A stretch of DNA of 64,000 bases, from positions 83,523 through 147,522 of the forward strand of contig CAZPLT010000001.1 in the NCBI GenBank assembly GCA_964587855.1, read 5' to 3'. Positions 1 through 64,000 of this stretch are shown in pieces. Each line of letters begins with the position of its first letter. Within the stretch, counting starts at the first letter, position 1. The notes below the pieces were generated by a model. It did not search any database. It was given only the letters and a program-made list of their open reading frames with translations, and was not told where the DNA came from. The stretch is from an uncultured Muribaculaceae bacterium. Its GTDB lineage: Bacteria > Pseudomonadota > Alphaproteobacteria > Rs-D84. A program made the position numbers and the translations under genes.

Positions 1-97
1 TGGGTATGCCGGAAAAAGTCAAGGAAACAACAGAAACGCAAAAGATTTATAATTTATTTTATAATTGTTTTGCGATTGCTATTTAAGGAGCAAAACT

Positions 98-961
98 ATG
101 GCATTGCCAAAATTTACCATGAAACAATTGATGGAAGCCGGTGTTCATTTCGGCCATCATACTCGTCGTTGGAACCCACTTATGGGGGCTTATGTTTACG
201 GGGTCAAAGATAAGATTCACATTATTAACTTAAATAAAACTGCACCAATGCTTTATCGTGCTTTGGATGCGCTGGAAAAAATTACAGCTGCCGGTGGCAA
301 GGTTTTATTCGTTGCAACAAAATACCAAGCCAAAGATATTGTAAAAGATGCCGCTGAACGTTGCGGACAATTTTATGTTAACAATCGTTGGTTGGGTGGA
401 ATGATAACTAACTGGTCAACAGTTTCACAATCGATTCGTCGTTTGAAAAAGCTGGAGGCAGATATTGAAAACTTTGAAAAGCTTGGATTTACCAAGAAAG
501 AAGTCGGTGTAATGCAAAAAGAATCAGAAAAATTGCGCGAAATTTTCGGCGGAATTTTGGATATGCATGGAACACCCCAGGCAGTTGTTATTATCGATAT
601 GCCACGCGAAATGAATGCAGTTCGTGAAGCAAAAGTTTTGGATATTCCAACAATTGCAATTGCAGATACAAATGCAAACCCAGAATTGGTTGATTATCCT
701 GTTCCTGGAAATGATGACGCTTCGCGTGCAATTCAATTATATTGTGACTTGTTCGTAGATGCTATTTTGTCTGGAATTGAAAAACGTTTGGGCGGCGCCC
801 AAGGTAAGAAAGTCGTATCCAGTGATATGGCACCAGATCCAATAGAAATAATTGAAGAAACTGCAAAAGAAAAAGAAGCAAAAATAAAATCCAAAGCCAG
901 TGAACAACGTGAAACTCGTCGTGAAAAATTGGTCGAAAAACTTGAAGAAAAAGGTGAATAA
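98..961 (+). CDS. rpsB: 30S ribosomal protein S2
   Basis: Translation MALPKFTMKQLMEAGVHFGHHTRRWNP... is canonical S2. RBS-like aaggag upstream. tsf follows. Confidence 0.95.
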   Translation: MALPKFTMKQLMEAGVHFGHHTRRWNPLMGAYVYGVKDKIHIINLNKTAPMLYRALDALEKITAAGGKVLFVATKYQAKDIVKDAAERCGQFYVNNRWLGGMITNWSTVSQSIRRLKKLEADIENFEKLGFTKKEVGVMQKESEKLREIFGGILDMHGTPQAVVIIDMPREMNAVREAKVLDIPTIAIADTNANPELVDYPVPGNDDASRAIQLYCDLFVDAILSGIEKRLGGAQGKKVVSSDMAPDPIEIIEETAKEKEAKIKSKASEQRETRREKLVEKLEEKGE

Positions 962-962
962 T

Positions 963-1832
963 ATGGCAGAGATTACAGCAAAATTAATTCAAGAACTGCG
1001 CGAAAAAACATCCGCAGGAATGATGGATTGCAAAAAAGCTTTGATTGAAAATAATGGAGATGTCCAGGCAGCTGCTGACTGGTTGCGTCAAAAAGGTATT
1101 GTAAAGGCTGCATCTAAAGCTGGTCGTGTTGCATCCAGTGGATTGGTCACCGTTGTTAAATGCGATGGAATGGGATGTGTTGTTGAATTAAATGCAGAAA
1201 CAGACTTTGTTGCGAAAAATGAAAAGTTCCAAAAATTGGTCGCGGATGTCGCGAATAAAGCTTTGGAATTAGGCGGTGATTTTGATGCAACAATGAATGC
1301 GGTCAAAGATGATATTGCAGCCACGATTTCAACAATCGGCGAAAATATGAATTTGCGCAGAATTACGAAAGTCAATGGTCAACATATTTATTCTTATGTT
1401 CATAACGCATTGGTTCCAGGCATGGGACAAATCGGTGTAATCGTTGCTTTGGACGGGGATAAAGCTGGTGCGGACGAAGTTGGTCCAAAAATTGCAATGC
1501 ACATTGCTGCAAACAAACCAGAATTTATGACAATTGATAATGTTGATCCTGTATCAGTTGAGCGCGAAAAGAAAATTTTCATTGAATCAGGCGCAACAAA
1601 TGGAAAACCGGAAGCTGTCGTTGAAAAGATGGTTGCTGGTCGTATTCAAAAATATTATGGCGAGTCTGTTTTAGAAGAACAACCATTTGTAATGGATCCA
1701 TCTAAAACCATTAAACAAGTTGCAGCAGACGCAGGCGTAAAACTGGCTGGCTTTGCTTATTACTTGTTGGGCGAAGGTATCGAAAAGCGCGATGATAATT
1801 TGGCGGATGAAGTAGCAAAAATGCTGAAATAA
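963..1832 (+). CDS. tsf: Elongation factor Ts
   Basis: MAEITAKLIQELREKTSAGMMDCKKAL... UBA-like N-terminus plus EF-Ts core. Conserved rpsB-tsf pairing. Confidence 0.95.
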   Translation: MAEITAKLIQELREKTSAGMMDCKKALIENNGDVQAAADWLRQKGIVKAASKAGRVASSGLVTVVKCDGMGCVVELNAETDFVAKNEKFQKLVADVANKALELGGDFDATMNAVKDDIAATISTIGENMNLRRITKVNGQHIYSYVHNALVPGMGQIGVIVALDGDKAGADEVGPKIAMHIAANKPEFMTIDNVDPVSVEREKKIFIESGATNGKPEAVVEKMVAGRIQKYYGESVLEEQPFVMDPSKTIKQVAADAGVKLAGFAYYLLGEGIEKRDDNLADEVAKMLK

Positions 1833-1849
1833 AACAAATCCGAACAAAT

Positions 1850-1890
1850 TAAAAAAAATCGCGCACCCGCGCGATTTTTTTTATTACAAA
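1850..1890 (+). terminator. Rho-independent terminator after tsf
   Basis: Hairpin tcgcgc-accc-gcgcga with A-run before and T-run after. Confidence 0.7.
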
Positions 1891-1934
1891 ACTTTTAACA
1901 ATAAATATGTTAAAATAAAAAAACGAGTTAAATT

Positions 1935-3146
1935 ATGAAAACAATATCTGATAAAACTTCATTGGCTATACTGAAATGGTCCGAGGCATGTATTTATTTT
2001 ATGCCAATTATTCCAGTCATAGTTTTATTATACCAGGGCAAAAATGTTTCCGTTGGGGATTTCTTTTTAATCCAAGGAATATTTCGCCTGGTATCTTTCT
2101 TGTTTGAAATTCCATCAGGCTATTTGGCCGATGTGTTTTCACGCAAAAAGATATTATTAATTGGGGCAGCGGTTCAATTTTTATCAATGCTTTGGCTGAT
2201 TTGGGCGGATGGTTTTTTTGGTGTCATGTTGTGCGAGGCAGGCCTTGGTTTGGCTGCTGCACTGTTTTCCGGTACAGGGGAAGCATACACATTTGATTTA
2301 TTAAAACGTATGAATAAAGAAAATCAATACTTAAAGGAAAATGGGAGTATTCGTACTTTTGCTCAAACATCTACATTTATTGCGACATTGATAGGTGGAG
2401 TGGTTTTTGCGTTTAGTGTTGATTTATTGCTGGCAATAGAAGCAATGGCGGCATTTGTCGGACTTTTATTGATCGCGCGTTTGCCAGAATTGCACGAAGT
2501 TCGTCGTAAAATCGCACCTGAAACCAGTCCTTTGCGTGATTTGATAGGTATTACAAAAATGTCTATAAAACATCCTGAAATTAAATGGTTGATGACATTC
2601 CCTGCGATTTATGGAGGATTTACCTTAATTATGTTTTGGGTTTTGCAGCCGATGATGACGGCAGCAATGGTTCCCGTTGCTTTGTTTGGTTTGTTTGTTG
2701 GTATAAACCAAGGAAGCCGAGCGATATTTTCAAAAATAGCGCATAAAGCAAAAGAATTACTGGGGGTCAGAAACCTTTTGTTCTTATGCCTGGGGCTTTT
2801 GGCAGCGGGATTCATCGCTGCAATACTTGCTGTGCATGCGGCAGGCAATATAGCTTTGGTTTATGCTCTCAGTGGATTTGTTGCGATAATTCCAGCAACT
2901 CAAACGATGGCGGCGTTGATTTTTAAAGATTATATTCATAATAAGATAAAATCTGATGAACGTGGAACAATATTATCTATTAACTCTATGTTCAGTACAG
3001 GTATAACAGGAATAATGATGATTTTGGTAAAACCTATGTTGGATAATCTTGGCATTGTTACGACATTGCTTGTTTGCCTTGGGGCATTGATTATGATACT
3101 ATTTCCATTAAAGAAAGTCTTGGCAATAAAAGGGATAAAAAAATGA
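1935..3146 (+). CDS. MFS-type transporter (12-TM membrane protein)
   Basis: Multiple hydrophobic helices. MFS motif-A-like GYLADVFSRKKILLIG. Confidence 0.55.
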   Translation: MKTISDKTSLAILKWSEACIYFMPIIPVIVLLYQGKNVSVGDFFLIQGIFRLVSFLFEIPSGYLADVFSRKKILLIGAAVQFLSMLWLIWADGFFGVMLCEAGLGLAAALFSGTGEAYTFDLLKRMNKENQYLKENGSIRTFAQTSTFIATLIGGVVFAFSVDLLLAIEAMAAFVGLLLIARLPELHEVRRKIAPETSPLRDLIGITKMSIKHPEIKWLMTFPAIYGGFTLIMFWVLQPMMTAAMVPVALFGLFVGINQGSRAIFSKIAHKAKELLGVRNLLFLCLGLLAAGFIAAILAVHAAGNIALVYALSGFVAIIPATQTMAALIFKDYIHNKIKSDERGTILSINSMFSTGITGIMMILVKPMLDNLGIVTTLLVCLGALIMILFPLKKVLAIKGIKK

Positions 3147-4357
3147 CACAGAAATTATTTGATATGTTGCAAGAGCGTGGGTTCGTCAAAGATATGACCC
3201 ACCCACAACAGATAAAAGATTTATTGAATGGCAATAAAAAAATAACTTTTTATGTTGGGATTGATCCAACGGCAGATTCTTTGCATATTGGGCATTTTTT
3301 CGCTCTGCGTATGGCGCGGCATTTGCAAAATGCAGGACACCAAGCAATCGTTTTAATTGGTGGCGCAACAGCGCTGGTTGGTGATCCAACTGGAAAATCT
3401 GATATGCGTAAAATGCTGACCAAAGAGCAAGTCGCACATAATATGGCCGAAGTGGAAACATTGGCGCGGCGTTTTGTTTTACCAGAAACCAAGTTTGTAA
3501 ATAATGCAGATTGGATAAATAAATTTTCTTATGTGGATTTTATGCGTTTGGTTGGCACTCATTTCAATGTTAATACAATGTTGGCGTCCGAGGCCTATGC
3601 CCGCCGTCGTGAAAATGGTGGTCTGACATTTTTGGAAATGGGATATATGCCGATGCAGGCGTATGACTTTGTTCATCTGAATGATGCGGAAAATTGTGTT
3701 CTACAGATTGGCGGCAGTGATCAATGGGGAAATATCGTTGCAGGCACGGAATTATTCAGAAAGAAAAATATTGCCGAAGGTAAAGACGCGGGCGAAATAT
3801 ACGGCCTGACCGCGCCACTTCTTATGACAGTTGATGGTAAAAAAATGGGTAAAACTGAAAAGGGAACATTGTGGGTTGCCCGTGATAAAACCACCCCGTT
3901 TGAGTTTTATCAATATTTTTACAATATGCCGGACGAAAATACAGGCTTGCTGTTGTCTTTATTTACAGATATACCAATGTCGGAAATAGTTGCAATGTGC
4001 ACGAACGACATTGTTGCATCCAAGAAAAAAATGGCATACGAAGTTACTAAATTGATTCATGGTGAAATGTTGGCGGTTGATGCTGCCGCAACGGCCAAGT
4101 CTTTATTTTGTGGTGGCGCAGAAAGCACCGGAATTCCAAGTAAAAAAATGGCAATGTCTGGGGCTGTGAACATCGTTGATTTTTTGGTTCAATCTGACAT
4201 TGTTCCATCTAAATCCGAAGCGCGCCGGGCAATAGAGCAGGGCGGGATTCAGCTGGATGGAGTCAAAATTATTGATAAAGATTTTATGGTCCCCCCCGCA
4301 GAATCAATAATGATTCAGAAAGGCAAAAAGACTTTCTTGAAAATAGTAACTAAATGA
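3143..4357 (+). CDS. tyrS: Tyrosyl-tRNA synthetase
   Basis: HIGH motif (DSLHIGHF), KMGKT (KMSKS-like), C-terminal S4-like domain. Start taken at MTQKLF. 4-bp overlap (atga) with upstream gene. Confidence 0.9.
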   Translation: MTQKLFDMLQERGFVKDMTHPQQIKDLLNGNKKITFYVGIDPTADSLHIGHFFALRMARHLQNAGHQAIVLIGGATALVGDPTGKSDMRKMLTKEQVAHNMAEVETLARRFVLPETKFVNNADWINKFSYVDFMRLVGTHFNVNTMLASEAYARRRENGGLTFLEMGYMPMQAYDFVHLNDAENCVLQIGGSDQWGNIVAGTELFRKKNIAEGKDAGEIYGLTAPLLMTVDGKKMGKTEKGTLWVARDKTTPFEFYQYFYNMPDENTGLLLSLFTDIPMSEIVAMCTNDIVASKKKMAYEVTKLIHGEMLAVDAAATAKSLFCGGAESTGIPSKKMAMSGAVNIVDFLVQSDIVPSKSEARRAIEQGGIQLDGVKIIDKDFMVPPAESIMIQKGKKTFLKIVTK

Positions 4358-5430
4358 AAAAGTACCTTTATTTTTTAACTTTTGTTTTTTTTATCTTAGG
4401 TTCTGCTTATGCGGCGCCGAATGAATTGGCTGCGGTAAAAAAACAAATTACCCAGGTTGAACAGCAAAATAAAAAGATAGAACAACAGGTTAAAACGTCG
4501 GATCGCCAAGTTGAGAAAACAAAAAATCAATTGGTTGGTGCTGCAGAAAGTCTGGATAAAATTGAAAATCAACGCGGTGAAATCCAAGATAAAATTAAAA
4601 GTTTAGATGCACGTCGAGATGTCTTGATGGCATCGATTGTTACGAACCAGGGACGTTTGGCCGAAGCCGCGGCAGGATTGGTAACTATTTCTGAAAATCC
4701 TTCATTTTCTGCATCTGATACCCATGAATATATTTTGACATCGGCTTTGTTAACAGGCGTTTCTGATGGGTTTGATTCTGAAATAAAATCGGCGGGGGAA
4801 AAAATCGCCGAACTGGAAAAAGTTATGAACGCCAGAAAAGAACAACAAAAAAATCTTGATAAAACAGCAAAGAAATATGCCGAAAATAAAGATTATTTGG
4901 ATAAGTTGATGAGAACACGTTCCGCACAAAATGAAAAATTAAAATCCAAGCAATATGAATTACAAAAAAAATTACGTGATTTATCTGTTCGCGCAAAAAG
5001 CTTGTCTGAATTGACAGCTGGATTATCGCGGGCCGAGGTTTCATCCGATGATTCATTCAGTTGGCGTAAAATGCGGGCACCTGTATCTGGGATTATGTTG
5101 CGCAGATTCGGCGAAACATCCCCATTGGGTTTGGTATCTGATGGTTGGCTGATAAAGACGCGCAGTGGTGCGTTGGTGACGGCGCCTGCCGATGGTCGTG
5201 TTGAATTTGCAGATGATTTCCGTAAAAATGGTCGAGTGGTAATACTTTCACATAAAAATTCATATTATTCGGTTTTGACCGGACTTGCAACGACAGATGT
5301 TTTGCTGGGCCAAGATGTTTTGGCGGGCGAGCCAATTGGCCGTATGCCCGAAGATCGCGCTGAAATGTATCTGGAACTGCGCCGCGGAACAAAAGCAGTT
5401 GACCCTGCAAAATTATTCAAAGAACCATAG
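4354..5430 (+). CDS. M23 family peptidase / murein hydrolase activator (EnvC-like) with coiled-coil N-terminus
   Basis: Signal peptide, long coiled-coil region. C-terminal LytM/M23 domain (RRFGETSPLG...PADGRVEF...). Confidence 0.75.
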   Translation: MKKYLYFLTFVFFILGSAYAAPNELAAVKKQITQVEQQNKKIEQQVKTSDRQVEKTKNQLVGAAESLDKIENQRGEIQDKIKSLDARRDVLMASIVTNQGRLAEAAAGLVTISENPSFSASDTHEYILTSALLTGVSDGFDSEIKSAGEKIAELEKVMNARKEQQKNLDKTAKKYAENKDYLDKLMRTRSAQNEKLKSKQYELQKKLRDLSVRAKSLSELTAGLSRAEVSSDDSFSWRKMRAPVSGIMLRRFGETSPLGLVSDGWLIKTRSGALVTAPADGRVEFADDFRKNGRVVILSHKNSYYSVLTGLATTDVLLGQDVLAGEPIGRMPEDRAEMYLELRRGTKAVDPAKLFKEP

Positions 5431-5463
5431 TTTTTTTTGTAAAATTAGACAAATATTTAATAC

Positions 5464-5491
5464 TTGACAAATATACAAATCATACTATACT
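5464..5491 (+). promoter_or_regulatory. sigma70-like promoter (TTGACA-16-TATACT) immediately upstream of ATG at 5498
   Basis: -35 TTGACA 5464-5469, -10 TATACT 5486-5491. ATG only ~6 nt after the -10, implying a leaderless transcript. Confidence 0.45.
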
Positions 5492-5497
5492 TATTGT

Positions 5498-6418
5498 ATG
5501 AAAATTAGGAAATTACAAAATCATGGTCGCGAGACTTACGCTGTTTATTACGGCGATGGGTTTGTTTTAAAACGTCCTTTGCCAAATTTTGGAGAAGAAG
5601 CACAAGAAAAATGGCTTGCTAAACAACATAAGACTAAGCAGGTTATTGATGAAATTTATGCCGTAGGGAACCCGACTTACAATATTCCAAGAATGGTTTA
5701 TATTAATGATGATGAGTATCAAGTTCTCGAAGAACGTGCCTTGGGTGGGCCTTTAACGAAAGAATTATATAGAACCTTGACCCGTCGTCAACAGTTGGAA
5801 ATTGTAAACGGGTTGTCAAGTTTTTTGGTGGATATGAATGAATTAAAGCCAACAAAAGAAATTGTAAATCATAAGATAACATCAGAAATAAAATTTTCTA
5901 GATTTGAAAACTTTGTAGAAAATAAAATGTCAGATTGGTTTGCGGTAAATGATGTTAAATATATGATAAAAGTTAAAAATCAAATAAGTCAATTTGAATA
6001 TAAAACTATGGAAGCATGGTCTCATGGGGATTTAAATGCGGGGAATGTGCTTTATAATAAAGATACCAGCAAATTATCTTTTATAGATTTTGCAGAAGCA
6101 AGTTATAAATTTATTTATCGGGATATTTTTGCTTCTTTACAAATAGAACTTGATATTTGTAAACCGGTTTATGAAATTTATAAAAAGTTTCATGTTCAAA
6201 GAAAATATAAAATGCCCGGTATAGGTTCTTCTGAATTACAGGATATAATGAAAAATCGAATAACTATAGTATGGCTAAAGCGTTTTATTAAGGCTTCGGA
6301 TGACTTACGGCAAAATACAGAAACAGAAAAAGGGGAAAAAAATAACACAGAGAAAGTAAAATTCATGTGTGAAACTATACATAATTTAAAAAACTTAGAT
6401 AGAAAGTTTTCTAGATAA
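5498..6418 (+). CDS. Kinase-fold protein of APH/choline-kinase/Kdo-kinase type
   Basis: Catalytic-loop-like HGDLNAGNVLY, metal-binding IDFAEAS (D-F/W-x motif), N-terminal FVLKRP lysine. Own promoter and terminator. Confidence 0.45.
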   Translation: MKIRKLQNHGRETYAVYYGDGFVLKRPLPNFGEEAQEKWLAKQHKTKQVIDEIYAVGNPTYNIPRMVYINDDEYQVLEERALGGPLTKELYRTLTRRQQLEIVNGLSSFLVDMNELKPTKEIVNHKITSEIKFSRFENFVENKMSDWFAVNDVKYMIKVKNQISQFEYKTMEAWSHGDLNAGNVLYNKDTSKLSFIDFAEASYKFIYRDIFASLQIELDICKPVYEIYKKFHVQRKYKMPGIGSSELQDIMKNRITIVWLKRFIKASDDLRQNTETEKGEKNNTEKVKFMCETIHNLKNLDRKFSR

Positions 6419-6450
6419 ATCCCCTCTTGCGTGGGGGATTTTTTTTTGCT
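6419..6450 (+). terminator. Rho-independent terminator
   Basis: atcccc-tcttgcg-tgggggat followed by T9. Confidence 0.7.
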
Positions 6451-6479
6451 AAATTTTGTTAATTGTAAAGGGGGTTTTT

Positions 6480-7790
6480 ATGAAAAAGATTTTAATTTCG
6501 ATTTTATTATCATTTGTGGTTGTTTTTAGTGCGACAGCGGCAGAAAAGAAAGCACCTGTAAAACATCTGACAGATGCCCAAATTTATGAACAATTGAAAA
6601 AATTTGCATTGGTATTTGAAACAGCACGTGAAAATTTCGTAGAAGAAGTTGATGAAAAGAAAATGCTGGAAGCAGCTATGAACGGAATGTTGATGGAATT
6701 GGATCCTCATTCTTCGTATTTGAATGCTGATGACTTGAAAGATTTTGACGATAAATCTTCGGGCAGTTTTGGTGGCGTCGGTATTCAAATTACATCGGAC
6801 AAGGGCGCAATCAAGGTTATTTCCCCAATTGATGACACCCCAGCTTATCGTGCTGGGATAAAGGCTGGCGATTATATAACTCATATTGATGGGCAACAAG
6901 TTTTTGATATGTCTTTGAATCAAGCCGTTAAAAAAATGAAGGGGCGTCCAGGGACCAAGATAAAATTAACAATTGTTCCCGAAGAACGTGGCGAGCCAAA
7001 AACAATTACCCTTACTCGCGATATAATCAAAGTTAAATCAATAAAATTTGCTGCCAAGGGGGATGATAAAAAAATTGGATATATTCGTGTTTCTGATTTT
7101 GGCGCAACTACAGCCAAAGAATTAAAAGAAGCCATAGAAAAATTAGAAAAACAGAAAGTTATAGGCTATGTGTTGGACGTTCGTAATAATCCAGGTGGAT
7201 ATTTGATTGCGGCCATTGAAGTTTCTGATGCTTTCTTGGATAGTGGTGAAATAGTTTCAACCCGTGGTCGTGGCAAAGAAGATATTGATCGCAGTATGGC
7301 AAAGCCTGGTGATTTAACACATGGAAAACCAGTTGTTGTTTTGATAAACCATGGATCTGCATCAGCATCAGAAATTGTTGCAGGCGCGCTTCAGGATAAT
7401 AAACGTGGATTGGTTATGGGCAGTCAATCATTTGGTAAGGGTAGCGTTCAACAACAAAAACCTTTTGGCGATGGCACAGCAATTCACTTGACCATTGCGC
7501 GGTATTACACCCCATCTGGTAAATCAATCCAGGGCGAAGGAATTACTCCGGACGTAGAAGTATTGCAATCCAAAGTAGAAGTTTTGGAAAAGAAAAACGA
7601 TATCTTTTCCGAGGCCAGCTTTAAAAATGCTTTGAAAAATGAAAAAGCTAAAAAGCAAGATGCAAAAGATGATGAAGAAGATGATGATTCTAAATTAACA
7701 GATGCTGAAAAAGATGCCCGCGATTATCAATTGCAACGTGCAATGGATATGGTTCGTGCAATGTCTAAATTAAAGCCTGTGAAAAAATAA
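6480..7790 (+). CDS. ctpA: Carboxy-terminal processing protease (S41, PDZ-containing)
   Basis: Signal peptide, PDZ region, S41 core (GGYL..., SASASEI). Start at MKKILIS. Confidence 0.85.
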   Translation: MKKILISILLSFVVVFSATAAEKKAPVKHLTDAQIYEQLKKFALVFETARENFVEEVDEKKMLEAAMNGMLMELDPHSSYLNADDLKDFDDKSSGSFGGVGIQITSDKGAIKVISPIDDTPAYRAGIKAGDYITHIDGQQVFDMSLNQAVKKMKGRPGTKIKLTIVPEERGEPKTITLTRDIIKVKSIKFAAKGDDKKIGYIRVSDFGATTAKELKEAIEKLEKQKVIGYVLDVRNNPGGYLIAAIEVSDAFLDSGEIVSTRGRGKEDIDRSMAKPGDLTHGKPVVVLINHGSASASEIVAGALQDNKRGLVMGSQSFGKGSVQQQKPFGDGTAIHLTIARYYTPSGKSIQGEGITPDVEVLQSKVEVLEKKNDIFSEASFKNALKNEKAKKQDAKDDEEDDDSKLTDAEKDARDYQLQRAMDMVRAMSKLKPVKK

Positions 7791-7805
7791 TTATAAAAAA
7801 TTAAA

Positions 7806-7838
7806 TAAAAAAGCGGTAATTGACCGCTTTTTTTATTG
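7806..7838 (+). terminator. Rho-independent terminator after ctpA
   Basis: aagcggt-aatt-gaccgctt followed by T-run. Confidence 0.7.
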
Positions 7839-7917
7839 TCAATATATGGTTCAATGCTTGTTTTACGTCTTCCAAAATACTATAATTCATATCCGTGACC
7901 AAAAAAAGGAAGTAGTT

Positions 7918-10900
7918 ATGACCAAGATGATAGTTGATGGTAATTGGGCCGCAGCAGATGTGGCATATCGATGTAGTGAATTTTCAGCAATATATCCAAT
8001 AACACCCAGCAGCACCATGGGTGAGTTGGCAGATGAATGGGCGTATCAGCATAAAAAGAATATTTGGGGCGCAGTGCCCGGAATAATTGAAATGCAGTCT
8101 GAGGGTGGCGCAGCCGGCGCAGTTCATGGCGCGTTGCAGATGGGCGCATTGGCGACGACTTTTACCGCGTCCCAGGGTTTGCTGTTGATGATTCCAAATA
8201 TGTATAAAATTGCAGGGGAACAAACACCATTTGTTATGCATGTTGCGGCGCGTGCTTTGGCGACACATGCTTTGTCTATATTTGGTGATCATTCTGACGT
8301 TATGTCAGTTCGTGGAACTGGTTTTGCATTATTATCTTCGCATAATGTTCAGCAAGCCCATGATATGGCTGCAATAGCACATAGCGCAACACTTCGCGCG
8401 CGCGTTCCGTTTTTACACTTTTTTGATGGTTTTCGTACCAGCCATGAAGAATCCAGAATTGAATATATTCCAGATGAAGTTTTACAGGAATTAATTCCAA
8501 CAGATTTAATGTTAGATGCGCGCAATCGCGGTATGACTCCGGATGCGCCAACGATTCGCGGAACCGCGCAAAACCCAGATGTATTTTTCCAAGGGCGCGA
8601 GGCCGCAAACAAATTCTATGATGCGGTTCCAGAAATTGTTCAAAATGTTATGAATAAATTTGGAAAATTGACGGGACGTAAATATGGCTTGGTTGAATAT
8701 ACTGGTGACAAAAAAGCCGAAAATGTAATTGTTGTAATGGGCAGCGCGGCAGAAACAATAACTGAAACTTTGCCACATTTGCCAAAGGGCGTTGGAATGA
8801 TAGCGGTGCATTTGTATCGTCCATTTCCGACAGATGCATTTTTAAAAGTTTTGCCAGACAGTGTTAAAAATATTGCCGTATTGGACAGGACAAAAGAGCC
8901 CGGTTCAATCGGTGAACCATTGTACCAAGATGTTGTAACCGTATTGCAAAATCGTGGTATAAAAATCTTTGGTGGGCGTTATGGTTTGGGTTCCAAAGAG
9001 TTCAAACCCCGTGATGTCCAGGCTGTGGTTGAAAATTTAATCAATGGAAAACTTCATCATAATTTTACTGTTGGTATTACAGATGATGTTACGAAATTGT
9101 CGCTGAAAACGGATCCAAAGTTTGCAAATGATGTTGCTGGAAAATCAGCAATACTTTACGGAATCGGATCTGACGGAACAGTTGGCGCGGTTAAGAATAT
9201 AGTTAAAATAGTTGGGGATAATTCTGATTTGTATCCGCAATCTTATGCAGTTTATGATTCCAAAAAGTCAGGGGGACTTACTGCTTCGCATTTGCGATTC
9301 GCACCAAAGCCAATACAATCACAATACTTGGTGGAATATGCGGATTTTATTTCTGTTTCTAATTTTACCATTGCACAAAGATTTGATGTTTTTAGTGGGT
9401 TGAAACCTGGTGGAATTGTGATGATAAACACAGGGCATAATCCAGACGAAGCTTTTGCAATGTTGCCACGTGATGTCCAAGAACATTTGATTAAACAAAA
9501 AGCCAAAGTATATTTCTTGGATGCGAATCGCGCAGCGCGTGAATTGGGACTAGGGAACAGAATAAATACTTTTATAATGTTGAACTTTTTCAATTTAACC
9601 AAAGTAATAAATCCATCTATCGCGGCAAAATCTGCAAAAGATGCGATTGAAAAAACTTATCATAAAAAAGGTGAGGATGTTGTTGCTGCAAACTGGGCAG
9701 CGGTTGATAAAGCGGCAGAGTTTTTGCATGAATATACTTTGCCAGCACAGCCATCAAAATCAGCACCGGATTGGATCCCTGCGATGACGGCTAATGCGCC
9801 AGCATGTATTATGAATACTTTGGGTGAAATGGCCGCAATGTGTGGTGATGATTTACCTGTATCTGCAATGGCAAATTCAGGGGAATTCCCAGTTGGAACT
9901 TCGAAATATGAAAAACGTGGAATCAGTGAAAATGTTGTTGTGTGTGATTTAAGTAAATGTATTCAATGTGGAAAATGTTCAATGTTGTGTCCGCATGCTG
10001 CGATTCGTATGAATGCGGGTAAAAATATTGGTGGTGTTCCAATGAAGACATCTGAACTGGGTGAAGATATGGAATTTTTACTGACAATTTCACCAGCAGA
10101 TTGCACAGGATGCCAGGTTTGTGTAAAAAATTGTCCGGTTGGCGCATTAAGTGTTGTTCCAATTGAACAAGCACAAAAATTGGGCGCCCAAGAAGCATTT
10201 GATAAAGCAGCAAAATTGCCTCCAGTGCCAAAGGATAAATTAAATACTAATTTACCAAAGCATATAGAACTGTCTGAACATATGTTTGAATTCCCAGGCG
10301 CATGTGCGGGTTGTGGTGAAACACCTTATATAAAATTAGTAACACAATTATTTGGTGATCATATGGTTGTTGCAAATGCAACTGGGTGTTCATCAATTTA
10401 TGGTGCGAATTTGCCAACTACTCCGTATACATCAGATTCGAATGGTCGCGGACCTGCATGGTCTAATTCATTATTCGAAGATAATGCAGAATATGGATTG
10501 GGAATGCGTATGGCATTAAATCAACGTCGCGAAATGTTAAAGGGTTTATTATTCAAAGTCTTTGATGATAAAGATGATAAGATTATTGAATCTTTATTTG
10601 ATGAAAAAGATATCGTAAAGCAGCGCGAAAATGTTGAATTGGTTCGTAAAAAAGCCAAAGGCGATAAACAAATCGAATCGCTGCTGGATGCGCTTGTTGA
10701 TAAATCTGTATGGATAATCGGTGGTGACGGATGGGCTTATGACATTGGATACGGTGGTTTGGACCATGTCCTGCATAGCGGTCAAAATGTTAATGTCTTG
10801 GTTATGGATACCGAGGGTTATTCAAATACTGGTGGTCAACAATCCAAAGCAACACCTTTTGGTGCTTCGATGAAATTTGCCGTCAGTGGTAAAGAAATAG

Positions 10901-11382
10901 CCAAGAAAGATTTGGGATTGATTGCGATGATGTCGGGTGCTTATGTTGCTCAAATCGCAATGGGTGCAGATCAAATGCAGGCTATTCGTGCAATCAAAGA
11001 AGCCGAAGCATTCAATGGACCATCAATAATTTTGGCATACAGTCCATGTATTGCGCATGGTTATAACTTATCAAATGGACCAGCACATCAAAAGATGTTG
11101 GTTGATTCTGGTGTATGGCCATTGTATCGTTTTAATCCAGCTTTGATAGAGCAGGGTAAAAATCCACTGATAATGGATTCTGATGCCAGTACAGCAGCAA
11201 GCTTGGAAGATTTCTTGAAAACCGAGGGCCGTTTTAATGCTGCTCGTGCAATGAATCCGAAAAAGTTTGCAGGGTTGGTAGAATGCGCAATAACTGACAA
11301 TGAATATAGATGTGAATTAAAAAAACACATTGCTTCATTTGCTCTTTTGCGCAATAGTCCAAAAAAGAATGGGGAAGGTTAA
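7918..11382 (+). CDS. nifJ: Pyruvate:ferredoxin/flavodoxin oxidoreductase (PFOR, NifJ/YdbK-type, single polypeptide)
   Basis: 1150+ aa. N-terminal MTKMIVDGNWAAADVAYRCSEFSAIYPITPSS (PFOR domain I). Two 4Fe-4S CxxCxxCxxxCP motifs (CIQCGKCSMLCP, CTGCQVCVKNCP). TPP-binding GGDGW C-terminal domain. Confidence 0.9.
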   Translation: MTKMIVDGNWAAADVAYRCSEFSAIYPITPSSTMGELADEWAYQHKKNIWGAVPGIIEMQSEGGAAGAVHGALQMGALATTFTASQGLLLMIPNMYKIAGEQTPFVMHVAARALATHALSIFGDHSDVMSVRGTGFALLSSHNVQQAHDMAAIAHSATLRARVPFLHFFDGFRTSHEESRIEYIPDEVLQELIPTDLMLDARNRGMTPDAPTIRGTAQNPDVFFQGREAANKFYDAVPEIVQNVMNKFGKLTGRKYGLVEYTGDKKAENVIVVMGSAAETITETLPHLPKGVGMIAVHLYRPFPTDAFLKVLPDSVKNIAVLDRTKEPGSIGEPLYQDVVTVLQNRGIKIFGGRYGLGSKEFKPRDVQAVVENLINGKLHHNFTVGITDDVTKLSLKTDPKFANDVAGKSAILYGIGSDGTVGAVKNIVKIVGDNSDLYPQSYAVYDSKKSGGLTASHLRFAPKPIQSQYLVEYADFISVSNFTIAQRFDVFSGLKPGGIVMINTGHNPDEAFAMLPRDVQEHLIKQKAKVYFLDANRAARELGLGNRINTFIMLNFFNLTKVINPSIAAKSAKDAIEKTYHKKGEDVVAANWAAVDKAAEFLHEYTLPAQPSKSAPDWIPAMTANAPACIMNTLGEMAAMCGDDLPVSAMANSGEFPVGTSKYEKRGISENVVVCDLSKCIQCGKCSMLCPHAAIRMNAGKNIGGVPMKTSELGEDMEFLLTISPADCTGCQVCVKNCPVGALSVVPIEQAQKLGAQEAFDKAAKLPPVPKDKLNTNLPKHIELSEHMFEFPGACAGCGETPYIKLVTQLFGDHMVVANATGCSSIYGANLPTTPYTSDSNGRGPAWSNSLFEDNAEYGLGMRMALNQRREMLKGLLFKVFDDKDDKIIESLFDEKDIVKQRENVELVRKKAKGDKQIESLLDALVDKSVWIIGGDGWAYDIGYGGLDHVLHSGQNVNVLVMDTEGYSNTGGQQSKATPFGASMKFAVSGKEIAKKDLGLIAMMSGAYVAQIAMGADQMQAIRAIKEAEAFNGPSIILAYSPCIAHGYNLSNGPAHQKMLVDSGVWPLYRFNPALIEQGKNPLIMDSDASTAASLEDFLKTEGRFNAARAMNPKKFAGLVECAITDNEYRCELKKHIASFALLRNSPKKNGEG

Positions 11383-11384
11383 TT

Positions 11385-11816
11385 ATGAAACGGATTGGTT
11401 TTTATTTTTTGTTATTTTTAACATGTGCTTGCACTTTTCAGACCAAGCATAGGGGATATGTTTTCCCAGATGATTTGGATCAGCAAGCATCCAAGATAAA
11501 AACCACTGCCGTTCTAGAAGAAAAATTCGGCAGTCCCCAAGTAAAAACTATAAATGGTGATTCGGTTTGGATTTATTATGGAACTGATGAAAATTATCAT
11601 GGACCAATGCCACTGACTTATGATGAAAAGACAGCGATGTTGGTGTGGGTTGATGGAAATACTGTTTCACATATTAAAATTTTACGGGATAAAGAATTAC
11701 CAGATGTTAAAATTGCAGATGGGGAAACACCGATACCAGCCGCGATAGAGCTTAATGCGCTGGAAGAACTGGTGAATAATGTTGGAAGATTTAAACCTGC
11801 GGGACTCGGACAATAA
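11385..11816 (+). CDS. Lipoprotein, BamE (SmpA/OmlA)-like
   Basis: Lipobox LTCAC. SmpA/OmlA-like core (GSPQVKTINGDSVWIYYG...LVWVDGNTVSHI). Confidence 0.5.
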   Translation: MKRIGFYFLLFLTCACTFQTKHRGYVFPDDLDQQASKIKTTAVLEEKFGSPQVKTINGDSVWIYYGTDENYHGPMPLTYDEKTAMLVWVDGNTVSHIKILRDKELPDVKIADGETPIPAAIELNALEELVNNVGRFKPAGLGQ

Positions 11817-11874
11817 ATTGTGCTTGCTTTATAATGTGATTTTTTTATAAAATACGGGACAGGGAGAATTCATC

Positions 11875-12483
11875 ATGAAACTTAAATTTTTTACATCGTT
11901 CTTGGCGTTAACATTAATTTTAATAGCCCCCGAATGCCGTAGTGAAGATACAAATCTTATTTTTGCAGATTGTGGCGCTGGTTGGGTATTATCAAGCTCT
12001 ACAAGTATAGATGGCATAAAATCAGAAACATGTGAAAAATTATGGTGCTATGATTTAGAAACTGGTAAATCAATGGGAGCTGGCGATAAAGCTAATGCTG
12101 GATATGTTATAACAACTGACCCAGTTGTTGTGGAATCTTTGGACAGTGAGGGTAATTTAACCTCTATAGAATGCTTTGGACAACGCAAATGGTGTTCCGG
12201 CGAAACGGCTGGGGTATGGAATGCTAAATATGGTGCGTATACCAAGAAAGGTGAAGATAGTAACATATTTTTATCTGTTAAACGTGGGGATTGTTTTTCG
12301 TGGGGCTCAACTTCTTCTGTCGTAGCCGAATGTAAAGATGGTCAAATACCTATTTTGGTTAATGGACAATGGGTTTGTTCTGCTCGTAAATCTGGGGTTG
12401 CTACTAGTAATATGGGTACCAAAACTGTAGCAGGAGTTACTTCTACAATACATCGCAGTTCAACAGTAAAAAAAGCGAAATAA
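11875..12483 (+). CDS. Secreted cysteine-rich protein, unknown function
   Basis: Signal peptide. 12+ Cys spread across the protein. No recognisable domain. Confidence 0.5.
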   Translation: MKLKFFTSFLALTLILIAPECRSEDTNLIFADCGAGWVLSSSTSIDGIKSETCEKLWCYDLETGKSMGAGDKANAGYVITTDPVVVESLDSEGNLTSIECFGQRKWCSGETAGVWNAKYGAYTKKGEDSNIFLSVKRGDCFSWGSTSSVVAECKDGQIPILVNGQWVCSARKSGVATSNMGTKTVAGVTSTIHRSSTVKKAK

Positions 12484-12580
12484 CTTTTATAGATTTCGCA
12501 ATTACTAAAGTTTGAAATCCTGATTTTTTTATGATATAATATCAAGTATTGAGAGAATGCCAACACAAAGGGCGTGGCTG

Positions 12581-13138
12581 ATGGCAGCAAAAAAATTAGA
12601 TTTTAAAACTGGACAGTTCGTTGTCTATCCGACCCAAGGCGTCGGCAAGGTTGTTCGTATCGAAGAACAATCGTTTGGTGGCCAAAAAGTTTCTTTATTA
12701 GTAATTGATTTTGAACGCAGCAAGATGACTTTGCGCGTCCCGTTGGATCGTGCAGAAATATCTGGATTACGTCCATTAGTTACTCAAAAGAAAATGAATG
12801 AAGCCATCGAAAGCGCAAAGGGTAAAGCCGGTGTAAAACGAATGATATGGGCGCGTCGTGCGGCAATTTATGAAGATAATATAAATTCTGGCGATGTTAT
12901 GAAGGTTGCCGAGGTCGTTCGTGATTTACAAAGACGTGCATCTGCCGACCAGATGACTTTCTCTGCACGTGGCTTATATTTGCGCGCACTGGAAAGAATG
13001 GCCCAGGAATATTCAGCATTGTATAAATTGGATTTGGATGAAGCCTCTGAAAAGATCGAAGAAATAATAGGTGTTCCAAAAGAAATAGATTTAAATGCAG
13101 CCGAAGATGACGATGGCGATGTAGATGATTTAGAATAA
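12581..13138 (+). CDS. cdnL: CarD/CdnL-family RNA-polymerase-binding transcription factor
   Basis: N-terminal FKTGQFVVYPTQGVGKVVRIEE...KMTLRVPLDRAEISGLRPL matches the CarD_TRCF RNAP-interaction domain. Alternative start at 12557. Confidence 0.75.
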   Translation: MAAKKLDFKTGQFVVYPTQGVGKVVRIEEQSFGGQKVSLLVIDFERSKMTLRVPLDRAEISGLRPLVTQKKMNEAIESAKGKAGVKRMIWARRAAIYEDNINSGDVMKVAEVVRDLQRRASADQMTFSARGLYLRALERMAQEYSALYKLDLDEASEKIEEIIGVPKEIDLNAAEDDDGDVDDLE

Positions 13139-13170
13139 AAAAAACCGGCGAAACGCCGGTTTTTTAAAAT
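13134..13170. terminator. Bidirectional terminator between convergent cdnL and ssb
   Basis: A8-ccggcg-aaa-cgccgg-T6. Confidence 0.75.
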
Positions 13171-13625
13171 GGTATATCATCACCAATTTGTGAAACATTA
13201 ATTTCTTCGGGAGCAGATGATGTATTTTGCCCACTTGTGTTTTGTGAACTGTAATCACCACCATCCATTGCTTTTGCGCCGCTTAATATTACCAGTTGTC
13301 CAGAAAATTGGTTCAAAACGATTTCGGTTGTATAAACATCTTGGCCTTGTTGATTTTGCCATTTTCTGGTTTTCAATTGACCTTCTATATAAAGTTTAGT
13401 TCCTTTTTGCAACATGCGTTCAGCAACATCAGCCAAATTAGAATTAAATATTACAATACGATGCCATTCAGTTTGTTCTTTTTGTTCGCCTGTTTGACGA
13501 TCTTTCCAACGATCAGATGTAGCAAGTGAAAAATTAACTACTTTTTGTCCATTACTGGTAGTTCTGACCTGGGGATCGGTGCCGATATTTCCAACAAGAA
13601 TTACTTTGTTTATGCTGCCTGCCAT
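13164..13625 (-). CDS. ssb: Single-stranded DNA-binding protein
   Basis: OB-fold N-terminus ([15 protein letters not shown]...WHRIVIF), Gly/Gln-rich tail ending in the acidic DDIPF tip. Confidence 0.95.
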
Positions 13626-13693
13626 TGTGTCTTCCTTTTTTTAGTATAGCTTGATTTGACTATATTTTTTTAGAAAAATCAATATTAAACTTT

Positions 13694-13879
13694 TTATTTC
13701 TTTACGGCCCAAAATAAAGCAAAAACCCAGCCAATCCCAGTCCAGCCCAACAGCCAACTGGCACTGCGTACAATGCCATGGTCCAATTTATCTTTTTTTG
13801 TTTGGCTGACGAACCATGCAGGCGCCATCATTATCGCGAATATTAGTAAAACAGCCAAGATGTATTTTATTGTAATCAA
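13694..13879 (-). CDS. Small 2-TM membrane protein, superinfection-immunity (Imm)-like motif
   Basis: [26 protein letters not shown] resembles the Imm_superinfect signature (H-x-N...LLGWTxIGWxxALxWA). Confidence 0.45.
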
Positions 13880-15123
13880 ATTTTATTAGAATATTTTGCT
13901 TTGTTACCTAATTCTTCTTCTATACGCATAAGCTGATTATATTTTGCCATTCTGTCGGTGCGCGACATACTGCCTGTTTTAATTTGTCCGGCATTTGTTG
14001 CAACCGCCAAATCCGCAATAGTCGTATCTTCGGTTTCGCCACTGCGATGAGAAATTATAACACCATAACCAGCATCTTGGGCAATTTTAATAGTATCCAT
14101 GGTTTCAGTAATAGTTCCGATTTGATTTGGCTTTATTAAAATAGCATTTGCAATTTTGTTATCAATTCCACGTTTTAATCGAACAGGATTTGTTACGAAC
14201 AAGTCATCACCAACCAGTTGAACTTTTTTGCCAATGCTCTTGGTCATTTCTTTCCATCCATTCCAATCATCTTCGGCCAATCCATCTTCTATGGAAATAA
14301 TTGGATAATCCAAAACTAGTTTTTTATAAAATTCTATCATTTGGTTTGATGATAATTTTTTATTTTCAAATTTATAAATTCCATTTTTATAAAATTCAGA
14401 TGCAGCGACATCCAGACCCAAAGCAACATCTTTGCCAGGGTTATATCCAGCGGCTTTTATCGCCTGGGTGATTAAATCAAGTGCATCGCGAGTGTTTTTT
14501 ATGTTTGGTGCAAAGCCACCCTCATCTCCAACATTTGTTGAATAGCCTGATTTCTTTAGAATAGCTTTTAGATTATGAAAAACTTCACTGCCTATTTTAA
14601 TTGATTTAGTTTCGTTTTTTACGATTGGAATAATCATAAATTCTTGGACATCTAAACCATTATCAGCATGTGCGCCACCATTGATTACATTCATCATTGG
14701 GCGAGGTAACAAAGTTCCAGTACCTAAATACTTATAAAATGATTTTCCAGATTGTTTTGCTGCGGCATGTGCCGCCGCCATAGATACTGCCAAGATAGCG
14801 TTCGCCCCTAATTTTGATTTATTAGGGGTTCCATCAATTTCAATCATCTTTTTATCTATTACGGATTGTTTGCTGGCATCCATTTTCAAAAGAGCAGGAG
14901 CTATGATTTTATTTACATTTTTTACCGCTTTTAAAACACCTTTGCCCATATAGTCCAAGCCGCCGTCGCGTAATTCCAATGCTTCGTGAGTTCCAGTTGA
15001 AGCCCCAGATGGCACACTGGCACGACCAATTATCCCGCTGCTTAAAAAAACGTCACATTCAATGGTGGGATTCCCGCGGCTGTCCATAATTTGTCTGGCA
15101 TGAATATTTTTTATTTTGAACAT
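13876..15123 (-). CDS. eno: Enolase
   Basis: [25 protein letters not shown]..., full-length, unmistakable. Confidence 0.95.
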
Positions 15124-15143
15124 TTCCCTTCCTTAAAGAATAT

Positions 15144-15872
15144 TTACATTTTAAAATTTTCACCCAAATAAACACGTCGTACCATTGGATCTTTGATAAT
15201 TTTATCGGTTGTTCCATGAATCAATATTTTCCCATCATGTAAAACATAAGATCTGTCTGTAACGCCCAAAGTTTCACGAACATTATGATCGGTAATAATA
15301 ACGCCCAAACCACGATTTTTTAATTGGGACACCAATGTGCGGATTTCATTTACAGCTATTGGATCAATCCCAGCAAATGGTTCGTCCAATAAAATAAATT
15401 TAGGATCATTTGCCAACGCACGGGCAATTTCAACACGTCTGCGTTCGCCACCAGATAAAGAAGTAGAAGGCGAAGTTCTTAAATGTTCAATTGAAAATTC
15501 ATGTAATAATTCATTTAATTTTTTTTCACGTTTTTCAGGATCTGTTTGTATAACTTCCAATATCGCCATAATATTTTGTTCTACGGATAAACCATGAAAA
15601 ACACTGTTTTCCTGGGGCAGATATCCAATATGTAAACGTGCACGTTGAAAGAAAGGCAAGTGAGTAATGTTTTGACTGTTTAAAAAAATTTGTCCGCTGG
15701 TGGATTGTATCTGTCCCGTGATGCAATAAAACGCCGTTGTTTTTCCAGCACCATTTGGACCCAGTAATCCGACGGATTCTCCCTGGCGGACGTCAATAGA
15801 AATATCCTTTAAAACTGTGCGTTTTCCATAGTTTTTGGAAAGATGTTCAATTTTTAAAATACTTTGTTTCAT
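15144..15872 (-). CDS. lptB: LPS export ABC transporter ATP-binding protein
   Basis: Walker A GPNGAGKTT, ABC signature LSGGERRR. Sits downstream of an OstA-like gene. Confidence 0.9.
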   Translation of the reverse strand: MKQSILKIEHLSKNYGKRTVLKDISIDVRQGESVGLLGPNGAGKTTAFYCITGQIQSTSGQIFLNSQNITHLPFFQRARLHIGYLPQENSVFHGLSVEQNIMAILEVIQTDPEKREKKLNELLHEFSIEHLRTSPSTSLSGGERRRVEIARALANDPKFILLDEPFAGIDPIAVNEIRTLVSQLKNRGLGVIITDHNVRETLGVTDRSYVLHDGKILIHGTTDKIIKDPMVRRVYLGENFKM

Positions 15873-16348
15873 AATTTTATCACCAATTCTTCTGTAATTA
15901 TTTGGTCCCCATTACTAGAATTAACACGAACGTTACCGGACAATGTTACGTCTTTTTTTAGTTTATCATATTTTCCAGTTTTTGCGCGAATATTATCTGT
16001 GATATTTTGCCCATTTGATACCCTGGTAATTTTTGCACGAATATTATCCAAAAAAACAAAGTTTGGAATGTCGTATTCTTGTCTGGCAATATCTGCATGC
16101 ATTGTAAATGGGTGTCCATCTTTATCTATTCCAGAAAATGAGGGATTTGTCATTTTAAATTGATTTTGCATTACGTCTGATAAATTAATTCCTGAAATAG
16201 GCATCCATCGTAAATTTTTAGAAATCATAGAGCCAGCAATCAGGGCGCCAATCAGAACCAGTCCCCAGCCAGTAAATATAAATTGCCACAAGCGCTGACC
16301 GCGCCGATAATTACTGGAAATAAGAAAATTTCTGTTTGACCATTCCAT
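15869..16348 (-). CDS. lptC: LptC/LptA (OstA)-family LPS transport protein with N-terminal membrane anchor
   Basis: Single N-terminal TM followed by OstA-like beta-jellyroll repeats (DNIRAKTGKYDKLKKDVTLSGNVRV). Upstream of lptB. Start chosen at MEWSNRNF. Confidence 0.6.
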   Translation of the reverse strand: MEWSNRNFLISSNYRRGQRLWQFIFTGWGLVLIGALIAGSMISKNLRWMPISGINLSDVMQNQFKMTNPSFSGIDKDGHPFTMHADIARQEYDIPNFVFLDNIRAKITRVSNGQNITDNIRAKTGKYDKLKKDVTLSGNVRVNSSNGDQIITEELVIKL

Positions 16349-16418
16349 TTCAATAATCCTATTGCAAAAGAGTTTGATTTGCAACATGTTTTCTGTTAGA
16401 ATAAGCTCAAGAGAGAAT

Positions 16419-17216
16419 ATGAAAAAAACAATAATCTTTTTTTGTTCGATGTTCTTTGCCTTGTGCTATTTGAATGGGGCTGTGGCTGCTATTAAAAAGG
16501 CTTCATCTGTATCTGAACAAACTTCACAAGGGGCTGCGGGATTGATGGCTGGCAACAGCTTGATTCCTACTGCTTTGGGTTTGGTTGGAAATGTTATGGA
16601 ATTAAATAAACAACAGGCAGCTTTATCCGCAGAATGTGTTCCTTCGGATTCTGAAATTGAATTTGTAAAAAAGTTAGTCCAAGAATGGGCCAAGGCTGGC
16701 GGCACAATTGATATGTCTGGTCGTACAGCATGTCTGGGTAAAGATGGAAAAAATTATGCTTTCAGTGTTAAATGGGCTATGGATGGGTCCCCTTGTTATG
16801 ATGCATTTAATGATGAAAATCAAATTTATAAAAATTATCCTTATCCAGGTAAAGGATTTGTGTTAAAAGATCAATCGCTGGAAGATAGTGATAAAAATAG
16901 AATTACTAAATCCGATATTTATGAAATATTTCCAAAAATTGGATTTGAAGATGCGGATTATTTGGCAAGTGAAGTTTCAATGGTTGCGAAATTAAAAGAA
17001 AAAGCGATAAAATGTGCCTCTGAAAAATTAAGTGCGAAACAACGTGAATTATGGGGTAATATGTTGACTCAGACAGTTGGTGGATTGGGGCAAAAACAAA
17101 ATGCTGGAACAACAATGCAACAGGTTGGTTCTGTTCTGCAAAGTGGTGGAAACAGCCCACTTGGGACATTGGGTGGAACAGTTAATATTTTAACTGGATC
17201 GCTTTTAGCACAATAA
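16419..17216 (+). CDS. Secreted protein, unknown function
   Basis: Signal peptide (MKKTIIFFCSMFFALCYLNGAVA). Gly/Gln-rich C-terminus. Divergent from lptC. Confidence 0.5.
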   Translation: MKKTIIFFCSMFFALCYLNGAVAAIKKASSVSEQTSQGAAGLMAGNSLIPTALGLVGNVMELNKQQAALSAECVPSDSEIEFVKKLVQEWAKAGGTIDMSGRTACLGKDGKNYAFSVKWAMDGSPCYDAFNDENQIYKNYPYPGKGFVLKDQSLEDSDKNRITKSDIYEIFPKIGFEDADYLASEVSMVAKLKEKAIKCASEKLSAKQRELWGNMLTQTVGGLGQKQNAGTTMQQVGSVLQSGGNSPLGTLGGTVNILTGSLLAQ

Positions 17217-17232
17217 AATATTTCCAAAAATT

Positions 17233-17769
17233 TTATTTAATTAAAATTAGAAATCTTGCACGACCATAAGATTTGTCTTTGATAATTTTCAAATCTGTGG
17301 GCAGGGTGGGGATATCAAAAGTTTTCTCTGTTTCCCATACAATTATTGCACCAGTTTTAGCCACAGGTGCAATTTTTTTAATAAATTCAACGCCTAATCC
17401 GGCATTTGAATATGGTGGATCAATAAATATTAAATCGGCATCAGATCCGAACTTCGAAATTGCGGAAAGTGCATCAATTTGAACAATTATGCCGTTTGCA
17501 CCATCCAATAACGCCAGATTTCTTTTAATGGTTTTTATTGATTCTGCATTAGTATCTGTAAAAATTGCTTTGGAATTTTGTGCTCGTGACAGCCATTCCA
17601 GCCCAAATTCACCACTGCCAGCAAAAGCATCCCAAACGATATGGGGGGAAATATTTCCCAACATATTGAACAAAGCAATTCGTGCTTTGTTTTGTGTTGG
17701 TCTGGCATTTAGCGGTAGATGTAATTTTTTACCACGCCATTTTCCTGAAATGATTTGCAAATTTGAATC
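17233..17769 (-). CDS. rsmD: 16S rRNA (guanine966-N2)-methyltransferase
   Basis: SAM-binding DAFAGSG and catalytic DPPY motifs. RsmD-type N-terminus (ISGKWRGKKL). Confidence 0.8.
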   Translation of the reverse strand, partial: DSNLQIISGKWRGKKLHLPLNARPTQNKARIALFNMLGNISPHIVWDAFAGSGEFGLEWLSRAQNSKAIFTDTNAESIKTIKRNLALLDGANGIIVQIDALSAISKFGSDADLIFIDPPYSNAGLGVEFIKKIAPVAKTGAIIVWETEKTFDIPTLPTDLKIIKDKSYGRARFLILIK

Positions 17770-17791
17770 CATAGGGTAAAGTATAAAACAA

Positions 17792-18238
17792 ATGAATAAA
17801 TTTATCAAAGAAACTTTGAAACTGGCGCGCAAAGCCTCATCACATGGGGATGTGCCGGTTGGTGCGGTCATTGTTCGTGATGGTAAAATTATCGCGCGCG
17901 GGGAAAATCAGGTTCAATTAAAGCGTAATCCAACATTGCACGCGGAAATTATTGCTATAAATAAAGCATGCAAAAAACTGGGCGAAAAATTTTTAACTGA
18001 TTGTGAAATGTATGTCAGCTTGGAACCTTGTGCAATGTGCGCTACGGCTATTTCTTTTGCACGACTTAAACGTGTAATTTTCGCAGCAACCGATGAAAAG
18101 GGCGGGGGAATATTGCATGGGGCGTGTGTGTATGAAACACAGAAAAACCTGTGGAAACCATTTGTTTCCCAAATGCCAGAGTTTGCAAACGAATCGGCAA
18201 AATTATTGAAAGATTTTTTCAAGCAAAGACGAGTTTAA
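17792..18238 (+). CDS. tadA: tRNA-specific adenosine deaminase
   Basis: CDA zinc motifs HAE...PCAMC. ~148 aa. Confidence 0.9.
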   Translation: MNKFIKETLKLARKASSHGDVPVGAVIVRDGKIIARGENQVQLKRNPTLHAEIIAINKACKKLGEKFLTDCEMYVSLEPCAMCATAISFARLKRVIFAATDEKGGGILHGACVYETQKNLWKPFVSQMPEFANESAKLLKDFFKQRRV

Positions 18239-19692
18239 ATCAAACTTTTTCCCGTCATTTCTTTTGGTTTTTTCAGGTCCAAAATTTTCAGCATGGTTGG
18301 TGCAATGTCTGACAGATCGCCACTTTTTAATTTAACTCGATTTGACCCAACAACAATAAATGCAACCCGATTCGTTGTATGTGATGTCCATGGGGCATTT
18401 AGTTTATAATTCCACATCTTTTCAGCATTGCCGTGATCAGCAGTTATTAGAACCGTTCCCCCCAGATTTAAAACAGCGGGCACTAAACGCGCCAATTGTG
18501 CATCTAAAACCTCCATCGCGCGAATCGTTGCGGCTTCGTTACCAGTGTGTCCAACCATATCGCCATTTGCATAATTAAGTATTACAACATCAAATTTTTT
18601 TAATTTTGGCAGCAGTACATCAGTAATTTTTATTGCGGACATTTCGGGCTTTAAATCAAATGTCGCAATGTTTGGTGATGGAATTAAAACCTTTTCTTCG
18701 CGGGGAAATTTAATGGTTCTTTCCGCATCAAAAAAGTAAGTAACGTGATTATATTTTTCTGTTTCAGCGATTCGCAATTGTGATAAACCATTATCTGCCA
18801 AAACATCGCCCAAGGTGTTTTTTACGGGCAGGTCTGGCAACAAAGATGGGGTTTTATCTTCTAACCCTGCTTGGGAAAATACAATTGTGCGTGCATTTAT
18901 TTTATTCAACATTTGTAAAATTTGTCTGACCCTGTCTGAACGATAATTTGTAATAAGAATCCCATCTTTGTTTGTAATTACAGATTTTTTAATAATTATT
19001 GGTTTGATAAATTCATCCGATTCTCCGCGAGCATATGCCGCACTCAATGCATCATCAATTGTCAGTGCGGAAAACTTTGCATGTCCCAAGGCAATCGCAT
19101 CAAACGCTAGTTTTGTTCTGTTAATATTTTGATTTCGATCCATTGCAAAATAACGACCAACCAGTGTTCCAAACCACCAAGAATTATTTTTGGGTAATCC
19201 ACGGCGTAATTTATTTATGAATTTCTGTGCGCTTTTGGGCGGAGTATCACGTCCATCTGAAAAAAAGTGGATACATATTTTAAGCCCAGATTTTAATAAT
19301 CTGTTTGCTATTAAAATAGTTTCGTTTATATCGGCGTGGATTTTTCCGTCTGACATCAAACCCATAAAATGAACAATTCCACCACGCTTTTTCATATCTT
19401 TTATAAATTCGGATAATGGACTATTTTTATTCCAGTTTTCTAAATCAAATCTGCGCAAGAATTGGTTTACAATTCTGCCACTGCCAATCGTTATATGTCC
19501 AACTTCGCTGTTACCCATGATGCTTGGCGGCAGCCCGACTGCTGTGCCACTGGCGCGCAAAGATGTGGCTGGGTATTTCTTTTTTAGATTATTTAAAAAA
19601 GGCATTTTAGCCAGTGCAACAGCATTATGCTTTTTTGTCGTACTGATACCAACACCATCCATTATGCAAAGAACAACTGGTTTTGTATTCAT
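18235..19692 (-). CDS. gpmI: 2,3-bisphosphoglycerate-independent phosphoglycerate mutase
   Basis: iPGM N-terminus (VVLCIMDGVGIS), metalloenzyme domain, ~485 aa. Confidence 0.9.
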   Translation of the reverse strand: MNTKPVVLCIMDGVGISTTKKHNAVALAKMPFLNNLKKKYPATSLRASGTAVGLPPSIMGNSEVGHITIGSGRIVNQFLRRFDLENWNKNSPLSEFIKDMKKRGGIVHFMGLMSDGKIHADINETILIANRLLKSGLKICIHFFSDGRDTPPKSAQKFINKLRRGLPKNNSWWFGTLVGRYFAMDRNQNINRTKLAFDAIALGHAKFSALTIDDALSAAYARGESDEFIKPIIIKKSVITNKDGILITNYRSDRVRQILQMLNKINARTIVFSQAGLEDKTPSLLPDLPVKNTLGDVLADNGLSQLRIAETEKYNHVTYFFDAERTIKFPREEKVLIPSPNIATFDLKPEMSAIKITDVLLPKLKKFDVVILNYANGDMVGHTGNEAATIRAMEVLDAQLARLVPAVLNLGGTVLITADHGNAEKMWNYKLNAPWTSHTTNRVAFIVVGSNRVKLKSGDLSDIAPTMLKILDLKKPKEMTGKSLI

Positions 19693-19768
19693 GTTATATA
19701 TTATATCATAAATATGCTTGATTGAATTCTATAAATTTCGTATAATGTCTAATAAGAAAGGAAATAAT

Positions 19769-21139
19769 ATGAAGAAAATTTTTACTCTCTTTGGATTGTT
19801 GGTGGTTACTGCTTGTGCTAATCTTGGCAATACCCAGGAATCCGAAACAACATATTCGACCCCAACCGTTGATTATATTGAACAGTTGGATATAAAAACA
19901 TCGACTCAGGCGGATTCTTTCTTGATTCAATTAGCGATGAATTATCGTTCTTATGCTATATTTAATGCCCGCCAATCTGGATATCCAGATATCGGTGAAA
20001 TATTTGCTCAAAAAGCAATCGTGGCATTTTCTGGGGAAACCCCAATGCCTGAATCCGTTGATAATTGGCAGGTCGAAGATCAAGATTTGGGTTTTGAATT
20101 ATCTGGGGCATGCCAAGAATTAATCAACATGTTGAAAAACGATATGACAGATTATTGCCCAATAGAAGCAGCCGAAGCCCAGGCAAAATTTGATTGTTGG
20201 TTGACTGCCGTGACAAGTGGGCAAACCGCAACTGCAAATGAATGCCGTACTAGATTTAATAGTGTAATGGATGTCTTGCGCAAGGGCGGACCAAATGGAT
20301 GTGGAACCCCAAAACTGGCTAGTAAAGCGACACCAAAAAATAATATATCTGTAGAATCTGAATACTATCCAGAACCAATTGCAATAAAACCCAGCCAATT
20401 GCGTGCCAGGGACGGTATTGTGATTGTAAATAATATTAATGTTGATCCTGTCCCTCCGGTTATGTTCAACCAGAATATTTACAGTGGTGGTGATAGAAAT
20501 ATAATTACTGAAAATACTGGTAATAATGAAAAAGTAGTAGAAGAAAAACCGGTTGCTGCTGTAGCAGTTCCCAGCGACACTGTTTCTCGTCAAGAATTTA
20601 TTGAAATGATGCAAGCAATGCGTGAAGAAATTCGTGCAATTAATGAACGCTTGGACAAGCAAGCAAAAAATGAAGATATTGCTGTATTGAAAGTTCAACA
20701 AATTCCGTTGGAGCCAAAACAACATGTAATGGAAGAAGTTTTCGAAGTTCATTTTGACTTTAATAAAGCGATAATAAAACCAGAATATGAAAAAGTTATT
20801 AAAAAATTGGCCGCAACAACCCAAGAAAATCGTAATGTAAAGATTTCTGTGGTTGGTCATACAGATACCAAAGGCTCGCAAAATTATAATTTTGCTTTGG
20901 GTGGACGCCGTGCACGGGCGGTGCGCAATATGTTGGTGAAATACGGTATCCCATCAGATCAAATAGTTATGGTGTCTTCTGGTGAAAATGATTTGAAAGT
21001 ACAAACCAAAGACGGGGTAAGTAATAAAGAAAATCGCCGTGCCCGGGTTATCAAAGAACAAAGATATATAGAACAGCAGAAAGTTAGTGAAGAACTAAAT
21101 TTACCAGAAGAAGAAAAAGTAGAAACAGTTAAAGAATAA
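19769..21139 (+). CDS. OmpA-family lipoprotein (C-terminal OmpA/peptidoglycan-binding domain)
   Basis: Lipobox VTAC. C-terminal VVGHTDTKGSQNYNFALGGRRARAV (OmpA_C signature). Confidence 0.8.
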   Translation: MKKIFTLFGLLVVTACANLGNTQESETTYSTPTVDYIEQLDIKTSTQADSFLIQLAMNYRSYAIFNARQSGYPDIGEIFAQKAIVAFSGETPMPESVDNWQVEDQDLGFELSGACQELINMLKNDMTDYCPIEAAEAQAKFDCWLTAVTSGQTATANECRTRFNSVMDVLRKGGPNGCGTPKLASKATPKNNISVESEYYPEPIAIKPSQLRARDGIVIVNNINVDPVPPVMFNQNIYSGGDRNIITENTGNNEKVVEEKPVAAVAVPSDTVSRQEFIEMMQAMREEIRAINERLDKQAKNEDIAVLKVQQIPLEPKQHVMEEVFEVHFDFNKAIIKPEYEKVIKKLAATTQENRNVKISVVGHTDTKGSQNYNFALGGRRARAVRNMLVKYGIPSDQIVMVSSGENDLKVQTKDGVSNKENRRARVIKEQRYIEQQKVSEELNLPEEEKVETVKE

Positions 21140-21144
21140 AATAC

Positions 21145-21173
21145 TTGACGAATAATAGTTTTTAGGCTATATT
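21145..21173 (+). promoter_or_regulatory. sigma70-like promoter TTGACG-17-TATATT upstream of small ORF
   Basis: Shares the aatacTTGAC context with the rho promoter and the 5464 promoter. Confidence 0.45.
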
Positions 21174-21206
21174 TATAAAAATAAAAAATAATTTTGAGGT
21201 AAAAAG

Positions 21207-21344
21207 ATGGCAGAAATAAAAAAAGGACCCGGCTTTAAAAAGGCAACAACGGCGTTAACTTTTGATTTAATAAAGCATATGAAAAATGCCGGAATTAATA
21301 CATCTGATTTTGTGGGTAAGGAAATTGGTGAAAAAGTAATATAA
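21207..21344 (+). CDS. Small protein (45 aa), unknown
   Basis: MAEIKKGPGFKKATTALTFDLIKHMKNAGINTSDFVGKEIGEKVI. GAGG-like RBS, own promoter and terminator. Below the ORF-track size cutoff. Confidence 0.45.
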   Translation: MAEIKKGPGFKKATTALTFDLIKHMKNAGINTSDFVGKEIGEKVI

Positions 21345-21365
21345 ATTACGGATTCTTATTTTTTA

Positions 21366-21395
21366 ATCCCCCGTCAGGGGGATTTTGTTTTTCTT
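21366..21395 (+). terminator. Rho-independent terminator
   Basis: atccccc-gtca-gggggat followed by T-run. Confidence 0.7.
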
Positions 21396-21420
21396 AAATT
21401 TGTTTATTATTTGAAAATAC

Positions 21421-21449
21421 TTGACTTTCAAGGCTTTTTTAGCTATTAT
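21421..21449 (+). promoter_or_regulatory. rho promoter TTGACT-17-TATTAT, followed by a leader palindrome ggtgcag-ttc-tgcacc (21465-21481)
   Basis: Near-consensus spacing. The 7-bp inverted repeat lies in the 5'UTR, ~20 nt before the rho start codon. Confidence 0.55.
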
Positions 21450-21501
21450 GTAACTATCAAATCGGGTGCAGTTCTGCACCAAATTCTCAAGAGGTAAAAT
21501 C

Positions 21502-22770
21502 ATGCACGTTAATGAATTAAAGGCAAAGTCGCCCCAGCAATTATTAAAAATGGCCGAAGAAATGGGGATTGAAAATCCATCACAATTGAACGTCCAGCAA
21601 CTTCGTTTTGCGGTTTTGCGTGTTATTTCTATGGATAAAAAAACAACATTGGTTGGCGATGGTGTTTTAGAACGTATGCAGGATGGATTCGGTTTTTTGC
21701 GCGCGCCGGAATCAAATTATTTGGCTGGACCAGATGATTTGTATGTTTCTCCTAATTTAATTAAGAAATATGGATTAAAAACTGGTGACTATGTCGAGGG
21801 TAAAATAGATGCCCCACAAAACGAATCCGAACGTTATTTTGCATTGGAAACAATTGAAAAAGTAAATGGCGAAGCACCAGAAAAATTGAAACATCGTGTT
21901 TCTTTTGATGATATGACACCATTATATCCAGATAAAATGTTAAAAATGGAAACAGAAAACGATAAGGACAAGGGTCGTTCACTTTCTGCGCGTGTTATTG
22001 ACTTGATTTCCCCAACGGGCAAGGGACAACGTTCTTTGATTGTTGCGCCTCCACGCACTGGTAAAACGGTTATGCTGCAAAATATAGCAAACAGTATTTC
22101 AACAAACTATCCGGATGTCAGCTTGATTGTTCTTTTGATTGATGAAAGACCAGAAGAAGTTACAGATATGAAACGCAGCGTTAAGGGAGAGGTTATTTCC
22201 AGTACTTTTGATGAGCCAGCCGCGCGCCATATTCAGGTTGCAGAAATGGTTATTGAAAAAGCAAAAAGATTGGTAGAAGGCGGCAAAGATGTCGTTATCT
22301 TGTTGGATTCAATCACCAGACTTGGTCGCGCTTATAATACGGTTGTGCCATCCAGTGGTAAGGTTTTAACTGGTGGTGTTGATGCGTATGCTTTGCAACG
22401 TCCAAAAAGATTCTTTGGTGCGGCCCGAAATATAGAAGAGGGCGGCAGTCTGACAATTATTGCGACGGCATTGGTTGATACCGGCAGTAAAATGGACGAA
22501 GTTATTTTTGAAGAGTTCAAAGGAACCGGTAACAGCGAAATTATTTTGGATCGCAAATTATCCGATAAACGTGTTTATCCTGCAATTGATATTACTCGTA
22601 GCGGTACGCGCAAGGAAGATTTGTTGGTTGAAAAAGATATCCTATCCAAAATGTATGTTTTACGCAGAATTATCAATCCAATGGGAACTTTGGAAGCAAT
22701 GGAATTTTTATTAGATAAATTACGCACTACAAAAACTAATGCGGATTTTTTCGGTGCAATGAATACATAA
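21502..22770 (+). CDS. rho: Transcription termination factor Rho
   Basis: N-terminal insertion/OB domains, Walker A PPRTGKT, full-length hexameric helicase core. Confidence 0.95.
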
Positions 22771-22789
22771 AAGAGTTAAAACAAAACAT

Positions 22790-22820
22790 AATAACGCCGC
22801 ATTTGCGGCGTTTTTTAATA
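22790..22820 (+). terminator. Rho-independent terminator after rho
   Basis: acgccgc-atttg-cggcgt-T6. Confidence 0.75.
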
Positions 22821-22833
22821 CGAAAGGTAAAAT

Positions 22834-23064
22834 ATGAAAAAAACAATAATTATTTGGGGATTGGCGGGGGTAATAACAATTTCGGCGTATTTTTTTGGAA
22901 AAACACTCGGGAATAAAGAGTGCCAAATAGAAACCGCCAAACAAATAAATATAAAACAAGATGAAATTATAAAAATAAGGGAGAAAATAAATGCGGAAAC
23001 TTTTAATACTGGGGTGTCTGATATTCGTCAGCGGTTGCGCGAAAAATGGACCATCCACAATTAA
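22834..23064 (+). CDS. Small secreted/membrane-anchored protein (76 aa), unknown
   Basis: N-terminal hydrophobic segment. Overlaps the next ORF in another frame. Confidence 0.35.
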   Translation: MKKTIIIWGLAGVITISAYFFGKTLGNKECQIETAKQINIKQDEIIKIREKINAETFNTGVSDIRQRLREKWTIHN

Positions 23065-23176
23065 CACAATTAAAATATGTGAACCAATTTATGGGCGTGA
23101 TTCAGATTGGAATGTAATCAGTGATGATTTTGCGCGAAATATTTATCGGCATAACAGATTATGCCAAGAGCAATAG
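22991..23176 (+). CDS. Small lipoprotein (61 aa), unknown
   Basis: Strong RBS agggag. Lipobox LILGCLIFVSGC. Overlaps the preceding ORF by 74 bp. Confidence 0.4.
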   Translation: MRKLLILGCLIFVSGCAKNGPSTINTIKICEPIYGRDSDWNVISDDFARNIYRHNRLCQEQ

Positions 23177-23178
23177 TA

Positions 23179-24240
23179 TTATTCTGATGCGGCTTCTGCC
23201 TGGGATATAACTGCTTCACCAGCAGTTTTTAAATTAGTTAAATATGTTTTATAACTGGTGCAATCCCTGGAAATTTCGGATTTATAAGAATCGCGCAGGT
23301 TTGAAACCATATAAAAACACCCTTTCAAATGTTGAACACAGTAATTATGGCCGATCAAGAATGCGTTTTGTCCACGCAGGCTATCATCGGTTTCATCCGG
23401 CCAGTCTATATCCAGCGCATCGTTTAAAGATGCCATATCATTTGTGCCAGTATGTTCATAGAAAGTATCCTGCCATAGGTCTTCTAGTTCGGCATCTGTA
23501 ATACTGGTACTGGATGAACCGCCATTTTTTATAACAATTATTTGTTGTAAAATATTTTCTACTTCGGGACGCAGGGTATTGTCTATGTTAGCTAACTCAT
23601 CACTGCAAAAACAACGATTATAAGCAGCGTTTTTTCGTTCACAATATCCATCCATACAAGATCTGTAATCAGCCAAACATTGTGATGTGCTTACCGAAGT
23701 ATCAGAAACAGTGGTTATTGTTGTGTCAGAAGAGCGAGTTGAAGTATCCCCGCGTGAAGATCGTGCAGATACGGTTCTGTTTTGGATTCCCCTGGCAGAT
23801 GAAGAATGTGTTGTGGCGCTTTTTGCGGTTGAACCGCTTCGCGCAACCACTCTCTTGGTGCCCGATGAAGAATATGTTGAACCGCTTCGCGCGACTACCC
23901 TTCTGGTGCCAGATGAAGTAGAAGAATTGGTCCTGGATGTGGTACCGCTGCGTGCTAATTTTGCCCCAGACGTATTGCCAGAACCCGTGGCCGCACGCGC
24001 AAAAGCAGAAGATGTGTCAGGTGTATATTCAGTATTGCTGGAATATAAAGAAGTCTGCATTTTTTCATTCATAAATGGTCGCATTGTATTATAAGTTGCA
24101 GGATTTATGTAATTTGATGCGGTTGCTGATTCGGCATTATTAAAACAAGTAAAAGAAAGTGTAAACAAAATGGCAAAAGTCATCATGCGTGCAAAAAAAG
24201 CATGTTTATAGTTTGCTATTTTGTTTCTTTCAGGGCTCAT
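23179..24240 (-). CDS. Secreted Ser/Thr-rich tandem-repeat protein with Cys-rich C-terminal domain
   Basis: Signal peptide. TRRVVARSGST... ~19-aa repeats (57-bp DNA tandem repeat ~23825-23940). 9 Cys in C-terminal 150 aa. Immediately downstream of a GT-like gene. Confidence 0.55.
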   Translation of the reverse strand: MSPERNKIANYKHAFFARMMTFAILFTLSFTCFNNAESATASNYINPATYNTMRPFMNEKMQTSLYSSNTEYTPDTSSAFARAATGSGNTSGAKLARSGTTSRTNSSTSSGTRRVVARSGSTYSSSGTKRVVARSGSTAKSATTHSSSARGIQNRTVSARSSRGDTSTRSSDTTITTVSDTSVSTSQCLADYRSCMDGYCERKNAAYNRCFCSDELANIDNTLRPEVENILQQIIVIKNGGSSSTSITDAELEDLWQDTFYEHTGTNDMASLNDALDIDWPDETDDSLRGQNAFLIGHNYCVQHLKGCFYMVSNLRDSYKSEISRDCTSYKTYLTNLKTAGEAVISQAEAASE

Positions 24241-24242
24241 TT

Positions 24243-25061
24243 TTATTTTCCAATCCAATATTTTCTGATCCATTTGGTCGGACGAACGTGTCGTAAACCA
24301 AATTTTGCGGTATATCCGTTCATGGCTTCTTCATTAATTGGTCTTCCGTGGAAAATAACAACTTTTGCACCAACTGGTAATTTAGGTGTAATAAACCAAT
24401 TAAATGGGAATTTTAAAAGACAGCAATATTTGAATGATCGTACCCAAGATTTACACATTGGGCATTCTTCGCCGTTCCAAAAGCTGAAAATGCCTTTTTT
24501 ATGCATTTCACGGGACATATAAGCCTGCTCGTGACGCACTTCGTGACGAATTTGTTCAAAATTTTTCTCGAAATAATCCAAAATATCTTGATGTTTACCA
24601 ATTTCAAATCTAAATACGGATGAATTTCCAACAGAATTATCGTTTGCTCTGTCCCTAGAGATAATAAATTTACCAGGTTGACGGAATAAATCATCAATAT
24701 TATCTATGATTACAACGTCCAAGTCCAAGAAAAGACCAATTCCTTTTAAATTTCCCAGTTTTTCAGATAATAATCCCAGTTTTTTCCATCCACGTTCAGG
24801 CAGTCCATTACGTAATTTTACAGGTGGTAATGAAAATGTTTCGATACCCTTGTCTAAGCCTTTGGGATCTTCGGTAAAACAAACAAACCGATGGGGCAGG
24901 GTCAGGTTTTTTTCAACCATACGATACAGGCGATTTACATATTCTTTGCTGAATTTTTCACTGCCATCTTCGCGTCGCCACCACATACAAACTACATTTA
25001 ATTCTTGTTTATTGGCGGATTTTACGGGTTTAACGGTTTTTTTTGTCGTTATTTTTGGCAT
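24243..25061 (-). CDS. Putative GT-A-type glycosyltransferase (DxD-like LDLDVVIID motif)
   Basis: 272 aa, no TM. Acidic motif FLDLDVVIIDNIDDLF typical of nucleotide-sugar transferases. Identity not established. Confidence 0.35.
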   Translation of the reverse strand: MPKITTKKTVKPVKSANKQELNVVCMWWRREDGSEKFSKEYVNRLYRMVEKNLTLPHRFVCFTEDPKGLDKGIETFSLPPVKLRNGLPERGWKKLGLLSEKLGNLKGIGLFLDLDVVIIDNIDDLFRQPGKFIISRDRANDNSVGNSSVFRFEIGKHQDILDYFEKNFEQIRHEVRHEQAYMSREMHKKGIFSFWNGEECPMCKSWVRSFKYCCLLKFPFNWFITPKLPVGAKVVIFHGRPINEEAMNGYTAKFGLRHVRPTKWIRKYWIGK

Positions 25062-25237
25062 TTATCGTCCTTCCTTTGATTTAGATTATAGAACATTATA
25101 TTTATTTATTGCAATCAAGAATTTTTATTATAACATTATTAATGTTATGAAAAATCGTTCGATTTTTTTATCTGTTTTCTTTCACCACGCCTGCGCGGGC
25201 GTGAATTTATAGCTATTTATACTCAGAACAAACAATA

Positions 25238-25253
25238 CTTGCCGAGTTCGGCA
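25238..25253 (+). promoter_or_regulatory. Perfect 7-bp inverted repeat ttgccga-gt-tcggcaa overlapping the putative hisS -35
   Basis: The repeat lies inside acTTGCCgagttcggcaaaatattgcTAATAT, a candidate operator. Confidence 0.35.
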
Positions 25254-25296
25254 AAATATTGCTAATATAAAAAAAGTAAAAAATAGGGAAAAGAAA

Positions 25297-26589
25297 ATGG
25301 ATCTTAAACCAACAAAACCTTTATCTGGATTTATAGAATTGCTGCCGGTTCAACAGCGGTGCTTTGATGAATGCGCCAATAGAATGCAGCAAGTCTTGAA
25401 AACCGCCGGATTTGCACGGTTAGACTTGCCGGCCATAGAACGTGCCGAGGTTTTAACCGATAAAGATAATTGGGACGAAATTGAAACTCAAATGTTTATG
25501 TTTCAAAAGGGCGATACAAAAATGGGGCTGCGGTATGATGGTACTGTCGGGCTGGCTCGTTATGTATCTGGTCACCTGAATGATTTGGTTTTTCCTTTTC
25601 GTGCGTATCAATTTGCCAGAAATTATCGTGGTGAACGTCCGCAAAAAGGGCGTTATCGCGAATTTTATCAAATGGATTTAGATGTTTTGGGTATAAACGA
25701 GCTGTCATTAAATTATGATGCTGAAATTGTTGCTGTTTTGGCACGAGCCTATGAATCTTGTCGTGAATTTATTGGTGGGACTAATATTCGTGTTGGTTCA
25801 CGCCCATTTTGGAATGCTTTTTTTGAATTATTGGGTTTGTCCAAAGAACAATCCAGGGCAGCGTTTGTTTTAATAGATAAAAAAGACAAATTGGATGATT
25901 TTCAGGGCGCTTTGGCAGAAGAAATCGGGGATAAATCAATTGAAATTATAAAAGTATTTTCAGACGGTTATCAATCATTCTTGAAAAAGAGTGTAAAGTT
26001 AGATTCTGCTATTTCTGAAATGGATAAATTCATGAAACAATTGGCAATAATGGGTATAAAAAATGCCAAAATTGATTTGGGAATTATGCGTGGTCATGCA
26101 TATTATACCGGTTTAGTGTTCGAGTTCTTTTTGGATGATTTTCCGTCTTTGGGCGCTATCGGTGGTGGTGGCAGATACGAAGATTTAGCCGGAAAATTCA
26201 GTAAAACCAAGATAATCGGTGTTGGTGCAGCAGTTGGTTTTTCTAGAATAATGATCGCTTTATTAGAAGATAATAAAATAAAACTGAATAAATTTGAATC
26301 TCCAGTAATGGTTTCTGTTTTGGTGATGGGTGAAAATACCGTTCCGTTCGCAATGTCTGTTCTGTCTGAACTGCGTGGGGCTAATATCGTCTCGATTCCG
26401 TATCTGGACGCCGATAAAAAGTTCAAAAATCAAATAGAGTTTGCTGATAAAATAAAAAGCAAATTCAGTATAATAGTAGGAGAAGATGAAGTTAAATCTA
26501 ATACTGTTACAGTCAAAGATATGGTTACTGGTAAACAGCAAAATTTACCATTATCTGATGCAATTAATATGTTAAAGAAAGTAAAATGA
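25297..26589 (+). CDS. hisS: Histidyl-tRNA synthetase (class II)
   Basis: Motif 3-like AIGGGGRYEDL. C-terminal anticodon-binding alpha/beta domain. ~430 aa. Somewhat divergent N-terminus. Confidence 0.7.
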   Translation: MDLKPTKPLSGFIELLPVQQRCFDECANRMQQVLKTAGFARLDLPAIERAEVLTDKDNWDEIETQMFMFQKGDTKMGLRYDGTVGLARYVSGHLNDLVFPFRAYQFARNYRGERPQKGRYREFYQMDLDVLGINELSLNYDAEIVAVLARAYESCREFIGGTNIRVGSRPFWNAFFELLGLSKEQSRAAFVLIDKKDKLDDFQGALAEEIGDKSIEIIKVFSDGYQSFLKKSVKLDSAISEMDKFMKQLAIMGIKNAKIDLGIMRGHAYYTGLVFEFFLDDFPSLGAIGGGGRYEDLAGKFSKTKIIGVGAAVGFSRIMIALLEDNKIKLNKFESPVMVSVLVMGENTVPFAMSVLSELRGANIVSIPYLDADKKFKNQIEFADKIKSKFSIIVGEDEVKSNTVTVKDMVTGKQQNLPLSDAINMLKKVK

Positions 26590-27662
26590 TAGAAAATAAG
26601 CTAAAAGATATTCAAAAACGTTCAACCGAGATAGAAACATTGATGAACTCTGGTAATATATCAGGGGCGGAGCTGTCTAAACTGTCAAAAGAGTATTCTC
26701 GGCTATCGGAAATTATCCCGATAGTTTCCGAATATTTCAAAATCCAGGCCGGAATTCAGGATGCAAATGATATGTTGCGTGAGCCCGAATTAAAATCAAT
26801 GGCCGAAGAACAATTATCTGAATTCAAAAAGTTATTTGAAGAAGTTGAACAAAGACTTCAAATAGCTTTGCTGCCAAAAGACGATGCGGATGATCATAGT
26901 GTTATTATGGAAATTCGTGCCGGGGTTGGGGGTGAAGAATCTGCTTTGTTTGCTTTTGATTTGTTTCAACAATATAAATCTTACTCGCTTCGGTATGGGT
27001 GGAAAATTGAAATCATAGAAGAAAATGCAACTAGTTTGCGTGGGTATAAAGAAATTGTTTTTAAAATTGATGGCCATGGGGCGTATTCTCGCCTTAAATT
27101 TGAATCTGGGATTCATCGTGTTCAACGTGTTCCGGAAACCGAGGCATCTGGACGTATTCATACCAGTGCAGTATCTGTCGCGGTAATGCCCGAAGCCGAA
27201 GAAATAGACGTCGTTATAGAAGAAAAAGATTTAAGAATAGATACTTATCGTTCCCAAGGGGCAGGTGGTCAACACGTTAACAAAACAGATTCCGCTGTCC
27301 GCATAACGCACTTGCCAACCGGCATTGTAGTCAGCAGCCAAAATGAACGTTCACAGATTCAAAATCGTGCTTTTTGTATGGATGTGTTGCGTTCAAAACT
27401 TTACGAAAAACAAAGAATTGAACAAGAAACTTCAAGTAATGCATCAAGAAAATCTATGGTGGGTTCTGGGGATCGCAGCGAAAAGATTCGTACGTATAAT
27501 TTCCCAGAACAAAGGGTCACGGACCACAGAATAAAACTGACATTATATAAATTGGATGATATTTTGGCTGGTGGGGAAGGTTTAGACGAAATGATAGATG
27601 CCGTAATCGCGGCAAATCATTTGGAACAATTGGCAAATATGGGCGAAGACGTTAGTAAATAA
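26586..27662 (+). CDS. prfA: Peptide chain release factor 1
   Basis: GGQ motif, RF1-type PET (PxT) tripeptide. 4-bp overlap with hisS. Confidence 0.9.
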   Translation: MIENKLKDIQKRSTEIETLMNSGNISGAELSKLSKEYSRLSEIIPIVSEYFKIQAGIQDANDMLREPELKSMAEEQLSEFKKLFEEVEQRLQIALLPKDDADDHSVIMEIRAGVGGEESALFAFDLFQQYKSYSLRYGWKIEIIEENATSLRGYKEIVFKIDGHGAYSRLKFESGIHRVQRVPETEASGRIHTSAVSVAVMPEAEEIDVVIEEKDLRIDTYRSQGAGGQHVNKTDSAVRITHLPTGIVVSSQNERSQIQNRAFCMDVLRSKLYEKQRIEQETSSNASRKSMVGSGDRSEKIRTYNFPEQRVTDHRIKLTLYKLDDILAGGEGLDEMIDAVIAANHLEQLANMGEDVSK

Positions 27663-27668
27663 TAGAAA

Positions 27669-28475
27669 TTACTTACATAATATGTTTTTCATTTCTTCTA
27701 CAGGGAAACGTTCCTGGACCCAGCTGTCAGTATCGTACCCTTTCCAACCATTAGCTGATCCACCACTTGGGTTTTTTACCATAGTATTAACTATATTTCT
27801 ATTTGTATCCCGTATCTTTGTATTATAAAACATTATTTCATCTATGATTCTGGAAAGATATTCATCAATTCTGAAACTTTCAGGTTGTTTGTTGCCTTGG
27901 CAAAATTCTTGATAGGTAAGGCATTTGCTGCCTGTATTTATTCTGTATGGATCGTCAAACCCACGTGTAGCATATGCAAATCCCAGCGCAAAACACCAAT
28001 AAGAATAGTTAAGAAAATCACAAGTTATATCCAGTCTTGTATTTGATGGAGCCTTTTTAGCTGCGCTAATTTCCCCGCTAAGGGTTGAGTCATGATCAAA
28101 AAATGCAACATATTTATTATATTTATTTGTGCAATCTTCTTTATTTCCAACAACCGAATCTTTGAGAAAGCTTATATATTCTGTTTTGGTTTGAATAGGT
28201 TGGTCCAAAGTATCGTATTTTTTTGAATAATAACTTGTAGATGATGAATCTGAATCGTTAATACGTGGGGACGATCCCCTGGTGCTAGAAGAAGACGTAG
28301 TTGGATTTGTTCGTGGCATGACCAGCGAACGGACAAATGTAGGCATGTCTGAGTAAAGATCTGAATATGCCGAAGAAAGCAATGATTCTTCAGGTGTTCG
28401 AGAATTTTGCCTTTGTGAAGAAAAAGCTACAATCGGAATAAATAGTAAAGCAGTTAAAGTATAAAGTTTTCGCAA
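27669..28475 (-). CDS. Secreted Ser-rich protein, unknown
   Basis: Signal peptide, S/T-rich low-complexity region, Cys-containing C-terminal domain. Confidence 0.5.
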   Translation of the reverse strand: MRKLYTLTALLFIPIVAFSSQRQNSRTPEESLLSSAYSDLYSDMPTFVRSLVMPRTNPTTSSSSTRGSSPRINDSDSSSTSYYSKKYDTLDQPIQTKTEYISFLKDSVVGNKEDCTNKYNKYVAFFDHDSTLSGEISAAKKAPSNTRLDITCDFLNYSYWCFALGFAYATRGFDDPYRINTGSKCLTYQEFCQGNKQPESFRIDEYLSRIIDEIMFYNTKIRDTNRNIVNTMVKNPSGGSANGWKGYDTDSWVQERFPVEEMKNILCK

Positions 28476-28546
28476 AATCTCCCCCCTTGTATTTATTCTA
28501 TATCACTATATTTTAACAGAAAAATACGATTTTTAAAAGGTTATTT

Positions 28547-28622
28547 TGGTGATCCCAGCAGGAATCGAACCTGCATCTAATTCTTAGGAGGAACTTGTTC
28601 TATCCAATTGAACTATGGGATC
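28547..28622 (-). tRNA. tRNA-Arg (anticodon CCT)
   Basis: Reverse complement GATCCCATAGTTCAATTGGATAGAACAAGTTCCTCCTAAGAATTAGATGCAGGTTCGATTCCTGCTGGGATCACCA folds as a cloverleaf. Anticodon loop CTCCTAA. Confidence 0.85.
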
Positions 28623-28733
28623 AGTGGATATTATTTTAATCCTTAGTTAATATGATTGCAAGCCGAGTATTTTAATCCTATATTATTTTTATAAAAAATG
28701 ATATTATAATGGGCAAAGAATAAGGAGGGAATA

Positions 28734-28883
28734 ATGCCACTTATCAAAGGTTGCACACGCAAAACTATTTCTGAAAATATTCGTACAGAAATCAAGGCAG
28801 GGAAACCACAAAAACAGGCCGTTGCGATTGCCTTATCAATTGCCGACAAAAATGCATATAAATGTGCAACAAGAAAAAAATAA
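28734..28883 (+). CDS. Small basic protein (49 aa), unknown
   Basis: Perfect SD AAGGAGG 7 nt upstream. TATAAT-like -10 upstream. MPLIKGCTRKTISENIRTEIKAGKPQKQAVAIALSIADKNAYKCATRKK. Confidence 0.5.
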   Translation: MPLIKGCTRKTISENIRTEIKAGKPQKQAVAIALSIADKNAYKCATRKK

Positions 28884-28926
28884 AAAATTATTGCACATAT
28901 GTTTTATGCAATGTATGGTATAAAGT

Positions 28927-29481
28927 ATGTATAATTATTTAGATATAAATTTAGATAAACCAATAGTAATGGTTGGTTTAATGGGTGCTGGGAAAACGTC
29001 TGTTGGGCGAATGTTAGCACGTCGACTGGATATTCCTTTTGTTGATTCTGATAAAGAGATTGAGGCCGCTGCCGGCTGCAGTGTGGTTGATATTTTCTCT
29101 TTATATGGTGAAGCAGAATTTCGCCGTGTAGAAGAACGGGTTTTCAAACGTTTGTTAAATTCTCCGCCATATTTAAAAGTTATTTCAACGGGCGAGGGGG
29201 CATTTATTACTCCGACTGTTCGTGAATTAGCGCACAAAAAAGCGATAACAGTATGGCTAAAAGCGGATGTAGATTTATTGGTAAAACGTACGACTTTTCG
29301 TGATACCAGACCACAATTATTAAATGCGGATCCCAAGAGAATTCTTTCTACTTTGATTGCGGAAAGATATAAAATTTATGCCCAGGCTGATATAATTGTT
29401 GAAACAAATGATGAGCATGTTTCAAAAACACTTACCAAAACATTAAATGCTATAAAAAAATATCAAAAGGATAAAAAATGA
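28927..29481 (+). CDS. aroK: Shikimate kinase
   Basis: Walker [10 protein letters not shown]. Shikimate kinase length and LID region. Confidence 0.85.
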
Positions 29482-29993
29482 TGGGAAATTTTTTTGCCGA
29501 ATTTCGAGAATTTGCTGAACGTGGCAATGCGATAGATATGGCTGTCGGTGTTATTGCCGGCGCGGCAATGAATGGCGTTGTAAATTCTTTGGTCAAAGAT
29601 GTTATTATGCCACCAATCGGTTTAATGTTAGGTGATATGGATATGTCGGCAATCTCTATAACTTTATCTGGTAATACCAGAATAGGAATAGGGCTGTTTA
29701 TGAATTCTATAATTGGTTTTATCTTAACCATGTTAGGTGTTTTTCTGTTTGTCAGATTTTTAAATAAAATGCAGATTAAAAAAGCATCTGATAAACGTTC
29801 TTGTCCATTTTGTTTTTCCAGTATTTCTACGAAAGCTATTAAATGTCCTTATTGTTGCTCGGTTGTAGAGCCTATTAAAGGGGCTTTGGTTAAAAATAAT
29901 AGATTAGACAAACTGATTGGTGGGATTGGCGAAATAGACCCAATAAAAAGTCTTAAAAAAGTCAAAAAACATATAAAAAAGATAGTAAAATAA
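29478..29993 (+). CDS. mscL: Large-conductance mechanosensitive channel with C-terminal CxxC...CxxC zinc-ribbon extension
   Basis: N-terminal [28 protein letters not shown] is classic MscL TM1. Extra ~45-aa tail CPFCFSS...CPYCCS. Confidence 0.85.
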
Positions 29994-30058
29994 TTACTGA
30001 ATTTTTTAGCTATTTTTACTTTGACACTTGTTTTATCTGATAGTATGATAATTTCACT

Positions 30059-31333
30059 ATGTTAAACTGGATAGCCAGACAATATTCTTCCCTAGCATCT
30101 CTTTTGACCGCGCCTTTTCGTGCAGTGTGGCGCGTGATATGCAGATTGTTTCCAGAACGGGATATAACAATTATTTCTGGTGGGGATTTAATTTCTTATC
30201 GTCAAACATCGTTTTGGCGGATTGCGCGTGGCTTGGGCAAGATTATTTTGATTATCTGGGCAATATGGGCAACTTATGTATTTGTTTATCATCGTCCATT
30301 GTTACAAAAACGTACTCGGCAATTGGAAGAGGCTCGTGCACAGCATGTTCAATATATGTCTGATCTGAATTCTTTTTATGCGAAATATTCTGCATTACAT
30401 GAAGAAATGAACGATATAGATGATCAGTTGATAAATAGTAAAAATATGAAAAAAGCCGCGCAAGAGGCATTGTTAAAACGTCGTGTGAATACTTGGGCCC
30501 AGATTGAAATGTTGGGAACACGTATAAAAAATATGATGACTGACAGCAATTATACTCCAGAAATCAAGAATTTATCTGAACTTTCTGTAGAATACGAACT
30601 TACACGTGAAGAAAACCGTCAATTATTTGAATCTAATCAAGAAATGGAAAAATCCATAGTTATCATCAGTGACGCAACAAATCAAATTTATGATCGTGTA
30701 TCAAAATTAACCAAAGAAAATTTAACCCAAATTAATAAAAATATGTCAAAGCTTCAAGGTTCTTTGGCCAATTTGGGACTGAATACACGTACGTTGTCGC
30801 AAAAAGCCTTAGCTGTAAATAACAGTATTGTCGGGGGTGCAATTTCCCCAATGGATTTAGATAAAGATATAGATCCAAAATACAAAGAATTAGCAGACAA
30901 GATAGAATTATGGCAAGGATTATCACGTGCAGCGGCTATACTGCCAATGGGCGCACCTGTAAAAAATGCAGTCATAACTTCAAAATATGGGGATCGTGTA
31001 CATCCATTAGATGGCGTAATTAAACCACATAGCGGATTAGATTTTGTTGGAACCGTAGGTACGCCTTTATACGCGGTTGCTCCAGGCAAAGTCGTTTTTG
31101 TTGGTGATAAAACTGGATATGGCAAGGTTGTAGAAATTGATCATGGAATGGGCTTTACTACTTTATATGCACATTTATCAAAATTTCGTATTCAACGTGG
31201 CGATACGGTACATGCCAAAGATATAGTTGGATTGGCTGGAAATTCTGGTCGTACAACGGGGCCTCATTTACATTATGAAGTCAGATACAATGATCGTCCA
31301 TTTAATCCGTACAGCTTTGTAAAGGGGAAATAA
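30059..31333 (+). CDS. Membrane-anchored M23 peptidase (coiled-coil plus LytM domain)
   Basis: TM near N-terminus, coiled coil. C-terminal HSGLDF...GYGKVVEIDHGMGFTTLYAHL...GPHLHYE (HxxxD and HxH zinc motifs). Confidence 0.8.
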   Translation: MLNWIARQYSSLASLLTAPFRAVWRVICRLFPERDITIISGGDLISYRQTSFWRIARGLGKIILIIWAIWATYVFVYHRPLLQKRTRQLEEARAQHVQYMSDLNSFYAKYSALHEEMNDIDDQLINSKNMKKAAQEALLKRRVNTWAQIEMLGTRIKNMMTDSNYTPEIKNLSELSVEYELTREENRQLFESNQEMEKSIVIISDATNQIYDRVSKLTKENLTQINKNMSKLQGSLANLGLNTRTLSQKALAVNNSIVGGAISPMDLDKDIDPKYKELADKIELWQGLSRAAAILPMGAPVKNAVITSKYGDRVHPLDGVIKPHSGLDFVGTVGTPLYAVAPGKVVFVGDKTGYGKVVEIDHGMGFTTLYAHLSKFRIQRGDTVHAKDIVGLAGNSGRTTGPHLHYEVRYNDRPFNPYSFVKGK

Positions 31334-31334
31334 G

Positions 31335-31691
31335 ATGTTTGCGTTTACAAATTCTAAAGAAAAAAATAGTCCTACAATTATTGGAGCAGGTGCCAAAATA
31401 ATTGGTGATATCAAGGGTGGTAATATCGTTCAAATTCATGGTCAAATAAATGGCAAGGTTATGGCAGATACGTTAGTTGTTGGACGCGGGGGCAAGATTA
31501 TAGGTAAAGTTGTTGCAAAGAATCTGTTTCTACATGGTATGATTGATGGTCCAGCAACGGTTGATATTGCAAATATCTTTTCTGATGCTGAAATGACGGG
31601 AGTTTTGTCTTATAAAAAGCTAAATATTACAAATAACAACAGATTGGATTGCAAATTAGTTTGCAGAAAGGGTGGAGAGTGCAATGTTTAA
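31335..31691 (+). CDS. Bactofilin (DUF583 beta-helical cytoskeletal protein)
   Basis: Repetitive IxGxxxG beta-helix pattern (IIGAGAKIIGDIKGGNIVQIHGQINGKV...). 118 aa. 1 bp after the M23 gene. Confidence 0.7.
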   Translation: MFAFTNSKEKNSPTIIGAGAKIIGDIKGGNIVQIHGQINGKVMADTLVVGRGGKIIGKVVAKNLFLHGMIDGPATVDIANIFSDAEMTGVLSYKKLNITNNNRLDCKLVCRKGGECNV

Positions 31692-32124
31692 TGGCAATAT
31701 TTATATTTCTTCGGATCATCGTGGGGTTGGGTTGAAACTGTATTTGACCGAAATGTTATCAGCATCTGGTTATAAAGTAGTAAATTTGGGTACAGATAAT
31801 CCAAAAGATGATGTAGATTTTCCAGAAATTACTAAACGTGTAACAGATGCTATACTAACAGATAGTTCGGCACGCGGTATAGTTATATGTGGGACAGGTG
31901 CGGGGGTTCAAATTGCAGCAAACAGATATAAACATATACGCGCAACCAGATGCGAACGTCCAGAGCAGGCTCGTGCAGATAGATTTCATGATGATATAAA
32001 TGTACTTGCGCTGGCAGCTGATGAAACAGATCCTGAAATGGCAATGGCATGTGTTTCCGAGTTTCTAGAAACCCAATTCGACGCGATAGAACGCAGAGTC
32101 CGCAGAATCAAAGAAATTTCTTAA
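31684..32124 (+). CDS. rpiB: Ribose-5-phosphate isomerase B
   Basis: RpiB/LacAB fold. ISSDHRG and CGTGAGVQIAANR motifs. Confidence 0.85.
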   Translation: MFNGNIYISSDHRGVGLKLYLTEMLSASGYKVVNLGTDNPKDDVDFPEITKRVTDAILTDSSARGIVICGTGAGVQIAANRYKHIRATRCERPEQARADRFHDDINVLALAADETDPEMAMACVSEFLETQFDAIERRVRRIKEIS

Positions 32125-32135
32125 AAAGATAAAAA

Positions 32136-32864
32136 ATGTCGTTAAAAAAAATAGCAATAAATTTATTATGCGGATTTATCCCATTTGAAAGAAACAGAAG
32201 GGTTTTGCGAGGTTTTTTATCCGGCAAAGCAAGAAATAATCAAATAATTTTTGTAAAAAATGGAAAACAATATAAAAAAAGATTTTGGAATTTTATCCCT
32301 GGGCTTTCAATAAAAATTGCTGGGAATAACAATAAAGTTATTTTAGTTTTGCCAATAAAAGCAATAAATTCTCAAATAGATATAGATGGGGATAATTGCC
32401 ATGTTGAAATAGGAAAGACGGATAAATTCTATAATGTAAAAATTCATTTATGGGATGGGGACAATCAAATCCTTACAATTGGGGACAATACAACAATACG
32501 TGGCGCAGAATTTAGAATGGCGAACAGTAATACAATGATTAAAATCGGAATTAATTGTATGTTTTCTTGGGGGATTTCAATTTTTGCTACGGACAGCCAT
32601 ACGATTTTTGATAAAGACACAAAAGAAATTTTAAATAAACAAAAAGAACCTTTGATAATAGGGGATAATTGTTGGATAGCAAATAATGTAATTTTTACTA
32701 AAAATGCCCAAATCCCAGACAATACTATTATAGGGATGTTTTCGTTAGTTTCTAAGAAATTCACAGAACCGTTTACGATTATTGCGGGAAACCCAGCAAA
32801 AATTGTAAAACAAAATGTATCGTGGACGGAAAAAGAAATATATTTGGTTGAAAAAAATGTGTAA
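32136..32864 (+). CDS. Hexapeptide-repeat (left-handed beta-helix) acetyltransferase
   Basis: C-terminal IGDNCWIANNVIFTKNAQIPDNTIIGMFSLV (LbH repeats). Confidence 0.7.
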   Translation: MSLKKIAINLLCGFIPFERNRRVLRGFLSGKARNNQIIFVKNGKQYKKRFWNFIPGLSIKIAGNNNKVILVLPIKAINSQIDIDGDNCHVEIGKTDKFYNVKIHLWDGDNQILTIGDNTTIRGAEFRMANSNTMIKIGINCMFSWGISIFATDSHTIFDKDTKEILNKQKEPLIIGDNCWIANNVIFTKNAQIPDNTIIGMFSLVSKKFTEPFTIIAGNPAKIVKQNVSWTEKEIYLVEKNV

Positions 32865-32884
32865 AATAAAAAAAAGGAGAAACA

Positions 32885-33235
32885 ATGGCATATTTTATGA
32901 TTCTGGCAATAGCTGTATTATGTATAGTTTTATTGATTTTTTTGATTCAAATCCCGGTATTAATTGCTCGTGGTCGCAGTTTGTCGGCATCTGATATAAC
33001 AACAATCACTATTTTATCGTGGTTTGGGCTGATTTTCGGGGTTACTTGGTTTGTTGCGCTGGTTTTATCACTGGTATGGCGACCTGGGCAGTGGACAGGC
33101 AGATGTGAAGCATGCGGTGGCACCAAACCGACGGTTGATGCAGCAGAGCAATTAGAAAAATTGGACAAGTTAAAAAAGCGTGGGGTAATTACACAAAAAG
33201 AATTTGATGCGCAAAAGAAAAAGATTTTGGGATAA
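32885..33235 (+). CDS. Membrane protein with Imm-like 2-TM N-terminus and C-terminal SHOCT domain
   Basis: Two TM helices with a W/GW-rich motif. C-terminal LEKLDKLKKRGVITQKEFDAQKKKIL is a SHOCT motif. Confidence 0.5.
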   Translation: MAYFMILAIAVLCIVLLIFLIQIPVLIARGRSLSASDITTITILSWFGLIFGVTWFVALVLSLVWRPGQWTGRCEACGGTKPTVDAAEQLEKLDKLKKRGVITQKEFDAQKKKILG

Positions 33236-33291
33236 AAATAATTGTAAAATTATATTAAAAAACAAAGAGTTCCGTTAAAAAGGGAACAACG

Positions 33292-33320
33292 AAATATATG
33301 GGGAAATCCCATATATTTTT
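33292..33320 (+). terminator. AT-rich hairpin terminator (11-bp stem aaatatatggg/cccatatattt plus T-run)
   Basis: Perfect 11-bp inverted repeat with 5-nt loop followed by ttttt. Confidence 0.5.
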
Positions 33321-33361
33321 GATACTTAATAAGCGCATAATGTATATTATGTATAGTTTAA

Positions 33362-33411
33362 GATGTATAGAATTATGGGGCTATTCAATTAGCCCCATAA
33401 TTCTATACATC
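33362..33411. repeat. 22-bp perfect inverted repeat (hairpin, 6-nt loop)
   Basis: gatgtatagaattatggggcta-ttcaat-tagccccataattctatacatc. Flanked by further near-palindromic AT-rich sequence. Confidence 0.9.
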
Positions 33412-33566
33412 GCAAGATTTGTAAACAATACATAATATATCATATCAAACGAAAACAAAATTAAATTACGCTCATTCTTAAAAAACTGGCGGCTGTTTCT
33501 CTCTCTTTTTTATTTTCAGATTTTTCTTTTTATTTCTAACTCGTTTTATGCTAAAATGCCGGTATT

Positions 33567-34289
33567 ATGCGTATAGATGTTTATCTTACTCAACAAAAAT
33601 TATACCCGACCAGGGCAAAAGCGGCCGCTGCGATCGATATGGGCCTGGTTTTTATAAATTGTAAATTATGCAAAAAATCCAGTCAAATCATAAAAGAAAA
33701 TGATAGTGTTAAAGTAAACTCTCTACCTTTTGTGTCGGGACGCGGTAGTTTAAAACTGGCGCACGCTTTGGACCATTTTAAAGTCGATCCGACCGGCCTT
33801 ACCTGTCTTGATATTGGTGCCAGTACCGGTGGTTTTACCGAAATTTTATTAAATCGTGGTGCTGCTCAAATTTTTGCCGTGGATGTCGGAACCAATCAAC
33901 TGATTCCAGAGCTTCGCACAAATAAACGAGTAACATCATTTGAAAATACTGATATTCGTACTCTGCCCGTTATTAAACCTGTGGATTTAGCGGTAATCGA
34001 CGTGTCTTTTATATCACTAAATGATATTGCGCAATCGGTCGTTAATTGGAATCCAAAGCAAATTATCGCATTGATAAAGCCCCAGTTCGAGGTTAAAAGC
34101 AGCGTTTCTGCTAAATTTCACGGTATTATAAAAGATGAAAAATATCATGCAGAATCAATCAAAAACACCGTAATAGCATTTGCTAAATTTGGTTATATTG
34201 CATCAAATGCTATAAAATCCCCCATCAGGGGCGGCAGTGGGAATATAGAGTATTTAATTATGTTTAATATTGGTGAAAAAAGCCGGTAA
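33567..34289 (+). CDS. tlyA: TlyA-family rRNA 2'-O-methyltransferase (S4 + FtsJ-like domains)
   Basis: S4-like N-terminus (MRIDVYLTQQKL). SAM motif LDIGASTGGFTE. ~240 aa. Confidence 0.85.
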   Translation: MRIDVYLTQQKLYPTRAKAAAAIDMGLVFINCKLCKKSSQIIKENDSVKVNSLPFVSGRGSLKLAHALDHFKVDPTGLTCLDIGASTGGFTEILLNRGAAQIFAVDVGTNQLIPELRTNKRVTSFENTDIRTLPVIKPVDLAVIDVSFISLNDIAQSVVNWNPKQIIALIKPQFEVKSSVSAKFHGIIKDEKYHAESIKNTVIAFAKFGYIASNAIKSPIRGGSGNIEYLIMFNIGEKSR

Positions 34290-34291
34290 TT

Positions 34292-34705
34292 TTAGCCGCC
34301 CATACTTTCAAGTAATGCCATAATATGTTTACGCATATCATTATTGGGTAACTTCCAGTATAAATTTATCAATTTCAAGGTTTCATTACTGGACATTGGA
34401 TCTGTATGGTCTGGTTCTGCTACGCGAAGCTTTTTATCACCACTTTCAGTATTTGCATGTTCTGTGGTTAATCCGGAAAAAAAGAATCCGATTGGTGTTT
34501 CCAACGCGGTCGCAATTTGGAAAAGACGTGAAACAGATATTCTATTTCCTGAAGTTTCATATTTTTGAATTTGTTGAAATGTTACGCCACATCTTTGAGC
34601 CAAATCTTTTTGTGTGATTGCCATTATATTACGGCGCAGACGAATGCGTTGTCCGATATAGACATCGACCATGTTGGTCGCAACTGATTTTTTATTCATT
34701 GCCAT
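34292..34705 (-). CDS. XRE-family helix-turn-helix transcriptional regulator
   Basis: ITQKDLAQRCGVTFQQIQKYETSGNRISVSRLFQIATAL is an HTH_3 signature. Confidence 0.65.
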   Translation of the reverse strand: MAMNKKSVATNMVDVYIGQRIRLRRNIMAITQKDLAQRCGVTFQQIQKYETSGNRISVSRLFQIATALETPIGFFFSGLTTEHANTESGDKKLRVAEPDHTDPMSSNETLKLINLYWKLPNNDMRKHIMALLESMGG

Positions 34706-34749
34706 AATCTATATTTATAGGAAATTTTTCAAATTTAAGCAAGGGAAAA

Positions 34750-34832
34750 AGAAAAAGGGGCGACCCGATATGAAGCGCTGGGCTGCTGGTTTCCCCCTGA
34801 CCCGCTGGCGCCCTGCTTCGTCCGCCCTGATG
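34750..34832 (-). ncRNA. ffs: Signal recognition particle RNA (4.5S / small bacterial SRP RNA)
   Basis: Minus-strand GGGCGGACGAAGCAGGGCGCCAGCGGGUCAGGGGGAAACCAGCAGCCCAGCGCUUCAUAUCGGGUCGCCC carries the domain IV consensus GGUCAGG...GNRA...CAGCAGCC. Terminal helix GGGCG/CGCCC. Followed by a U-rich terminator. GC-rich island in an AT-rich spacer. Confidence 0.75.
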
Positions 34833-34858
34833 AAATTTATAATGTTTTTATGCAAAAG

Positions 34859-35521
34859 TCAAATAAGATTGCCATCTTGTAATATTTTTTTATCATCCAT
34901 CATCATTCCAGAATAAATTTTCGTTCCTGTTTTTACACCCAGTCTTGCACTGATTAAAACCCGTTCTGCTGTATTCTTTTTACCAGAAAACAAAGGAATA
35001 ATTTCAATTTCCCCCGCTTTACCGTTATGTAATGCCGCGATAATTTCACTGATTACTGTGCTGTCTGCGATCGCTAAAAAGTATCCACGTGGACGAACAC
35101 GTTTCAAACAAGCGCGTGTCCATTCGGTTAAATTTACATTATGATGTGCGCCGTGTCCCGCTGCACTGCCCTTGAAATAAGGTGGATTAGTAATAACTGC
35201 ATCAAATGTTTTTGATGTATTCCAATTTAGAATATCTGTATTTAATAATTCTATTTTTCTTTTATTTAATTCAGCATTTTTTTCACACTCGTCCAATCTT
35301 TGTTCTGATATATCAATACCTGTAATTTCCAGATTTGGATTATGTTCTAATAAACAAAGAGAAACACCACCAGTGCCAATGCCTACATCTAGAACAGTTT
35401 TAATTTTAGCCTTGGCTGCCCATGCCGCCAACCAAACTGCATCGCTGGTTATATTATAGTCCCCGCGATAAAATTTGACTCGGTTTCCCAGTGCGGTAAA
35501 AAAAACTTGTTTTTGGTTCAT
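34859..35521 (-). CDS. Class I SAM-dependent N6-adenine-type methyltransferase (NPPY motif; TrmN6/YfiC-like)
   Basis: VLDVGIGTGGVSL (motif I) and ITNPPYF (motif IV). Confidence 0.65.
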   Translation of the reverse strand: MNQKQVFFTALGNRVKFYRGDYNITSDAVWLAAWAAKAKIKTVLDVGIGTGGVSLCLLEHNPNLEITGIDISEQRLDECEKNAELNKRKIELLNTDILNWNTSKTFDAVITNPPYFKGSAAGHGAHHNVNLTEWTRACLKRVRPRGYFLAIADSTVISEIIAALHNGKAGEIEIIPLFSGKKNTAERVLISARLGVKTGTKIYSGMMMDDKKILQDGNLI

Positions 35522-35571
35522 ACACTCTTATAATATACATTCGTATAAAAAACGCAAATAAAAGGTTATTT

Positions 35572-36600
35572 ATGTTTGACCCAACATTAGTAGTTCAATC
35601 GGCAATAAGCAGTTTTAATAATATCGCATTGCACAGTCCAGACTTTTTTTGGAGCACCCTGCTCTGTCTACCTATTTTCGCAGTATTCTGGATTTTTGCT
35701 CCAGAAATCACCACAAGATTTTTGCCAGATTCAAAAAAGCGCTTAAAAACAATTGCAACGTGGAGTATTGCTTTTATTGCGATATGGTTATTAAGTCACG
35801 AAAGTTTTAACGCTTTGCGTGATGGAATTTCTTTGGGAATTTCTGCATTAACTGCTGCATGCGTTTTTGTTTTATCTTTGTTTGCTGGCTGGCATGTTCC
35901 GTCGTTTAGCAATCTTGTAAATATTAAAGAAAAATGGCGCAAAAAAGCAGATATAGTTGCACCAATAATTGCTGCGGCATTGATTGGATTATGTGCGTGG
36001 GGGACATGGCAGACAATTTTGGTTCAATTTATTGCGACTTTGTTCGGTTTTTATGCTGGGCGTTTAATGGTTTATCGTAATCGTCACAAAATGGGTTCAG
36101 AAAGTTTAGTAATATTATTGATGGGGTTATTGCTTTTTGGTTTAGTTATGCAGCCCGAGTTTTTCCGATTCGGTCAATTGGGTCATTTGACCATAATTCA
36201 TACTTTGTCTTTAATATTTACTTTGGTAACAATAATTGTCAGCATTATGATGCGTTCGGTCAGACCAACTGGCTGGTTAAAAAAATCACATTATAAAAAA
36301 TTAATGTGGTTAATGCGTGCCGGTATTATATTAGCATTGGTATTATTTTTGATGACAGAAAATGCTCTGGCTTTTGCAGTATTGGGTATGGGTATTTTTG
36401 TTCAATCATTCATAGTTATACGTCATCGTGCTCCATCGGATAGCAATTTATTAAAAAATTGGTCCGAAGATTTATGGATTTTATCTTTGGGATTATTTGG
36501 TTTATTAACAACAATGCCCACAATAATTTGTGCGGTAATAATTTTGGTTCGTACAAGGGTCAAATTTAGCGCCAAGGCAGCAATTAAAAGCGTGTTATAA
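35572..36600 (+). CDS. Polytopic integral membrane protein, unknown
   Basis: ~9-10 predicted TM helices. No recognisable motif. Confidence 0.5.
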   Translation: MFDPTLVVQSAISSFNNIALHSPDFFWSTLLCLPIFAVFWIFAPEITTRFLPDSKKRLKTIATWSIAFIAIWLLSHESFNALRDGISLGISALTAACVFVLSLFAGWHVPSFSNLVNIKEKWRKKADIVAPIIAAALIGLCAWGTWQTILVQFIATLFGFYAGRLMVYRNRHKMGSESLVILLMGLLLFGLVMQPEFFRFGQLGHLTIIHTLSLIFTLVTIIVSIMMRSVRPTGWLKKSHYKKLMWLMRAGIILALVLFLMTENALAFAVLGMGIFVQSFIVIRHRAPSDSNLLKNWSEDLWILSLGLFGLLTTMPTIICAVIILVRTRVKFSAKAAIKSVL

Positions 36601-36654
36601 TTCGTTATATTAATTGAATACATATTTGACGTGGCGGAGTTTATAATTCTGCCT

Positions 36655-37446
36655 ATGATTCACGAAACAGCAATAGTTCATCCAAAAGCAAAACTGGGTG
36701 CCGATGTAAAAATCGGACCATTTTGTATAATTGGCGAAAATGTAGTTCTGGGCGATCGCGTGGAACTGATATCAAATGTAATTATCGATGGTGATACCGA
36801 AATCGGTGACGATACAATCGTGTATCCTTTTGCCGTTTTGGGTGTAATGAGCCAGGATCTTAAATTCCAAGACGCCGAAGCAATGACAGGTCTGCGTATC
36901 GGCAAAAGAAATCGTATTCGCGAATATGTAACAATACATTCGGGCACCCCTGCAAGTGATGGGACAGAAATCGGCGATGATTGCCAAATTATGGTGAATG
37001 CTCATATTGGGCATGATTGCAAATTGGGTAACGGAATTGTTTTATCTAATTTGGTTCAAATTGCTGGACATGTTGAAATAGAAGATTTTGTTATTGTGTC
37101 TGCGTGCAGCGCAATACATCAATTTGTTCGTATCGGCCGTAATGCTTTTATTGGTGGAATGACCGGTATAGGTACAGACGTGGTTCCTTATTCTATATTC
37201 GAGGGACGCCCAGGTATTTACAGAACAATAAATAAAGTTGGCTTAATGCGTCATGGATTTACAACCGAAGATATTCATGCAATACATGCTGTTTATGCAG
37301 CCTTTTTTGCCAAGGACGAAGGTGAAACTACTTCTTCGGACAGATTAAAGAATGTCCGCAAAGAAGTTAAAAATAGTAAATATGCGATGGACGCAATAGA
37401 CTTTATTGAAAATCGTTCTACGCGTGGCGTTTCGGCAAAACAATGA
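36655..37446 (+). CDS. lpxA: UDP-N-acetylglucosamine O-acyltransferase
   Basis: MIHETAIVHPKAKLGADVKIGPFCIIGENV hexapeptide repeats. Followed by lpxB. Confidence 0.9.
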   Translation: MIHETAIVHPKAKLGADVKIGPFCIIGENVVLGDRVELISNVIIDGDTEIGDDTIVYPFAVLGVMSQDLKFQDAEAMTGLRIGKRNRIREYVTIHSGTPASDGTEIGDDCQIMVNAHIGHDCKLGNGIVLSNLVQIAGHVEIEDFVIVSACSAIHQFVRIGRNAFIGGMTGIGTDVVPYSIFEGRPGIYRTINKVGLMRHGFTTEDIHAIHAVYAAFFAKDEGETTSSDRLKNVRKEVKNSKYAMDAIDFIENRSTRGVSAKQ

Positions 37447-38549
37447 AATCCCTAAAAATTTTTATAATTGCTGGTGAAGTTTCTGGCGACGTTCTGGGCG
37501 AAAAAATAATGCGCGCCCTGCCACGTGATACCAAATTTATGGGTATAGGCGGACAGCATATGCAAGCGGCGGGGCTGCGCCCTATTTTTCCAATTTCTGA
37601 TTTAGCAGTAATGGGTGTGTTTGAAGTTTTAGCAAATGTTAAAACATTAACCCGCAGAATAAATGAAACCGCAGATGCGATAATCAAATTCGGGCCGGAC
37701 ATAGTTCTGACCATAGATAGTCCCAGTTTTGCAAAACGCGTTATTAAAAAAGTTCGTGGTCGTATAAAGACTAAATTTTATCATGTTGTTGCTCCCCAGG
37801 TTTGGGCATGGGGTGAAAAGCGCGCGAAAAAATTCGCCAAAATTTTTGATAAGCTTTACGCATTTTTTGATTTTGAAAAACCTTACTTTGAAAAATATGG
37901 TTTGCCAGTTGTCGCGGTCGGACATCCAATTGCAGACGGATTGAAACCGGTGGCAAAGAGCAAAAAGAAAAAAGATAAAAACATTGCATTGATTCCAGGC
38001 AGCCGTATGTCCGAAGTAAAAAAGTTGCTGCCATTAATGCGCACCGCGGCGGAAAAAATGTGCCACCAGAAACCTGATGTTTGGTATAATTTTTATATTC
38101 CAGTGGTTGAAACCACTTTTGAATATATTAAAAAAGAAACCGCGGATTGGTGCACCAAACCAGAATTAGTTCCAGCATCCCAACGTTATGAATTATACAA
38201 AAAAACCGATATTGCGATTGCCGCCAGTGGCACAATTTCAGCCGAGCTGGCAATAATGCATATCCCCGCAATTGTTGTTTATAAAATGAACCCTTTGACC
38301 GAAATGTTGGCACACATATTATTGAAAATTAAATGGGCGTCATTAGTAAACATTTTGATGAATAAAACAATTTTTCCAGAATTATTGGGACGAAATGCAA
38401 CAGCGGAAAATATAATCCGCGAAATTCATAAACTGGAAAATCCAGCGGTGCGTGAAAAAATGATTGCTGATTTAAGCAAAGCAGACAAGATGTGGCGTCG
38501 CGCCCGCCCCGCTGCCGAACTCATCGCTAAAGATATTGTTGGAAAATAA
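37443..38549 (+). CDS. lpxB: Lipid-A-disaccharide synthase
   Basis: KIFIIAGEVSGDVLG N-terminus, GT19 family length. 4-bp overlap with lpxA. Confidence 0.9.
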   Translation: MKSLKIFIIAGEVSGDVLGEKIMRALPRDTKFMGIGGQHMQAAGLRPIFPISDLAVMGVFEVLANVKTLTRRINETADAIIKFGPDIVLTIDSPSFAKRVIKKVRGRIKTKFYHVVAPQVWAWGEKRAKKFAKIFDKLYAFFDFEKPYFEKYGLPVVAVGHPIADGLKPVAKSKKKKDKNIALIPGSRMSEVKKLLPLMRTAAEKMCHQKPDVWYNFYIPVVETTFEYIKKETADWCTKPELVPASQRYELYKKTDIAIAASGTISAELAIMHIPAIVVYKMNPLTEMLAHILLKIKWASLVNILMNKTIFPELLGRNATAENIIREIHKLENPAVREKMIADLSKADKMWRRARPAAELIAKDIVGK

Positions 38550-38552
38550 ATA

Positions 38553-38586
38553 AAAAAATCGCGCCGACGCGCGATTTTTTTATTTA
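38553..38586 (+). terminator. Rho-independent terminator after lpxB
   Basis: atcgcgc-cgac-gcgcgat plus T-run. Same stem sequence as the tsf terminator. Confidence 0.75.
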
Positions 38587-38594
38587 TATATTTA

Positions 38595-40529
38595 TTATTT
38601 TAATGGGGGGTAGCATTCGCCGTCCGCTATCGCGCAGCATGCATAGCCATTCATACTTTCTACCCATCTAAAACTTTCCCCTGAGCAACAACCATTTTCA
38701 TCTGGGGCGTCGCCACTGGTGCATAATTGCGAAGAAACTGTATTATGTTCTTCATTGTAATTTGATGGACCATGTACTGGATATTCTGGTTTCAGTGGTA
38801 ATGTTATTGTTGATTTTTCATCTGGAACGGATATAACCTCTGGCTCTGGTTCTTGTACGGGTTCAGGCTCGGCAATTGGTGCGGGCATTGGTTCTGGTTC
38901 CGCCACAGGTTCTGGCATTGCGACTGGCGCGGGCATTGGTTCTGGTTCAATGACTGGCGCTGGTTGTGGTTCCGGTTCTGTGATAACTGGGACTGGCTGT
39001 GGTTGTGGTTTTACAATCGGTGCTGGCTGAGGCATGGGTTGTGGTGCCGGTTCCGCAACTGGTTCTGGCTGGGGCATTATAAATGCAGATTCATTTGTTT
39101 GTGGTGCTGGTGCGGTTTCTGTCGGAACATTTTCAGAAACGACACTGGGTTGCGCCAGATTTGGTGTTCCAGATTTATCCATTCTGGATTGATAAATAGA
39201 CAAAGTTAAAATGCAAAGTCCGATTAAAATAACCAACATTATATAATAAACAAAGCTGGGCTTTTTTGCCCCAACAGGTGGGTGCAAAACTGTAACATCA
39301 GGATTTGTTATTGGGGATGCGGGTCTTTCCATTTCAACCGGCGGCACCACTGGCGGAACGGTTGGTTCTGATAACTTTGCAATAGGCTGTTGTTGTGGTA
39401 CAGCAATAGTTTGCTGAGGCATATTCACAGGTATAGTTGTTGGTTCAGTCGTATTGATAACCGGTTCAACAACAGTTGGTTCAATCGGCTGTGGTGCAGT
39501 GAAAGTTATCGAATCGGGGGTTGTTGTGTTGTCTTCCGAATTTGTTTGCTTGATATTAAATTCTGTTGGATTAAATGAAGGTGTTTCAAATCCAATCGGT
39601 TGGAAAGCAATTTTATCATCTATTATTTCAGGATCTTTGTTAAACAAAGGTTTTGGTTCATCTGCCATTCTTGGCTCCTGTGATTTTTCTATATTTATTA
39701 AATCTTTGACGTTATTTGTCGCCTTTAATACATTGCGTGCTGCGGTTGAATCATTTCTTGCATCTTCCAGTCTTTTTTTTGCGCGACGCAATCTGGCCTT
39801 TGCCCGTTTTTCTTTTTCGTTTACTTTATCCATTTGGGATTGGACTTTTAATATTTTTGCTGCGGATTCTTTTGTTGGTTTTTTCCCAACTTCACTGCGT
39901 ATTTTGTTCAACTTTGTTTTCAAAGATTTGATATTAGAATGTAATTTAATCAGGGATTCTTCGGTTTTTTTAATGGTTTCGGTTGAAATCTCAATTTCAC
40001 GCATAGCAGCATTTAATCTGGCCTGGGCCAATTCTTGACCGACAGTTATTCTAAACTTATTTAAATTATCCAATGCATTATCTATGGTTCCACCTGTTTT
40101 ATAATCAGCAATAAGTTGCCCATAAACAGGCAATCCTGTATAATTTATATCCAGCTTTTGATATTTATTATTTTTCTTTGGACGGACGTCTTCCAAATCC
40201 ATTTTATAATCATTGCTTAAAATATCGTCCCATTTGCGCCCTTCCCGATCCGCAATTATCAATAATATATTCGGAGTGTTTTCGGTACGTGTTTCATCCA
40301 ACACAAATATAAGTTTGTGATCAGCATCATAAAAAGCAGAAAATTTATTTCCAGAGATGTTAAAAGATTCCGTCATAATTTTATCAGTATATTTAGAATT
40401 ATTGAAAGAAAATACAGGCATGTCAGAATCTGGCATGGTTGCGATATGTGTGCTAGAAAAATTTTCTCTCTCGTTATTTGCCATTTTTAAGACTTCTTTG
40501 GTGGTGGCATTTGGTATGCTGCGCGGCAA
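38595..40529 (-). CDS. Bitopic protein with PEPxPAP-type proline repeats and Cys-rich C-terminal domain
   Basis: ~430-aa N-terminal region with coiled coil (KLNKIRSEV...RAKARLRRAKKRLEDAR). Single TM (YYIMLVILIGLCILTLSIY). >15 Pro-rich degenerate repeats. C-terminal 10-Cys domain. Alternative start 40484. Confidence 0.55.
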   Translation of the reverse strand: MPRSIPNATTKEVLKMANNERENFSSTHIATMPDSDMPVFSFNNSKYTDKIMTESFNISGNKFSAFYDADHKLIFVLDETRTENTPNILLIIADREGRKWDDILSNDYKMDLEDVRPKKNNKYQKLDINYTGLPVYGQLIADYKTGGTIDNALDNLNKFRITVGQELAQARLNAAMREIEISTETIKKTEESLIKLHSNIKSLKTKLNKIRSEVGKKPTKESAAKILKVQSQMDKVNEKEKRAKARLRRAKKRLEDARNDSTAARNVLKATNNVKDLINIEKSQEPRMADEPKPLFNKDPEIIDDKIAFQPIGFETPSFNPTEFNIKQTNSEDNTTTPDSITFTAPQPIEPTVVEPVINTTEPTTIPVNMPQQTIAVPQQQPIAKLSEPTVPPVVPPVEMERPASPITNPDVTVLHPPVGAKKPSFVYYIMLVILIGLCILTLSIYQSRMDKSGTPNLAQPSVVSENVPTETAPAPQTNESAFIMPQPEPVAEPAPQPMPQPAPIVKPQPQPVPVITEPEPQPAPVIEPEPMPAPVAMPEPVAEPEPMPAPIAEPEPVQEPEPEVISVPDEKSTITLPLKPEYPVHGPSNYNEEHNTVSSQLCTSGDAPDENGCCSGESFRWVESMNGYACCAIADGECYPPLK

Positions 40530-41008
40530 TGTTCATAACAATATGGTTTGCCGGGAAAAACCTTGGCTCCACAAAAATGGAAATTTTCTGAATCTGGATT
40601 GCCAATTGGCCAACGACATTGGTCTGGTCTTAACATTGCCAATTCAACAGCGTGCTGAATCATATGTTGATGCGCGACCAGGTTTTTTTTGCTGGTTACA
40701 GTAGTTTTGTTTGCTGGGGCCTTTGGGGATGGCGCTGTGACTTTTTTAGTTTTTGCGGTATTAGCCGGAACTTTTTTAACATTATCTTTTTTTGCTGGTT
40801 TAACCTTTATAACAATTTCTTTCTTTGCAGGTGCTTTTTTATTAGCATTAGCAACAGATTTGTTGTTCCAGCCCAGGCGATTCAGTTTGCCTACAACGGC
40901 ATTTTTGGACATGCCGATTTTTTTGCCGATTTCAGAAGTGCTCATGCCCTTTTCTAGCAAGGCTTTCATTTTGTTTAAGGTTGCGGGGGTCCATCCGATA
41001 GATGCCAT
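40487..41008 (-). CDS. gcrA: GcrA cell-cycle regulator
   Basis: N-terminal W-T-x-x-x-x-x-x-L-x-x-L-W-x-x-G-x-S-x-x-x-I-x-x-x-x-G (MASIGWTPATLNKMKALLEKGMSTSEIGKKIG...NAVVGKLNRLGW). C-terminal CRWPIGNP...FHFCGAKVFPGKPYCYEH. Confidence 0.85.
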   Translation of the reverse strand: MASIGWTPATLNKMKALLEKGMSTSEIGKKIGMSKNAVVGKLNRLGWNNKSVANANKKAPAKKEIVIKVKPAKKDNVKKVPANTAKTKKVTAPSPKAPANKTTVTSKKNLVAHQHMIQHAVELAMLRPDQCRWPIGNPDSENFHFCGAKVFPGKPYCYEHCRAAYQMPPPKKS

Positions 41009-41089
41009 GATATTGCTCTCTGTTTATTATTTTCTTTTATTATTTATCAAATTGTAGCATAATTAAAAAAAGAAAAACAAGGGGAAAAA

Positions 41090-41533
41090 ATGTTAGCGAT
41101 TTTTATAATTTTATTACTAGCAGCAGTGTTTTGCGCGGCTATGATGTGCAAAAATGATTGGAAAAACAGAATAATACCAGATGTTTATCTTTTCCCTTTT
41201 ATGTTAATTGGGTTATTAGTGGTCACATTTTTCCCATGGTTCTTTGATTTTGGGGAATCTGTGATTGCCGGCACGATTGGTTATGGGCTGGGAATTATTA
41301 TGGGATTGCTGTTCAAAAAAAAGTCCCCCGAAGCTATTGGAATGGGCGATGTAAAATTGATGGCAGCTGGTGGTATATGGTTGGGCGCCAGCGGTTTGGC
41401 AGTTTCTTTGATAATATCTTGTGTTTTGGGCGGAGTATGGGGAATGCTTAAAAAACAAAAATTTATTCCATTTGCCCCTTTCTTTTTTATCGGCGCAATT
41501 TGTTCTTTAATAATAATGGGAATAATGATATAA
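41090..41533 (+). CDS. A24-family prepilin peptidase, CpaA/TadV-like (short form)
   Basis: Two catalytic-Asp contexts (IPDVY..., GMGDVKL). 5 TM. 147 aa. Confidence 0.55.
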   Translation: MLAIFIILLLAAVFCAAMMCKNDWKNRIIPDVYLFPFMLIGLLVVTFFPWFFDFGESVIAGTIGYGLGIIMGLLFKKKSPEAIGMGDVKLMAAGGIWLGASGLAVSLIISCVLGGVWGMLKKQKFIPFAPFFFIGAICSLIIMGIMI

Positions 41534-41546
41534 TTGACCAGAGAGA

Positions 41547-42641
41547 ATGAAAAAAGTATACGCTTTTTCAATGGCTGTTGCATGCTGGATAATCCCCGCT
41601 GGGATCGCATGCGCTACAGATTTCCCATTGTCCCAATACGGTCAGATTCAAAATGTCCAAAGCTATTCTTCTAACCCTTTTTATAATCCAGACAGCCCTT
41701 ATAATCAGCGCATGCCGACAGCAATTTATGCCCAGGGAACAGAATTAAATGCTGGGGAATGTCGCAATGTTGTTGATGTAATAGTCGGTGGATTATGCGC
41801 ACAACGTAATAATTGCGAAGGATTAAGTTTATCTGATATTCGTCCATCGGTGGTAATCCAATTATCAAATTTGACTGGACATAACTATGTTACGGCTTGT
41901 AATGGTTATATTCAACCATCATTTGAAGATTATATGAAAAATAACAGTGCGGTAAAAGTTACTGGCTTTCCATCGGCTTTTCCAACAGTTAATTCAACAC
42001 AAACAGAAAATTCATCCAGTGAATTGATTTTAAGTAATCCTTATGAATTGAAAAAAGCAGATTGGGAGAACAATAAAACTGCACGTCAAAATGAACTGCG
42101 TGCTTTACAAAGACAAAATGGTTCTGATGATGTAGCGTTGGCAGCAACAAAATTTCCAACAACTTATGCTGATTTATCTTTTACAGAAAGAATGGAAAAT
42201 GACCAGGCTGGATATGAACCATGGAAAGATGCCCAGGCTTATAAACCAATTAAAATAGAAGACGATGAAACAAGATATGAAAGAGAAAACGAACTCGCCC
42301 AACAACAATTAGAATTAGCAAAAAAACAAGATGAATTGTTACAGGTTACAAGTCAATGTACATGGTGTTATAACAATCAAACAAAATGTTATAATGATTT
42401 AGCCAAACAAGTTAATGATTTAAACAAGAGCAGAAAAGATAATGCTTGTTCAGAAAAGGTCTCTGGAACAGACACTTCATATATCGCACAAGATGTAGTC
42501 TCAGATGCTAAGTGCGGCTGGATTCTAAAAGATAATGTCAGAACGGTAACTTTAACCGACGCGGATTGTGGCACACCGTCTAATGGAAATAATACCGGAA
42601 ATGGTTCAAGTGATAATCCTATAGTTATTGATCTAGGGTAA
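41547..42641 (+). CDS. Secreted protein (364 aa), unknown
   Basis: Signal peptide. Cys pairs. Asn/Gln-rich. No domain recognised. Confidence 0.5.
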   Translation: MKKVYAFSMAVACWIIPAGIACATDFPLSQYGQIQNVQSYSSNPFYNPDSPYNQRMPTAIYAQGTELNAGECRNVVDVIVGGLCAQRNNCEGLSLSDIRPSVVIQLSNLTGHNYVTACNGYIQPSFEDYMKNNSAVKVTGFPSAFPTVNSTQTENSSSELILSNPYELKKADWENNKTARQNELRALQRQNGSDDVALAATKFPTTYADLSFTERMENDQAGYEPWKDAQAYKPIKIEDDETRYERENELAQQQLELAKKQDELLQVTSQCTWCYNNQTKCYNDLAKQVNDLNKSRKDNACSEKVSGTDTSYIAQDVVSDAKCGWILKDNVRTVTLTDADCGTPSNGNNTGNGSSDNPIVIDLG

Positions 42642-42643
42642 AA

Positions 42644-43741
42644 ATGAAAAAATATTTGAATATTTTTATTATATTCATTTTTATAGGCTGTTTTTATAGC
42701 GCTAGAAGTTATGGAGAAAATAATCCAACAAGTGCGTTTGAAGAATGTATGCAAAGGATACTTGCGGCTGATGATAATAAAAATGGCAAATCTGATTTTG
42801 CAGAAGAACTTGATAAACTGTTGGGAAATCCGAAAGATATAGAAAGTTTTACATCAGCTGCTAATTCAAAAGCCAATATAATAGCAGTTGCGATTACTGG
42901 TGCAGCATTTCATAAAGAAGATGGATTTTGTAATGATTTAATAATGAAAATTGCAAATGAGACAAAAGAATCATTTACCTTTGGATTAAAAAAGTTTGAT
43001 AAAACAGTACAATTTAAAATTAGTAAAAACAAGTTATTAGAACAATATAAAGTTGCGCTTGGAATACTTGTTGCGAATACTTCATCCTGGCAATATCCAA
43101 AAGTTATAGACAGAGATTATATTAGCGAAAAAACATGGGATAATGATTGCTCAGATTATTCATCTAAAAATCCATTTGATTCTGTTTATGATAGCGACCC
43201 TGTAAATATAGCTATGCAAAAAATAAAAGGTGACAGCGAAGAATATTTTATTGATGAACCAGAACATATGCACGCTTTCCCAGGATTGATAATAGAGGAT
43301 GTTACGTATCAAGATTTAGCTAATTTAGTTATTATGGATAATATTCCGATGGCAAAAGAGGAGATAACTAAATTTGCAACAAATGTAGCATCTTTATCTG
43401 GTGAATGCAAAGGGCATTATGCATATCTTGTATCGTATGTTGTCCCTGAAAAAATTAATACAGGGGTTGGACCTGGGCAAAGATGGGGAACAAATTTTGC
43501 CGTAGCCGGTATAACTGTAGCTGCTATTGGTGGTGCTACGGCTACTTGGGCTTCCGGTTCTCTTTTAGCGGGTATATTTGCTACAGCTGAAGTGTCTTCG
43601 GTAGTTCCAGTTGTTGGTTGGATAGTAGCAGCAGCATTAGTAGTAGTTGGTGGGGTTGTTGCCCTTGTTTCTTCTACGTCTACAGAAACTTTGGCAGATT
43701 TGCCACAAATGATGGTTGTAGATGGCCCATATCCATTATAA
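42644..43741 (+). CDS. Secreted protein with C-terminal Gly/Ala-rich hydrophobic segment (365 aa), unknown
   Basis: Signal peptide. C-terminal AGITVAAIGGATATWASGSLLAGIFA...VVGGVVALV (glycine-zipper-like). Confidence 0.5.
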   Translation: MKKYLNIFIIFIFIGCFYSARSYGENNPTSAFEECMQRILAADDNKNGKSDFAEELDKLLGNPKDIESFTSAANSKANIIAVAITGAAFHKEDGFCNDLIMKIANETKESFTFGLKKFDKTVQFKISKNKLLEQYKVALGILVANTSSWQYPKVIDRDYISEKTWDNDCSDYSSKNPFDSVYDSDPVNIAMQKIKGDSEEYFIDEPEHMHAFPGLIIEDVTYQDLANLVIMDNIPMAKEEITKFATNVASLSGECKGHYAYLVSYVVPEKINTGVGPGQRWGTNFAVAGITVAAIGGATATWASGSLLAGIFATAEVSSVVPVVGWIVAAALVVVGGVVALVSSTSTETLADLPQMMVVDGPYPL

Positions 43742-43789
43742 ATAATTATATAAATAATAAAAAACCGCCGAATTGGCGGTTTAATTTTT

Positions 43790-43863
43790 TGGTGCGGGCG
43801 GCGGGAATCGAACCCGCGTCTCGAGCTTGGAAGGCTTGCATTCTACCATTGGACTACGCCCGC
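43790..43863 (-). tRNA. tRNA-Gly (anticodon TCC)
   Basis: Reverse complement GCGGGCGTAGTCCAATGGTAGAATGCAAGCCTTCCAAGCTCGAGACGCGGGTTCGATTCCCGCCGCCCGCACCA. Anticodon loop CTTCCAA. Confidence 0.85.
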
Positions 43864-43876
43864 GATGCAAATTTTT

Positions 43877-43962
43877 TGGTGGGAGCGGTTGGAGTCGAAC
43901 CAACTCAAGCAAAGCTAACAGATTTACAGTCTGCCCCGGCTCTCCGACTCCGGCGCGCGCCC
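43877..43962 (-). tRNA. tRNA-Tyr (anticodon GTA), long variable arm
   Basis: Reverse complement GGGCGCGCGCCGGAGTCGGAGAGCCGGGGCAGACTGTAAATCTGTTAGCTTTGCTTGAGTTGGTTCGACTCCAACCGCTCCCACCA. Anticodon loop CTGTAAA. T-arm GTTGG-TTCGACT-CCAAC. C at position 8 and a C4.U69 acceptor mismatch are noted. Confidence 0.7.
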
Positions 43963-44017
43963 TAAAAATAAAAATAAAAAGACGAAAAAACGCTGTTGCG
44001 CTCTTTCGTCCAGATTT

Positions 44018-44093
44018 TGGCAGCCCCAACCGGAGTCGAACCGGTGTTCTCGCCTTGAAAGGGCGGTGTCCTGGGCCTCTAGACGATGGGGCC
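44018..44093 (-). tRNA. tRNA-Glu (anticodon TTC)
   Basis: Reverse complement GGCCCCATCGTCTAGAGGCCCAGGACACCGCCCTTTCAAGGCGAGAACACCGGTTCGACTCCGGTTGGGGCTGCCA. Very close to canonical bacterial tRNA-Glu. Confidence 0.85.
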
Positions 44094-44100
44094 AAAAATA

Positions 44101-44177
44101 TGGCGGGATTGACGGGGATCGAACCCGCGACCTTCTGCGTGACAGGCAGACGCTCTAACCAGCTGAGCTACAACCCC
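44101..44177 (-). tRNA. tRNA-Asp (anticodon GTC)
   Basis: Reverse complement GGGGTTGTAGCTCAGCTGGTTAGAGCGTCTGCCTGTCACGCAGAAGGTCGCGGGTTCGATCCCCGTCAATCCCGCCA. Confidence 0.9.
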
Positions 44178-44327
44178 AATTATCATCTTATGCTAATCCG
44201 TGGGATTAAAGATGAAGGCTCGCCAAGTTTATACTTTTCAATAATAAAAATCAAGGCTTTTTTTCATCTGGGTAAGAGCTGCTTGCCTCCCTGCTCTTTT
44301 TCGTGTTATAATAATTATTCAGAGAGA

Positions 44328-46169
44328 ATGAAAAAACAAATCGGATTTTTTGCAATTATTTTTTGCGCTGTTTTTTTAGTGTCTGGTTTTATTTATGCTG
44401 ATGATTTACAAACCCCGGATGTTCAGGGTATTGTTGATAGTATATCAACACCTAAAACTTCGGAAAATACTATTCAGGCAACATGTGCTCAACAAGTTTT
44501 TGCCCAGGCATTAATTGCAGATGCTGCATCGGTTAATGAAGACTCGCCCGAGGTCGATATCCAGGCATGGATATATAAAAATTTCCAAAGTCCCAATACA
44601 ATACAAAAAGTTTTGAATTGCACCGAAATAAGTCAATTGGCGGATGATGATACAATGACTGTTCCACCTGTAGAATATAGATTCCCAGCGGGGCGTAAAA
44701 TAGTTGTAAATTATGAAACCCAGCCGAAAATTTTAAAACAACGTTTATTAATTGCTAATAAGCGTGCAATCCCTTGTACTACCGATGATTGTATATCACC
44801 AAAAATTGGTGCGGCAAATGACCCAAATCTTTGGACCAATACCGAGCCAGCATGGTATGGAATTTTGGTTGTTCAAGCTGGCGCATTGGATCCTTATATT
44901 GGTGAAGAAAAAAATAATGTAATTGCATTAAAATATATAGAAGAAAACGTCGATATTTTTTATCCGCATAATTATAATAAAACTTTAATACATACTAATT
45001 CTGGTCCCAGATGTACTTCGCGCAGTGCTTTTGCAAATGACAGCGATATTGTAAATCTAGCAACAACTAAATCTGTCGGAATTGAATCTTATGGGGATGA
45101 AGATGGTGATGGGCAAAAAGATACAAATGATTACTATGTTGCAGGTGATGTTAACTTACAATGGGTTGCCTGGTCCGAGATTGCATTGGATGTTGTAATA
45201 ACCGTTGCAACAGTTGGCGGTGGAACAATATTAATTGGTGCAACCAAGGGTTTGCGAGCAGCCAAAGCAGCAAAAAATTTAGCTAAGAGCATAAAAGTTT
45301 TAAAAGAAGCAGATGCAGTTAAAGATTATATAAGTCTTGTAAATAAAGCGTCAAAAGCCGCAGAAGAATTAAAAGCTATAGACAAAGTAACAGATGCAGC
45401 TAAATGGGCCAAGAAATCAGATGAAATAAAAGATCTAGAAAAAACGATAAAAGAAACAGAAAAAGTAGGTGATGTAAAAAAATATAAAGAAGCAGTTTCG
45501 ACTTTCGGAAAGATACAAGATTTACGACGAGGAATGAAGGCTTGGAAAATACCACAACGTGGAAATGTTATTGCTCGTAGTTGGCGTGTAGCCAAGAATT
45601 TTACTAAATTATTAAGAAGTGGAAAAACAATAAGCAAGGCGGAACGAGTCGCTCGTGCTGGTATGAAATCCGGAAAACTTCGTAATTGGTTGTTTGTTAG
45701 CACCATGAAAAATGTGGGTCGTTTGGCAAGAATGGAACGACAAGCCGGAATACTTTATGGCGCTATGACACTTATTGAAGGGGCGTATGATTGGACCGAA
45801 ACTTCAACAGGGGAATTTTCTAGCAATATAGAATTAAAGCCATTTTGCTTATTATCAGCCGATGATTTGCCTGGTGGACAAGACAATATAGTTAATTATG
45901 GTATGTGGTTGATGTGGGCGGGGGATTCTTTGTCTGCCGAAGATGATGATGCGGCATTTTTACAAGCAATGGATTTTGCAAATAAATTCCACCAAGATAT
46001 GCAAGAAACTCAATATGAAGAAACCGAAAAAGGCCGCAGTAATAATGACATGTGTGATGTTGATATATTCGTTGTGCGACCAATCATCAAAAATCCAGAT
46101 TCAGATAATCCAGAACTTTATTATCTTATTATGAATGATGTTCCATGGAGTATTCGTACAGCTGAGTAA
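44328..46169 (+). CDS. Large secreted protein (613 aa), unknown; Lys-rich central coiled region
   Basis: The ORF-track 5' extension (43827-44327) runs antisense through the tRNA array and is spurious. Real start is MKKQIGFFAIIFCAVFLVSG after a GAGAGA RBS. Confidence 0.55.
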   Translation: MKKQIGFFAIIFCAVFLVSGFIYADDLQTPDVQGIVDSISTPKTSENTIQATCAQQVFAQALIADAASVNEDSPEVDIQAWIYKNFQSPNTIQKVLNCTEISQLADDDTMTVPPVEYRFPAGRKIVVNYETQPKILKQRLLIANKRAIPCTTDDCISPKIGAANDPNLWTNTEPAWYGILVVQAGALDPYIGEEKNNVIALKYIEENVDIFYPHNYNKTLIHTNSGPRCTSRSAFANDSDIVNLATTKSVGIESYGDEDGDGQKDTNDYYVAGDVNLQWVAWSEIALDVVITVATVGGGTILIGATKGLRAAKAAKNLAKSIKVLKEADAVKDYISLVNKASKAAEELKAIDKVTDAAKWAKKSDEIKDLEKTIKETEKVGDVKKYKEAVSTFGKIQDLRRGMKAWKIPQRGNVIARSWRVAKNFTKLLRSGKTISKAERVARAGMKSGKLRNWLFVSTMKNVGRLARMERQAGILYGAMTLIEGAYDWTETSTGEFSSNIELKPFCLLSADDLPGGQDNIVNYGMWLMWAGDSLSAEDDDAAFLQAMDFANKFHQDMQETQYEETEKGRSNNDMCDVDIFVVRPIIKNPDSDNPELYYLIMNDVPWSIRTAE

Positions 46170-46237
46170 TCAGTATTTATTCTTATTGTATTATTTGAAA
46201 ATATTTTCTATTATTATTTTGATAAAGAGGTTTTAGC

Positions 46238-46555
46238 ATGAAAAAAATATTTATTTTTGGATTATTGATAACAATTTGTGCATCTGCGGGTGCTTATACT
46301 CTTAAATCACAAAAAGAGTTAGGCAAAGATGATGCAAAAAATCAAAATATGGTTGTTCAGTGCACTACTACAAATGGCAAAGTATCAAGTCAAACCTGCC
46401 AATTACGTCGTTATGCAAAATGTAAAAAAACTTCATCAGGTAAGCAAAATTGCAGTGGATGGCAACAATGGCAAGATTTACGTAATCCTGGGGCTGGATA
46501 TTCTGATTGGCGCAAAGCAGCCGAAGCTTGCTGTCAATCCAAGGGGTTAAGATAA
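46238..46555 (+). CDS. Small secreted Cys-rich protein (105 aa)
   Basis: Signal peptide. 8 Cys. RBS aagagg. Confidence 0.5.
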   Translation: MKKIFIFGLLITICASAGAYTLKSQKELGKDDAKNQNMVVQCTTTNGKVSSQTCQLRRYAKCKKTSSGKQNCSGWQQWQDLRNPGAGYSDWRKAAEACCQSKGLR

Positions 46556-46584
46556 AAAATCCGCCATTTGGCGGATTTTTTAAC
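46554..46584. terminator. Bidirectional terminator
   Basis: A6-tccgcc-atttg-gcgga-T6 between convergent genes. Confidence 0.75.
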
Positions 46585-46599
46585 AATTTTATTGATTTA

Positions 46600-46950
46600 T
46601 TATCTGCTGTGAACAGCGGCTAAAGAATATATTTCAGCAAAGTCTTTTTCATCAATAGTGTTATGACTTTCAGGACTGGTTGAATCAGTTAAAGAATTAT
46701 TAATCTTACCGTTAACAAAATGGCGATCCTTTTTTGTAAAAATCTGCCCATTAAATTCAATAGTTGAACGTCCAAGTTTGTAATTCTCACGGATTTTCGC
46801 GATTTCTTTACCATTTTGCGATACTGAAAATATTTCTATATTGTCATCCCCCAGCTGTTTTACCTGCCCTTCTGTTATCGCTGTTATTAATAATTTTTTA
46901 ATACTTGCATCAAATATGGATTTCTTTCCAAAATTAGTTTTAATTTCCAT
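46600..46950 (-). CDS. Hypothetical protein (116 aa)
   Basis: ORF with no recognisable motif. Convergent on the terminator. Confidence 0.35.
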   Translation of the reverse strand: MEIKTNFGKKSIFDASIKKLLITAITEGQVKQLGDDNIEIFSVSQNGKEIAKIRENYKLGRSTIEFNGQIFTKKDRHFVNGKINNSLTDSTSPESHNTIDEKDFAEIYSLAAVHSR

Positions 46951-47033
46951 TTTTTTACCTCTTGTATATTTATATAATGTAATTATGGATTATTTACAGT
47001 GAATTTTCAATATAAATATGAAGTTATATCAAT

Positions 47034-47762
47034 CTATTGTACACTGGCATTTGATGGGAAGAAAGTCAGCTGAATAGTCTTCCATTTTTCATACTCATTT
47101 TCAGGAAGCATACTGAAAGGCTGACAGTTTGAAACGGCCGAGCGAATGGTTTCAAAAATGTATGCCATGGCCGGGTCGTTAGCGGCGGCGGATTCTTGTT
47201 CAAACCACAGACTTTGCACGAAGCCGCGTTGATTCATAGACAGATGTGCAACAGCGCGAATATTTTCAATCCCCGGATAGGTTTTATTAAATACCCAACA
47301 ACGTGTCATTGCAAAACGCAGTGCATCAACCACAGAAACTGTCATGGTGCGGTTCAAACTGGTTGTTTCACGATTAACACGAACAATAGTGGTTGCTTTT
47401 TGCGCATTTGGGGTTGGCTTGGTATCGGTTTTTTTAACCGGATCCGGCAAAGCAGTCATTTTTTCTATTTTTTTATCATCGTCCCCCAGTGGTTCAACTG
47501 GTTCAGGCTTTTTTTCTTGTTTTTTCTGTTGTTGTTCATCTTTTGGCAATTCGGGGGCTTCGGTATTAAATACAAGTGTTTCGTCGCCTTTTATTTCAAC
47601 ACGGGATAAATCTATATCATAAATTTGAACATGGTCAGACATAACAATCTGGTCCATAGGGTTCAATATTGCAAACGAAGTAATCATTATGGCAAGAATG
47701 CTCAAATGCCCCGCAACGGATGCCAATAAGTTTTCTGAAAAAAATGATTTTTTATTTTTCAA
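47034..47762 (-). CDS. tolA: TolA-like protein (N-terminal TM, charged linker, TolA/TonB-type C-terminal domain)
   Basis: Position downstream of tolQ-tolR. Single TM. Lys/Glu/Pro-rich linker (KDEQQQKKQEKKPEPVEP). Confidence 0.6.
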   Translation of the reverse strand: MKNKKSFFSENLLASVAGHLSILAIMITSFAILNPMDQIVMSDHVQIYDIDLSRVEIKGDETLVFNTEAPELPKDEQQQKKQEKKPEPVEPLGDDDKKIEKMTALPDPVKKTDTKPTPNAQKATTIVRVNRETTSLNRTMTVSVVDALRFAMTRCWVFNKTYPGIENIRAVAHLSMNQRGFVQSLWFEQESAAANDPAMAYIFETIRSAVSNCQPFSMLPENEYEKWKTIQLTFFPSNASVQ

Positions 47763-48163
47763 TTTTCAATTTTTGTTCGCAGACCAACTTTTTGAAATCC
47801 AGCATCTTTTAGTGCGCCCATCATTGACATAACCGCGCCATAGTTAGCATTTTTATCACCATTAATCATAATGGTCAGTTTTGGGTTTTCCCCACGCATA
47901 GCGATTAAACGATTAACAATTTCTTTTTTTGAATGTTCTTCTTTGCCGACAAAGTATCTGCCACTGGTATCAACACCAATTTGTATTGCATGATCATCAC
48001 CGGACATTGCACTGTGCCCTGCTTTGGGCAAATCAAGATCAATTCCGCTGGTCAACATTGGTGCAGTAACGACAAACACCGCCAGCAAAACAGTCATAAC
48101 GTCAATCATAGGCGTCATAACAATCAAAGAATTTGAATCAACTGATTTTCTTCTGCGTGGCAT
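47759..48163 (-). CDS. tolR: TolR/ExbD family biopolymer transport protein
   Basis: ExbD/TolR signature (INVTPMIDVMTVLLAVF, 134 aa). Confidence 0.85.
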   Translation of the reverse strand: MPRRRKSVDSNSLIVMTPMIDVMTVLLAVFVVTAPMLTSGIDLDLPKAGHSAMSGDDHAIQIGVDTSGRYFVGKEEHSKKEIVNRLIAMRGENPKLTIMINGDKNANYGAVMSMMGALKDAGFQKVGLRTKIEN

Positions 48164-48164
48164 T

Positions 48165-48656
48165 TTATTTTCTCTTCAATTCTTTGATTTGGGAATCTAT
48201 TTTGTTATAAAACTCGTCAGATTTTTTGCTGAAGAATTGATAAAAAACTGCGGCTGGGATTGCGACAAACAGACCCAATGCGGTTTCGCCCAACGCAACC
48301 GCCAGTCCAGGTGCAATAACCGCCAGACTGGTAGAATTATTTGCCCCAATTGCGCTGAACAAATGCATAATCCCCCAAATTGTTCCAAACAATCCAACAA
48401 ATGGCGCAACAGCCGAAGCCATTGATAAAAACCATAAATTTTTATCATAAGGTTCAATAATTTTATCAGTGAATGTTTCCAGATTATCTTCACGGGAAAC
48501 CTTGATTTGGCGACCTTTGGTTTCTTTCCATAAACGGAGTTTACCAATAATAATAGTCCAAGATATAACGCTGGCTGCAACCAACATAATGGATGTTAAA
48601 AAAGCCACCGGGTCGGTCGGTGAAAAAATTGATAGAAATGAAAAGTTATTTTGCAT
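48165..48656 (-). CDS. tolQ: TolQ/ExbB/MotA-family proton channel (short, 163 aa)
   Basis: MotA_ExbB C-terminal region (GLFGTIWGIMHLF...APGLAVALGETALGLFVAIPAAVFYQ). Confidence 0.8.
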   Translation of the reverse strand: MQNNFSFLSIFSPTDPVAFLTSIMLVAASVISWTIIIGKLRLWKETKGRQIKVSREDNLETFTDKIIEPYDKNLWFLSMASAVAPFVGLFGTIWGIMHLFSAIGANNSTSLAVIAPGLAVALGETALGLFVAIPAAVFYQFFSKKSDEFYNKIDSQIKELKRK

Positions 48657-48669
48657 TTTGTTTTTCCTT

Positions 48670-49044
48670 TTATTTTATTTTCTTTATATATTCTTCGGGT
48701 ATTCGTTTAGGTTTCATGTCGGCACCGATATAGGCAGCGGTGCCATGCAGTATAGCATAAATTTCGCCGTCTTTCACGAACTTTTGTTCAACTTTTATTG
48801 ATGCTGCGCCAATTTCAGTCGCATGAGTTTCGACAACAAAATTATCGCCCAATTTCAGTGGTTTTTTATATTTCATATTTAATTCGCGAATTACAAATCC
48901 GATATCTCCATTTGTTGGCGCGGCGTCCATCATCCACTTCATCCGTGCGCGTTCTGCGATTTCAATATATCGTGCATGATACACAATGCCGCCAGCATCA
49001 GTATCAGCATAAGCAATTGAAAAATTAAATTTATGTAGATTCAT
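48670..49044 (-). CDS. ybgC: Tol-Pal-associated acyl-CoA thioesterase (4HBT hotdog)
   Basis: YADTDAGGIVYHARYIEIAERAR hotdog motif. Precedes tolQ. Confidence 0.8.
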   Translation of the reverse strand: MNLHKFNFSIAYADTDAGGIVYHARYIEIAERARMKWMMDAAPTNGDIGFVIRELNMKYKKPLKLGDNFVVETHATEIGAASIKVEQKFVKDGEIYAILHGTAAYIGADMKPKRIPEEYIKKIK

Positions 49045-49066
49045 TTTATCTTATAATTTCTTTATT

Positions 49067-49561
49067 TTAATTATAACATAAATCAGAGTAAACAATTGGA
49101 ACACGCTGTTTTACAATGGATAAAGGACGTTTTAAATAATTTTCTAGTAATTTTATTTTTTCTGGTTGAATAGAGCAAGCAGGAGAGCCAACCATTCTTG
49201 CTATTTCTTTTAATTTAGCATATTGTACCATTGTTATTTCATTTTTATTTATTCCCATTTCTATGGATTTTATATCGTAATTGCAACTTGCGAAATATAA
49301 AAAAGAGTGTTTGGGTTTTCCTGTGGATGTTAAACCAGAAAAATCACCTAGGAAAATAAAATTTGAATATGGAATTAACAGACCAAGTTCTTCAAAAGTC
49401 TCGCGTTTAATTGCTTGTAATGATGTTTCCCCAGGGTCAAGTTGACCACCGGCAGATGTATCCCATCTGTTAGGATTGCGTTTTTTATTTGGTCCGCGAA
49501 GTTGAATTAAAAATTCCCCAGTTAATGAATTCATCAGCCATAATGATGTGGTCAGTTTCAT
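49067..49561 (-). CDS. NUDIX hydrolase
   Basis: Nudix box [24 protein letters not shown]. Confidence 0.8.
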
Positions 49562-50550
49562 TTTTTTAATCCCAAATGTTCATACCCATGTTCGGTAATT
49601 ATGCGACCGCGCGGGGTGCGTTGAATGAAACCCTGTTGCATTAAATATGGTTCTATCACATCTTCTATTGTGTCGGCGGGTTCGGATAAAATCGCACTCA
49701 GGTTTTCAATACCGACTGGACCGCCAGCATAATGTTTAACGATAGCATTCATATATTCACGATCTATTTCATCCAGTCCGCGTTTATCAATATGCAATTG
49801 AAACAATGTTGTTTTAATGGTGTCGTCCGTAATATCTTTATTTCCCAATGCCGTGGCAAAATCACGGGCACGTTTTAATAATCTGTTTGCAATACGTGGT
49901 GTGCCACGTGCAGACTGAGCCAGATTCATTGCGCCCTGCTCGGCTATTGGGATTCCCAAAATATTTGCACTGCGTTTGATAATTTTCCCCAAATCATCTG
50001 ATGAATAAAAATTCAATCGTAAATCAATTCCGAATCGATCACGCAAAGGATTAGAAAGTAATCCTGTCCGTGTTGTTGCACCAACCAATGTAAATTGTGG
50101 TAAATCTATACGAACGCTTTTCGCGGATGGTCCATCCCCAAGCATAATATCTAATTTGAAATCTTCCATTGCGGAATACAAGACTTCTTCGATTGCGGTC
50201 GGCAAGCGATGAATTTCATCAATAAACAAAACATCGTTTGGCTCCAGGGATGTTAAAATAGCCGCCAAATCCCCCTGTTTGGTCAGCATGGGTGCAGCAG
50301 TTGCACGAAAATTCGTCCCCAGTTCGTTTGCGACAATATGTGCCAACGTTGTTTTGCCCAGTCCCGGGGGACCATATAAAAGCACATGATCCATTGCTTC
50401 GCCACGTGAACGTGCGCCAGTGATAAAAACGTTCAAGTTTTGTTTCAGTGATTCTTGGCCCACAAAATCAGCCAGTTTCTTTGGGCGAATTGTCGCCGCC
50501 ATTTCATCTGGGATTTCCGGATCTAAAAATCTTTCATTTTCATTTTTCAT
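49558..50550 (-). CDS. ruvB: Holliday junction branch migration ATPase RuvB
   Basis: AAA+ Walker [10 protein letters not shown], RuvB N/C domains, 330 aa. Confidence 0.95.
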
Positions 50551-51209
50551 TATAATAATTTATCGTCTTCGTTTTCGCGACCTACATAGGCCTTGATATC
50601 GTTATATAATTGTTTTAGCTCGGCGGGTGTTGCATATTCAGCGGTTGCGTCTTTTATTTTTATTGTTTCTACGATTATTTGCGCTTGTTTTTTCAAAATC
50701 TGTGTCAGATGAACACCAAAGGCATGTGCGTCTTCGCTTTCTTTGCTGCCCTGTATCATCAAACCACGATTTGGACGTGGTGATAAAAATGTAAAATCAC
50801 TGACTGATGAATCTGGTGATACCAGTGTGAAACCGCTGACCTCTGGTCTGCGCATCATTGCCTGGATTGCATACCATGCACCCAAGTGATTTCCGGCCAA
50901 CCATAATCTGTCACTTTCTTCGTTTTGATTTTGTATCCAATCAATTACGGTTGCGATATCAATCATATTGTCCGAAGTTGTTCCCAATGTACCTTCGGAA
51001 TCACCAACGCCACGATAATTAAAACGAACAACTGAAAATCCAATATCCATATAAGCCCGAAACATAGCATAAGATACACGATCGTTCATATGATACCCAG
51101 TATGGGGATTTCCAGGCAAAATTACAGCCAAAGGTGCCGCTTCGGTGGCGGATTTATGATAAACCGAATGAATTTTTCCAGTATCGCCAGAAATTATAAC
51201 ATCAACCAT
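50550..51209 (-). CDS. Alpha/beta hydrolase-fold protein
   Basis: [11 protein letters not shown] and nucleophile-elbow-like GNHLG (His in place of the usual Ser). Occupies the position where ruvA is usually found. Confidence 0.5.
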
Positions 51210-51361
51210 TTATTACTCCCTTGGGACATTTAATATAAATTTTGCCCTGTAATATATTTGTTATACACCAAATGATTTCTAAATTTCAACACTATTTTTT
51301 TGCTTTGACATGTGTTGCCAAAATAGTTTAACATTAAATCAAAATAACAAGGGTAAATATC

Positions 51362-52282
51362 ATGGCAATATTTATGGGTGCATTTAAAAAGGCAAAAACA
51401 TTCGGTTTATTGGCATTGGTCGCGGCTACTTTTCCATTTGCGTCAAGCATAGCCGAAGAATTACAAACAATTTATACAGATATTCCGGCTGCTTCATACT
51501 ATGCACGCCCAGATGATCCGAACTTTGTTCCAGAAACAGAATTTATGCAACGTACAGACTCGCTGAATTATGACGACAATATAATTGCTGCGCAATCTGA
51601 ACAAACCGATGCAATGCCAGGGGTTCGTTTTACGGACAGACCGGCGGTTGTTTGCCGTGATTTTGGCTGTACCCGTTTGAATGATCGTATTACCAGAACC
51701 TTTTTATTTAACAGCTTGTCTGGCGTGTTTATGACTAATGCCCATTCTCAGGTTCATATTTGTGAGGCGGATCCATTTTCACGTGTTTGTTTGCAATCTG
51801 GAATCAGTTTCCCAGTACGGGTTGGAATTGCAAATGCTTTGGTAAAAATCCCCCAGGCAACAATCACCCAGGTAAATATATCCACAGGATTGTCAAAAAC
51901 TACCATAGGGATGAGCTATGATTTCTTGGTAAATGGCATCAGTGTTCAATGTGCACCAGCATTAGTAGATTTGGTTATCCCTGCTAATTCCCAGGCTACA
52001 TTGGCTACTCGTGAATTTTCATGCAATATGACTACAGATGGTTTGACCAATGTTTCTTTATTGATAAATGTTGATTATATTGACTTAGACTTTGGTATGA
52101 TTGGTGGGTATTACTCATTGGGATTACAGGGCCCAGCGATTGGTGGTGGTACTGGATATGCTTTGTTTAAGATGGAGTTTGCAAACAAGGGTATGACAAT
52201 GCAAGCAGCCACCGATGAGAAAAAGCCAGAAGCTATAACAATTCAACCCGGAGAATATGCGGTTGAACCGATGGAAAAATAA
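51362..52282 (+). CDS. Secreted protein (306 aa), unknown
   Basis: Signal peptide (ALVAATFPFASSIA). No domain recognised. Confidence 0.5.
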   Translation: MAIFMGAFKKAKTFGLLALVAATFPFASSIAEELQTIYTDIPAASYYARPDDPNFVPETEFMQRTDSLNYDDNIIAAQSEQTDAMPGVRFTDRPAVVCRDFGCTRLNDRITRTFLFNSLSGVFMTNAHSQVHICEADPFSRVCLQSGISFPVRVGIANALVKIPQATITQVNISTGLSKTTIGMSYDFLVNGISVQCAPALVDLVIPANSQATLATREFSCNMTTDGLTNVSLLINVDYIDLDFGMIGGYYSLGLQGPAIGGGTGYALFKMEFANKGMTMQAATDEKKPEAITIQPGEYAVEPMEK

Positions 52283-52312
52283 TAATCCCCCTTGTTTGCG
52301 GGGGAAATAAAT

Positions 52313-52936
52313 ATGAAAAAAACTGTTCTTATTATTGATGATGATGACTTGTTGCGTGGCAGTTTAGCCAAAGGTCTTAAATCCGAGTCTTTTGCCGTAA
52401 TAACCGCTGAATCTGCGGAAACAGCCACAGAAATATTAAAAAGAATATCTGTTGATGCAATCGTTTTGGATAGAATGATGGTTGGTGTTGATGGGTTAAC
52501 TTTCTTAAAAGGTTTACGTGCATCTGATAATCAAACACCTGTTATAATGCTGACGGCGTTATCTGGACCGGAAAATGCAATTGTTGGACTTTCTGGTGGT
52601 GCAGATGATTATTTGGCAAAGCCTTTTCAGTTAAAAGAGCTTGTTTTACGCCTTAAAAACATAATGCGTCAGTCAGAAAGTAAATTATCTAGGGAAAGAA
52701 ACGCTTTGCCAAGGGGACTTGCATTTTCGGATAATGAGTTCTATATTAATGATAAGTTGTTGGGATTATCAATAGCCGAGAAAGAATTGTTAAAAAATTT
52801 GACTTTTCCGGTAGGAAATATTGTGCCTGCAACCCCTATGGTCGCGAAACGTATGCGCGAAAAATTATTAAGTGTGTTAGATGGTGTTGAAATGGTCACT
52901 GTACGTGGCAAAGGATATAAATTGGTGATAAAGTGA
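52313..52936 (+). CDS. OmpR-family response regulator
   Basis: Receiver domain (DDDD...D...K pattern) and winged-helix C-terminus. Confidence 0.85.
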   Translation: MKKTVLIIDDDDLLRGSLAKGLKSESFAVITAESAETATEILKRISVDAIVLDRMMVGVDGLTFLKGLRASDNQTPVIMLTALSGPENAIVGLSGGADDYLAKPFQLKELVLRLKNIMRQSESKLSRERNALPRGLAFSDNEFYINDKLLGLSIAEKELLKNLTFPVGNIVPATPMVAKRMREKLLSVLDGVEMVTVRGKGYKLVIK

Positions 52937-54210
52937 AATTATTTCCAAAATCATTTTTATGGAGAACGGTTCTGATGATAATGGTGCCATTGATAGTGGC
53001 TCAAATCATCATGGCAAACGTGTTCTTTGGTAATCACTGGCAACGTGTTCATGCATCTATGGCACGGTCTTTGTCTGGTGAAATTACAACTATGTTAAAT
53101 CTGTGGGACAGCGGAAACATCAAAGCAGTTTCTACTATGGCGCATGATACAGGAATAAATGTTTCTGTGAATGAACATTTAAATCGGCCACGGGAAAACG
53201 ATAATAAATCCCGTGAAGCTGGGCAATTGGCGCAAGATTTAAAATTTAAAGTTAAAAACCCAGTAAATATATATATTGATCGCGCTAATCGTTTGCTTTA
53301 TGTCGATGTGCCACGCGATGATAAAATAATGACTTTTGCGACATCTCTTCGTCGTGTTTATTCCACCAGTACCGAAGTATTTATAATTTGGTTAATCGGT
53401 TCGGTTTTAATAGTTGGAATTTTAATAGCCCCATTTATAATTATGCATACACGTTCTATTCATAAAATTGCACGTGCAGCAAACAAATTTGGTCGTGGAT
53501 TGGATGATCCTAATTTTAAACCAATGGGCAGTCGTGAAATCCGCGAGGCCAGTCGAGCACTTATTTTAATGAAAGAACGTTTGAATCGTTATAATCGTAC
53601 CAGAACGGATATGTTAAATGCGGTCAGCCATGATTTAAAGGCCCCACTGGCACGTATGCGATTGGCGGTTGAAACCGAGAGCTCGGATAAAAATGTTTTA
53701 CTGCGCGATATTGATCGTATGTCTGAAATGGTTAATGGATATTTGGCGTTTGCGCGTGGTGAAATTCCAGAAATAGAGCAAGATATTTCTTTGCCACCAA
53801 TGTTGACACGTATTGCTCGTGATGCGATTGGGAAAAAGAAATTGGAAACTGATTTTCCATCCCCTGCTGCTAATTTTTATGCCAGACCAACTGCCTTGGC
53901 CAGTGCATTCCAAAATATAATTGAAAACGCTGCCAGACATGCCAAAAAGAAAGTTTTAATTACCGAGCATGACGGTATAGAATCTGTAGAAATAACCATA
54001 GATGATGATGGTCTGGGAATTCCAGAGGATAAACGTGCAGATGCTTTACGCCCATTCGTCAGATTGGATGCAGCACGTGGCAAAGATACCGGTGGAACCG
54101 GATTGGGATTATCTATCGCACAAACAGCTATTGAAAATCATGGTGGGCAATTATTACTGGAAGATTCACCACTGGGTGGATTACGTGTCCGCGTGATATT
54201 GCCGATATAA
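52933..54210 (+). CDS. Sensor histidine kinase (EnvZ-like: 2 TM, HAMP, HisKA, HATPase)
   Basis: H-box SHDLKAPLARM, N/G boxes (GGTGLGLSIAQ). 4-bp overlap with the regulator gene. Confidence 0.85.
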   Translation: MKLFPKSFLWRTVLMIMVPLIVAQIIMANVFFGNHWQRVHASMARSLSGEITTMLNLWDSGNIKAVSTMAHDTGINVSVNEHLNRPRENDNKSREAGQLAQDLKFKVKNPVNIYIDRANRLLYVDVPRDDKIMTFATSLRRVYSTSTEVFIIWLIGSVLIVGILIAPFIIMHTRSIHKIARAANKFGRGLDDPNFKPMGSREIREASRALILMKERLNRYNRTRTDMLNAVSHDLKAPLARMRLAVETESSDKNVLLRDIDRMSEMVNGYLAFARGEIPEIEQDISLPPMLTRIARDAIGKKKLETDFPSPAANFYARPTALASAFQNIIENAARHAKKKVLITEHDGIESVEITIDDDGLGIPEDKRADALRPFVRLDAARGKDTGGTGLGLSIAQTAIENHGGQLLLEDSPLGGLRVRVILPI

Positions 54211-54211
54211 A

Positions 54212-54988
54212 ATGAAAAAATTACCAAAAATTTCTGTAATAATCCCAATGCGCGATACTGAAAAATATATCGGAGAGTGTCTTGATTCTGTGATGTCTCA
54301 AACTTATCCAAATTTGGAAATAATCGTTGTTGATGACGGCAGTACAGATAACAGTGTTTTAATTGCTAAATCATATAAAGTAAAAGTTATTCAGCAAAAA
54401 AAGATGGGTGTTTCTGTTGCCAGAAATACAGGAATTGATACGGCAACTGGTGAATATTTACATTTTATTGATGCAGATGATAAACTTTTAAATAAAGATT
54501 TTTATGAAAATGTGATGGCTGGTATTGGTAACACAGATATTGCGATAGTTGGAGTTGTTGATGAAAAATATGGTGATAAACCAGTTGAAAATTTTAAAAG
54601 TGTTAAAATTTATCACAGCAAGCAATCAAAGATAAACATCAGCAAAGTTGCACGCCGTCCAGCAGTTTGGCGATTTATATTTCGCCGCGATTTTTTAATA
54701 AAAAATAAGTTGCGATTTGAACCTGGGCGAGTTACCAGTCAAGATGTTATGTTTACTATTCCTGCCGTATTTTATGCAAATTCAATAGCTACAATCCCAA
54801 ATACTTTTTATTGGTACAGACGCGCGCCACTGGGCGCAATGCGTGACCCTGCCCGCGCTTTTGCACGCGAACAAAACAAAAAGATAGTATGGGATCGTGC
54901 AGTTAAATTTGCAGTTAAAAATAAATTTTTTTTGGGATTTCGCCGCAGCTTTTTCAAATGGTTGAAAATACTCTTTATTAGAAAATAA
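54212..54988 (+). CDS. Family 2 glycosyltransferase
   Basis: ISVIIPMRDTEKYIGECLDSVMSQTYPNLEIIVVDDGSTDNS is a GT2 N-terminal signature. DAD motif. Confidence 0.8.
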   Translation: MKKLPKISVIIPMRDTEKYIGECLDSVMSQTYPNLEIIVVDDGSTDNSVLIAKSYKVKVIQQKKMGVSVARNTGIDTATGEYLHFIDADDKLLNKDFYENVMAGIGNTDIAIVGVVDEKYGDKPVENFKSVKIYHSKQSKINISKVARRPAVWRFIFRRDFLIKNKLRFEPGRVTSQDVMFTIPAVFYANSIATIPNTFYWYRRAPLGAMRDPARAFAREQNKKIVWDRAVKFAVKNKFFLGFRRSFFKWLKILFIRK

Positions 54989-54991
54989 AAA

Positions 54992-55252
54992 TTATTTTGA
55001 GTTTTCTATTTCAGATTTAAGTTTTTCAATTCTATCTCTGGTAGAACGCATTAATTTTTTATTTGCTTTATTTACTTTTAGCCAGCCTTCTATCTTTTTT
55101 ATCTTTCGAATAAAAAGAAATCTATTTTGAGATTGTAAAGCATTAGCCAAAGTTTTTAATTCTAAAATATCCTCTTCAAATTCAGAAAAGTCGTTTTTTG
55201 GCGCATCTGCGCCACCATTTTGTTTAAGTGTATTTTGCCTTTGATCGTTCAC
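54992..55252 (-). CDS. Small coiled-coil protein (86 aa), unknown
   Basis: ORF only. Confidence 0.3.
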   Translation of the reverse strand: MNDQRQNTLKQNGGADAPKNDFSEFEEDILELKTLANALQSQNRFLFIRKIKKIEGWLKVNKANKKLMRSTRDRIEKLKSEIENSK

Positions 55253-55276
55253 ATAACACCTCTTATATTTAGGAGG

Positions 55277-56470
55277 TTATTTTTTTACAGGTATTTTCAA
55301 TTTTTGTTTTGGATATATCAAATTTGGATTTTCTATTTTGTTTGCATCAACAATCATTGTATATCTGATGCCACGACCCAAAAAGTTTCTGGCAATTATC
55401 CATAAAGAATCATCACGGCGTACAACATACCATGTATCATCGCCCGGTAACATTTCTGGCATTGTAAATGGATATTTTATCAATGCGGCTACTTTGTCAG
55501 AGCCATCATGCATTTGAATGCGAATGGTATATTTGTTGCCTGGTTTCAATTCGCCAACATTTGCGCCCAATCCAAAGTTTTTATGATCAGATACATGCGC
55601 CATTCCCAAAATTTTATCGTCCAGTGCCAATGTTACGCGTGTACGTGGTATAGCAACACCTTGGACTACGATTCTTTGAGTTTCCAAATAATCAATCTTT
55701 GTGACCTTTAAATCGCCATCTTTTAATATAGGTGATTGTAAGAATTTAGAACCATTTTTATCCATCAGCAAAGACATTGAATTTTCACCGCCTTTTTCAG
55801 ACACATAAACAAATACATCAGATTCCGAGTTTAATTCCTGTTCTACCCCGGACAGACGAATTATATAATTTCCAGCAGCAAAACTTTTTGTTGGGGAATA
55901 AACAAATTCACCATTCTTATCAGTTTTTTCTGTAGATATGATTTTATTGTTTACTTTTATTGATACACTGTGATTTGGTAACCAACGTCCAGCAACCAAT
56001 ATTTTTCCATCTTTATCAATTCTTACTAAATCAAAGCTGGGCATTTCGGTCTTTTGTACTTCTTGAGCTTGTTCAACTTTGGTTTGAATAGGTTGAATAG
56101 TTGGTTCTGGAACATTATTTGTTTTTTTGTCTTCTACAGAACATTTTGGTGACAGCAAAACATAAATCAGCATAATCATTACCGCCAAAGCACAAATAAT
56201 TGGGAACCAATATGTCAACATCCAATGGTTTGTTTTTTTCTGAGCCTGTGGTTTGTTTTGTTTTGCATTAACTGTTTTTTTTGCAGGAACCAAAGCGGCA
56301 GGAACAGCAGGTTTTGCAAATATATTTAATTTGCGCAAAACCTTGATAGCAATAGCGCTGCGTCTGGCCATCCAGCTGTTTTGACGGCTGACAGCATTAT
56401 CAATAATCAAATTAGTTGATTTTTTTGTTTTGCCCATATCTGCAAAACGTTCTTTTTTTTGAAACCACAT
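55277..56470 (-). CDS. Bitopic LysM-domain protein
   Basis: N-terminal cytoplasmic region, TM (YWFPIICALAVMIMLIYVLL), periplasmic beta-rich region. C-terminal LysM (YVVRRDDSLWIIARNFL...YPKQKLKIP). Confidence 0.65.
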   Translation of the reverse strand: MWFQKKERFADMGKTKKSTNLIIDNAVSRQNSWMARRSAIAIKVLRKLNIFAKPAVPAALVPAKKTVNAKQNKPQAQKKTNHWMLTYWFPIICALAVMIMLIYVLLSPKCSVEDKKTNNVPEPTIQPIQTKVEQAQEVQKTEMPSFDLVRIDKDGKILVAGRWLPNHSVSIKVNNKIISTEKTDKNGEFVYSPTKSFAAGNYIIRLSGVEQELNSESDVFVYVSEKGGENSMSLLMDKNGSKFLQSPILKDGDLKVTKIDYLETQRIVVQGVAIPRTRVTLALDDKILGMAHVSDHKNFGLGANVGELKPGNKYTIRIQMHDGSDKVAALIKYPFTMPEMLPGDDTWYVVRRDDSLWIIARNFLGRGIRYTMIVDANKIENPNLIYPKQKLKIPVKK

Positions 56471-56590
56471 AGGCGTGCCCTTTGTCAGGTTATATATTTG
56501 TTTCTCTCCGCCTCTCGTTCCAAATAATAGCCAAAATAAGTTTTATTGTCAATCCAAATTATGATAAGATATAAATAAAGAGGATATATT

Positions 56591-57673
56591 ATGAAAAAAA
56601 TTGGAATAATGACAACCGGTGGGGATTGCAGTGGGTTAAATGCCGCTATTATGCGACTGGTTGCTGGTGGAATTGGTCGTGGATACCAAATGTTTGGGAT
56701 TTTGGACGGAACGGATGGTTTGATTGAAAATCCACCCGCTATAATTAAATTTGATGATAATTTACCACCTCCAGAATACATCAGAATGTCGGGCAGTTTT
56801 TTAAAAAATGGTAATGCAAAGGCTGAAAACTTTAATACCGCGGCACGTGCAGGTAAGTTAAAAGATTTTCAAAGCAAATTAAAGAAATCTATAGAAAAGC
56901 TGGATATGGATGCTTTGATTTTGATTGGTGGAAATGGTAGTTTAAGTTTAGCGCATAATAATCGTCATGTTTATTCTAATGTTCAGATAGTTTGTATTCC
57001 AAAAACAATAGATATGGATATACCATTGACTGAAAGAACAATCGGTTTTGATACTGCGGTTCAGGGATTAACTGCTTTTTGCGACCAATTAATGCAAACT
57101 GCACGCTCACATCACAGATGGTTCGTTGTGCAATCAATGGGTCGCGATACGGGACATCTGGCTTTGCACGCTGGGGTTGCGGTTGGTGCTTCGGCGATTT
57201 TAATTCCAGAAATTAAATTTTCAATGAATACTTTAACTAAACATCTCAAAAATTCCCCACGGGATTATGGTGTAATTGTGGTTGCCGAAGGCATTAAAAT
57301 GCGTGGGCATTCTGGCGAAGCAGCTGATATGGTTGCACGGGAATTAAAAAAGAATGGTTTTGCGGTTCGTACCGCTTTTCCAGAACATATTCAGCGTGTT
57401 GGTGATACAACTGCAGCAGACAGAATTTTAGCATCACGGTTTGCTGATGCAGCATTAAGTGCTATAGAAAATAATGAAACCTATGTAATGACTGCATTGG
57501 TGGATGGTGTTGCTAAAAGCGTTCCATTAACTGATATGTTTAATTCAGGCGAAGTATCGTCAGATCCAACAATTCCAAATTTAAATGTTTCAAATTCATT
57601 TGTTCCGTTAAGCAGTCCCCTGCTGACTGCGGCAATTTCCATGGGCGCGTATGTTGGTGAAATTAAAAAATAA
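56591..57673 (+). CDS. pfk: 6-phosphofructokinase (PFK-A family; ATP vs PPi dependence undetermined)
   Basis: MKKIGIMTTGGDCSGLNAAI, IGGNGS, PKTIDMDI, and MGRDTGHLAL motifs. Confidence 0.85.
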   Translation: MKKIGIMTTGGDCSGLNAAIMRLVAGGIGRGYQMFGILDGTDGLIENPPAIIKFDDNLPPPEYIRMSGSFLKNGNAKAENFNTAARAGKLKDFQSKLKKSIEKLDMDALILIGGNGSLSLAHNNRHVYSNVQIVCIPKTIDMDIPLTERTIGFDTAVQGLTAFCDQLMQTARSHHRWFVVQSMGRDTGHLALHAGVAVGASAILIPEIKFSMNTLTKHLKNSPRDYGVIVVAEGIKMRGHSGEAADMVARELKKNGFAVRTAFPEHIQRVGDTTAADRILASRFADAALSAIENNETYVMTALVDGVAKSVPLTDMFNSGEVSSDPTIPNLNVSNSFVPLSSPLLTAAISMGAYVGEIKK

Positions 57674-57703
57674 AAAAATCCCGCAATTGCGGGATTTTTA
57701 ATT
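57673..57703 (+). terminator. Rho-independent terminator after pfk
   Basis: atcccgc-aattg-cgggat plus T-run. Confidence 0.75.
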
Positions 57704-57868
57704 AAATTACATTCTTTCTAGTATTTGATTAAATTTATAATAAATATGAAATGCTTTATTGTCTGAGGCTTTGTTAAGTTTTAAATGTAAAAATTCCATT
57801 TCTTTTTTAATAAGCTCTTTTTTGTTTTCCGAATCTGGCATAGCTTCAAATTTTCTAAATTTATTTAA

Positions 57869-58168
57869 TTATTTAGCATAGAGATCAATAACGGATTGGT
57901 TTTCTAAATATAATTTTTTAGTAGGACAAGAAACTTTATTTGATCTATTAGTTTCGTTAATACCGCGTTCTATTTGTAAATAGTCAGATATTGCCTTAAT
58001 GCCAACTTCCGAAGAATAGCCAAATTCGTCGGAAAGAATATATAAATAAGCGAGTGCACGCACAGGTGTATTTCTTTGTGGAAGTTTGAATAACTCGACA
58101 GCTATTTCATTTGCTGTTTTCCCTTCTATTTTAGATTTTGAAATGTTATAAACATCTTTAGATCTCAT
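57869..58168 (-). CDS. Hypothetical protein (99 aa)
   Basis: ORF in an AT-rich spacer between pfk and dnaK. Paired with the next ORF. Confidence 0.35.
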   Translation of the reverse strand: MRSKDVYNISKSKIEGKTANEIAVELFKLPQRNTPVRALAYLYILSDEFGYSSEVGIKAISDYLQIERGINETNRSNKVSCPTKKLYLENQSVIDLYAK

Positions 58169-58189
58169 TTTATACCCTTTTTTACATTT

Positions 58190-58558
58190 TTATAAATGAT
58201 TTTGAAAACTTTTTGCAATAAAATATTGTTGATATCTGCCTTGTAAAGGATAATGTTCTAATATCCCAGCCGCAATTCCCAACGAAACTAATTTATCCAT
58301 ATCATTATGAAATGCGGTCCAAAAAGTACCATTTTTTGTTATTAATAAGTTTGCAAAAGATAGTGGCATATTAACATATTCCAATTGAGATATAAGTGAT
58401 TTTATAATATTTTTTCTTTTATTTACAATGTCAGGATTAAATCGGGTTTCCCCTGTTTTTGTACCTTTAACAAGAACGCTGTTTTGTAAAGTTGCGTTTT
58501 TTTGACATTCTGTAAAGATTTGTTGCACTAATTTGGCCGTTAATGTTGGTGTACTCAT
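58190..58558 (-). CDS. Hypothetical protein (122 aa)
   Basis: ORF 21 bp upstream of the 99-aa ORF on the same strand. Confidence 0.35.
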   Translation of the reverse strand: MSTPTLTAKLVQQIFTECQKNATLQNSVLVKGTKTGETRFNPDIVNKRKNIIKSLISQLEYVNMPLSFANLLITKNGTFWTAFHNDMDKLVSLGIAAGILEHYPLQGRYQQYFIAKSFQNHL

Positions 58559-58717
58559 TGTTTTTACCTTTAAATTTAATAATTTGGATTACTAAAATGG
58601 TGCAAAAAATCATTTTGTCAAGTGGATTATATTCTTTTATAGTTCCGCCCCTTGACGGGGGAATTTTTTTAACTATATCCCCAAGAGTAAATCAATAAAG
58701 ATTAAGGAGTATGAAAA

Positions 58718-60598
58718 ATGTCAAAAGTATTGGGTATTGATTTGGGTACAACCAACAGCGCTATGGCGTTTATGGATGGCACAGATCCAAAGATTATTGA
58801 AAATGCCGAGGGTCAGCGTACTACGCCGTCAATTGTCGCATTTGCTTCAAATGGCGAACAATTGGTTGGTATTACCGCTAAAAACCAAGCGGTTACAAAT
58901 CCTGTAAATACAGTTTATGAAATTAAACGTTTAATGGGACTGCGCTTTGATTCCGCAGAAGTGAAAGAAATTCAAAAACATATTCCATATAAAATTGTTG
59001 CGGGCGATAATACTGGGGACGCCTGGGTTGAGATTGATGGGAAAAAATATGCCCCATCACAAATTAGCGCGATGATTTTGGGCAAATTGAAAAAAGATGC
59101 TGAAAGTTATTTGGGCGAAAAGATTTCAGATGCGGTTATAACTGTTCCTGCATACTTTAACGACGCTCAACGTCAAGCAACCAAAGATGCTGGTCGTATT
59201 GCGGGCTTGAATGTTTTGCGTATTGTTAACGAGCCAACCGCTGCTGCATTGGCATACGGTTTGGACAAGAACAAAAATGGCACAGTTGCTGTTTATGACC
59301 TTGGTGGTGGAACATTTGATATATCCATTTTGGAAATTATTGATGGAGTGTTCGAAGTTAAATCCACAAACGGCGATACTATGCTGGGTGGAGCAGACTT
59401 TGATGCGCGCATCTTGCAACACCTGATTGCAGAGTTCAAATTGCAAAGCGGAATTGACATCAGCGGCGATAAACTGGCACTGCAACGCTTGAAAGAGGCC
59501 GCGGAAAAGGCAAAAATTGAATTGTCCAGCAAAACATCAACTGACATCAATTTGCCATTCTTGACCGCAACAGCTTCGGGTCCGGTGCATTTCAACACTA
59601 ACCTGTCGCGCGCCAAATTGGAATCTTTGGTTGCAGATTTGATTGATCGCACAATTGAACCCTGCAAGAAAGCATTAAAAGACGCTGGAATTGAAAAATC
59701 TCAAATTAACGAAGTTATTTTGGTCGGTGGTCAAACCCGTATGCCAAAGGTTATGGAGGTCGTTAAAGAATTCTTTGGACGCGAACCACATAAAGGCGTT
59801 AACCCTGATGAAGTTGTTGCGTTGGGTGCGGCAATACAGGGCGGTGTTTTAAAAGGTGATGTCAAAGACGTTTTATTATTGGATGTTACCCCATTATCGC
59901 TGGGTATTGAAACTTTGGGCGGTGTTTTCACACGCTTGATTGATAGAAATACAACTATTCCAACAAAGAAATCCCAAGTATTTTCAACTGCTGAAGATAA
60001 TCAAAATGCGGTTACAATTCGTGTTTTCCAGGGTGAACGAGAAATGGCGGCGGACAATAAATTGTTGGGACAATTTAATCTAGAAGGTATTGCACCTGCT
60101 CCACGTGGTATGCCCCAGATAGAAGTATCATTTGATATTGATGCAAATGGTATCGTTCATGTGTCAGCCAAGGACAAAGGCACCGGTAAAGAACAAATGA
60201 TTTCCATTAAATCTGACGGCGGTTTGTCCGAAGAAGAAATCAAAAAAATGATGTCCGAAGCTGAAGCAAACGCAGAAACCGATCGCAAAAAGCGTGAATT
60301 GGCCGAAGCCAGAAATCAAGCTGAAACCGCAGTTTTTGCAACTGAAAAATCATTAAAAGAACACGGGGACAAGGTTGACGCTGCAACCCGTGATGCAATA
60401 GAATCAGCCAAAAAAGCAGTAAGCGAAGAATTGGCTAAATCAGATGCCACGGCAGAAGATTTAAAAACTGCGACAGAAAAATTGACCGAGGCCGCAATGA
60501 AATTGGGCGAAGCAATTTATAAAGCGCAGCAAGCCGAAGCCAAACCAGATGAAAAACCTGATGACGGCGTACAAGATGCCGAAGTCACGGAAAAATAA
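58718..60598 (+). CDS. dnaK: Chaperone DnaK (Hsp70)
   Basis: [27 protein letters not shown] and full-length Hsp70. Confidence 0.97.
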
Positions 60599-60603
60599 AC
60601 AAA

Positions 60604-60636
60604 TGGGGTGATGTTTCAAACATCACCCTTTTTTAT
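60604..60636 (+). terminator. Rho-independent terminator after dnaK
   Basis: ggtgatg-tttcaaa-catcacc plus T6. Confidence 0.75.
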
Positions 60637-60671
60637 TGGTTTATTTTATATTTTATTTTATAATCTCTTTT

Positions 60672-61514
60672 ATGAAACATATACCGGTTCTTTTGGAAAG
60701 CGTTTTGAAAACTCTGGGCGACATCAGTGGTAAAACTGTTATTGATGGTACATTTGGCGCGGGTGGTTATACACGCGCTTTCCTGCAGCGTGGTGCAAAT
60801 GTAATTGCTTTCGATAGGGATTCGTCTGTTATTCCAATAGCAGAAAGTATTTCCAAAGAATTTAAGAATAAATTTCAACTTATAAATTCCCCTTTTTCTG
60901 AATTAAATAAATTATCAAAATCAGTGGACGCGATTGTTTTTGATTTTGGTGTTTCTTCTATGCAGATTGATACGCCCGAGCGTGGGTTTTCATGGCGGTT
61001 TGATGCGTCATTGGATATGCGTATGGGGAATGGTGAAACAGCAGCTGATTTAATTGCGCGTTTATCTGTATCGGATTTAGCAAAAATTTTGGCCGAATAT
61101 GGTGATGTTAAGAAAGCGGGATCAATTGCGCGTGCAATGAAAGAATCCCTGCCCCAAACTACTTTTCAGTTGCGGAATTTGATTTATAATCCAAAAGATA
61201 TTGCACTTGTATTTCAAGCTTTGCGTATCGCGGTAAACGATGAATTGGGCCAAATTTCTGCCGCATTGGACGCTGTGCCAAATCTTTTAAATACGGGTGG
61301 GGTTTGTGTTTGTGTAACATTTCATTCGCTAGAGGACAGAATTGTAAAATCAAAATTTCACGAATGGACAACGCCAATTGGCGATCCACGATTTCTCGCC
61401 GCGCCTGCCCCATTCGAGGCATTAAAAACTTATCGTCCATCTGAATCTGAAATAGAGTTAAATTCTCGGGCTAGATCGGCTCATTTACGTGCGGTAAGAA
61501 AAATAAAAATATAA
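60672..61514 (+). CDS. rsmH: 16S rRNA (cytosine1402-N4)-methyltransferase
   Basis: MKHIPVLLESVL...IDGTFGAGGY...VTFHSLEDRIVK are RsmH/MraW signatures. Confidence 0.9.
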   Translation: MKHIPVLLESVLKTLGDISGKTVIDGTFGAGGYTRAFLQRGANVIAFDRDSSVIPIAESISKEFKNKFQLINSPFSELNKLSKSVDAIVFDFGVSSMQIDTPERGFSWRFDASLDMRMGNGETAADLIARLSVSDLAKILAEYGDVKKAGSIARAMKESLPQTTFQLRNLIYNPKDIALVFQALRIAVNDELGQISAALDAVPNLLNTGGVCVCVTFHSLEDRIVKSKFHEWTTPIGDPRFLAAPAPFEALKTYRPSESEIELNSRARSAHLRAVRKIKI

Positions 61515-61565
61515 TTGACGTATAATGCGAAATTTTGTAATCTGCTGACGCAAAAAGGAAGAAAA

Positions 61566-62078
61566 ATGAAAAAGATTTTATCATTATCATTATTTGGTAT
61601 TTTATTATATGCTATTGGGATTAGCGCGGTATCTGCAGTGTGTCCTGTATGTACGGTTGCAGTTGGCGCTGGGCTTGAGGGCGCACGTTTATTGGGCGTA
61701 GATGATGTAATTACTGGAATTTGGGCCGGAGCATTGACTTTATCAATGTTTTTCTGGACAGTTGGATGGCTTAAAAAGCGCAATGTAAAAAGCTTGCTTT
61801 TACAAATAATTTTACCATTTGTTTTGTATTATGCATTATTGGCGGGTGTTTATTTAATGCCTGGAATAAATTTTGGCGAACAAAAAATGTTCGGAATTGA
61901 TAAGTTTTTGCTGGGCGTGATTGTCGGAACAATTTCATTCTATTTTGGCGCACGTTGGTATAAAAAGATAAAGCGCGATAATGGCGGACATGCAAAATTC
62001 GCATTTCAGAAAGTTATAGTTCCAATTTGTTTCTTGCTGATTGCGACAGCAATCTTTGCAACAATAGTATATTTATAA
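61566..62078 (+). CDS. Membrane protein with CPxC motif (171 aa), unknown
   Basis: 4-5 TM. AVCPVCTVAVGAG near the N-terminus. Confidence 0.45.
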   Translation: MKKILSLSLFGILLYAIGISAVSAVCPVCTVAVGAGLEGARLLGVDDVITGIWAGALTLSMFFWTVGWLKKRNVKSLLLQIILPFVLYYALLAGVYLMPGINFGEQKMFGIDKFLLGVIVGTISFYFGARWYKKIKRDNGGHAKFAFQKVIVPICFLLIATAIFATIVYL

Positions 62079-62096
62079 ACAAAGGATGATTGAAAA

Positions 62097-62690
62097 ATGA
62101 AGAAGAAAGTTGAAAAAAAATTAACTTTGGAACAATTGATTGAAAAAGCGGATAATGTGAAGAAAGCAAATCCATTGGATTTATCTTCGGATCAAGATTT
62201 AACAATTGCTTTGATGAATTTGGTATCACTGGAAGAACATTTTTTCTTTTCTGGTGCAAAAACCGGCAAAGTTGGTTTTTACGATTTGATAAATACAGTT
62301 CGTGATATGCGTAAAGAATTGATGTTGCGTATTGTAAAATCTAATGACTCAAAAAATGGCGAAGTATGGTGTATTTCAAAGCATTTATTGGCTGCATCAA
62401 TGAGATTAAAAGAAGTTGGCGATAAAGCAAATGCCCAGGGTAAGAAAAAAGACGCCCAAGATTTGTATGAGAAAGCATATGATTTGTATTCTTTGTTCTG
62501 GGGAATCAATATGAATTTAATTGATATGGATGGGGTAAAGAAAATTGATGGTGAAATTTTGCCTTATAAATCTGGCGAAGATTGTGAAGAAATGAAAATA
62601 AAGTTCGCAAAAAAAACACTTACAAAAAAATCAACGACCAAGCGTTTGGGTGATTGGGTTCGTAATGCGGTTAATTGCTGTATAGAATAA
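62097..62690 (+). CDS. Hypothetical protein (197 aa)
   Basis: ORF with RBS aaggatg. No recognisable motif. Confidence 0.4.
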   Translation: MKKKVEKKLTLEQLIEKADNVKKANPLDLSSDQDLTIALMNLVSLEEHFFFSGAKTGKVGFYDLINTVRDMRKELMLRIVKSNDSKNGEVWCISKHLLAASMRLKEVGDKANAQGKKKDAQDLYEKAYDLYSLFWGINMNLIDMDGVKKIDGEILPYKSGEDCEEMKIKFAKKTLTKKSTTKRLGDWVRNAVNCCIE

Positions 62691-62761
62691 AAAGTTCCCC
62701 TAATTATTGGGAAATTTTTATTTGCTTTTTAAATTGTGTTAATTAAAATAGCAGTTGCGTC

Positions 62762-62835
62762 GCGGGCGTAGTCCAATGGTAGAATGTAAGCTTCCCAAGC
62801 TTGAGACGAGGGTTCGATTCCCTTCGCCCGCACCA
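62762..62835 (+). tRNA. tRNA-Gly (anticodon CCC)
   Basis: GCGGGCGTAGTCCAATGGTAGAATGTAAGCTTCCCAAGCTTGAGACGAGGGTTCGATTCCCTTCGCCCGCACCA. Near-identical in architecture to enterobacterial glyU. Confidence 0.9.
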
Positions 62836-62853
62836 AAATAATAGGATAGTGTA

Positions 62854-63153
62854 ATGAAAGTTATAACAATGTGTGGTTCCTTAAAATTCGAGTCAGAATT
62901 TAAACACTGGTCTGAAAAATTAGAATTAGATGGTAATTGCGTTTTATCTATAATTTACCCAACTATTCCTGATAAAGATGCGTATACACCAGAGCAACAT
63001 GAGATTCTTGATATTATGCATAAAAAAAGAATTGATATGTCAGACGCTATTTTTGTAATAAATAAGAACGGTTATATTGGTGGTAGCACAAAGGCAGAAA
63101 TTGAATATGCCAAAGAAAAAAATAAAGAAATTTTATTTATGGAAAATAACTAA
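62854..63153 (+). CDS. Small Rossmann-like protein, possibly nucleoside 2-deoxyribosyltransferase-like fold (99 aa)
   Basis: MKVITMCGSL...NGYIGGSTKAEIEYAKEKNKEILF pattern. Immediately 3' of tRNA-Gly. Confidence 0.35.
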   Translation: MKVITMCGSLKFESEFKHWSEKLELDGNCVLSIIYPTIPDKDAYTPEQHEILDIMHKKRIDMSDAIFVINKNGYIGGSTKAEIEYAKEKNKEILFMENN

Positions 63154-63171
63154 TAAAATTAAGGTTTTAAA

Positions 63172-64000
63172 ATGATAGATTATAATAAAATCGCATCTGA
63201 TGTTTTGGATACAGAAATCAAGGGGTTAAGTGAATTAAAAACAGCGTTGATTGCGGACCCCGCATTTGGACGTGCTGTGGATTTGTTGGTACAAAGACGT
63301 GGCTCAATTGTTGTGACTGGAATGGGGAAATCAGGACACATTGCCAGAAAAATAGCAACAACAATGTCCAGTACAGGCAGCCGTGCATTTTTCTTGCATC
63401 CAGGCGAAGCATCACATGGTGATATGTCTATTATTTCTTCGGATGAAATTATTATTGCACTTTCTAATTCTGGTGAAACCAGAGAATTATTGGATATTGT
63501 CGGATATTCTAAACGATTTAATGTTCCCCTTATTTCAATTACCAGGGCTGAAAATTCTGCTTTGGCGCGTGCTGCTACGGTTTCTTTGGTTATGCCAGCT
63601 ATACCAGAATGTTGTATAATTGGTAAAGCACCAACGACCAGTATGTTACAGACAATGGCGTTGGGTGATGTGCTAACTGTTATTTTGGAACATGTAAATA
63701 ATTTAACCCCAGATATGTATAAAAGTTGGCATCCAGGTGGGAAATTAGGTGCATCTCTTATACGTGTATCAGATTTAATGCATAAAGGCGATGAATTACC
63801 AATTGTAAAAGAAAATGATTTATTTGAAACCGCGGTAGAGGTTATGGGACGCCCTGTTCGCTTTGGTTGTGTCGGAGTTGTTGATAATAATGGAAAATTG
63901 CTAGGTGTTTTCACCGATGGTGATATTCGCCGTCAAATTTCAAATGGGTTGCTTGGTAAGCAAATGAATGAAATTATGAAAACAAATCCACTGACAGTCA
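63172..64000 (+). CDS. kdsD: Arabinose-5-phosphate isomerase (SIS + CBS domains), 3'-truncated by window end
   Basis: Translating 63172 onward gives MIDYNKIASDVLDTEIKGL...GSIVVTGMGKSGHIARKIATTMSSTGSRAFFLHPGEASHGD...CVGVVDNNGKLLGVFTDGDIRR (SIS then CBS). It is absent from the ORF track because it has no stop in the window. The antisense ORF 63180-63914 is spurious. Confidence 0.85.
   Translation, partial: MIDYNKIASDVLDTEIKGLSELKTALIADPAFGRAVDLLVQRRGSIVVTGMGKSGHIARKIATTMSSTGSRAFFLHPGEASHGDMSIISSDEIIIALSNSGETRELLDIVGYSKRFNVPLISITRAENSALARAATVSLVMPAIPECCIIGKAPTTSMLQTMALGDVLTVILEHVNNLTPDMYKSWHPGGKLGASLIRVSDLMHKGDELPIVKENDLFETAVEVMGRPVRFGCVGVVDNNGKLLGVFTDGDIRRQISNGLLGKQMNEIMKTNPLTV

Follow-up and report, generated by a model that had tools for sequence, protein, structure and literature searches.

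A conserved APH-fold phosphotransferase at the envC/ctpA junction of Rs-D84 Alphaproteobacteria, with a probable leaderless mRNA

Several described systems resemble parts of the locus reported here. The antibiotic kinases APH(2'')-IIIa, -IVa and -Ia and the Mph enzymes are nearest to its product in structure. Genuine aminoglycoside kinases are strongly acidic, and the uptake of aminoglycosides depends on respiration. Choline and ethanolamine kinases (PF01633; LicA) belong to the same superfamily. In Fic/Doc modules such as FicT/FicA, VbhT/VbhA and Doc/Phd, a Fic-fold protein is paired with a small antitoxin encoded upstream. Leaderless expression is familiar from many Caulobacter, actinobacterial and Deinococcus genes and from lambda cI. 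We compared these systems with a kinase gene found between envC and ctpA in the window, which is the whole 64-kb stretch of DNA analyzed here.

The window comes from the alphaproteobacterial order Rs-D84, to which Enterousia belongs. Enterousia genomes are smaller than 1 Mbp, and Rs-D84 genomes in general measure about 1 Mb or less and lack amino acid, nucleotide and lipid biosynthesis (PMC12306168). Rs-D84 bacteria also lack a respiratory chain and are considered likely to depend on partners (PMC12306168).

The kinase CDS (5498..6418, + strand) encodes 306 aa of an APH-fold phosphotransferase and is the sole ORF of its region. An initial annotation of this DNA had described a 306-aa ORF between envC and ctpA with the segments HGDLNAGNVLY and IDFAEAS; our analysis found it as described, with the segments at residues 176–186 and 196–202. 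The upstream neighbor (4354..5430, +) codes for an EnvC-like protein with a coiled coil and an M23 (LytM) domain (Pfam Peptidase_M23, 7.4e-15). NCBIfam EnvC is its top match, with a score under the cutoff. This envC is the final gene of an overlapping mfs-tyrS-envC operon, joined by ATGA overlaps at 3143/3146 and 4354/4357. The downstream neighbor (6480..7790, +) codes for the carboxy-terminal processing protease CtpA (PDZ + S41), which has its own Shine-Dalgarno (SD) sequence and a signal-peptide-like N-terminus. Because an in-frame TGA lies at 5465–5467 and the next start codon in the kinase frame does not occur before residue 66, no start other than the ATG at 5498 would preserve the invariant HGRET motif at the N-terminus. 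The kinase N-terminus contains no hydrophobic stretch suggesting a signal peptide. The GC content of the gene is 30.6%, compared to 37.4% for the window. An Rfam scan of 4300–8000 returned nothing over the gathering score. A 16-nt direct repeat around the unit (5431–5446 and 6440–6455) was considered as a target-site duplication and rejected as chance because it is rich in T-runs and is not conserved in relatives.

We examined the family membership of the kinase with profile and structure searches. Pfam APH (PF01636) matched residues 12–214 with 31.7 bits against a gathering threshold of 23.2 and was the only family over its threshold. Choline_kinase (PF01633; 24.8 bits, cutoff 29, residues 148–220), TCAD9 (27.2 bits, cutoff 40), OspG_kinase (PF22303; 20.7 bits, cutoff 27, residues 175–202 only) and Kdo/WaaP (PF06293; 13 bits against 21.3, E = 0.068, over the catalytic loop) all scored under threshold, as did EcKL and ABC1, and most of these matches span the catalytic loop only. 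No NCBIfam model came near its cutoff (the top match was NF033068 APH_3p, with 16.2 bits against 205), and PADLOC gave no match at E <= 1. The AlphaFold2 model (pLDDT 90.9, pTM 0.86) predicts a bilobal fold with a full C-terminal helical subdomain. Foldseek and a profile search agreed that APH(2'') enzymes and Mph are the closest solved structures and PDB sequences. A search of PDB sequences with the single sequence returned nothing significant; APH(2'')-Ia was reached only with a family profile, and the PDB profile search also listed OspG (E = 0.02). Identity to APH(2'') and Mph is 12–16%, and no characterized homolog exceeds about 16%. RIO kinases were neither the closest fold nor the closest profile match, and Kdo/WaaP was neither an over-threshold profile nor the closest fold. 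The identities PrkT/SrkA and OspG were rejected for the kinase, as the matches are sub-threshold and restricted to the catalytic loop. The agreement among Pfam, Foldseek and the PDB profile search indicates a complete APH kinase of the small-molecule type and not a minimal protein kinase or an LPS kinase. The kinase fold proposed in the initial annotation is therefore upheld, and within its suggested set of profiles (APH, CHK, Kdo, RIO and WaaP), APH passed and Kdo/WaaP and RIO failed.

The catalytic motifs of the kinase are K25 (the beta3 Lys, in VLKRP, on strand 22–27 of the AlphaFold2 model), H176-G-D178-LNAG-N183 (the catalytic loop) and D197 (in the metal-binding I-D-F). An alignment of 26 diverse homologs, with a mean column identity of 73%, showed that K25, H176, D178, N183 and D197 are invariant. 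The catalytic residues anticipated from the sequence were thus recovered, with one exception to the usual pattern: no invariant alpha-C Glu is evident in helix 33–55. This is atypical for the fold, and the helix carries invariant W39, L40, K42, Q43, H44 and T46. The same 26 homologs share the family-specific invariant motifs HGRE (9–12), FLVDMNE (109–115) and RFIK (262–265). The kinase has a pI of 9.12, within a family range of 7.1 to 9.4 (mostly about 9), and its C-terminal substrate subdomain has a pI of 9.55. It differs from APH(2'') and Mph enzymes in its basic charge, in its low identity to them, and in having HGRET at the N-terminal loop where they have a Gly-rich loop, in addition to the lack of an evident invariant alpha-C Glu. 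We conclude with confidence, on sequence grounds, that the gene codes for an intact APH-fold phosphotransferase, predicted to be active, of a clade-restricted, uncharacterized family, that it has its own predicted promoter and terminator, and that it is a long-term resident of the locus. The kinase adds a member to a known superfamily, and MAG annotation already labels its relatives generically as phosphotransferases.

Homologs of the kinase are confined to gut bacteria of one lineage. A search of 5.8 billion proteins returned 458 homologs, and all named ones came from gut Alphaproteobacteria MAGs. Matches at E <= 1e-3 were obtained for 118 of 1.84 billion representatives of 50%-identity clusters (15 at E <= 1e-30), and cluster look-ups of the distant homologs gave no informative names. 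At least 139 GTDB species genomes (order Rs-D84, Ca. Enterousia) encode a relative of the kinase. The best 80 of the 139 relatives come from Ca. Enterousia, from UMGS bins labeled 'uncultured Rickettsiales' and from similarly titled genomes, recovered from human, chicken, horse and ruminant guts. No relative of the kinase was found among IMG/VR viral contigs or PLSDB plasmids.

Of the 80 loci that were read, almost all have their kinase relative between envC and ctpA. In a tblastn survey of 85 loci, the dominant order was PFOR<-CtpA<- (Fic->APH->) <-EnvC<-TyrS, in which a two-gene cassette of a Fic-like gene and the kinase occupies the strand opposite envC and ctpA. The kinase ATG lies no more than about 30 nt past the Fic-like stop codon, and sometimes directly after it, so the two genes form an operon. 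The initial annotation had viewed the kinase gene as an insertion between envC and ctpA and suggested comparing synteny in related genomes. That comparison shows that the kinase has long been conserved at this junction, usually as the second gene of the Fic-like operon, and its presence there in nearly all of the loci read argues against a recent insertion.

Several arrangements depart from the dominant order. In L017, L042, L051, L058, L064, L070 and L081, only the kinase is inverted: it reads in the same direction as envC and ctpA and converges on the Fic-like gene. A 45%-identity relative is arranged EnvC<- kinase-> <-Fic. An unrelated ORF of 263 aa (L001) or 349 aa (L038-type) lies upstream in other loci; neither resembles the Fic-like protein or matches Pfam, NCBIfam or PADLOC. 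The Fic-like gene is absent from the window and from L007, L010, L056/L059 and L084. The order in the window is TyrS, EnvC, kinase, CtpA and PFOR, all on the + strand. We found no remnant of the Fic-like gene in the 64 kb by tblastn (best E = 0.046) and no second kinase paralog. Because the cassette order dominates among relatives, the arrangement in the window is a derived state of an order-wide locus, and its lineage, judged from this comparison, has lost the Fic-like gene.

The same slot can also hold a paralog. APH2, a protein of 290–300 aa that is about 30% identical to the kinase, passes the Choline_kinase (PF01633) threshold. L091 and L095 have APH2 only, and L093 carries it in tandem with the first kinase type. 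In some relatives this 30%-identical paralog replaces the kinase, which is thus perhaps not indispensable. A tandem duplication with later differential loss accounts for the paralog pattern and requires no functional tie to envC or ctpA. History is the best explanation for the position at envC/ctpA, which we do not take as a sign of a cell-wall function.

We characterized the Fic-like protein encoded by the relatives. It is about 240 aa in length (AlphaFold2 pLDDT 90.1), and its closest solved relative by both sequence and fold is FICD/HYPE (profile E = 1.3e-19; Foldseek TM 0.72–0.75). Its matches include Bep, IbpA and VbhT, and its 220 homologs are confined to the same clade as the kinase. 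The canonical Fic motif is HPFx[D/E]GN[G/K]R (PMC2686095). The motif of the Fic-like protein, QPFxDFNKRTAR, exchanges the catalytic His for Gln and the second Gly for a Doc-type Lys. Its Q, F, D, N, K and both R residues are invariant in 65/65 distinct sequences, which suggests changed chemistry and not decay.

The locus can be set beside known Fic/Doc modules. In most relatives, as in those modules, the gene of a Fic-fold protein shares a transcript with that of another protein. The partner here is a 306-aa kinase encoded downstream rather than a small antitoxin encoded upstream, the Fic-like motif lacks the catalytic His, and the window contains no Fic-like gene. We found no known pairing of Fic and APH proteins in the literature. 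The recurrent pairing of the kinase with a Fic-like protein of invariant motif suggests a joint function that a simple salvage kinase leaves unexplained. Together with the Fic-like protein, the kinase might constitute a two-enzyme modification system that has not been described before and belongs to the core of Rs-D84, and the window would hold the kinase half alone; we regard this as unlikely. Such a system might work as a phospho-relay, with the kinase making or removing the substrate of a non-canonical Fic transferase, and the target of the transferase might be a component of the envelope, the division machinery or a partner cell.

Expression of the kinase is predicted to start from its own promoter. 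The -35 hexamer TTGACA (5464..5469, +), which has the extended form cTTGACAAAt conserved across species, and the -10 hexamer TATACT (5486..5491, +) are separated by 16 nt and together match 11/12 sigma-70 consensus positions. The -10 hexamer ends exactly 6 nt upstream of the ATG, in agreement with the initial annotation, which had placed a TTGACA-16-TATACT promoter about 6 nt before the start codon. Sites matching 11/12 positions occur 8 times in the window against 4.0 +/- 1.9 times in shuffles, and a lone match is not significant. The significance of the kinase promoter lies in its conservation across species, since a single 11/12 match in AT-rich DNA is insufficient. The kinase promoter is the sole TTGACAAA..TANNNT site in the 64-kb window. 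The idea that a TTGACAAA -35 element is a general promoter form of this genome is unsupported, given its one occurrence in the window.

The transcription start predicted from the geometry of the -10 element is the A of the ATG at 5498 (+/-1 nt, + strand). We found no purine-rich SD sequence in the 30 nt upstream of the kinase ATG, in contrast to ctpA (AAGGGGG) and PFOR (AAGGAAG). The clean GC hairpin reported earlier as a terminator was also recovered: the unit is closed by an intrinsic terminator (6417..6449, +) made of the hairpin AAATCCCC/GGGGATTT with a 7-nt loop (6417–6441; folding energy -11.8 kcal/mol) and a T9 run, and this terminator is kept in the closest relative, L001. No terminator was found between the envC stop codon and the kinase promoter, so read-through transcripts that carry a leader may coexist with those from the kinase promoter. 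This possible extra, leadered transcript is a difference from known leaderless genes.

The promoter and its distance from the start codon are conserved. The sequence cTTGACAAAt-16/17-TATAxT precedes the cassette in nearly every locus. Where the Fic-like gene comes first in the operon, the promoter usually lies 25–30 nt upstream of the Fic-like ATG with a GAGG-like SD between them, and a few Fic-like genes appear, by promoter position, to be leaderless themselves. Kinases that stand alone have the -10 element 7 nt away from their ATG (L001, L007, L010, L042, L051, L056, L058, L059, L064, L070 and L084). L093 and the APH2 gene of L095 have the same geometry as the standalone kinases, with a distance of 6–7 nt. 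This arrangement is present in the window and in 13 other species loci. In a neighbor-joining tree of the kinases, the loci with a -10 element abutting the kinase ATG fall on at least five separate branches, and one of them, L010, is nested among species with Fic operons. Spacer sequences vary by lineage while the promoter-ATG geometry stays. As in known leaderless genes, the kinase has a -10 element within 5–9 nt of its start, an AUG start codon and no SD. The repetition of this geometry across species supports, short of proof, a transcript whose first nucleotide is the A of the AUG. We conclude that the kinase is probably expressed as a leaderless mRNA.

We used substitution rates and base composition to examine selection on the kinase. 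Its dN/dS values are 0.09–0.13 between the window and its two closest relatives, all of which are without the Fic-like gene. EnvC, TyrS and CtpA gave values of 0.05–0.08 in the same comparison. This purifying selection in a lineage that lacks the Fic-like gene indicates that the kinase is functional without its partner. The GC content lies about 4 points under that of ctpA for the kinase in 72/79 loci and for the Fic-like gene in 64/64, which fits an ancient origin of the two genes as a foreign or accessory cassette.

We weighed several alternative functions for the kinase. The one with the most weight, although we consider it doubtful, is a salvage kinase for a head group or an amino sugar, acting either on choline or ethanolamine (LicA-type) or on N-acetylhexosamine or MurNAc (NahK/AmgK-like) and feeding envelope biosynthesis. 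It would account for the neighborhood of envC and ctpA. The kinase scores under the Choline_kinase threshold, a threshold that the paralog in the slot passes. The locus might instead be the remnant of a conflict or toxin-antitoxin-like module, with the Fic-like protein as toxin or modifier, the kinase as a type VII-like antitoxin or co-effector, and the window carrying an orphan. The tight coupling of the two genes in one operon in most species would fit such a module, as would the GC content of both genes under that of their flanks, the frequent rearrangement, loss and replacement in the slot, and the weak PADLOC matches of the Fic-like protein to the defense candidates PDC-S04 and SoFic. Kinase antitoxins are known elsewhere (TakA/TglT). 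Other observations make this reading improbable. Conservation is higher for the kinase (about 60% identity) than for the Fic-like protein (about 45%), and the kinase outlives repeated loss of the Fic-like gene with a dN/dS of about 0.1. It also lacks a PADLOC match and any plasmid or phage relative (PLSDB, IMG/VR) and sits in a fixed chromosomal slot of genomes of about 1 Mb, and the catalytic His is missing from 65/65 Fic-like sequences.

The three remaining readings, as an antibiotic-resistance enzyme, an effector or a Kdo/WaaP kinase, follow in descending weight, and each fails at least one test. The closest structures and PDB sequences would be consistent with an enzyme that modifies antibiotics, similar to aminoglycoside 2''- or macrolide 2'-phosphotransferases. 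We consider this very unlikely, as identity to those enzymes is so low and the APH_3p score falls so far below its cutoff. The gene is clade-wide, chromosomal, fixed in position, absent from plasmids and phages, and paired with a Fic-like gene in most genomes, unlike the mobile APH(2'') and Mph genes. The basic pI of the kinase, set against the acidic aminoglycoside kinases, argues against a polycationic substrate, and an aminoglycoside kinase would have no selective value in a host without the respiration on which uptake depends. The initial annotation had suggested an effector, which would be a protein kinase secreted or translocated to act on cells of a host or partner. In favor of this idea, the catalytic loop of the kinase resembles that of OspG, the host clade is thought to be partner-dependent, and Fic domains such as that of the Fic-like partner are common among effectors. 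We found this idea unsupported and give it very little credence: the OspG and PrkT/SrkA matches are sub-threshold and cover the catalytic loop only, a full C-terminal helical subdomain such as this one typically belongs to small-molecule kinases, the protein has no hydrophobic N-terminal signal, no secretion-system genes lie near the surveyed loci, and conservation is at a housekeeping level, without the diversification usual for effectors. The least likely reading is a KdkA/WaaP-like kinase of the LPS inner core or of Kdo, which the initial annotation had also raised. The host carries genes related to LPS (PagL and AsmA in L090), and Pfam Kdo matches weakly over the catalytic loop. At 13 bits that match falls short of its threshold, and the closest fold lies elsewhere, which leaves the proposal without support.

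We consider it likely that the gene encodes a cytoplasmic, NTP-dependent O-phosphotransferase of the APH fold, restricted to Rs-D84, residing in a conserved slot, leaderless, and acting on a small molecule or peptide. In this clade, the envC/ctpA junction is a fixed slot for a cassette of the Fic-like gene and the kinase under one conserved, near-consensus sigma-70 promoter. An ancestral insertion would have preceded a series of local inversions, a tandem duplication and differential losses. In the lineage of the window the Fic-like gene is gone, the kinase is co-directional with its neighbors and kept under purifying selection, the promoter abuts the ATG, and the hairpin closes the unit. According to this model, RNA polymerase would start at the A of the AUG (5498 +/-1 nt) to produce an mRNA without a 5' UTR, which would then be translated by the leaderless route that needs a 5'-terminal AUG. 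In the enzyme, K25 would hold the nucleotide phosphates, N183 and D197 would bind Mg2+, and D178 would act as the base, leading to phosphorylation of a hydroxyl group. The APH(2'')/Mph-like fold with its full C-terminal helical subdomain, together with the basic charge, suggests a neutral or anionic substrate, either a small molecule or a peptide, and not a polycationic aminoglycoside. The most likely role would be the salvage or activation of an imported compound, since the organism cannot make most metabolites. We have lower confidence in this last part, in which a cytoplasmic kinase acts on a small molecule or peptide that is not cationic and most plausibly serves in salvage or activation.

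For the window itself, these results are mostly a correction: the kinase is an ordinary member of its superfamily, it is not a fresh insertion, and no effector or LPS role is evident. The locus is a natural repeated experiment in leaderless expression, in which loss or inversion of the Fic-like gene leaves the promoter 6–7 nt from the AUG of the kinase. For biochemistry, the Fic-like partner with its invariant Gln is a more interesting target than the kinase. Rs-D84 bacteria have few genes to spare, yet they have kept the kinase under strong purifying selection, and its promoter is among the best-conserved promoters at the locus. Knowing the substrate of the kinase would thus bring to light a metabolite or protein that these uncultured gut symbionts need.

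In most relatives from order Rs-D84 that carry the kinase between envC and ctpA, a Fic-like gene lies 5′ of it, but this gene is missing from the window. The Fic-like gene (for example, L008:6271-6996, with equivalents in about 65 other kinase-bearing loci) encodes a protein with an invariant, non-canonical QPFxDFNKRTAR motif, found in 65 of 65 sequences. Relative to the canonical motif, the catalytic His is replaced by Gln and the second Gly by a Doc-like Lys. Human FICD is its nearest relative of known structure, and members of this family occur only in the kinase's own clade of gut Alphaproteobacteria. In some species, an ORF of 263 aa (L001:5097-5888) or 349 aa (L038:5909-6958) stands in for the Fic-like gene 5′ of the kinase. 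Neither ORF matched any model in Pfam, NCBIfam, or PADLOC.

The envC-ctpA slot also holds a second APH-family paralogue, APH2, either by itself or in tandem with the first-type kinase (L091:2141-3013; L095:2758-3660; L093:5001-5900). APH2 proteins are 290-300 aa long, share about 30% identity with the first-type kinase, and exceed the Pfam Choline_kinase threshold. The promoter geometry of the L095 APH2 gene is leaderless, as for the first-type kinase.

In the window, translational coupling within an mfs-tyrS-envC operon (1935-5430) is suggested by 4-nt overlaps between the genes (ATGA at 3143/3146 and 4354/4357). We found no terminator 3′ of envC in the window. The window tyrS (3143-4357) was compared with those of L007, L073, L083, L085, and the remaining loci. 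Between the window and L007, TyrS identity is 96%, far above that of the kinase (75%) and EnvC (82%). The window TyrS is only about 40% identical to those of most Rs-D84 loci and about 75% identical to three others. These uneven identities suggest that two tyrS types exist and that recombination or replacement has occurred at this locus.

A 16-nt direct repeat (window 5431-5446, TTTTTTTTGTAAAATT; 6440-6455, TTTTTTTTGCTAAATT) flanks the promoter-gene-terminator unit. Because the repeat contains many T runs and relatives do not conserve it, chance is its probable origin. A Rickettsia sRNA47 match antisense in ctpA (window 7332-7461, minus strand; 33 bits, E = 5e-6) falls below the Rfam gathering score of 60 and is probably explained by conservation of the coding sequence. 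The kinase gene itself contains an antisense promoter-like site with an 11/12 match, TTGACG-16-TATAAT (window 5791-5764, minus strand), which may be a chance occurrence in AT-rich DNA.

Good -35/-10 pairs close to start codons were also found elsewhere in the window. Within 30021-30061 (plus strand), such a pair ends 9 nt before the ATG at 30059 of an M23 peptidase gene, and within 17808-17770 (minus strand), another ends 7 nt before the ATG at 17772 of an RsmD-like methyltransferase gene. This genome may make wider use of leaderless starts.

Follow-up and report, generated by a model that had tools for sequence, protein, structure and literature searches.

Adjacent genes for a glycosyltransferase and a secreted protein are known from bacterial adhesin glycosylation, with HMW1C-HMW1 and TibC-TibA/Aah-AIDA-I as precedents. 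GT8-type enzymes act in Gram-positive SRRP pathways, where they extend the SRRP glycans; therefore, the fold family of the glycosyltransferase described here does not exclude protein acceptors. Intracellular glycosylation is among the features of SRR adhesins described in PMC7948813. The present locus resembles the adhesin-glycosylation systems (HMW1C/NGT-HMW1; TibC/Aah (BAHT)-TibA/AIDA-I; SRRP GtfA/B plus Gly, SecA2/Y2) in that a soluble cytoplasmic glycosyltransferase gene adjoins that of a Ser/Thr-rich, repetitive secreted protein. It differs from them in its enzyme, which is neither GT41, nor a GT9-like BAHT, nor a GT4 GtfA/B; in its secreted protein, which has only a basic region of ~115 aa with two 16-aa repeats and unconserved Ser/Thr; and in the restriction of the linkage to one clade. 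The genes that flank the pair, in the window and at orthologous loci, include no recognisable accessory Sec or autotransporter/TPS partner.

The GT8 enzymes (glycogenin; LgtC; LPS core enzymes of the WaaO/WaaR/WaaJ type) are the best structural matches of the glycosyltransferase, with which they share a Rossmann-like GT-A fold, the position of the DxD motif, a subsequent N-S-G/S motif and a late His (in FHGxP here, in HxxGxxKPW in GT8), and the gene often adjoins bona fide GT8 or other LPS-core genes. Unlike GT8 enzymes, the protein is short (core ~240 aa) and has no PF01501 match at E <= 1; its profile similarity to PDB sequences is marginal, and TM scores against GT8 structures reach only ~0.5-0.6 at ~16% identity.

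The window, a stretch of 64,000 nucleotides, contains the following features of the locus:

21466..22770, plus strand: rho, the syntenic anchor of sec (Pfam Rho domains on orthologs)
22834..23064, plus strand: TM protein of 76 aa with an N-terminal helix, i-spanin-like (PHROG 1026 'Rz-like spanin', 2.8e-5)
22991..23176, plus strand: lipoprotein-like gene of 61 aa with lipobox FVSGC, o-spanin-like (PHROG 1275 'Rz-like spanin', 2.6e-8)
23179..24240, minus strand: sec, exported protein of 353 aa with a signal-like N-terminus, a disordered linker and a helical Cys domain
23828..23918, minus strand: repeat within sec, two units of 48 nt (16 aa) encoding SSGT(R/K)RVVARSGST, found by seed extension
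24243..25061, minus strand: GT, cytoplasmic GT-A-fold (GT8-like) glycosyltransferase of 272 aa, from the ORF, AlphaFold2, Foldseek and conserved columns
25085..25114, minus strand: sigma-70-like promoter candidate upstream of GT, TTGCAA-18-TATAAT
25297..26589, plus strand: hisS-like gene, divergent from GT, bounding the syntenic block on the other side
27669..28475, minus strand: second secreted protein, 268 aa, with a signal-like N-terminus, a short Ser-rich stretch and six Cys

Nearest among the records are uncultured Alphaproteobacteria MAGs, and more distant relatives occur in termite, ruminant and human gut metagenomes; these give no support to the reduced intracellular alphaproteobacterium envisaged in a first-pass annotation of this DNA. 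Hundreds to thousands of homologs exist for GT and sec, and both are therefore genuine genes.

A glycosyltransferase family outside Pfam and NCBIfam models

The AlphaFold2 model of the 272-aa protein (pLDDT 91.5, pTM 0.87), which begins with a Lys-rich tail of 20 aa, has the Rossmann-like alpha/beta/alpha fold of GT-A enzymes. Foldseek comparison of the model with the PDB gave 263 matches at E <= 0.001; all 50 matches listed of these 263 are GT-A glycosyltransferases (GT8, GT6, LARGE1 and GT24). The top matches are glycogenin, LgtC, LARGE1, UGGT and GT6, at E values of ~1e-8 to 1e-6 and TM scores of 0.48-0.56 normalised to the query and 0.12-0.60 normalised to the target. The acidic DxD-type motif FLDLDVVIIDNIDD, noted in the first-pass annotation, follows a beta-strand; its residues D113 and D115 (codons at 24717-24725) are invariant in an alignment of 44 homologs, together with L110, L112, G145-N146-S147 and H238-G239, the invariant motifs of the family being LDLD (the DxD), GNSS and FHGxP. 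In a marginal profile match to glycogenin-2 (E = 0.048), LDLD aligns to LDAD, the DxD motif of that enzyme, and GNSS to its NSG motif. By its modelled structure, then, the protein is a cytoplasmic glycosyltransferase of GT-A fold and DxD type, much as first proposed. As GT8 enzymes do, it probably depends on a metal ion (DxD) and works by retention of the anomeric configuration; its structural neighbours suggest UDP-hexose as the donor and Mn2+ as the metal.

PHROG 1962 'glycosyltransferase' matches at 4e-11; Pfam and NCBIfam give zero matches (Pfam none even at E <= 1, PF01501 included), so that the protein falls outside GT8 as CAZy/Pfam define it by sequence model; and a search of PDB sequences with the single sequence returned nothing better than E = 0.34-1.2. 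The family has more than 2,488 member proteins, and at least 592 loci were confirmed in species-representative genomes. Among the matches listed, the lineages are Alphaproteobacteria, Gastranaerophilales/Melainabacteria, Campylobacterota, Lentisphaerota and Gammaproteobacteria, all of them diderm. This is a large family, spread across several diderm phyla and without a Pfam or NCBIfam model, and a literature search found no characterised member. The proteins of the clade to which the window belongs carry private insertions, of ~5 aa after W28 and of a Cys-containing segment near residue 200, which could be a sign of a changed acceptor.

The exported protein and the block beside rho

Translation of sec from the in-frame ATG at 24240 (MSPERNK...) gives 353 aa; the longest ORF, from an alternative start at 24273, would give 364 aa and overlap GT by 31 nt. 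As the first-pass annotation described, a hydrophobic, signal-like N-terminus precedes a centre rich in Ser, Thr and Arg and a Cys-rich C-terminal domain. The centre (residues 67-182) is a basic, disordered linker of ~115 aa and pI 11.8, composed of 27% Ser, 20% Thr, 11% Arg and 1% Pro; with so little Pro and so much Arg it is not the mucin-like substrate that had been suggested. A YNxMxPxMNxxM motif is also conserved. The C-terminal domain is acidic and all-helical, with eight invariant Cys that probably lock it through four disulfides, and these features suggest a Sec-exported periplasmic or envelope protein. No match to the protein was found in Pfam or NCBIfam, none by Foldseek among viral structures and none by profile among PDB sequences.

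The tandem repeat, first put at ~19 aa and ~57 bp, is smaller: two copies (23828-23870 and 23876-23918) that are 86% identical at a spacing of 48 nt, with RRVVARSGST motifs beginning at residues 111 and 127. Seed extension alone recovered it; Tandem Repeats Finder reported no repeat in 23179-24273 at scores down to 30. The two copies correspond to two RRVVxR motifs conserved family-wide and do not mark a private, recent expansion; the same number of copies occurs in a 94% identical variant (P0122). Across the family the Ser+Thr fraction of the linker varies from 0.14 to 0.45, while Arg is steady at ~0.07-0.14 and RRVVxR is kept; among orthologs linked to GT, Ser+Thr is 0.45 in the window, as against 0.23 in P0132 and 0.18 in P0134. 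The conserved features of the linker are Arg and the RRVVxR motif, not Ser/Thr richness. The ORF of the second S/T-rich secreted protein reported at 27669-28475 does exist, with its signal-like N-terminus and short Ser-rich stretch, but has no sequence similarity to the first (BLASTP E = 0.68), and paralogy of the two was rejected. It is kept only in the closest relatives and has no match in Pfam, NCBIfam or PHROG.

Downstream of sec, rho is present in 51 of 56 loci and the small TM gene (76 aa) in 42 of 56. In one genome (P0150) rho is again the neighbour of sec, the gene upstream is a divergent radical-SAM gene, and GT is absent from the locus. The lipoprotein-like gene is convergent with sec, the gene ends lying 2 nt apart, and its homologs are 53-68% identical at distant sec loci and up to 100% in close relatives. 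The 3' end of the 76-aa gene overlaps it in another frame, an arrangement of N-terminal-TM and lipoprotein genes like that of the phage Rz/Rz1 spanins; unlike those, this pair is chromosomal and is kept beside rho across many gut Alphaproteobacteria, with no recognisable phage gene among named neighbours. A literature search on chromosomal spanins next to rho found nothing specific.

Pairing of the two genes and genomic context

GT and sec are co-directional on the minus strand, with 2 nt between the GT stop codon and the sec ATG and no terminator between them; upstream, AAGGAAGGA stands between the promoter candidate and the GT ATG. The candidate is a consensus match only, in a region where promoter-like sites are as numerous as expected from shuffling. 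Because of the 2-nt spacer, the single upstream promoter-like site and the lack of an intervening terminator, the two genes are almost certainly co-transcribed in this genome, in agreement with the apparent operon and the ~2-bp gap initially reported.

Adjacency with sec was found in 6/80 GT loci, every one of them with GT identity >= 65%, and was absent at all 74 loci with GT identity <= 57%; counted from the sec side, it was found in 5 of 64 loci. A hisS gene flanks GT wherever GT and sec adjoin, and the adjacent loci form one clade with the whole hisS-GT-sec-spanin-rho synteny in common and so count as a single evolutionary event. In every member of the clade the genes overlap or have 2 nt between them, and this abutment of stop and start is kept to a fair depth (sec identity down to 40%), which is compatible with functional coupling. 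In several phyla GT occurs with no sec-family gene within ~6 kb, and linkage of the enzyme gene to that of its candidate substrate was not found in independent lineages. We regard the adjacency as a lineage-specific gene order, perhaps reflecting a shared envelope role, and not as a dedicated enzyme-substrate module.

Outside the clade, genes immediately downstream of GT (n = 53) include those for WaaA Kdo transferase (eight; the single WaaA neighbour checked individually also matches Glycos_transf_1), Glycos_transf_1 (nine), GT8 (six), GT9 heptosyltransferase (four), and GT2, MsbA-like ABC and Wzx-like proteins (two each). An LPS-core-type gene lies within three ORFs of GT in 27 of 71 loci and directly adjacent in 22, the gap commonly being -28 to +14 nt; WaaA is found within this distance in nine loci, GT9 in six and MsbA-like proteins in five, across four phyla. 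One locus has the order GT-LicD-GT8-GT8-Stealth-sulfatase/PEtN-transferase-like, and GT25 is upstream of GT in two. Linkage to lipid A-core genes in unrelated lineages is recurrent, not universal: ~60% of non-clade loci have no recognised glycan gene nearby, their neighbours including class II aminoacyl-tRNA synthetase and GGDEF-HD genes, and assignment to LPS thus rests on a recurrent minority context. The window itself contains LptC-like and LptB-like genes (15144-16387), and therefore its host probably makes LPS, as would be expected from the diderm character of the GT-bearing lineages listed; no homologs of waaA, GT9/heptosyltransferase or GT8 were found within the 64 kb.

Candidate acceptors and significance of the locus

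A comparison across hundreds of related loci points to cell-surface LPS as what the glycosyltransferase most likely builds. We consider it reasonably probable that GT encodes an LPS/LOS-type glycosyltransferase and, only in this clade, shares a transcript with an older, positionally conserved envelope-protein gene. The enzyme would be soluble or peripheral and, on the cytoplasmic side of the inner membrane, would transfer a hexose from a nucleotide-sugar donor onto a lipid-anchored glycan of the envelope, the LPS/LOS core being the best candidate acceptor; its gene would have come to adjoin the upstream side of sec in this clade alone, the two then being co-transcribed and the sec product being exported by the Sec route. 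An acceptor other than LPS or the exported protein, such as a membrane glycolipid, a primer for capsule or exopolysaccharide, a small cytoplasmic molecule or a storage glucan, or DNA as in some phage glycosyltransferases, seems unlikely. Many GT loci have no LPS gene nearby, some have Wzx-like flippase or Stealth neighbours, glycogenin is among the closest structures, and PHROG 1962 is a phage 'moron/AMG' family, with a weak match to a phage glycosyltransferase; however, LPS-core genes (WaaA, GT9, MsbA-like, GT8, GT25) are the only recognised context shared by two or more phyla, the family is confined to diderm lineages among the matches listed, and the phage records matching GT are two, both weak. 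A phage origin as the main reading was rejected on this last ground.

Dedicated protein O-glycosylation, in which the cytoplasmic enzyme would add sugars to Ser/Thr of the linker before Sec export, with SSGTRRVVARSGST as the candidate peptide acceptor, is improbable. It would account for the tight spacing of the genes throughout the clade, for the Ser/Thr content of the linker in this genome (47%) and for the private insertions in the enzyme, and cytoplasmic glycosylation ahead of export has precedent. Against it, no linkage is found beyond a single clade with shared synteny, the enzyme is common in phyla that have no sec-family gene within ~6 kb of GT, and sec homologs are monocistronic beside rho in >90% of loci; the linker conserves Arg and RRVVxR in place of Ser/Thr, which falls to 0.18-0.23 in other GT-linked orthologs, and holds just the two 16-aa repeats where a conserved, repetitive Ser/Thr-rich acceptor region might be looked for; and the Ser-rich protein at 27669-28475 is unrelated to sec and linked to no GT. 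The fold neighbours (GT8, GT6, GT24) do not place the enzyme in a known protein-glycosylating family, and Pfam and NCBIfam gave no match to GT41 NGT, BAHT, GT4 GtfA/B or a periplasmic O-OTase. The dedicated O-glycosylation or adhesin-glycosylation module of the first-pass annotation is thus not supported, given one-clade linkage, LPS-core context and unconserved Ser/Thr; since the predicted fold is GT-A and the two genes are, strictly, linked in some other genomes of the clade, the hypothesis survives only as a minority possibility. A form of it in which a GT8-like sub-lineage, marked by the private insertions, would have left a surface-glycan cluster, come to abut sec and been re-purposed to O-glycosylate the basic, Ser/Thr-rich linker in the cytoplasm before export is very doubtful. 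Equally concerned with sec is the proposal, hardly credible to us, that sec and the spanin-like pair form an envelope-spanning or lysis-related module (e.g. of GTA type) beside rho, with GT as an unrelated insertion. The four genes are indeed a conserved block and Rz-like spanin PHROGs match both small proteins, but sec runs convergent to the pair and so does not share an operon with it, the sec protein matches no phage or lysis protein in structure, and no holin, endolysin or other phage gene was found among named neighbours in the window or at orthologous loci.

If O-glycosylation of the linker were true, the locus would represent a Gram-negative, GT-A-based counterpart of serine-rich-repeat or HMW1C-type adhesin glycosylation, and so protein glycosylation of a new type among Gram-negative bacteria. 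The sec gene defines a family of envelope proteins conserved in gut Alphaproteobacteria; their linker carries RRVVxR motifs and their helical domain eight Cys, and the gene adjoins a chromosomal spanin-like gene pair beside rho. The enzyme belongs to a large, widespread GT8-like family outside Pfam and NCBIfam models whose context points to LPS/LOS core synthesis in diderms of the gut and the environment, and knowledge of the family should help annotation as well as work on the diversity of LPS in uncultured gut Alphaproteobacteria and Melainabacteria.

Gene arrangement and fold of the glycosyltransferase

The glycosyltransferase gene (GT) and the co-directional gene for a secreted protein on its 3' side (sec) are arranged as follows:

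25114-25085, 5' of GT: promoter-like sequence match, TTGCAA-18-TATAAT
24243-25061, minus strand: GT, called ORF of 272 aa
23179-24273, minus strand: sec, longest version of the ORF, 364 aa

Reading of the DNA places the GT stop codon (TAA) at 24245-24243 and an in-frame ATG of sec at 24240, 2 nt past that stop, from which a 353-aa product (MSPERNK...) is encoded; these positions agree with the location and the operon-like 2-nt arrangement proposed in the first-pass annotation. Co-transcription in this genome is likely, because the promoter-like site and a ribosome-binding sequence (AAGGAAGGA) precede GT and no terminator-like hairpin was found between the two genes.

The GT protein matched no Pfam or NCBIfam model; protein searches returned more than 2,488 homologs, and PHROG 1962 ('glycosyltransferase') matched at 4e-11. 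It contains no detectable signal peptide or hydrophobic segment, and its Lys-rich 20-residue N-terminal tail is absent from most homologs in the alignment. The top PDB structural matches of its AlphaFold2 model (pLDDT 91.5, pTM 0.87, from a 44-sequence alignment) were glycogenin-1, glycogenin-2, LgtC, LARGE1, UGGT and the ABO transferases (E of 1e-8 to 1e-6, query-normalised TM of approximately 0.5-0.56); the best matches are all retaining GT-A enzymes, with GT8 ranking first, and sequence models did not place the protein strictly within GT8. When the family profile is compared with glycogenin-2, LDLD aligns to FLDAD and GNSS to NSG, at a marginal E of 0.048, and residues D113, D115, G145-N146-S147 and H238-G239-P241 are invariant in the GT alignment. 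The confident model, the GT-A structural matches and this motif alignment show that the GT-A fold and DxD motif had been correctly predicted: GT is a new member, without a Pfam or NCBIfam model, of a known kind of enzyme.

Genomic contexts of the glycosyltransferase family

A scan of species-representative genomes confirmed at least 592 GT loci. The matches listed belong to gut Alphaproteobacteria, Gastranaerophilales/Melainabacteria, Campylobacterota (Sulfurovum, Nitratifractor), Lentisphaerota/Victivallaceae and Gammaproteobacteria (Methyloprofundus, Thioglobus, Granulosicoccus), lineages that are all diderm. Among the best 80 of these loci, a sec homolog adjoins GT in six (L008, L009, L010, L011, L012 and L013), which are exactly those with GT identity of at least 65%; it was found beside none of the other 74 (identity at most 57%), other Alphaproteobacteria included.

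Outside the clade of the window's organism, the gap from GT to the next downstream gene is often only -28 to +14 nt. The downstream neighbours tallied there (n = 53) include WaaA Kdo transferases (8) and Glycos_transf_1 proteins (9), categories that can overlap, as the one WaaA neighbour checked singly also matches Glycos_transf_1; GT8 (6), GT9 heptosyltransferase (4), GT2 (2) and GT92-like (1) enzymes; MsbA-like ABC exporters (2); and Wzx-like flippases (2). GT25 lies upstream in two loci. A glycan gene of the tallied kinds occurs within three ORFs of GT in 27 of 71 loci and directly adjacent in 22 of 71; in the rest, GT lies beside genes of unrelated kinds, for example one for a class II aminoacyl-tRNA synthetase or one for a GGDEF-HD protein. 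Synthesis of LPS/LOS core and surface glycans is the sole recognised context to appear repeatedly in two or more phyla. In one uncultured bacterium (locus L171, 7001-13034, GT relative P0020) the gene order is GT, LicD, GT8, GT8, Stealth and a sulfatase/PEtN-transferase-like gene, a cluster that resembles a LOS outer-core locus with phosphocholine or phosphosugar decoration. The window's organism presumably makes LPS, since it encodes LptC-like and LptB-like proteins, whose genes point to a pathway for LPS transport:

15144-16387, minus strand: LptC-like and LptB-like ABC genes, beside enolase (13876-15123)

The secreted protein and its pairing with the glycosyltransferase

The layout first described for sec, a Ser/Thr/Arg-rich centre and a Cys-rich end, is accurate: Ser makes up 27%, Thr 20%, Arg 11% and Pro 1% of residues 67-182 (pI 11.8), and the last 171 residues, which include eight Cys, form an acidic stretch (pI 4.4). 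The repeat, described as ~57 bp and ~19 aa, is shorter, consisting of two 48-nt units (23828-23870 and 23876-23918, 86% identical) that Tandem Repeats Finder does not call and that encode SSGT(R/K)RVVARSGST with a period of 16 aa, starting at residues 111 and 127. Scoring of the best 8,000 candidates yielded at least 351 homologs, in which no Pfam domain was found; the named ones are uncultured Alphaproteobacteria, save one mis-binned record. Their alignment conserves an N-terminus that resembles a signal peptide and has small residues at its end, the motif Y-N-x-M-x-P-x-M-N-x-x-M and, invariantly, the eight C-terminal Cys; the linker varies in length and keeps RRVVxR(S), usually twice, between spacers of variable length and composition. 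In the AlphaFold2 model the linker is disordered (residues 70-179, pLDDT <50) and the C-terminal domain is all-helical (best blocks pLDDT 85-94). RRVVxR(S) is a conserved short linear motif of this linker. The Ser/Thr richness of this linker is species-level composition, because the Ser+Thr fraction varies between 0.14 and 0.45 among family members and is only 0.18-0.23 in the other GT-linked orthologs. Arg is steady at approximately 0.07-0.14 and acidic residues are rare; the conserved trait is a basic disordered tether bearing RRVVxR motifs, and the two 'tandem repeats' are this genome's forms of two ancient copies of the motif.

Linkage was also examined from the side of sec, in 80 retrieved metagenomic loci. 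GT is present in 5 of the 64 loci with at least 900 nt upstream, namely the window's five closest relatives, all with hisS on the far side, whereas rho is present in 51, and a gene for a 76-aa transmembrane protein in 42, of the 56 loci with at least 2 kb downstream. By these frequencies, the ancestral and conserved place of sec is beside rho, as a stand-alone gene, and GT came to lie upstream of it a single time, in the clade of the window; in the P0150 genome, a divergent radical-SAM gene occupies the upstream position. The clade keeps the stop/start abutment (gap -31 to -1 nt when the longest ORFs are taken) even where sec identity drops to 40%. This speaks weakly for co-expression being tolerated or useful; the clade has kept the whole neighbourhood as well, so the linkage counts as a single event.

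The pair had been interpreted as a dedicated protein O-glycosylation or adhesin-glycosylation system; on such a model the cytoplasmic GT would modify sec before export. HMW1C, TibC/Aah and the SRRP pathways, which include GT8-type enzymes, are precedents for cytoplasmic glycosylation ahead of export. SRRP glycosylation is described as intracellular in PMC7948813, and the GTs of the window's clade also have private insertions in the alignment. This interpretation nonetheless is not supported and seems very unlikely: three of its four defining features are absent, among them linkage in independent lineages (6/80 and 5/64 loci, all of one clade) and a conserved Ser/Thr-rich linker. We consider it reasonably probable, and the likeliest of the readings, that GT is a GT8-like glycosyltransferase of the LPS/LOS core or of another envelope glycan, which in this clade shares a transcript, as it happens, with a conserved periplasmic protein; the main other rival, action of GT on a different, non-LPS acceptor, is rather improbable. 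Sec itself represents an uncharacterised envelope protein family that adjoins GT here.

Neighbouring genes and the host organism

Further features of the window are:

22834-23064, plus strand: 76-aa protein with N-terminal TM segment, 'Rz-like spanin' PHROG match (2.8e-5)
22991-23176, plus strand: 61-aa lipoprotein (lipobox FVSGC), 'Rz-like spanin' PHROG match (2.6e-8)
27669-28475, minus strand: second signal-peptide protein, 268 aa
28550-28622 and 62762-62832: single tRNAs
43793-44177, minus strand: three tRNAs within 400 nt
52292-54988, plus strand: consecutive genes for a response regulator, a histidine kinase and a GT2 glycosyltransferase, each overlapping or abutting the next

The last of these may be an operon in which a glycan gene is coupled to a two-component system. 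The second signal-peptide protein, first described as similar in layout to sec, is a real ORF with a signal-like N-terminus, a Ser-rich stretch of ~35 residues and six Cys; in sequence it is unrelated to sec, and the two are alike in general layout alone. It matched nothing in Pfam, NCBIfam or PHROG and is conserved solely in the closest relatives, there downstream of prfA.

The description of the organism as reduced and intracellular is unsupported. The nearest records are MAGs of uncultured Alphaproteobacteria, farther relatives were found in gut assemblies of termites, ruminants and humans, and OmpA/Pal-like, MscL, two-component, LysM and Lpt proteins are among those encoded in the window. 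Several contigs with alphaproteobacterial synteny (hisS, rho, sec), namely L009, L010, L013, L016 and L034, bear the label 'uncultured Muribaculaceae bacterium' in public records; they are probably mis-binned or mislabelled MAGs.

The two spanin-like genes overlap in different frames between rho and sec. Their position is conserved in many gut Alphaproteobacteria, with 53-68% identity of the lipoprotein among distantly related sec loci. Neither a holin or endolysin gene nor any other phage gene was found nearby, and the pair is chromosomal, deeply conserved and apparently domesticated. In this neighbourhood, it may be of more interest than the pairing of GT with sec.

Follow-up and report, generated by a model that had tools for sequence, protein, structure and literature searches.

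A probable LmdC-BacA-type peptidase-bactofilin gene pair in an AT-rich uncultured gut alphaproteobacterium

Two adjacent genes in the analysed stretch of DNA (64,000 nucleotides, called the window below) encode a predicted membrane-anchored M23 peptidase and a small bactofilin (Table 1). The pair is likely to be orthologous to LmdC-BacA, a morphogenetic module of alphaproteobacteria, because domain content, protein architecture, similarity of the docking motif, gene order, the bactofilin fold, dN/dS values and conservation of the promoter and the Shine-Dalgarno (SD) element all agree. Both proteins had already been annotated by standard pipelines, and the wide occurrence of bactofilin-M23 pairings, in 226 species, has been published (Pöhl et al., eLife 2024, PMC10945521); the pair is an ordinary new example of a described system, the current understanding of which it leaves unchanged. 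The ORF listing and the sequence confirmed an earlier assignment of a peptidase gene and a bactofilin gene separated by one nucleotide: the TAA stop codon of the former (31331-31333) is followed by a single G (31334) and then by the bactofilin ATG. The GC content in the window is 34-41%.

Table 1. Features of the peptidase-bactofilin locus (window coordinates)
Feature	Position	Strand	Details
Sigma-70-like promoter (predicted)	30021-30049	+	-35 TTGACA 30021-30026; 17-nt spacer; -10 TATGAT 30044-30049
M23 peptidase gene, LmdC-type bitopic DD-endopeptidase (putative activity)	30059-31333	+	ATG, 424 aa
Cytoplasmic motif R-x-F-P-E-R-x-I-x3-S-G-G...S-x-W	30143-30220	+	codons 29-54; candidate bactofilin-docking site
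Single transmembrane helix GLGKIILIIWAIWATYVFVY	30230-30289	+	codons 58-77
Periplasmic helical, coiled-coil-like stalk	30296-30943	+	codons 80-295
M23/LytM catalytic domain	31025-31309	+	codons 323-417; H324, D328, H372, H403, H405
SD-like AAGGGG	31322-31327	+	within last peptidase codons, 7 nt before bactofilin ATG
Bactofilin gene, minimal, BacA-like	31335-31691	+	ATG, 118 aa
Bactofilin N-terminal motif MFAFTNSKEKNSPT	31335-31376	+
rpiB (ribose-5-phosphate isomerase B)	31684-32124	+	Pfam and NCBIfam; start overlaps bactofilin stop, ATGTTTAA, 8 nt

The 118-aa protein passed the bactofilin profile (DUF583/PF04519; E=1.8e-15, 57.4 bits, Pfam curated cut-off 27.9 bits), with residues 14-107 covering 96 of the 98 profile positions, and a precomputed PF04519 match was present in 48/48 of its homologues. 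No family was matched when the protein was scanned against NCBIfam, in which no model captures it. Sequence matches in the PDB were 6ria and 2n3d. The AF2 model is all-beta (pLDDT 86), and the first three structures retrieved with it by Foldseek were 6ria, 2n3d and 6rib (target-normalised TM 0.82-0.92, rmsd 1.0-2.4 A), all three bactofilin entries: two show the Thermus protein and the third shows Caulobacter BacA. The predicted structure thus confirmed a bactofilin beta-helix with residues 14-107 as its core; a disordered C-terminal tail is absent. When the polymerisation-critical Phe of the hydrophobic end-to-end interface (Thermus F105, Caulobacter F130) was located by ungapped offset in the HMMER alignments, both residues fell on Leu104, a Leu in place of Phe that does not vary within the clade. 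The N-terminus (MFAFTNSKEKNS) keeps M1 and F2, position 4 is an invariant Phe instead of Lys, and K10 is invariant and E9 nearly so. This N-terminus has a net charge of about +1 and departs from MFSKKKK, the published consensus for membrane targeting of bactofilins, of which F2, K4 and K7 are critical in C. crescentus (PMC12448750). Canonical MFSK or MFTK N-termini were found in more distant bactofilins encoded next to LmdC genes.

In the 424-aa protein the Pfam profile PF01551 (Peptidase_M23) matched residues 323-417 with 111.9 bits (E=1.6e-32, curated cut-off 28.7 bits). The metal ligands claimed in the earlier note (HxxxD and HxH) are present as H324-S-G-L-D328 and H403-L-H405; together with H372 (in YAH) all five zinc/catalytic residues are intact, and they are invariant in 40 homologues and in 20 distant LmdC-like proteins. 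A PDB sequence search yielded 39 M23 chains at E<=1e-3, including Csd1, NMB0315 and ShyA, the best match being Csd1 of the Csd1-Csd2 dimer (5j1l_A, E=4.1e-29). Foldseek matches of the model were likewise active M23 peptidases (ShyA, NMB0315, Csd1/2/3 and lysostaphin). By analogy with LmdC and the nearest characterised M23 enzymes, the protein is expected to be a peptidase of the catalytic type with DD-endopeptidase activity. The window also encodes another M23 protein, at 4354-5430, which is EnvC-like and degenerate.

A membrane anchor and a coiled coil had also been claimed for the peptidase, and both were borne out. Segment 58-77 contains the only 19-residue windows above a Kyte-Doolittle value of 1.6, falls within a long helix of the AF2 model (51-126) and belongs to a region in which W67, W70, Y73, F75 and Y77 are invariant in the homologue alignment. 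Further AF2 helices span residues 132-161, 177-238, 243-252 and 273-294. The heptad a/d contrast of the stalk is 0.414, compared with 0.283+/-0.035 in shuffled sequences (0/300 reached the observed value), and the periodicity is strongest at about residues 95-130 and 209-260. LmdC consists of a short cytoplasmic beta-hairpin region, one transmembrane segment, a coiled coil and a C-terminal M23 domain (PMC10945521). The peptidase has the same bitopic layout, a short cytoplasmic N-terminus being followed by one transmembrane segment, a coiled coil and the M23 domain, and the elements of the AF2 model come in the order hairpin, long helix, further helices, beta domain. The charge is positive on either side of the transmembrane helix (+2 and +3), which leaves the positive-inside rule undecided; the probable N-in orientation therefore rests on homology and on the need of the M23 domain to reach the cell wall.

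Within the N-terminal region of the peptidase, conservation is highest in the cytoplasmic hairpin motif. In the AF2 model it forms a beta-hairpin (strands 34-40 and 43-49), the pLDDT of the cytoplasmic part being only moderate (about 67-77). A peptide comprising aa 1-38 of H. neptunium LmdC has been shown experimentally to bind BacA (PMC10945521). Residues 29-54 of the peptidase are identical to this peptide in 12/25 positions, with an alignment score of 44 against 24.6+/-3.8 for shuffled sequences, only 1 of 2000 of which reached 44; among the 99 ORFs of the window the M23 peptidase was the best match to the peptide. The P-[ED]-R motif occurs in all 20 aligned LmdC-like proteins. The full-length comparison was made with a protein of Robiginitomaculum (Hyphomonadaceae), standing in for the LmdC proteins of H. 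neptunium and R. rubrum. The two proteins align end to end from the FPER motif as far as the C-terminus (residues 30-422 of the peptidase, 28% identity, E=2e-42), and the Robiginitomaculum tail FPERQIYHRSKGEVRYI closely resembles the H. neptunium LmdC peptide FPERQIYHRSGGTVRYI. We propose, from the sequence similarity and the modelled hairpin, that residues 29-54 are a bactofilin-docking site. When the R. rubrum mutation sites (clusters I and II) were mapped through the pattern of Rhodospirillaceae homologues, not through the R. rubrum sequence itself, 2/5 were identical (R34 and S40), and the same mapping gave L to I36, H to D35 and R to I39 as the changed positions. With only two of the five identical, the docking surface appears to have diverged.

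The two genes are neighbours in relatives as well. In 22 of 32 related genome loci a bactofilin gene lies directly downstream on the same strand, and it does so in all 18 loci that have a full-length match to the M23 protein; the latter count places the adjacency far outside what chance would give. The adjacency spans Rhodospirillaceae, Hyphomonadaceae and gut MAGs, is found on metagenome contigs too, and is kept at 26-28% identity while all flanking genes change. Comparison with relatives gave dN/dS values of 0.06-0.10 for the peptidase and 0.02-0.05 for the bactofilin at dS 0.5-2.5; the pairs with L006, L008 and L010 were uninformative because their synonymous sites are saturated. These values indicate strong purifying selection on both genes. 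Lengths are conserved in more than 100 clusters (424-425 aa for the peptidase, 113-126 aa for the bactofilin), and the identical protein was recovered in four independent sequencing runs. The lineage is close to Rs-D84/Enterousia genomes from termites and animal guts. Strongly reduced genomes are described for the likely lineage, and its relatives, with genomes of less than about 1 Mb, have no flagella and a proposed dependence on partner cells (PMC12306168). The host genome is probably reduced, too, as read from the nearest relatives and the Rs-D84 literature (PMC12306168) and not from the 64-kb window.

The predicted promoter ends 9 nt upstream of the peptidase ATG. It matches the consensus in 11/12 positions and is the best site of the region; only 8 sites reach at least 11/12 in the whole window, both strands included. 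The overall number of promoter-like sites (24, compared with 25.2 in shuffled sequences) shows no excess, and the evidence for promoter function is carried only by this single 11/12 site and its conservation: 8 relatives, the most distant with 52% protein identity, keep the same -35/-10 geometry 7-10 nt upstream of the ATG, amid diverging flanks. No SD sequence is located between the promoter and the peptidase ATG, which implies a leaderless or near-leaderless mRNA; the transcription start is predicted at about 30056-30059. Preceding the bactofilin gene, an AAGGGG/AAGGAG-like element and a gap of 1-4 nt are kept in 8 relatives; the AAGGGG element and the 1-nt gap suggest that translation of the bactofilin is coupled to the peptidase gene. 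Independent gene calls gave a 146-aa rpiB product starting 8 nt before the end of the bactofilin stop codon, and this overlap is consistent with translational coupling of rpiB to the bactofilin gene. The trio of M23, bactofilin and rpiB genes is conserved only in loci L001-L011, and rpiB is probably a co-transcribed passenger that does not take part in the morphogenetic function. A terminator scan of the + strand from 30059 to 33600 found no terminator-like site, so that the 3' end of the transcript is undefined. An Rfam scan of the window detected tRNAs only, with no rRNA and no riboswitch or leader near the operon.

These features can be combined in the following model. Transcription of the operon would start at a conserved promoter of its own and give a leaderless or near-leaderless mRNA, and translational coupling would tie the amounts of peptidase and bactofilin together. 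Nucleotide-independent, end-to-end polymerisation of the bactofilin beta-helices would produce filaments or sheets that line the cytoplasmic membrane from inside; the invariant M-F-A-F motif at the N-terminus, the peptidase tail or the two together may attach them there. The peptidase would be inserted N-in, with its cytoplasmic beta-hairpin (residues about 33-49, FPERxIxxxSGG) docked on the polymer, while the transmembrane helix and the periplasmic stalk would let the M23 domain (zinc-dependent, residues about 300-424) reach the peptidoglycan. There it would cut peptide cross-links as a DD-endopeptidase, as expected from LmdC and Csd1. Hydrolysis would be confined to the zone marked by the bactofilin, so that local wall growth, and in consequence cell shape, would be altered. 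Which shape the module makes cannot be deduced from the sequence, and the same applies to the curvature or stalk-like morphogenesis suggested in the earlier note. The only published statement on shape is that the likely lineage is rod-shaped, as inferred from MreB/RodA/MrdA (PMC12306168). It seems rather improbable that the module, instead of tuning ordinary rod curvature, forms a specialised structure in a local part of the envelope, for instance a narrow neck, a stalk or an attachment pole through which a partner or host cell is contacted; on that reading the unusual invariant MFAFTNSxEK N-terminus of the bactofilin and the N-terminal helix found only in this clade's peptidases would be adapted to that role.

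Several other explanations were weighed against an LmdC-BacA orthologue. The bactofilin might scaffold other clients, the peptidase being an independent elongation or space-maker endopeptidase and the adjacency being inherited without physical coupling. Several bactofilin clients are indeed known, e.g. PbpC for Caulobacter BacA and chromosome-segregation proteins in Myxococcus (PMC12448750), and the docking residues defined in R. rubrum are only partly conserved. Moreover, the unrelated rpiB gene is equally tightly coupled in the operon, which means that tight linkage here need not reflect shared function. The M23-bactofilin adjacency, however, outlasts deep divergence, whereas the rpiB linkage is restricted to a close clade; a strongly conserved cytoplasmic hairpin motif is hard to explain without a cytoplasmic partner, and binding has been proven experimentally in two other alphaproteobacteria (PMC10945521). 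We regard this explanation as unlikely.

An assembly of the Csd1/Pgp3-CcmA type, in which membrane adaptors (Csd7/Csd5-like) link the peptidase to the bactofilin and a helical twist results, appears quite improbable. The earlier note had likened the pair to both LmdC/BacA and Csd1/CcmA. The former comparison gained support from the architecture, the cytoplasmic hairpin motif, the intact catalytic residues and the gene order. From the latter the resemblance survived: besides the best PDB sequence match, the best NCBIfam match was Pgp3 (NF052530 Heli_ShapePgp3, residues 185-422), the csd1-ccmA gene order is the same and Helicobacter entries occur in the published list. Family membership did not survive, as the Pgp3 model scored 106.3 bits, far under its cut-off of 300. 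The PDB holds no LmdC structure, so that the best PDB hit is biased, and the closest full-length relatives are alphaproteobacterial. The FPER...SGG hairpin motif of the peptidase is the one that mediates direct binding in LmdC. The ORF list and Pfam revealed no adjacent Csd2-like degenerate paralogue.

Very improbable, in our view, is that the M23 protein is an inactive or division-specific LytM factor (an amidase activator like EnvC, NlpD or DipM) standing beside the bactofilin by chance. A coiled coil joined to a LytM domain is found in EnvC, and weak NCBIfam matches to EnvC, NlpD, DipM and ActS were obtained, but these models scored 41-57 bits against cut-offs of 270-900. The activators have lost the residues that are intact and invariant here, and the peptidase has an N-terminal transmembrane anchor, with no signal peptide or lipobox. 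On the low model scores and the intact ligands, membership in any of the four activator families was rejected. Since the activator role already has a candidate in the EnvC-like protein at 4354-5430, the peptidase is more readily taken as catalytic. That the two ORFs are functionless, decaying relics, as the strongly reduced genomes of the likely lineage (PMC12306168) might suggest, is a negligible prospect, effectively refuted by the selection analysis and countered by the conserved lengths, the repeated recovery of the identical protein and the conserved promoter and SD element.

Taken as an LmdC-BacA orthologue, the pair extends the module to an uncultured AT-rich gut alphaproteobacterial lineage outside the published survey of 226 cultured species, the supplement of which contains no Enterousia or uncultured alphaproteobacterial entries (PMC10945521). 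Should the lineage be Rs-D84, to which the nearest relatives point, strong purifying selection has preserved the module despite the loss of most biosynthesis. Its retention in reduced genomes would speak for an important role of localised wall hydrolysis in these cells; it would also suggest that the published rod shape, deduced from MreB/RodA/MrdA alone, may be only part of the picture. The clade could help to dissect the essentials of bactofilin-client binding, with a bactofilin that is minimal by nature (118 aa, no tails) and a docking motif that has diverged.

The system shares with LmdC-BacA of H. neptunium and R. rubrum the order lmdC-then-bacA on one strand with an overlap or a gap of a few nucleotides, the bitopic peptidase with FPERxIxxxSGG hairpin, transmembrane segment, coiled coil and an M23 domain with all Zn ligands, a small bactofilin with an MF- N-terminus, and the alphaproteobacterial lineage. 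It differs in that the bactofilin is 118 aa long instead of about 160-180, lacks the disordered C-terminal tail and starts with MFAFTNSxEK, not with an MFSK-type motif, and the peptidase is extended at its N-terminus by 30 helical residues that are conserved and specific to the clade. Among the docking residues (mapped via Rhodospirillaceae homologues) R34, I36 and S40 are kept or similar, whereas H is replaced by D35 and R by I39. Furthermore, rpiB is translationally fused into the operon, and the gut bacterium that carries the pair is uncultured, AT-rich and probably genome-reduced, a type missing from the 226-species list. In Csd1-CcmA of Helicobacter pylori and Pgp3-CcmA of Campylobacter jejuni, as here, the M23 gene is directly upstream of the bactofilin gene (csd1 precedes ccmA) and the catalytic residues are intact, Csd1 being the closest solved-structure sequence match of the M23 domain. 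The Csd1-CcmA link in H. pylori runs through other proteins; the present peptidase has the LmdC-type cytoplasmic hairpin, no Csd2-like paralogue beside it and a Pgp3 score under the cut-off. The BacA-PbpC stalk module of Caulobacter crescentus, whose BacA structure 2n3d is matched by the present fold, is analogous in that a membrane-associated bactofilin polymer recruits a bitopic wall enzyme via a cytoplasmic tail, but that enzyme is a synthase, a class A PBP, in place of a hydrolase. Caulobacter BacA begins with MFSKQAKS, which contains K4 and K7, both missing here (PMC12448750). EnvC, NlpD and DipM have the coiled coil and the LytM-fold domain in common with the peptidase; they lack the metal ligands and the N-terminal transmembrane anchor, whereas the peptidase described here keeps all ligands.

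Reading of the junction sequence (...GTA AAG GGG AAA TAA G ATG TTT...) placed the stop codon of the peptidase gene at 31331-31333, followed by a single base and the bactofilin ATG. The Pfam domain Peptidase_M23 covers residues 323-417 (E=1.6e-32, 111.9 bits, cut-off 28.7) and Bactofilin covers residues 14-107 of the 118-aa protein (E=1.8e-15, 57.4 bits, cut-off 27.9). ORF list, sequence and Pfam thus confirmed the coordinates, the domain assignments and the 1-nt gap of an earlier note, including its identification of the small protein as a bactofilin. The only peptidase segment with a Kyte-Doolittle mean above 1.6 is formed by residues 58-77 (GLGKIILIIWAIWATYVFVY). Hydrophobic heptad a/d periodicity in region 80-295, peaking at about 95-130 and 209-260, exceeded that of all 300 composition-matched shuffles, supporting a coiled-coil-like character; the transmembrane anchor and coiled coil of the earlier note are therefore supported. 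In the AlphaFold2 model (40 homologues as input, mean pLDDT 74) two short helices and a beta-hairpin (strands 34-40 and 43-49) precede a very long helix (51-126) that includes the transmembrane segment, further helices extend to 294, and a beta-rich domain (311-415) forms the C-terminus.

LmdC is a bitopic protein with a short cytoplasmic N-terminus, a transmembrane helix, a periplasmic coiled coil and an M23 domain, which has all Zn ligands and DD-endopeptidase activity; lmdC adjoins bacA, and a conserved beta-hairpin within the cytoplasmic part binds BacA (PMC10945521). The LmdC peptide 1-38 of Hyphomonas neptunium (MAKWSANLKATFDRAFPERQIYHRSGGTVRYISISPWQ) has a KD of about 15 uM for BacA (PMC10945521). 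In local alignment this peptide matched peptidase residues 29-54 (RLFPERDITIISGGDLISYRQTSFWR) with 12/25 identities. The score of 44 was reached by one of 2000 shuffled peptides (24.6+/-3.8), and the peptidase scored highest among the 99 window ORFs of at least 100 aa. The matching stretch is exactly the modelled hairpin, directly ahead of the transmembrane helix. A Robiginitomaculum (Hyphomonadaceae) protein, whose tail (FPERQIYHRSKGEVRYI) is a close match to that H. neptunium peptide, aligns with the peptidase from the motif to the C-terminus (28% identity, E=2e-42). Most likely, and with good confidence, the gene pair is an orthologous LmdC-BacA module. Helicobacter pylori Csd1 (5j1l_A, 4.1e-29) is among the top PDB sequence matches of the peptidase; given the putative docking motif, an indirect complex of the Csd1/CcmA type appears unlikely. 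When the Rhodospirillum rubrum mutant clusters R25/H26/L27 and R30/S31 were placed by pattern via Rhodospirillaceae homologues, R34, I36 and S40 were conserved or similar, and H and R were replaced by D35 and I39, indicating that the predicted docking surface has diverged.

The bactofilin matched the Thermus bactofilin (6ria, 1.4e-6) and Caulobacter BacA (2n3d, 6e-4) in the PDB. Its model is all-beta (pLDDT 86), and the three top fold matches are solved bactofilins, two from Thermus and one Caulobacter BacA (target-normalised TM 0.82-0.92). The protein is minimal, with 13 residues ahead of the core and no disordered C-terminal tail. The membrane-targeting consensus of bactofilins is MFSKKKK, of which F2, K4 and K7 are critical in Caulobacter (PMC12448750). 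The N-terminus found here, M-[F/L]-A-F-T-N-S-x-E-K-x-S-P-T, is nearly invariant in the clade; it retains F2, has Phe at position 4 and carries a net charge of about +1, whereas farther bactofilins adjoining LmdC-like genes have canonical MFSK/MFTK. By ungapped offset from HMMER alignments, Leu104, invariant in the clade, would be the counterpart of the polymerisation-critical Phe (Thermus F105, Caulobacter F130).

One scan of species-representative genomes yielded 32 loci, whose ORFs were then searched by iterative HMM. In 22 of these loci a bactofilin gene lies directly downstream of the M23 gene on the same strand; the earlier note had named loss of this adjacency in relatives as refuting its reading. 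All 18 full-length M23 matches have this neighbour (spacing -31 to +100 nt); they include termite-gut and animal-gut alphaproteobacterial MAGs, Candidatus Enterousia, Rhodospirillaceae and Robiginitomaculum. The loci without it match in the M23 domain only (Ciceribacter/Rhizobium, Rhizomicrobium, Streptomyces and others); Caenispirillum (L028), likewise a domain-only match, does have it. Independent gene calls on metagenome contigs gave the same arrangement, and the identical peptidase occurred in four sequencing runs. Among the 226 species listed in PMC10945521, H. neptunium and R. rubrum show the same order with near-overlap; uncultured gut alphaproteobacteria are absent from that list. The flanking genes vary, aroK-mscL being upstream in the closest relatives only and rpiB following in loci L001-L011 only. 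That the two proteins function independently and their adjacency was merely inherited is unlikely beside this pattern.

The rpiB start lies inside ATGTTTAA, and by sequence and gene calls the gene overlaps the bactofilin stop by 8 nt, probably through operon compaction. The M23-bactofilin-rpiB trio is kept down to 31% M23 identity, with no evident functional connection. The acetyltransferase gene between rpiB and a SHOCT membrane protein gene occurs only in this strain and in metagenome contig L033, which carries the identical peptidase; in L001-L006, L008 and L037 the SHOCT gene directly follows rpiB, so it looks like a strain-specific insertion. The MscL homologue, of similar length in close relatives (about 166-168 aa), matches Pfam in residues 5-104 only and has a zinc-ribbon-like C-terminal tail, CPFC...CPYCC, unusual for MscL. 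The ORF at 27669-28475 is conserved: the close relatives L001, L002, L004 and L037 have it in the same position, and L006 at a different position on the other strand.

The LytM-type catalytic set is complete (H324-x3-D328, H372, H403-x-H405), in agreement with the earlier note on HxxxD and HxH, and invariant in 40 homologues and 20 more distant relatives. The top PDB sequence matches, Csd1, Neisseria NMB0315 and Vibrio ShyA, are all active endopeptidases, and Foldseek on the M23 domain agreed. The top NCBIfam model, Campylobacter Pgp3, scored 106 bits (cut-off 300), and EnvC, NlpD, DipM and ActS scored 41-57 bits (cut-offs 270-900). Complete ligands and sub-cut-off scores indicate, at the sequence level, that the peptidase is a catalytic-type M23 enzyme outside every family modelled by NCBIfam. 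A role as division activator, as for the EnvC-type models it partly resembles, is unlikely. Decay of the gene pair is likewise unlikely, as Nei-Gojobori dN/dS, taken only against relatives with unsaturated dS, was 0.06-0.10 in the peptidase gene and 0.02-0.05 in the bactofilin gene.

Among the sigma-70-like sites of the region, the best one ends 9 nt ahead of the peptidase ATG, with no Shine-Dalgarno sequence between; both strands of the whole window contain only eight sites of at least 11/12. In eight relatives, down to 52% protein identity, this -35/-10 pair persists 7-10 nt ahead of the ATG, while the surrounding bases differ. This suggests that a promoter of its own serves the operon and that the mRNA is leaderless or nearly so. 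Conserved, too, is AAGGGG within the last peptidase codons, 7 nt ahead of the bactofilin ATG. No terminator-like site was found 3' of the operon on the + strand up to 33600. Two of the eight sites end 6-9 nt before ATGs (5498, 30059) without Shine-Dalgarno, so leaderless mRNAs may be common in the organism.

Features of the window
Feature	Position	Strand	Remarks
Second M23 protein	4354-5430	+	358 aa
Sigma-70-like site	5464-5491	+	at least 11/12
APH-family kinase	5498-6418
S41 (CtpA-type) protease	6456-7790		PDZ
ORF	23179-24273	-	no Pfam family
ORF	27669-28475	-	268 aa; hydrophobic N-terminus, Ser/Thr-rich low-complexity stretch; no Pfam match
MscL homologue	29478-29993	+	171 aa
Sigma-70-like site	30021-30049	+	TTGACA-17-TATGAT, 11/12
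M23 peptidase	30059-31333	+	424 aa
Bactofilin	31335-31691	+	118 aa
rpiB	31684-32124	+
Hexapeptide-repeat acetyltransferase	32136-32864	+
ORF	35572-36600	+	no Pfam family
ORF	38595-40529	-	no Pfam family
ORF	41547-42641	+	no Pfam family
ORF	42644-43741	+	no Pfam family
tRNAs Gly-TCC, Tyr-GTA, Glu-TTC, Asp-GTC	43790-44177	-
ORF	44199-46169	+	no Pfam family

The nearest genomes, at 72-82% identity, are gut MAGs of 'Alphaproteobacteria bacterium', from termites and other hosts, and some of them are wrongly labelled Muribaculaceae; Candidatus Enterousia follows at 52%. Enterousia belongs to order Rs-D84. For this order genomes of 0.67-1.6 Mb, a fermentative metabolism and a lack of flagella are described; it may be partner-dependent, its rod shape was inferred from MreB/RodA/MrdA, and its many hypothetical membrane proteins possibly act in cell-cell interaction (PMC12306168). 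The window has 34-41% GC. Its genes would fit this description, as they include those for pyruvate:ferredoxin oxidoreductase, enolase and iPGM besides many ORFs that lack a Pfam match, and a reduced genome may be presumed for the source organism. At E<=1e-5, six large ORFs (342-656 aa) match no Pfam family; two neighbours among them, 364 and 365 aa long, are perhaps paralogous. A mechanically listed 780-aa ORF (43827-46169, +) overlaps the tRNA cluster, so its true start lies downstream of 44177. The second M23 protein, upstream of the kinase and protease genes, has an N-terminus resembling a signal peptide, a long region of coiled-coil-like character and a LytM domain without HxxxD or HxH, and looks like an EnvC-like degenerate activator.

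The earlier note's interpretation of the gene pair was essentially right. What the analysis itself shows is the anatomy of the pair, its modelled folds, the similarity of the motif, the synteny and the selection. Binding, polymerisation, activity and topology would follow the characterised homologues: bactofilin polymers at the inner membrane face would bind the cytoplasmic hairpin and, via the transmembrane helix and coiled-coil stalk, place an active DD-endopeptidase within the periplasm, so that cross-link cleavage, and hence wall remodelling, would be spatially confined. The pair is retained in a lineage whose genome is probably reduced.

The LmdC-BacA system is already described and known as widespread, and standard annotation pipelines name both proteins. 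In known systems the outcome is bud-neck and stalk control (Hyphomonas) or curvature reduction (Rhodospirillum). The present pair shows minor differences: its bactofilin is minimal and has a non-canonical N-terminal motif, the peptidase carries a clade-specific N-terminal helix, the putative promoter is of the leaderless type, and rpiB is fused into the operon.
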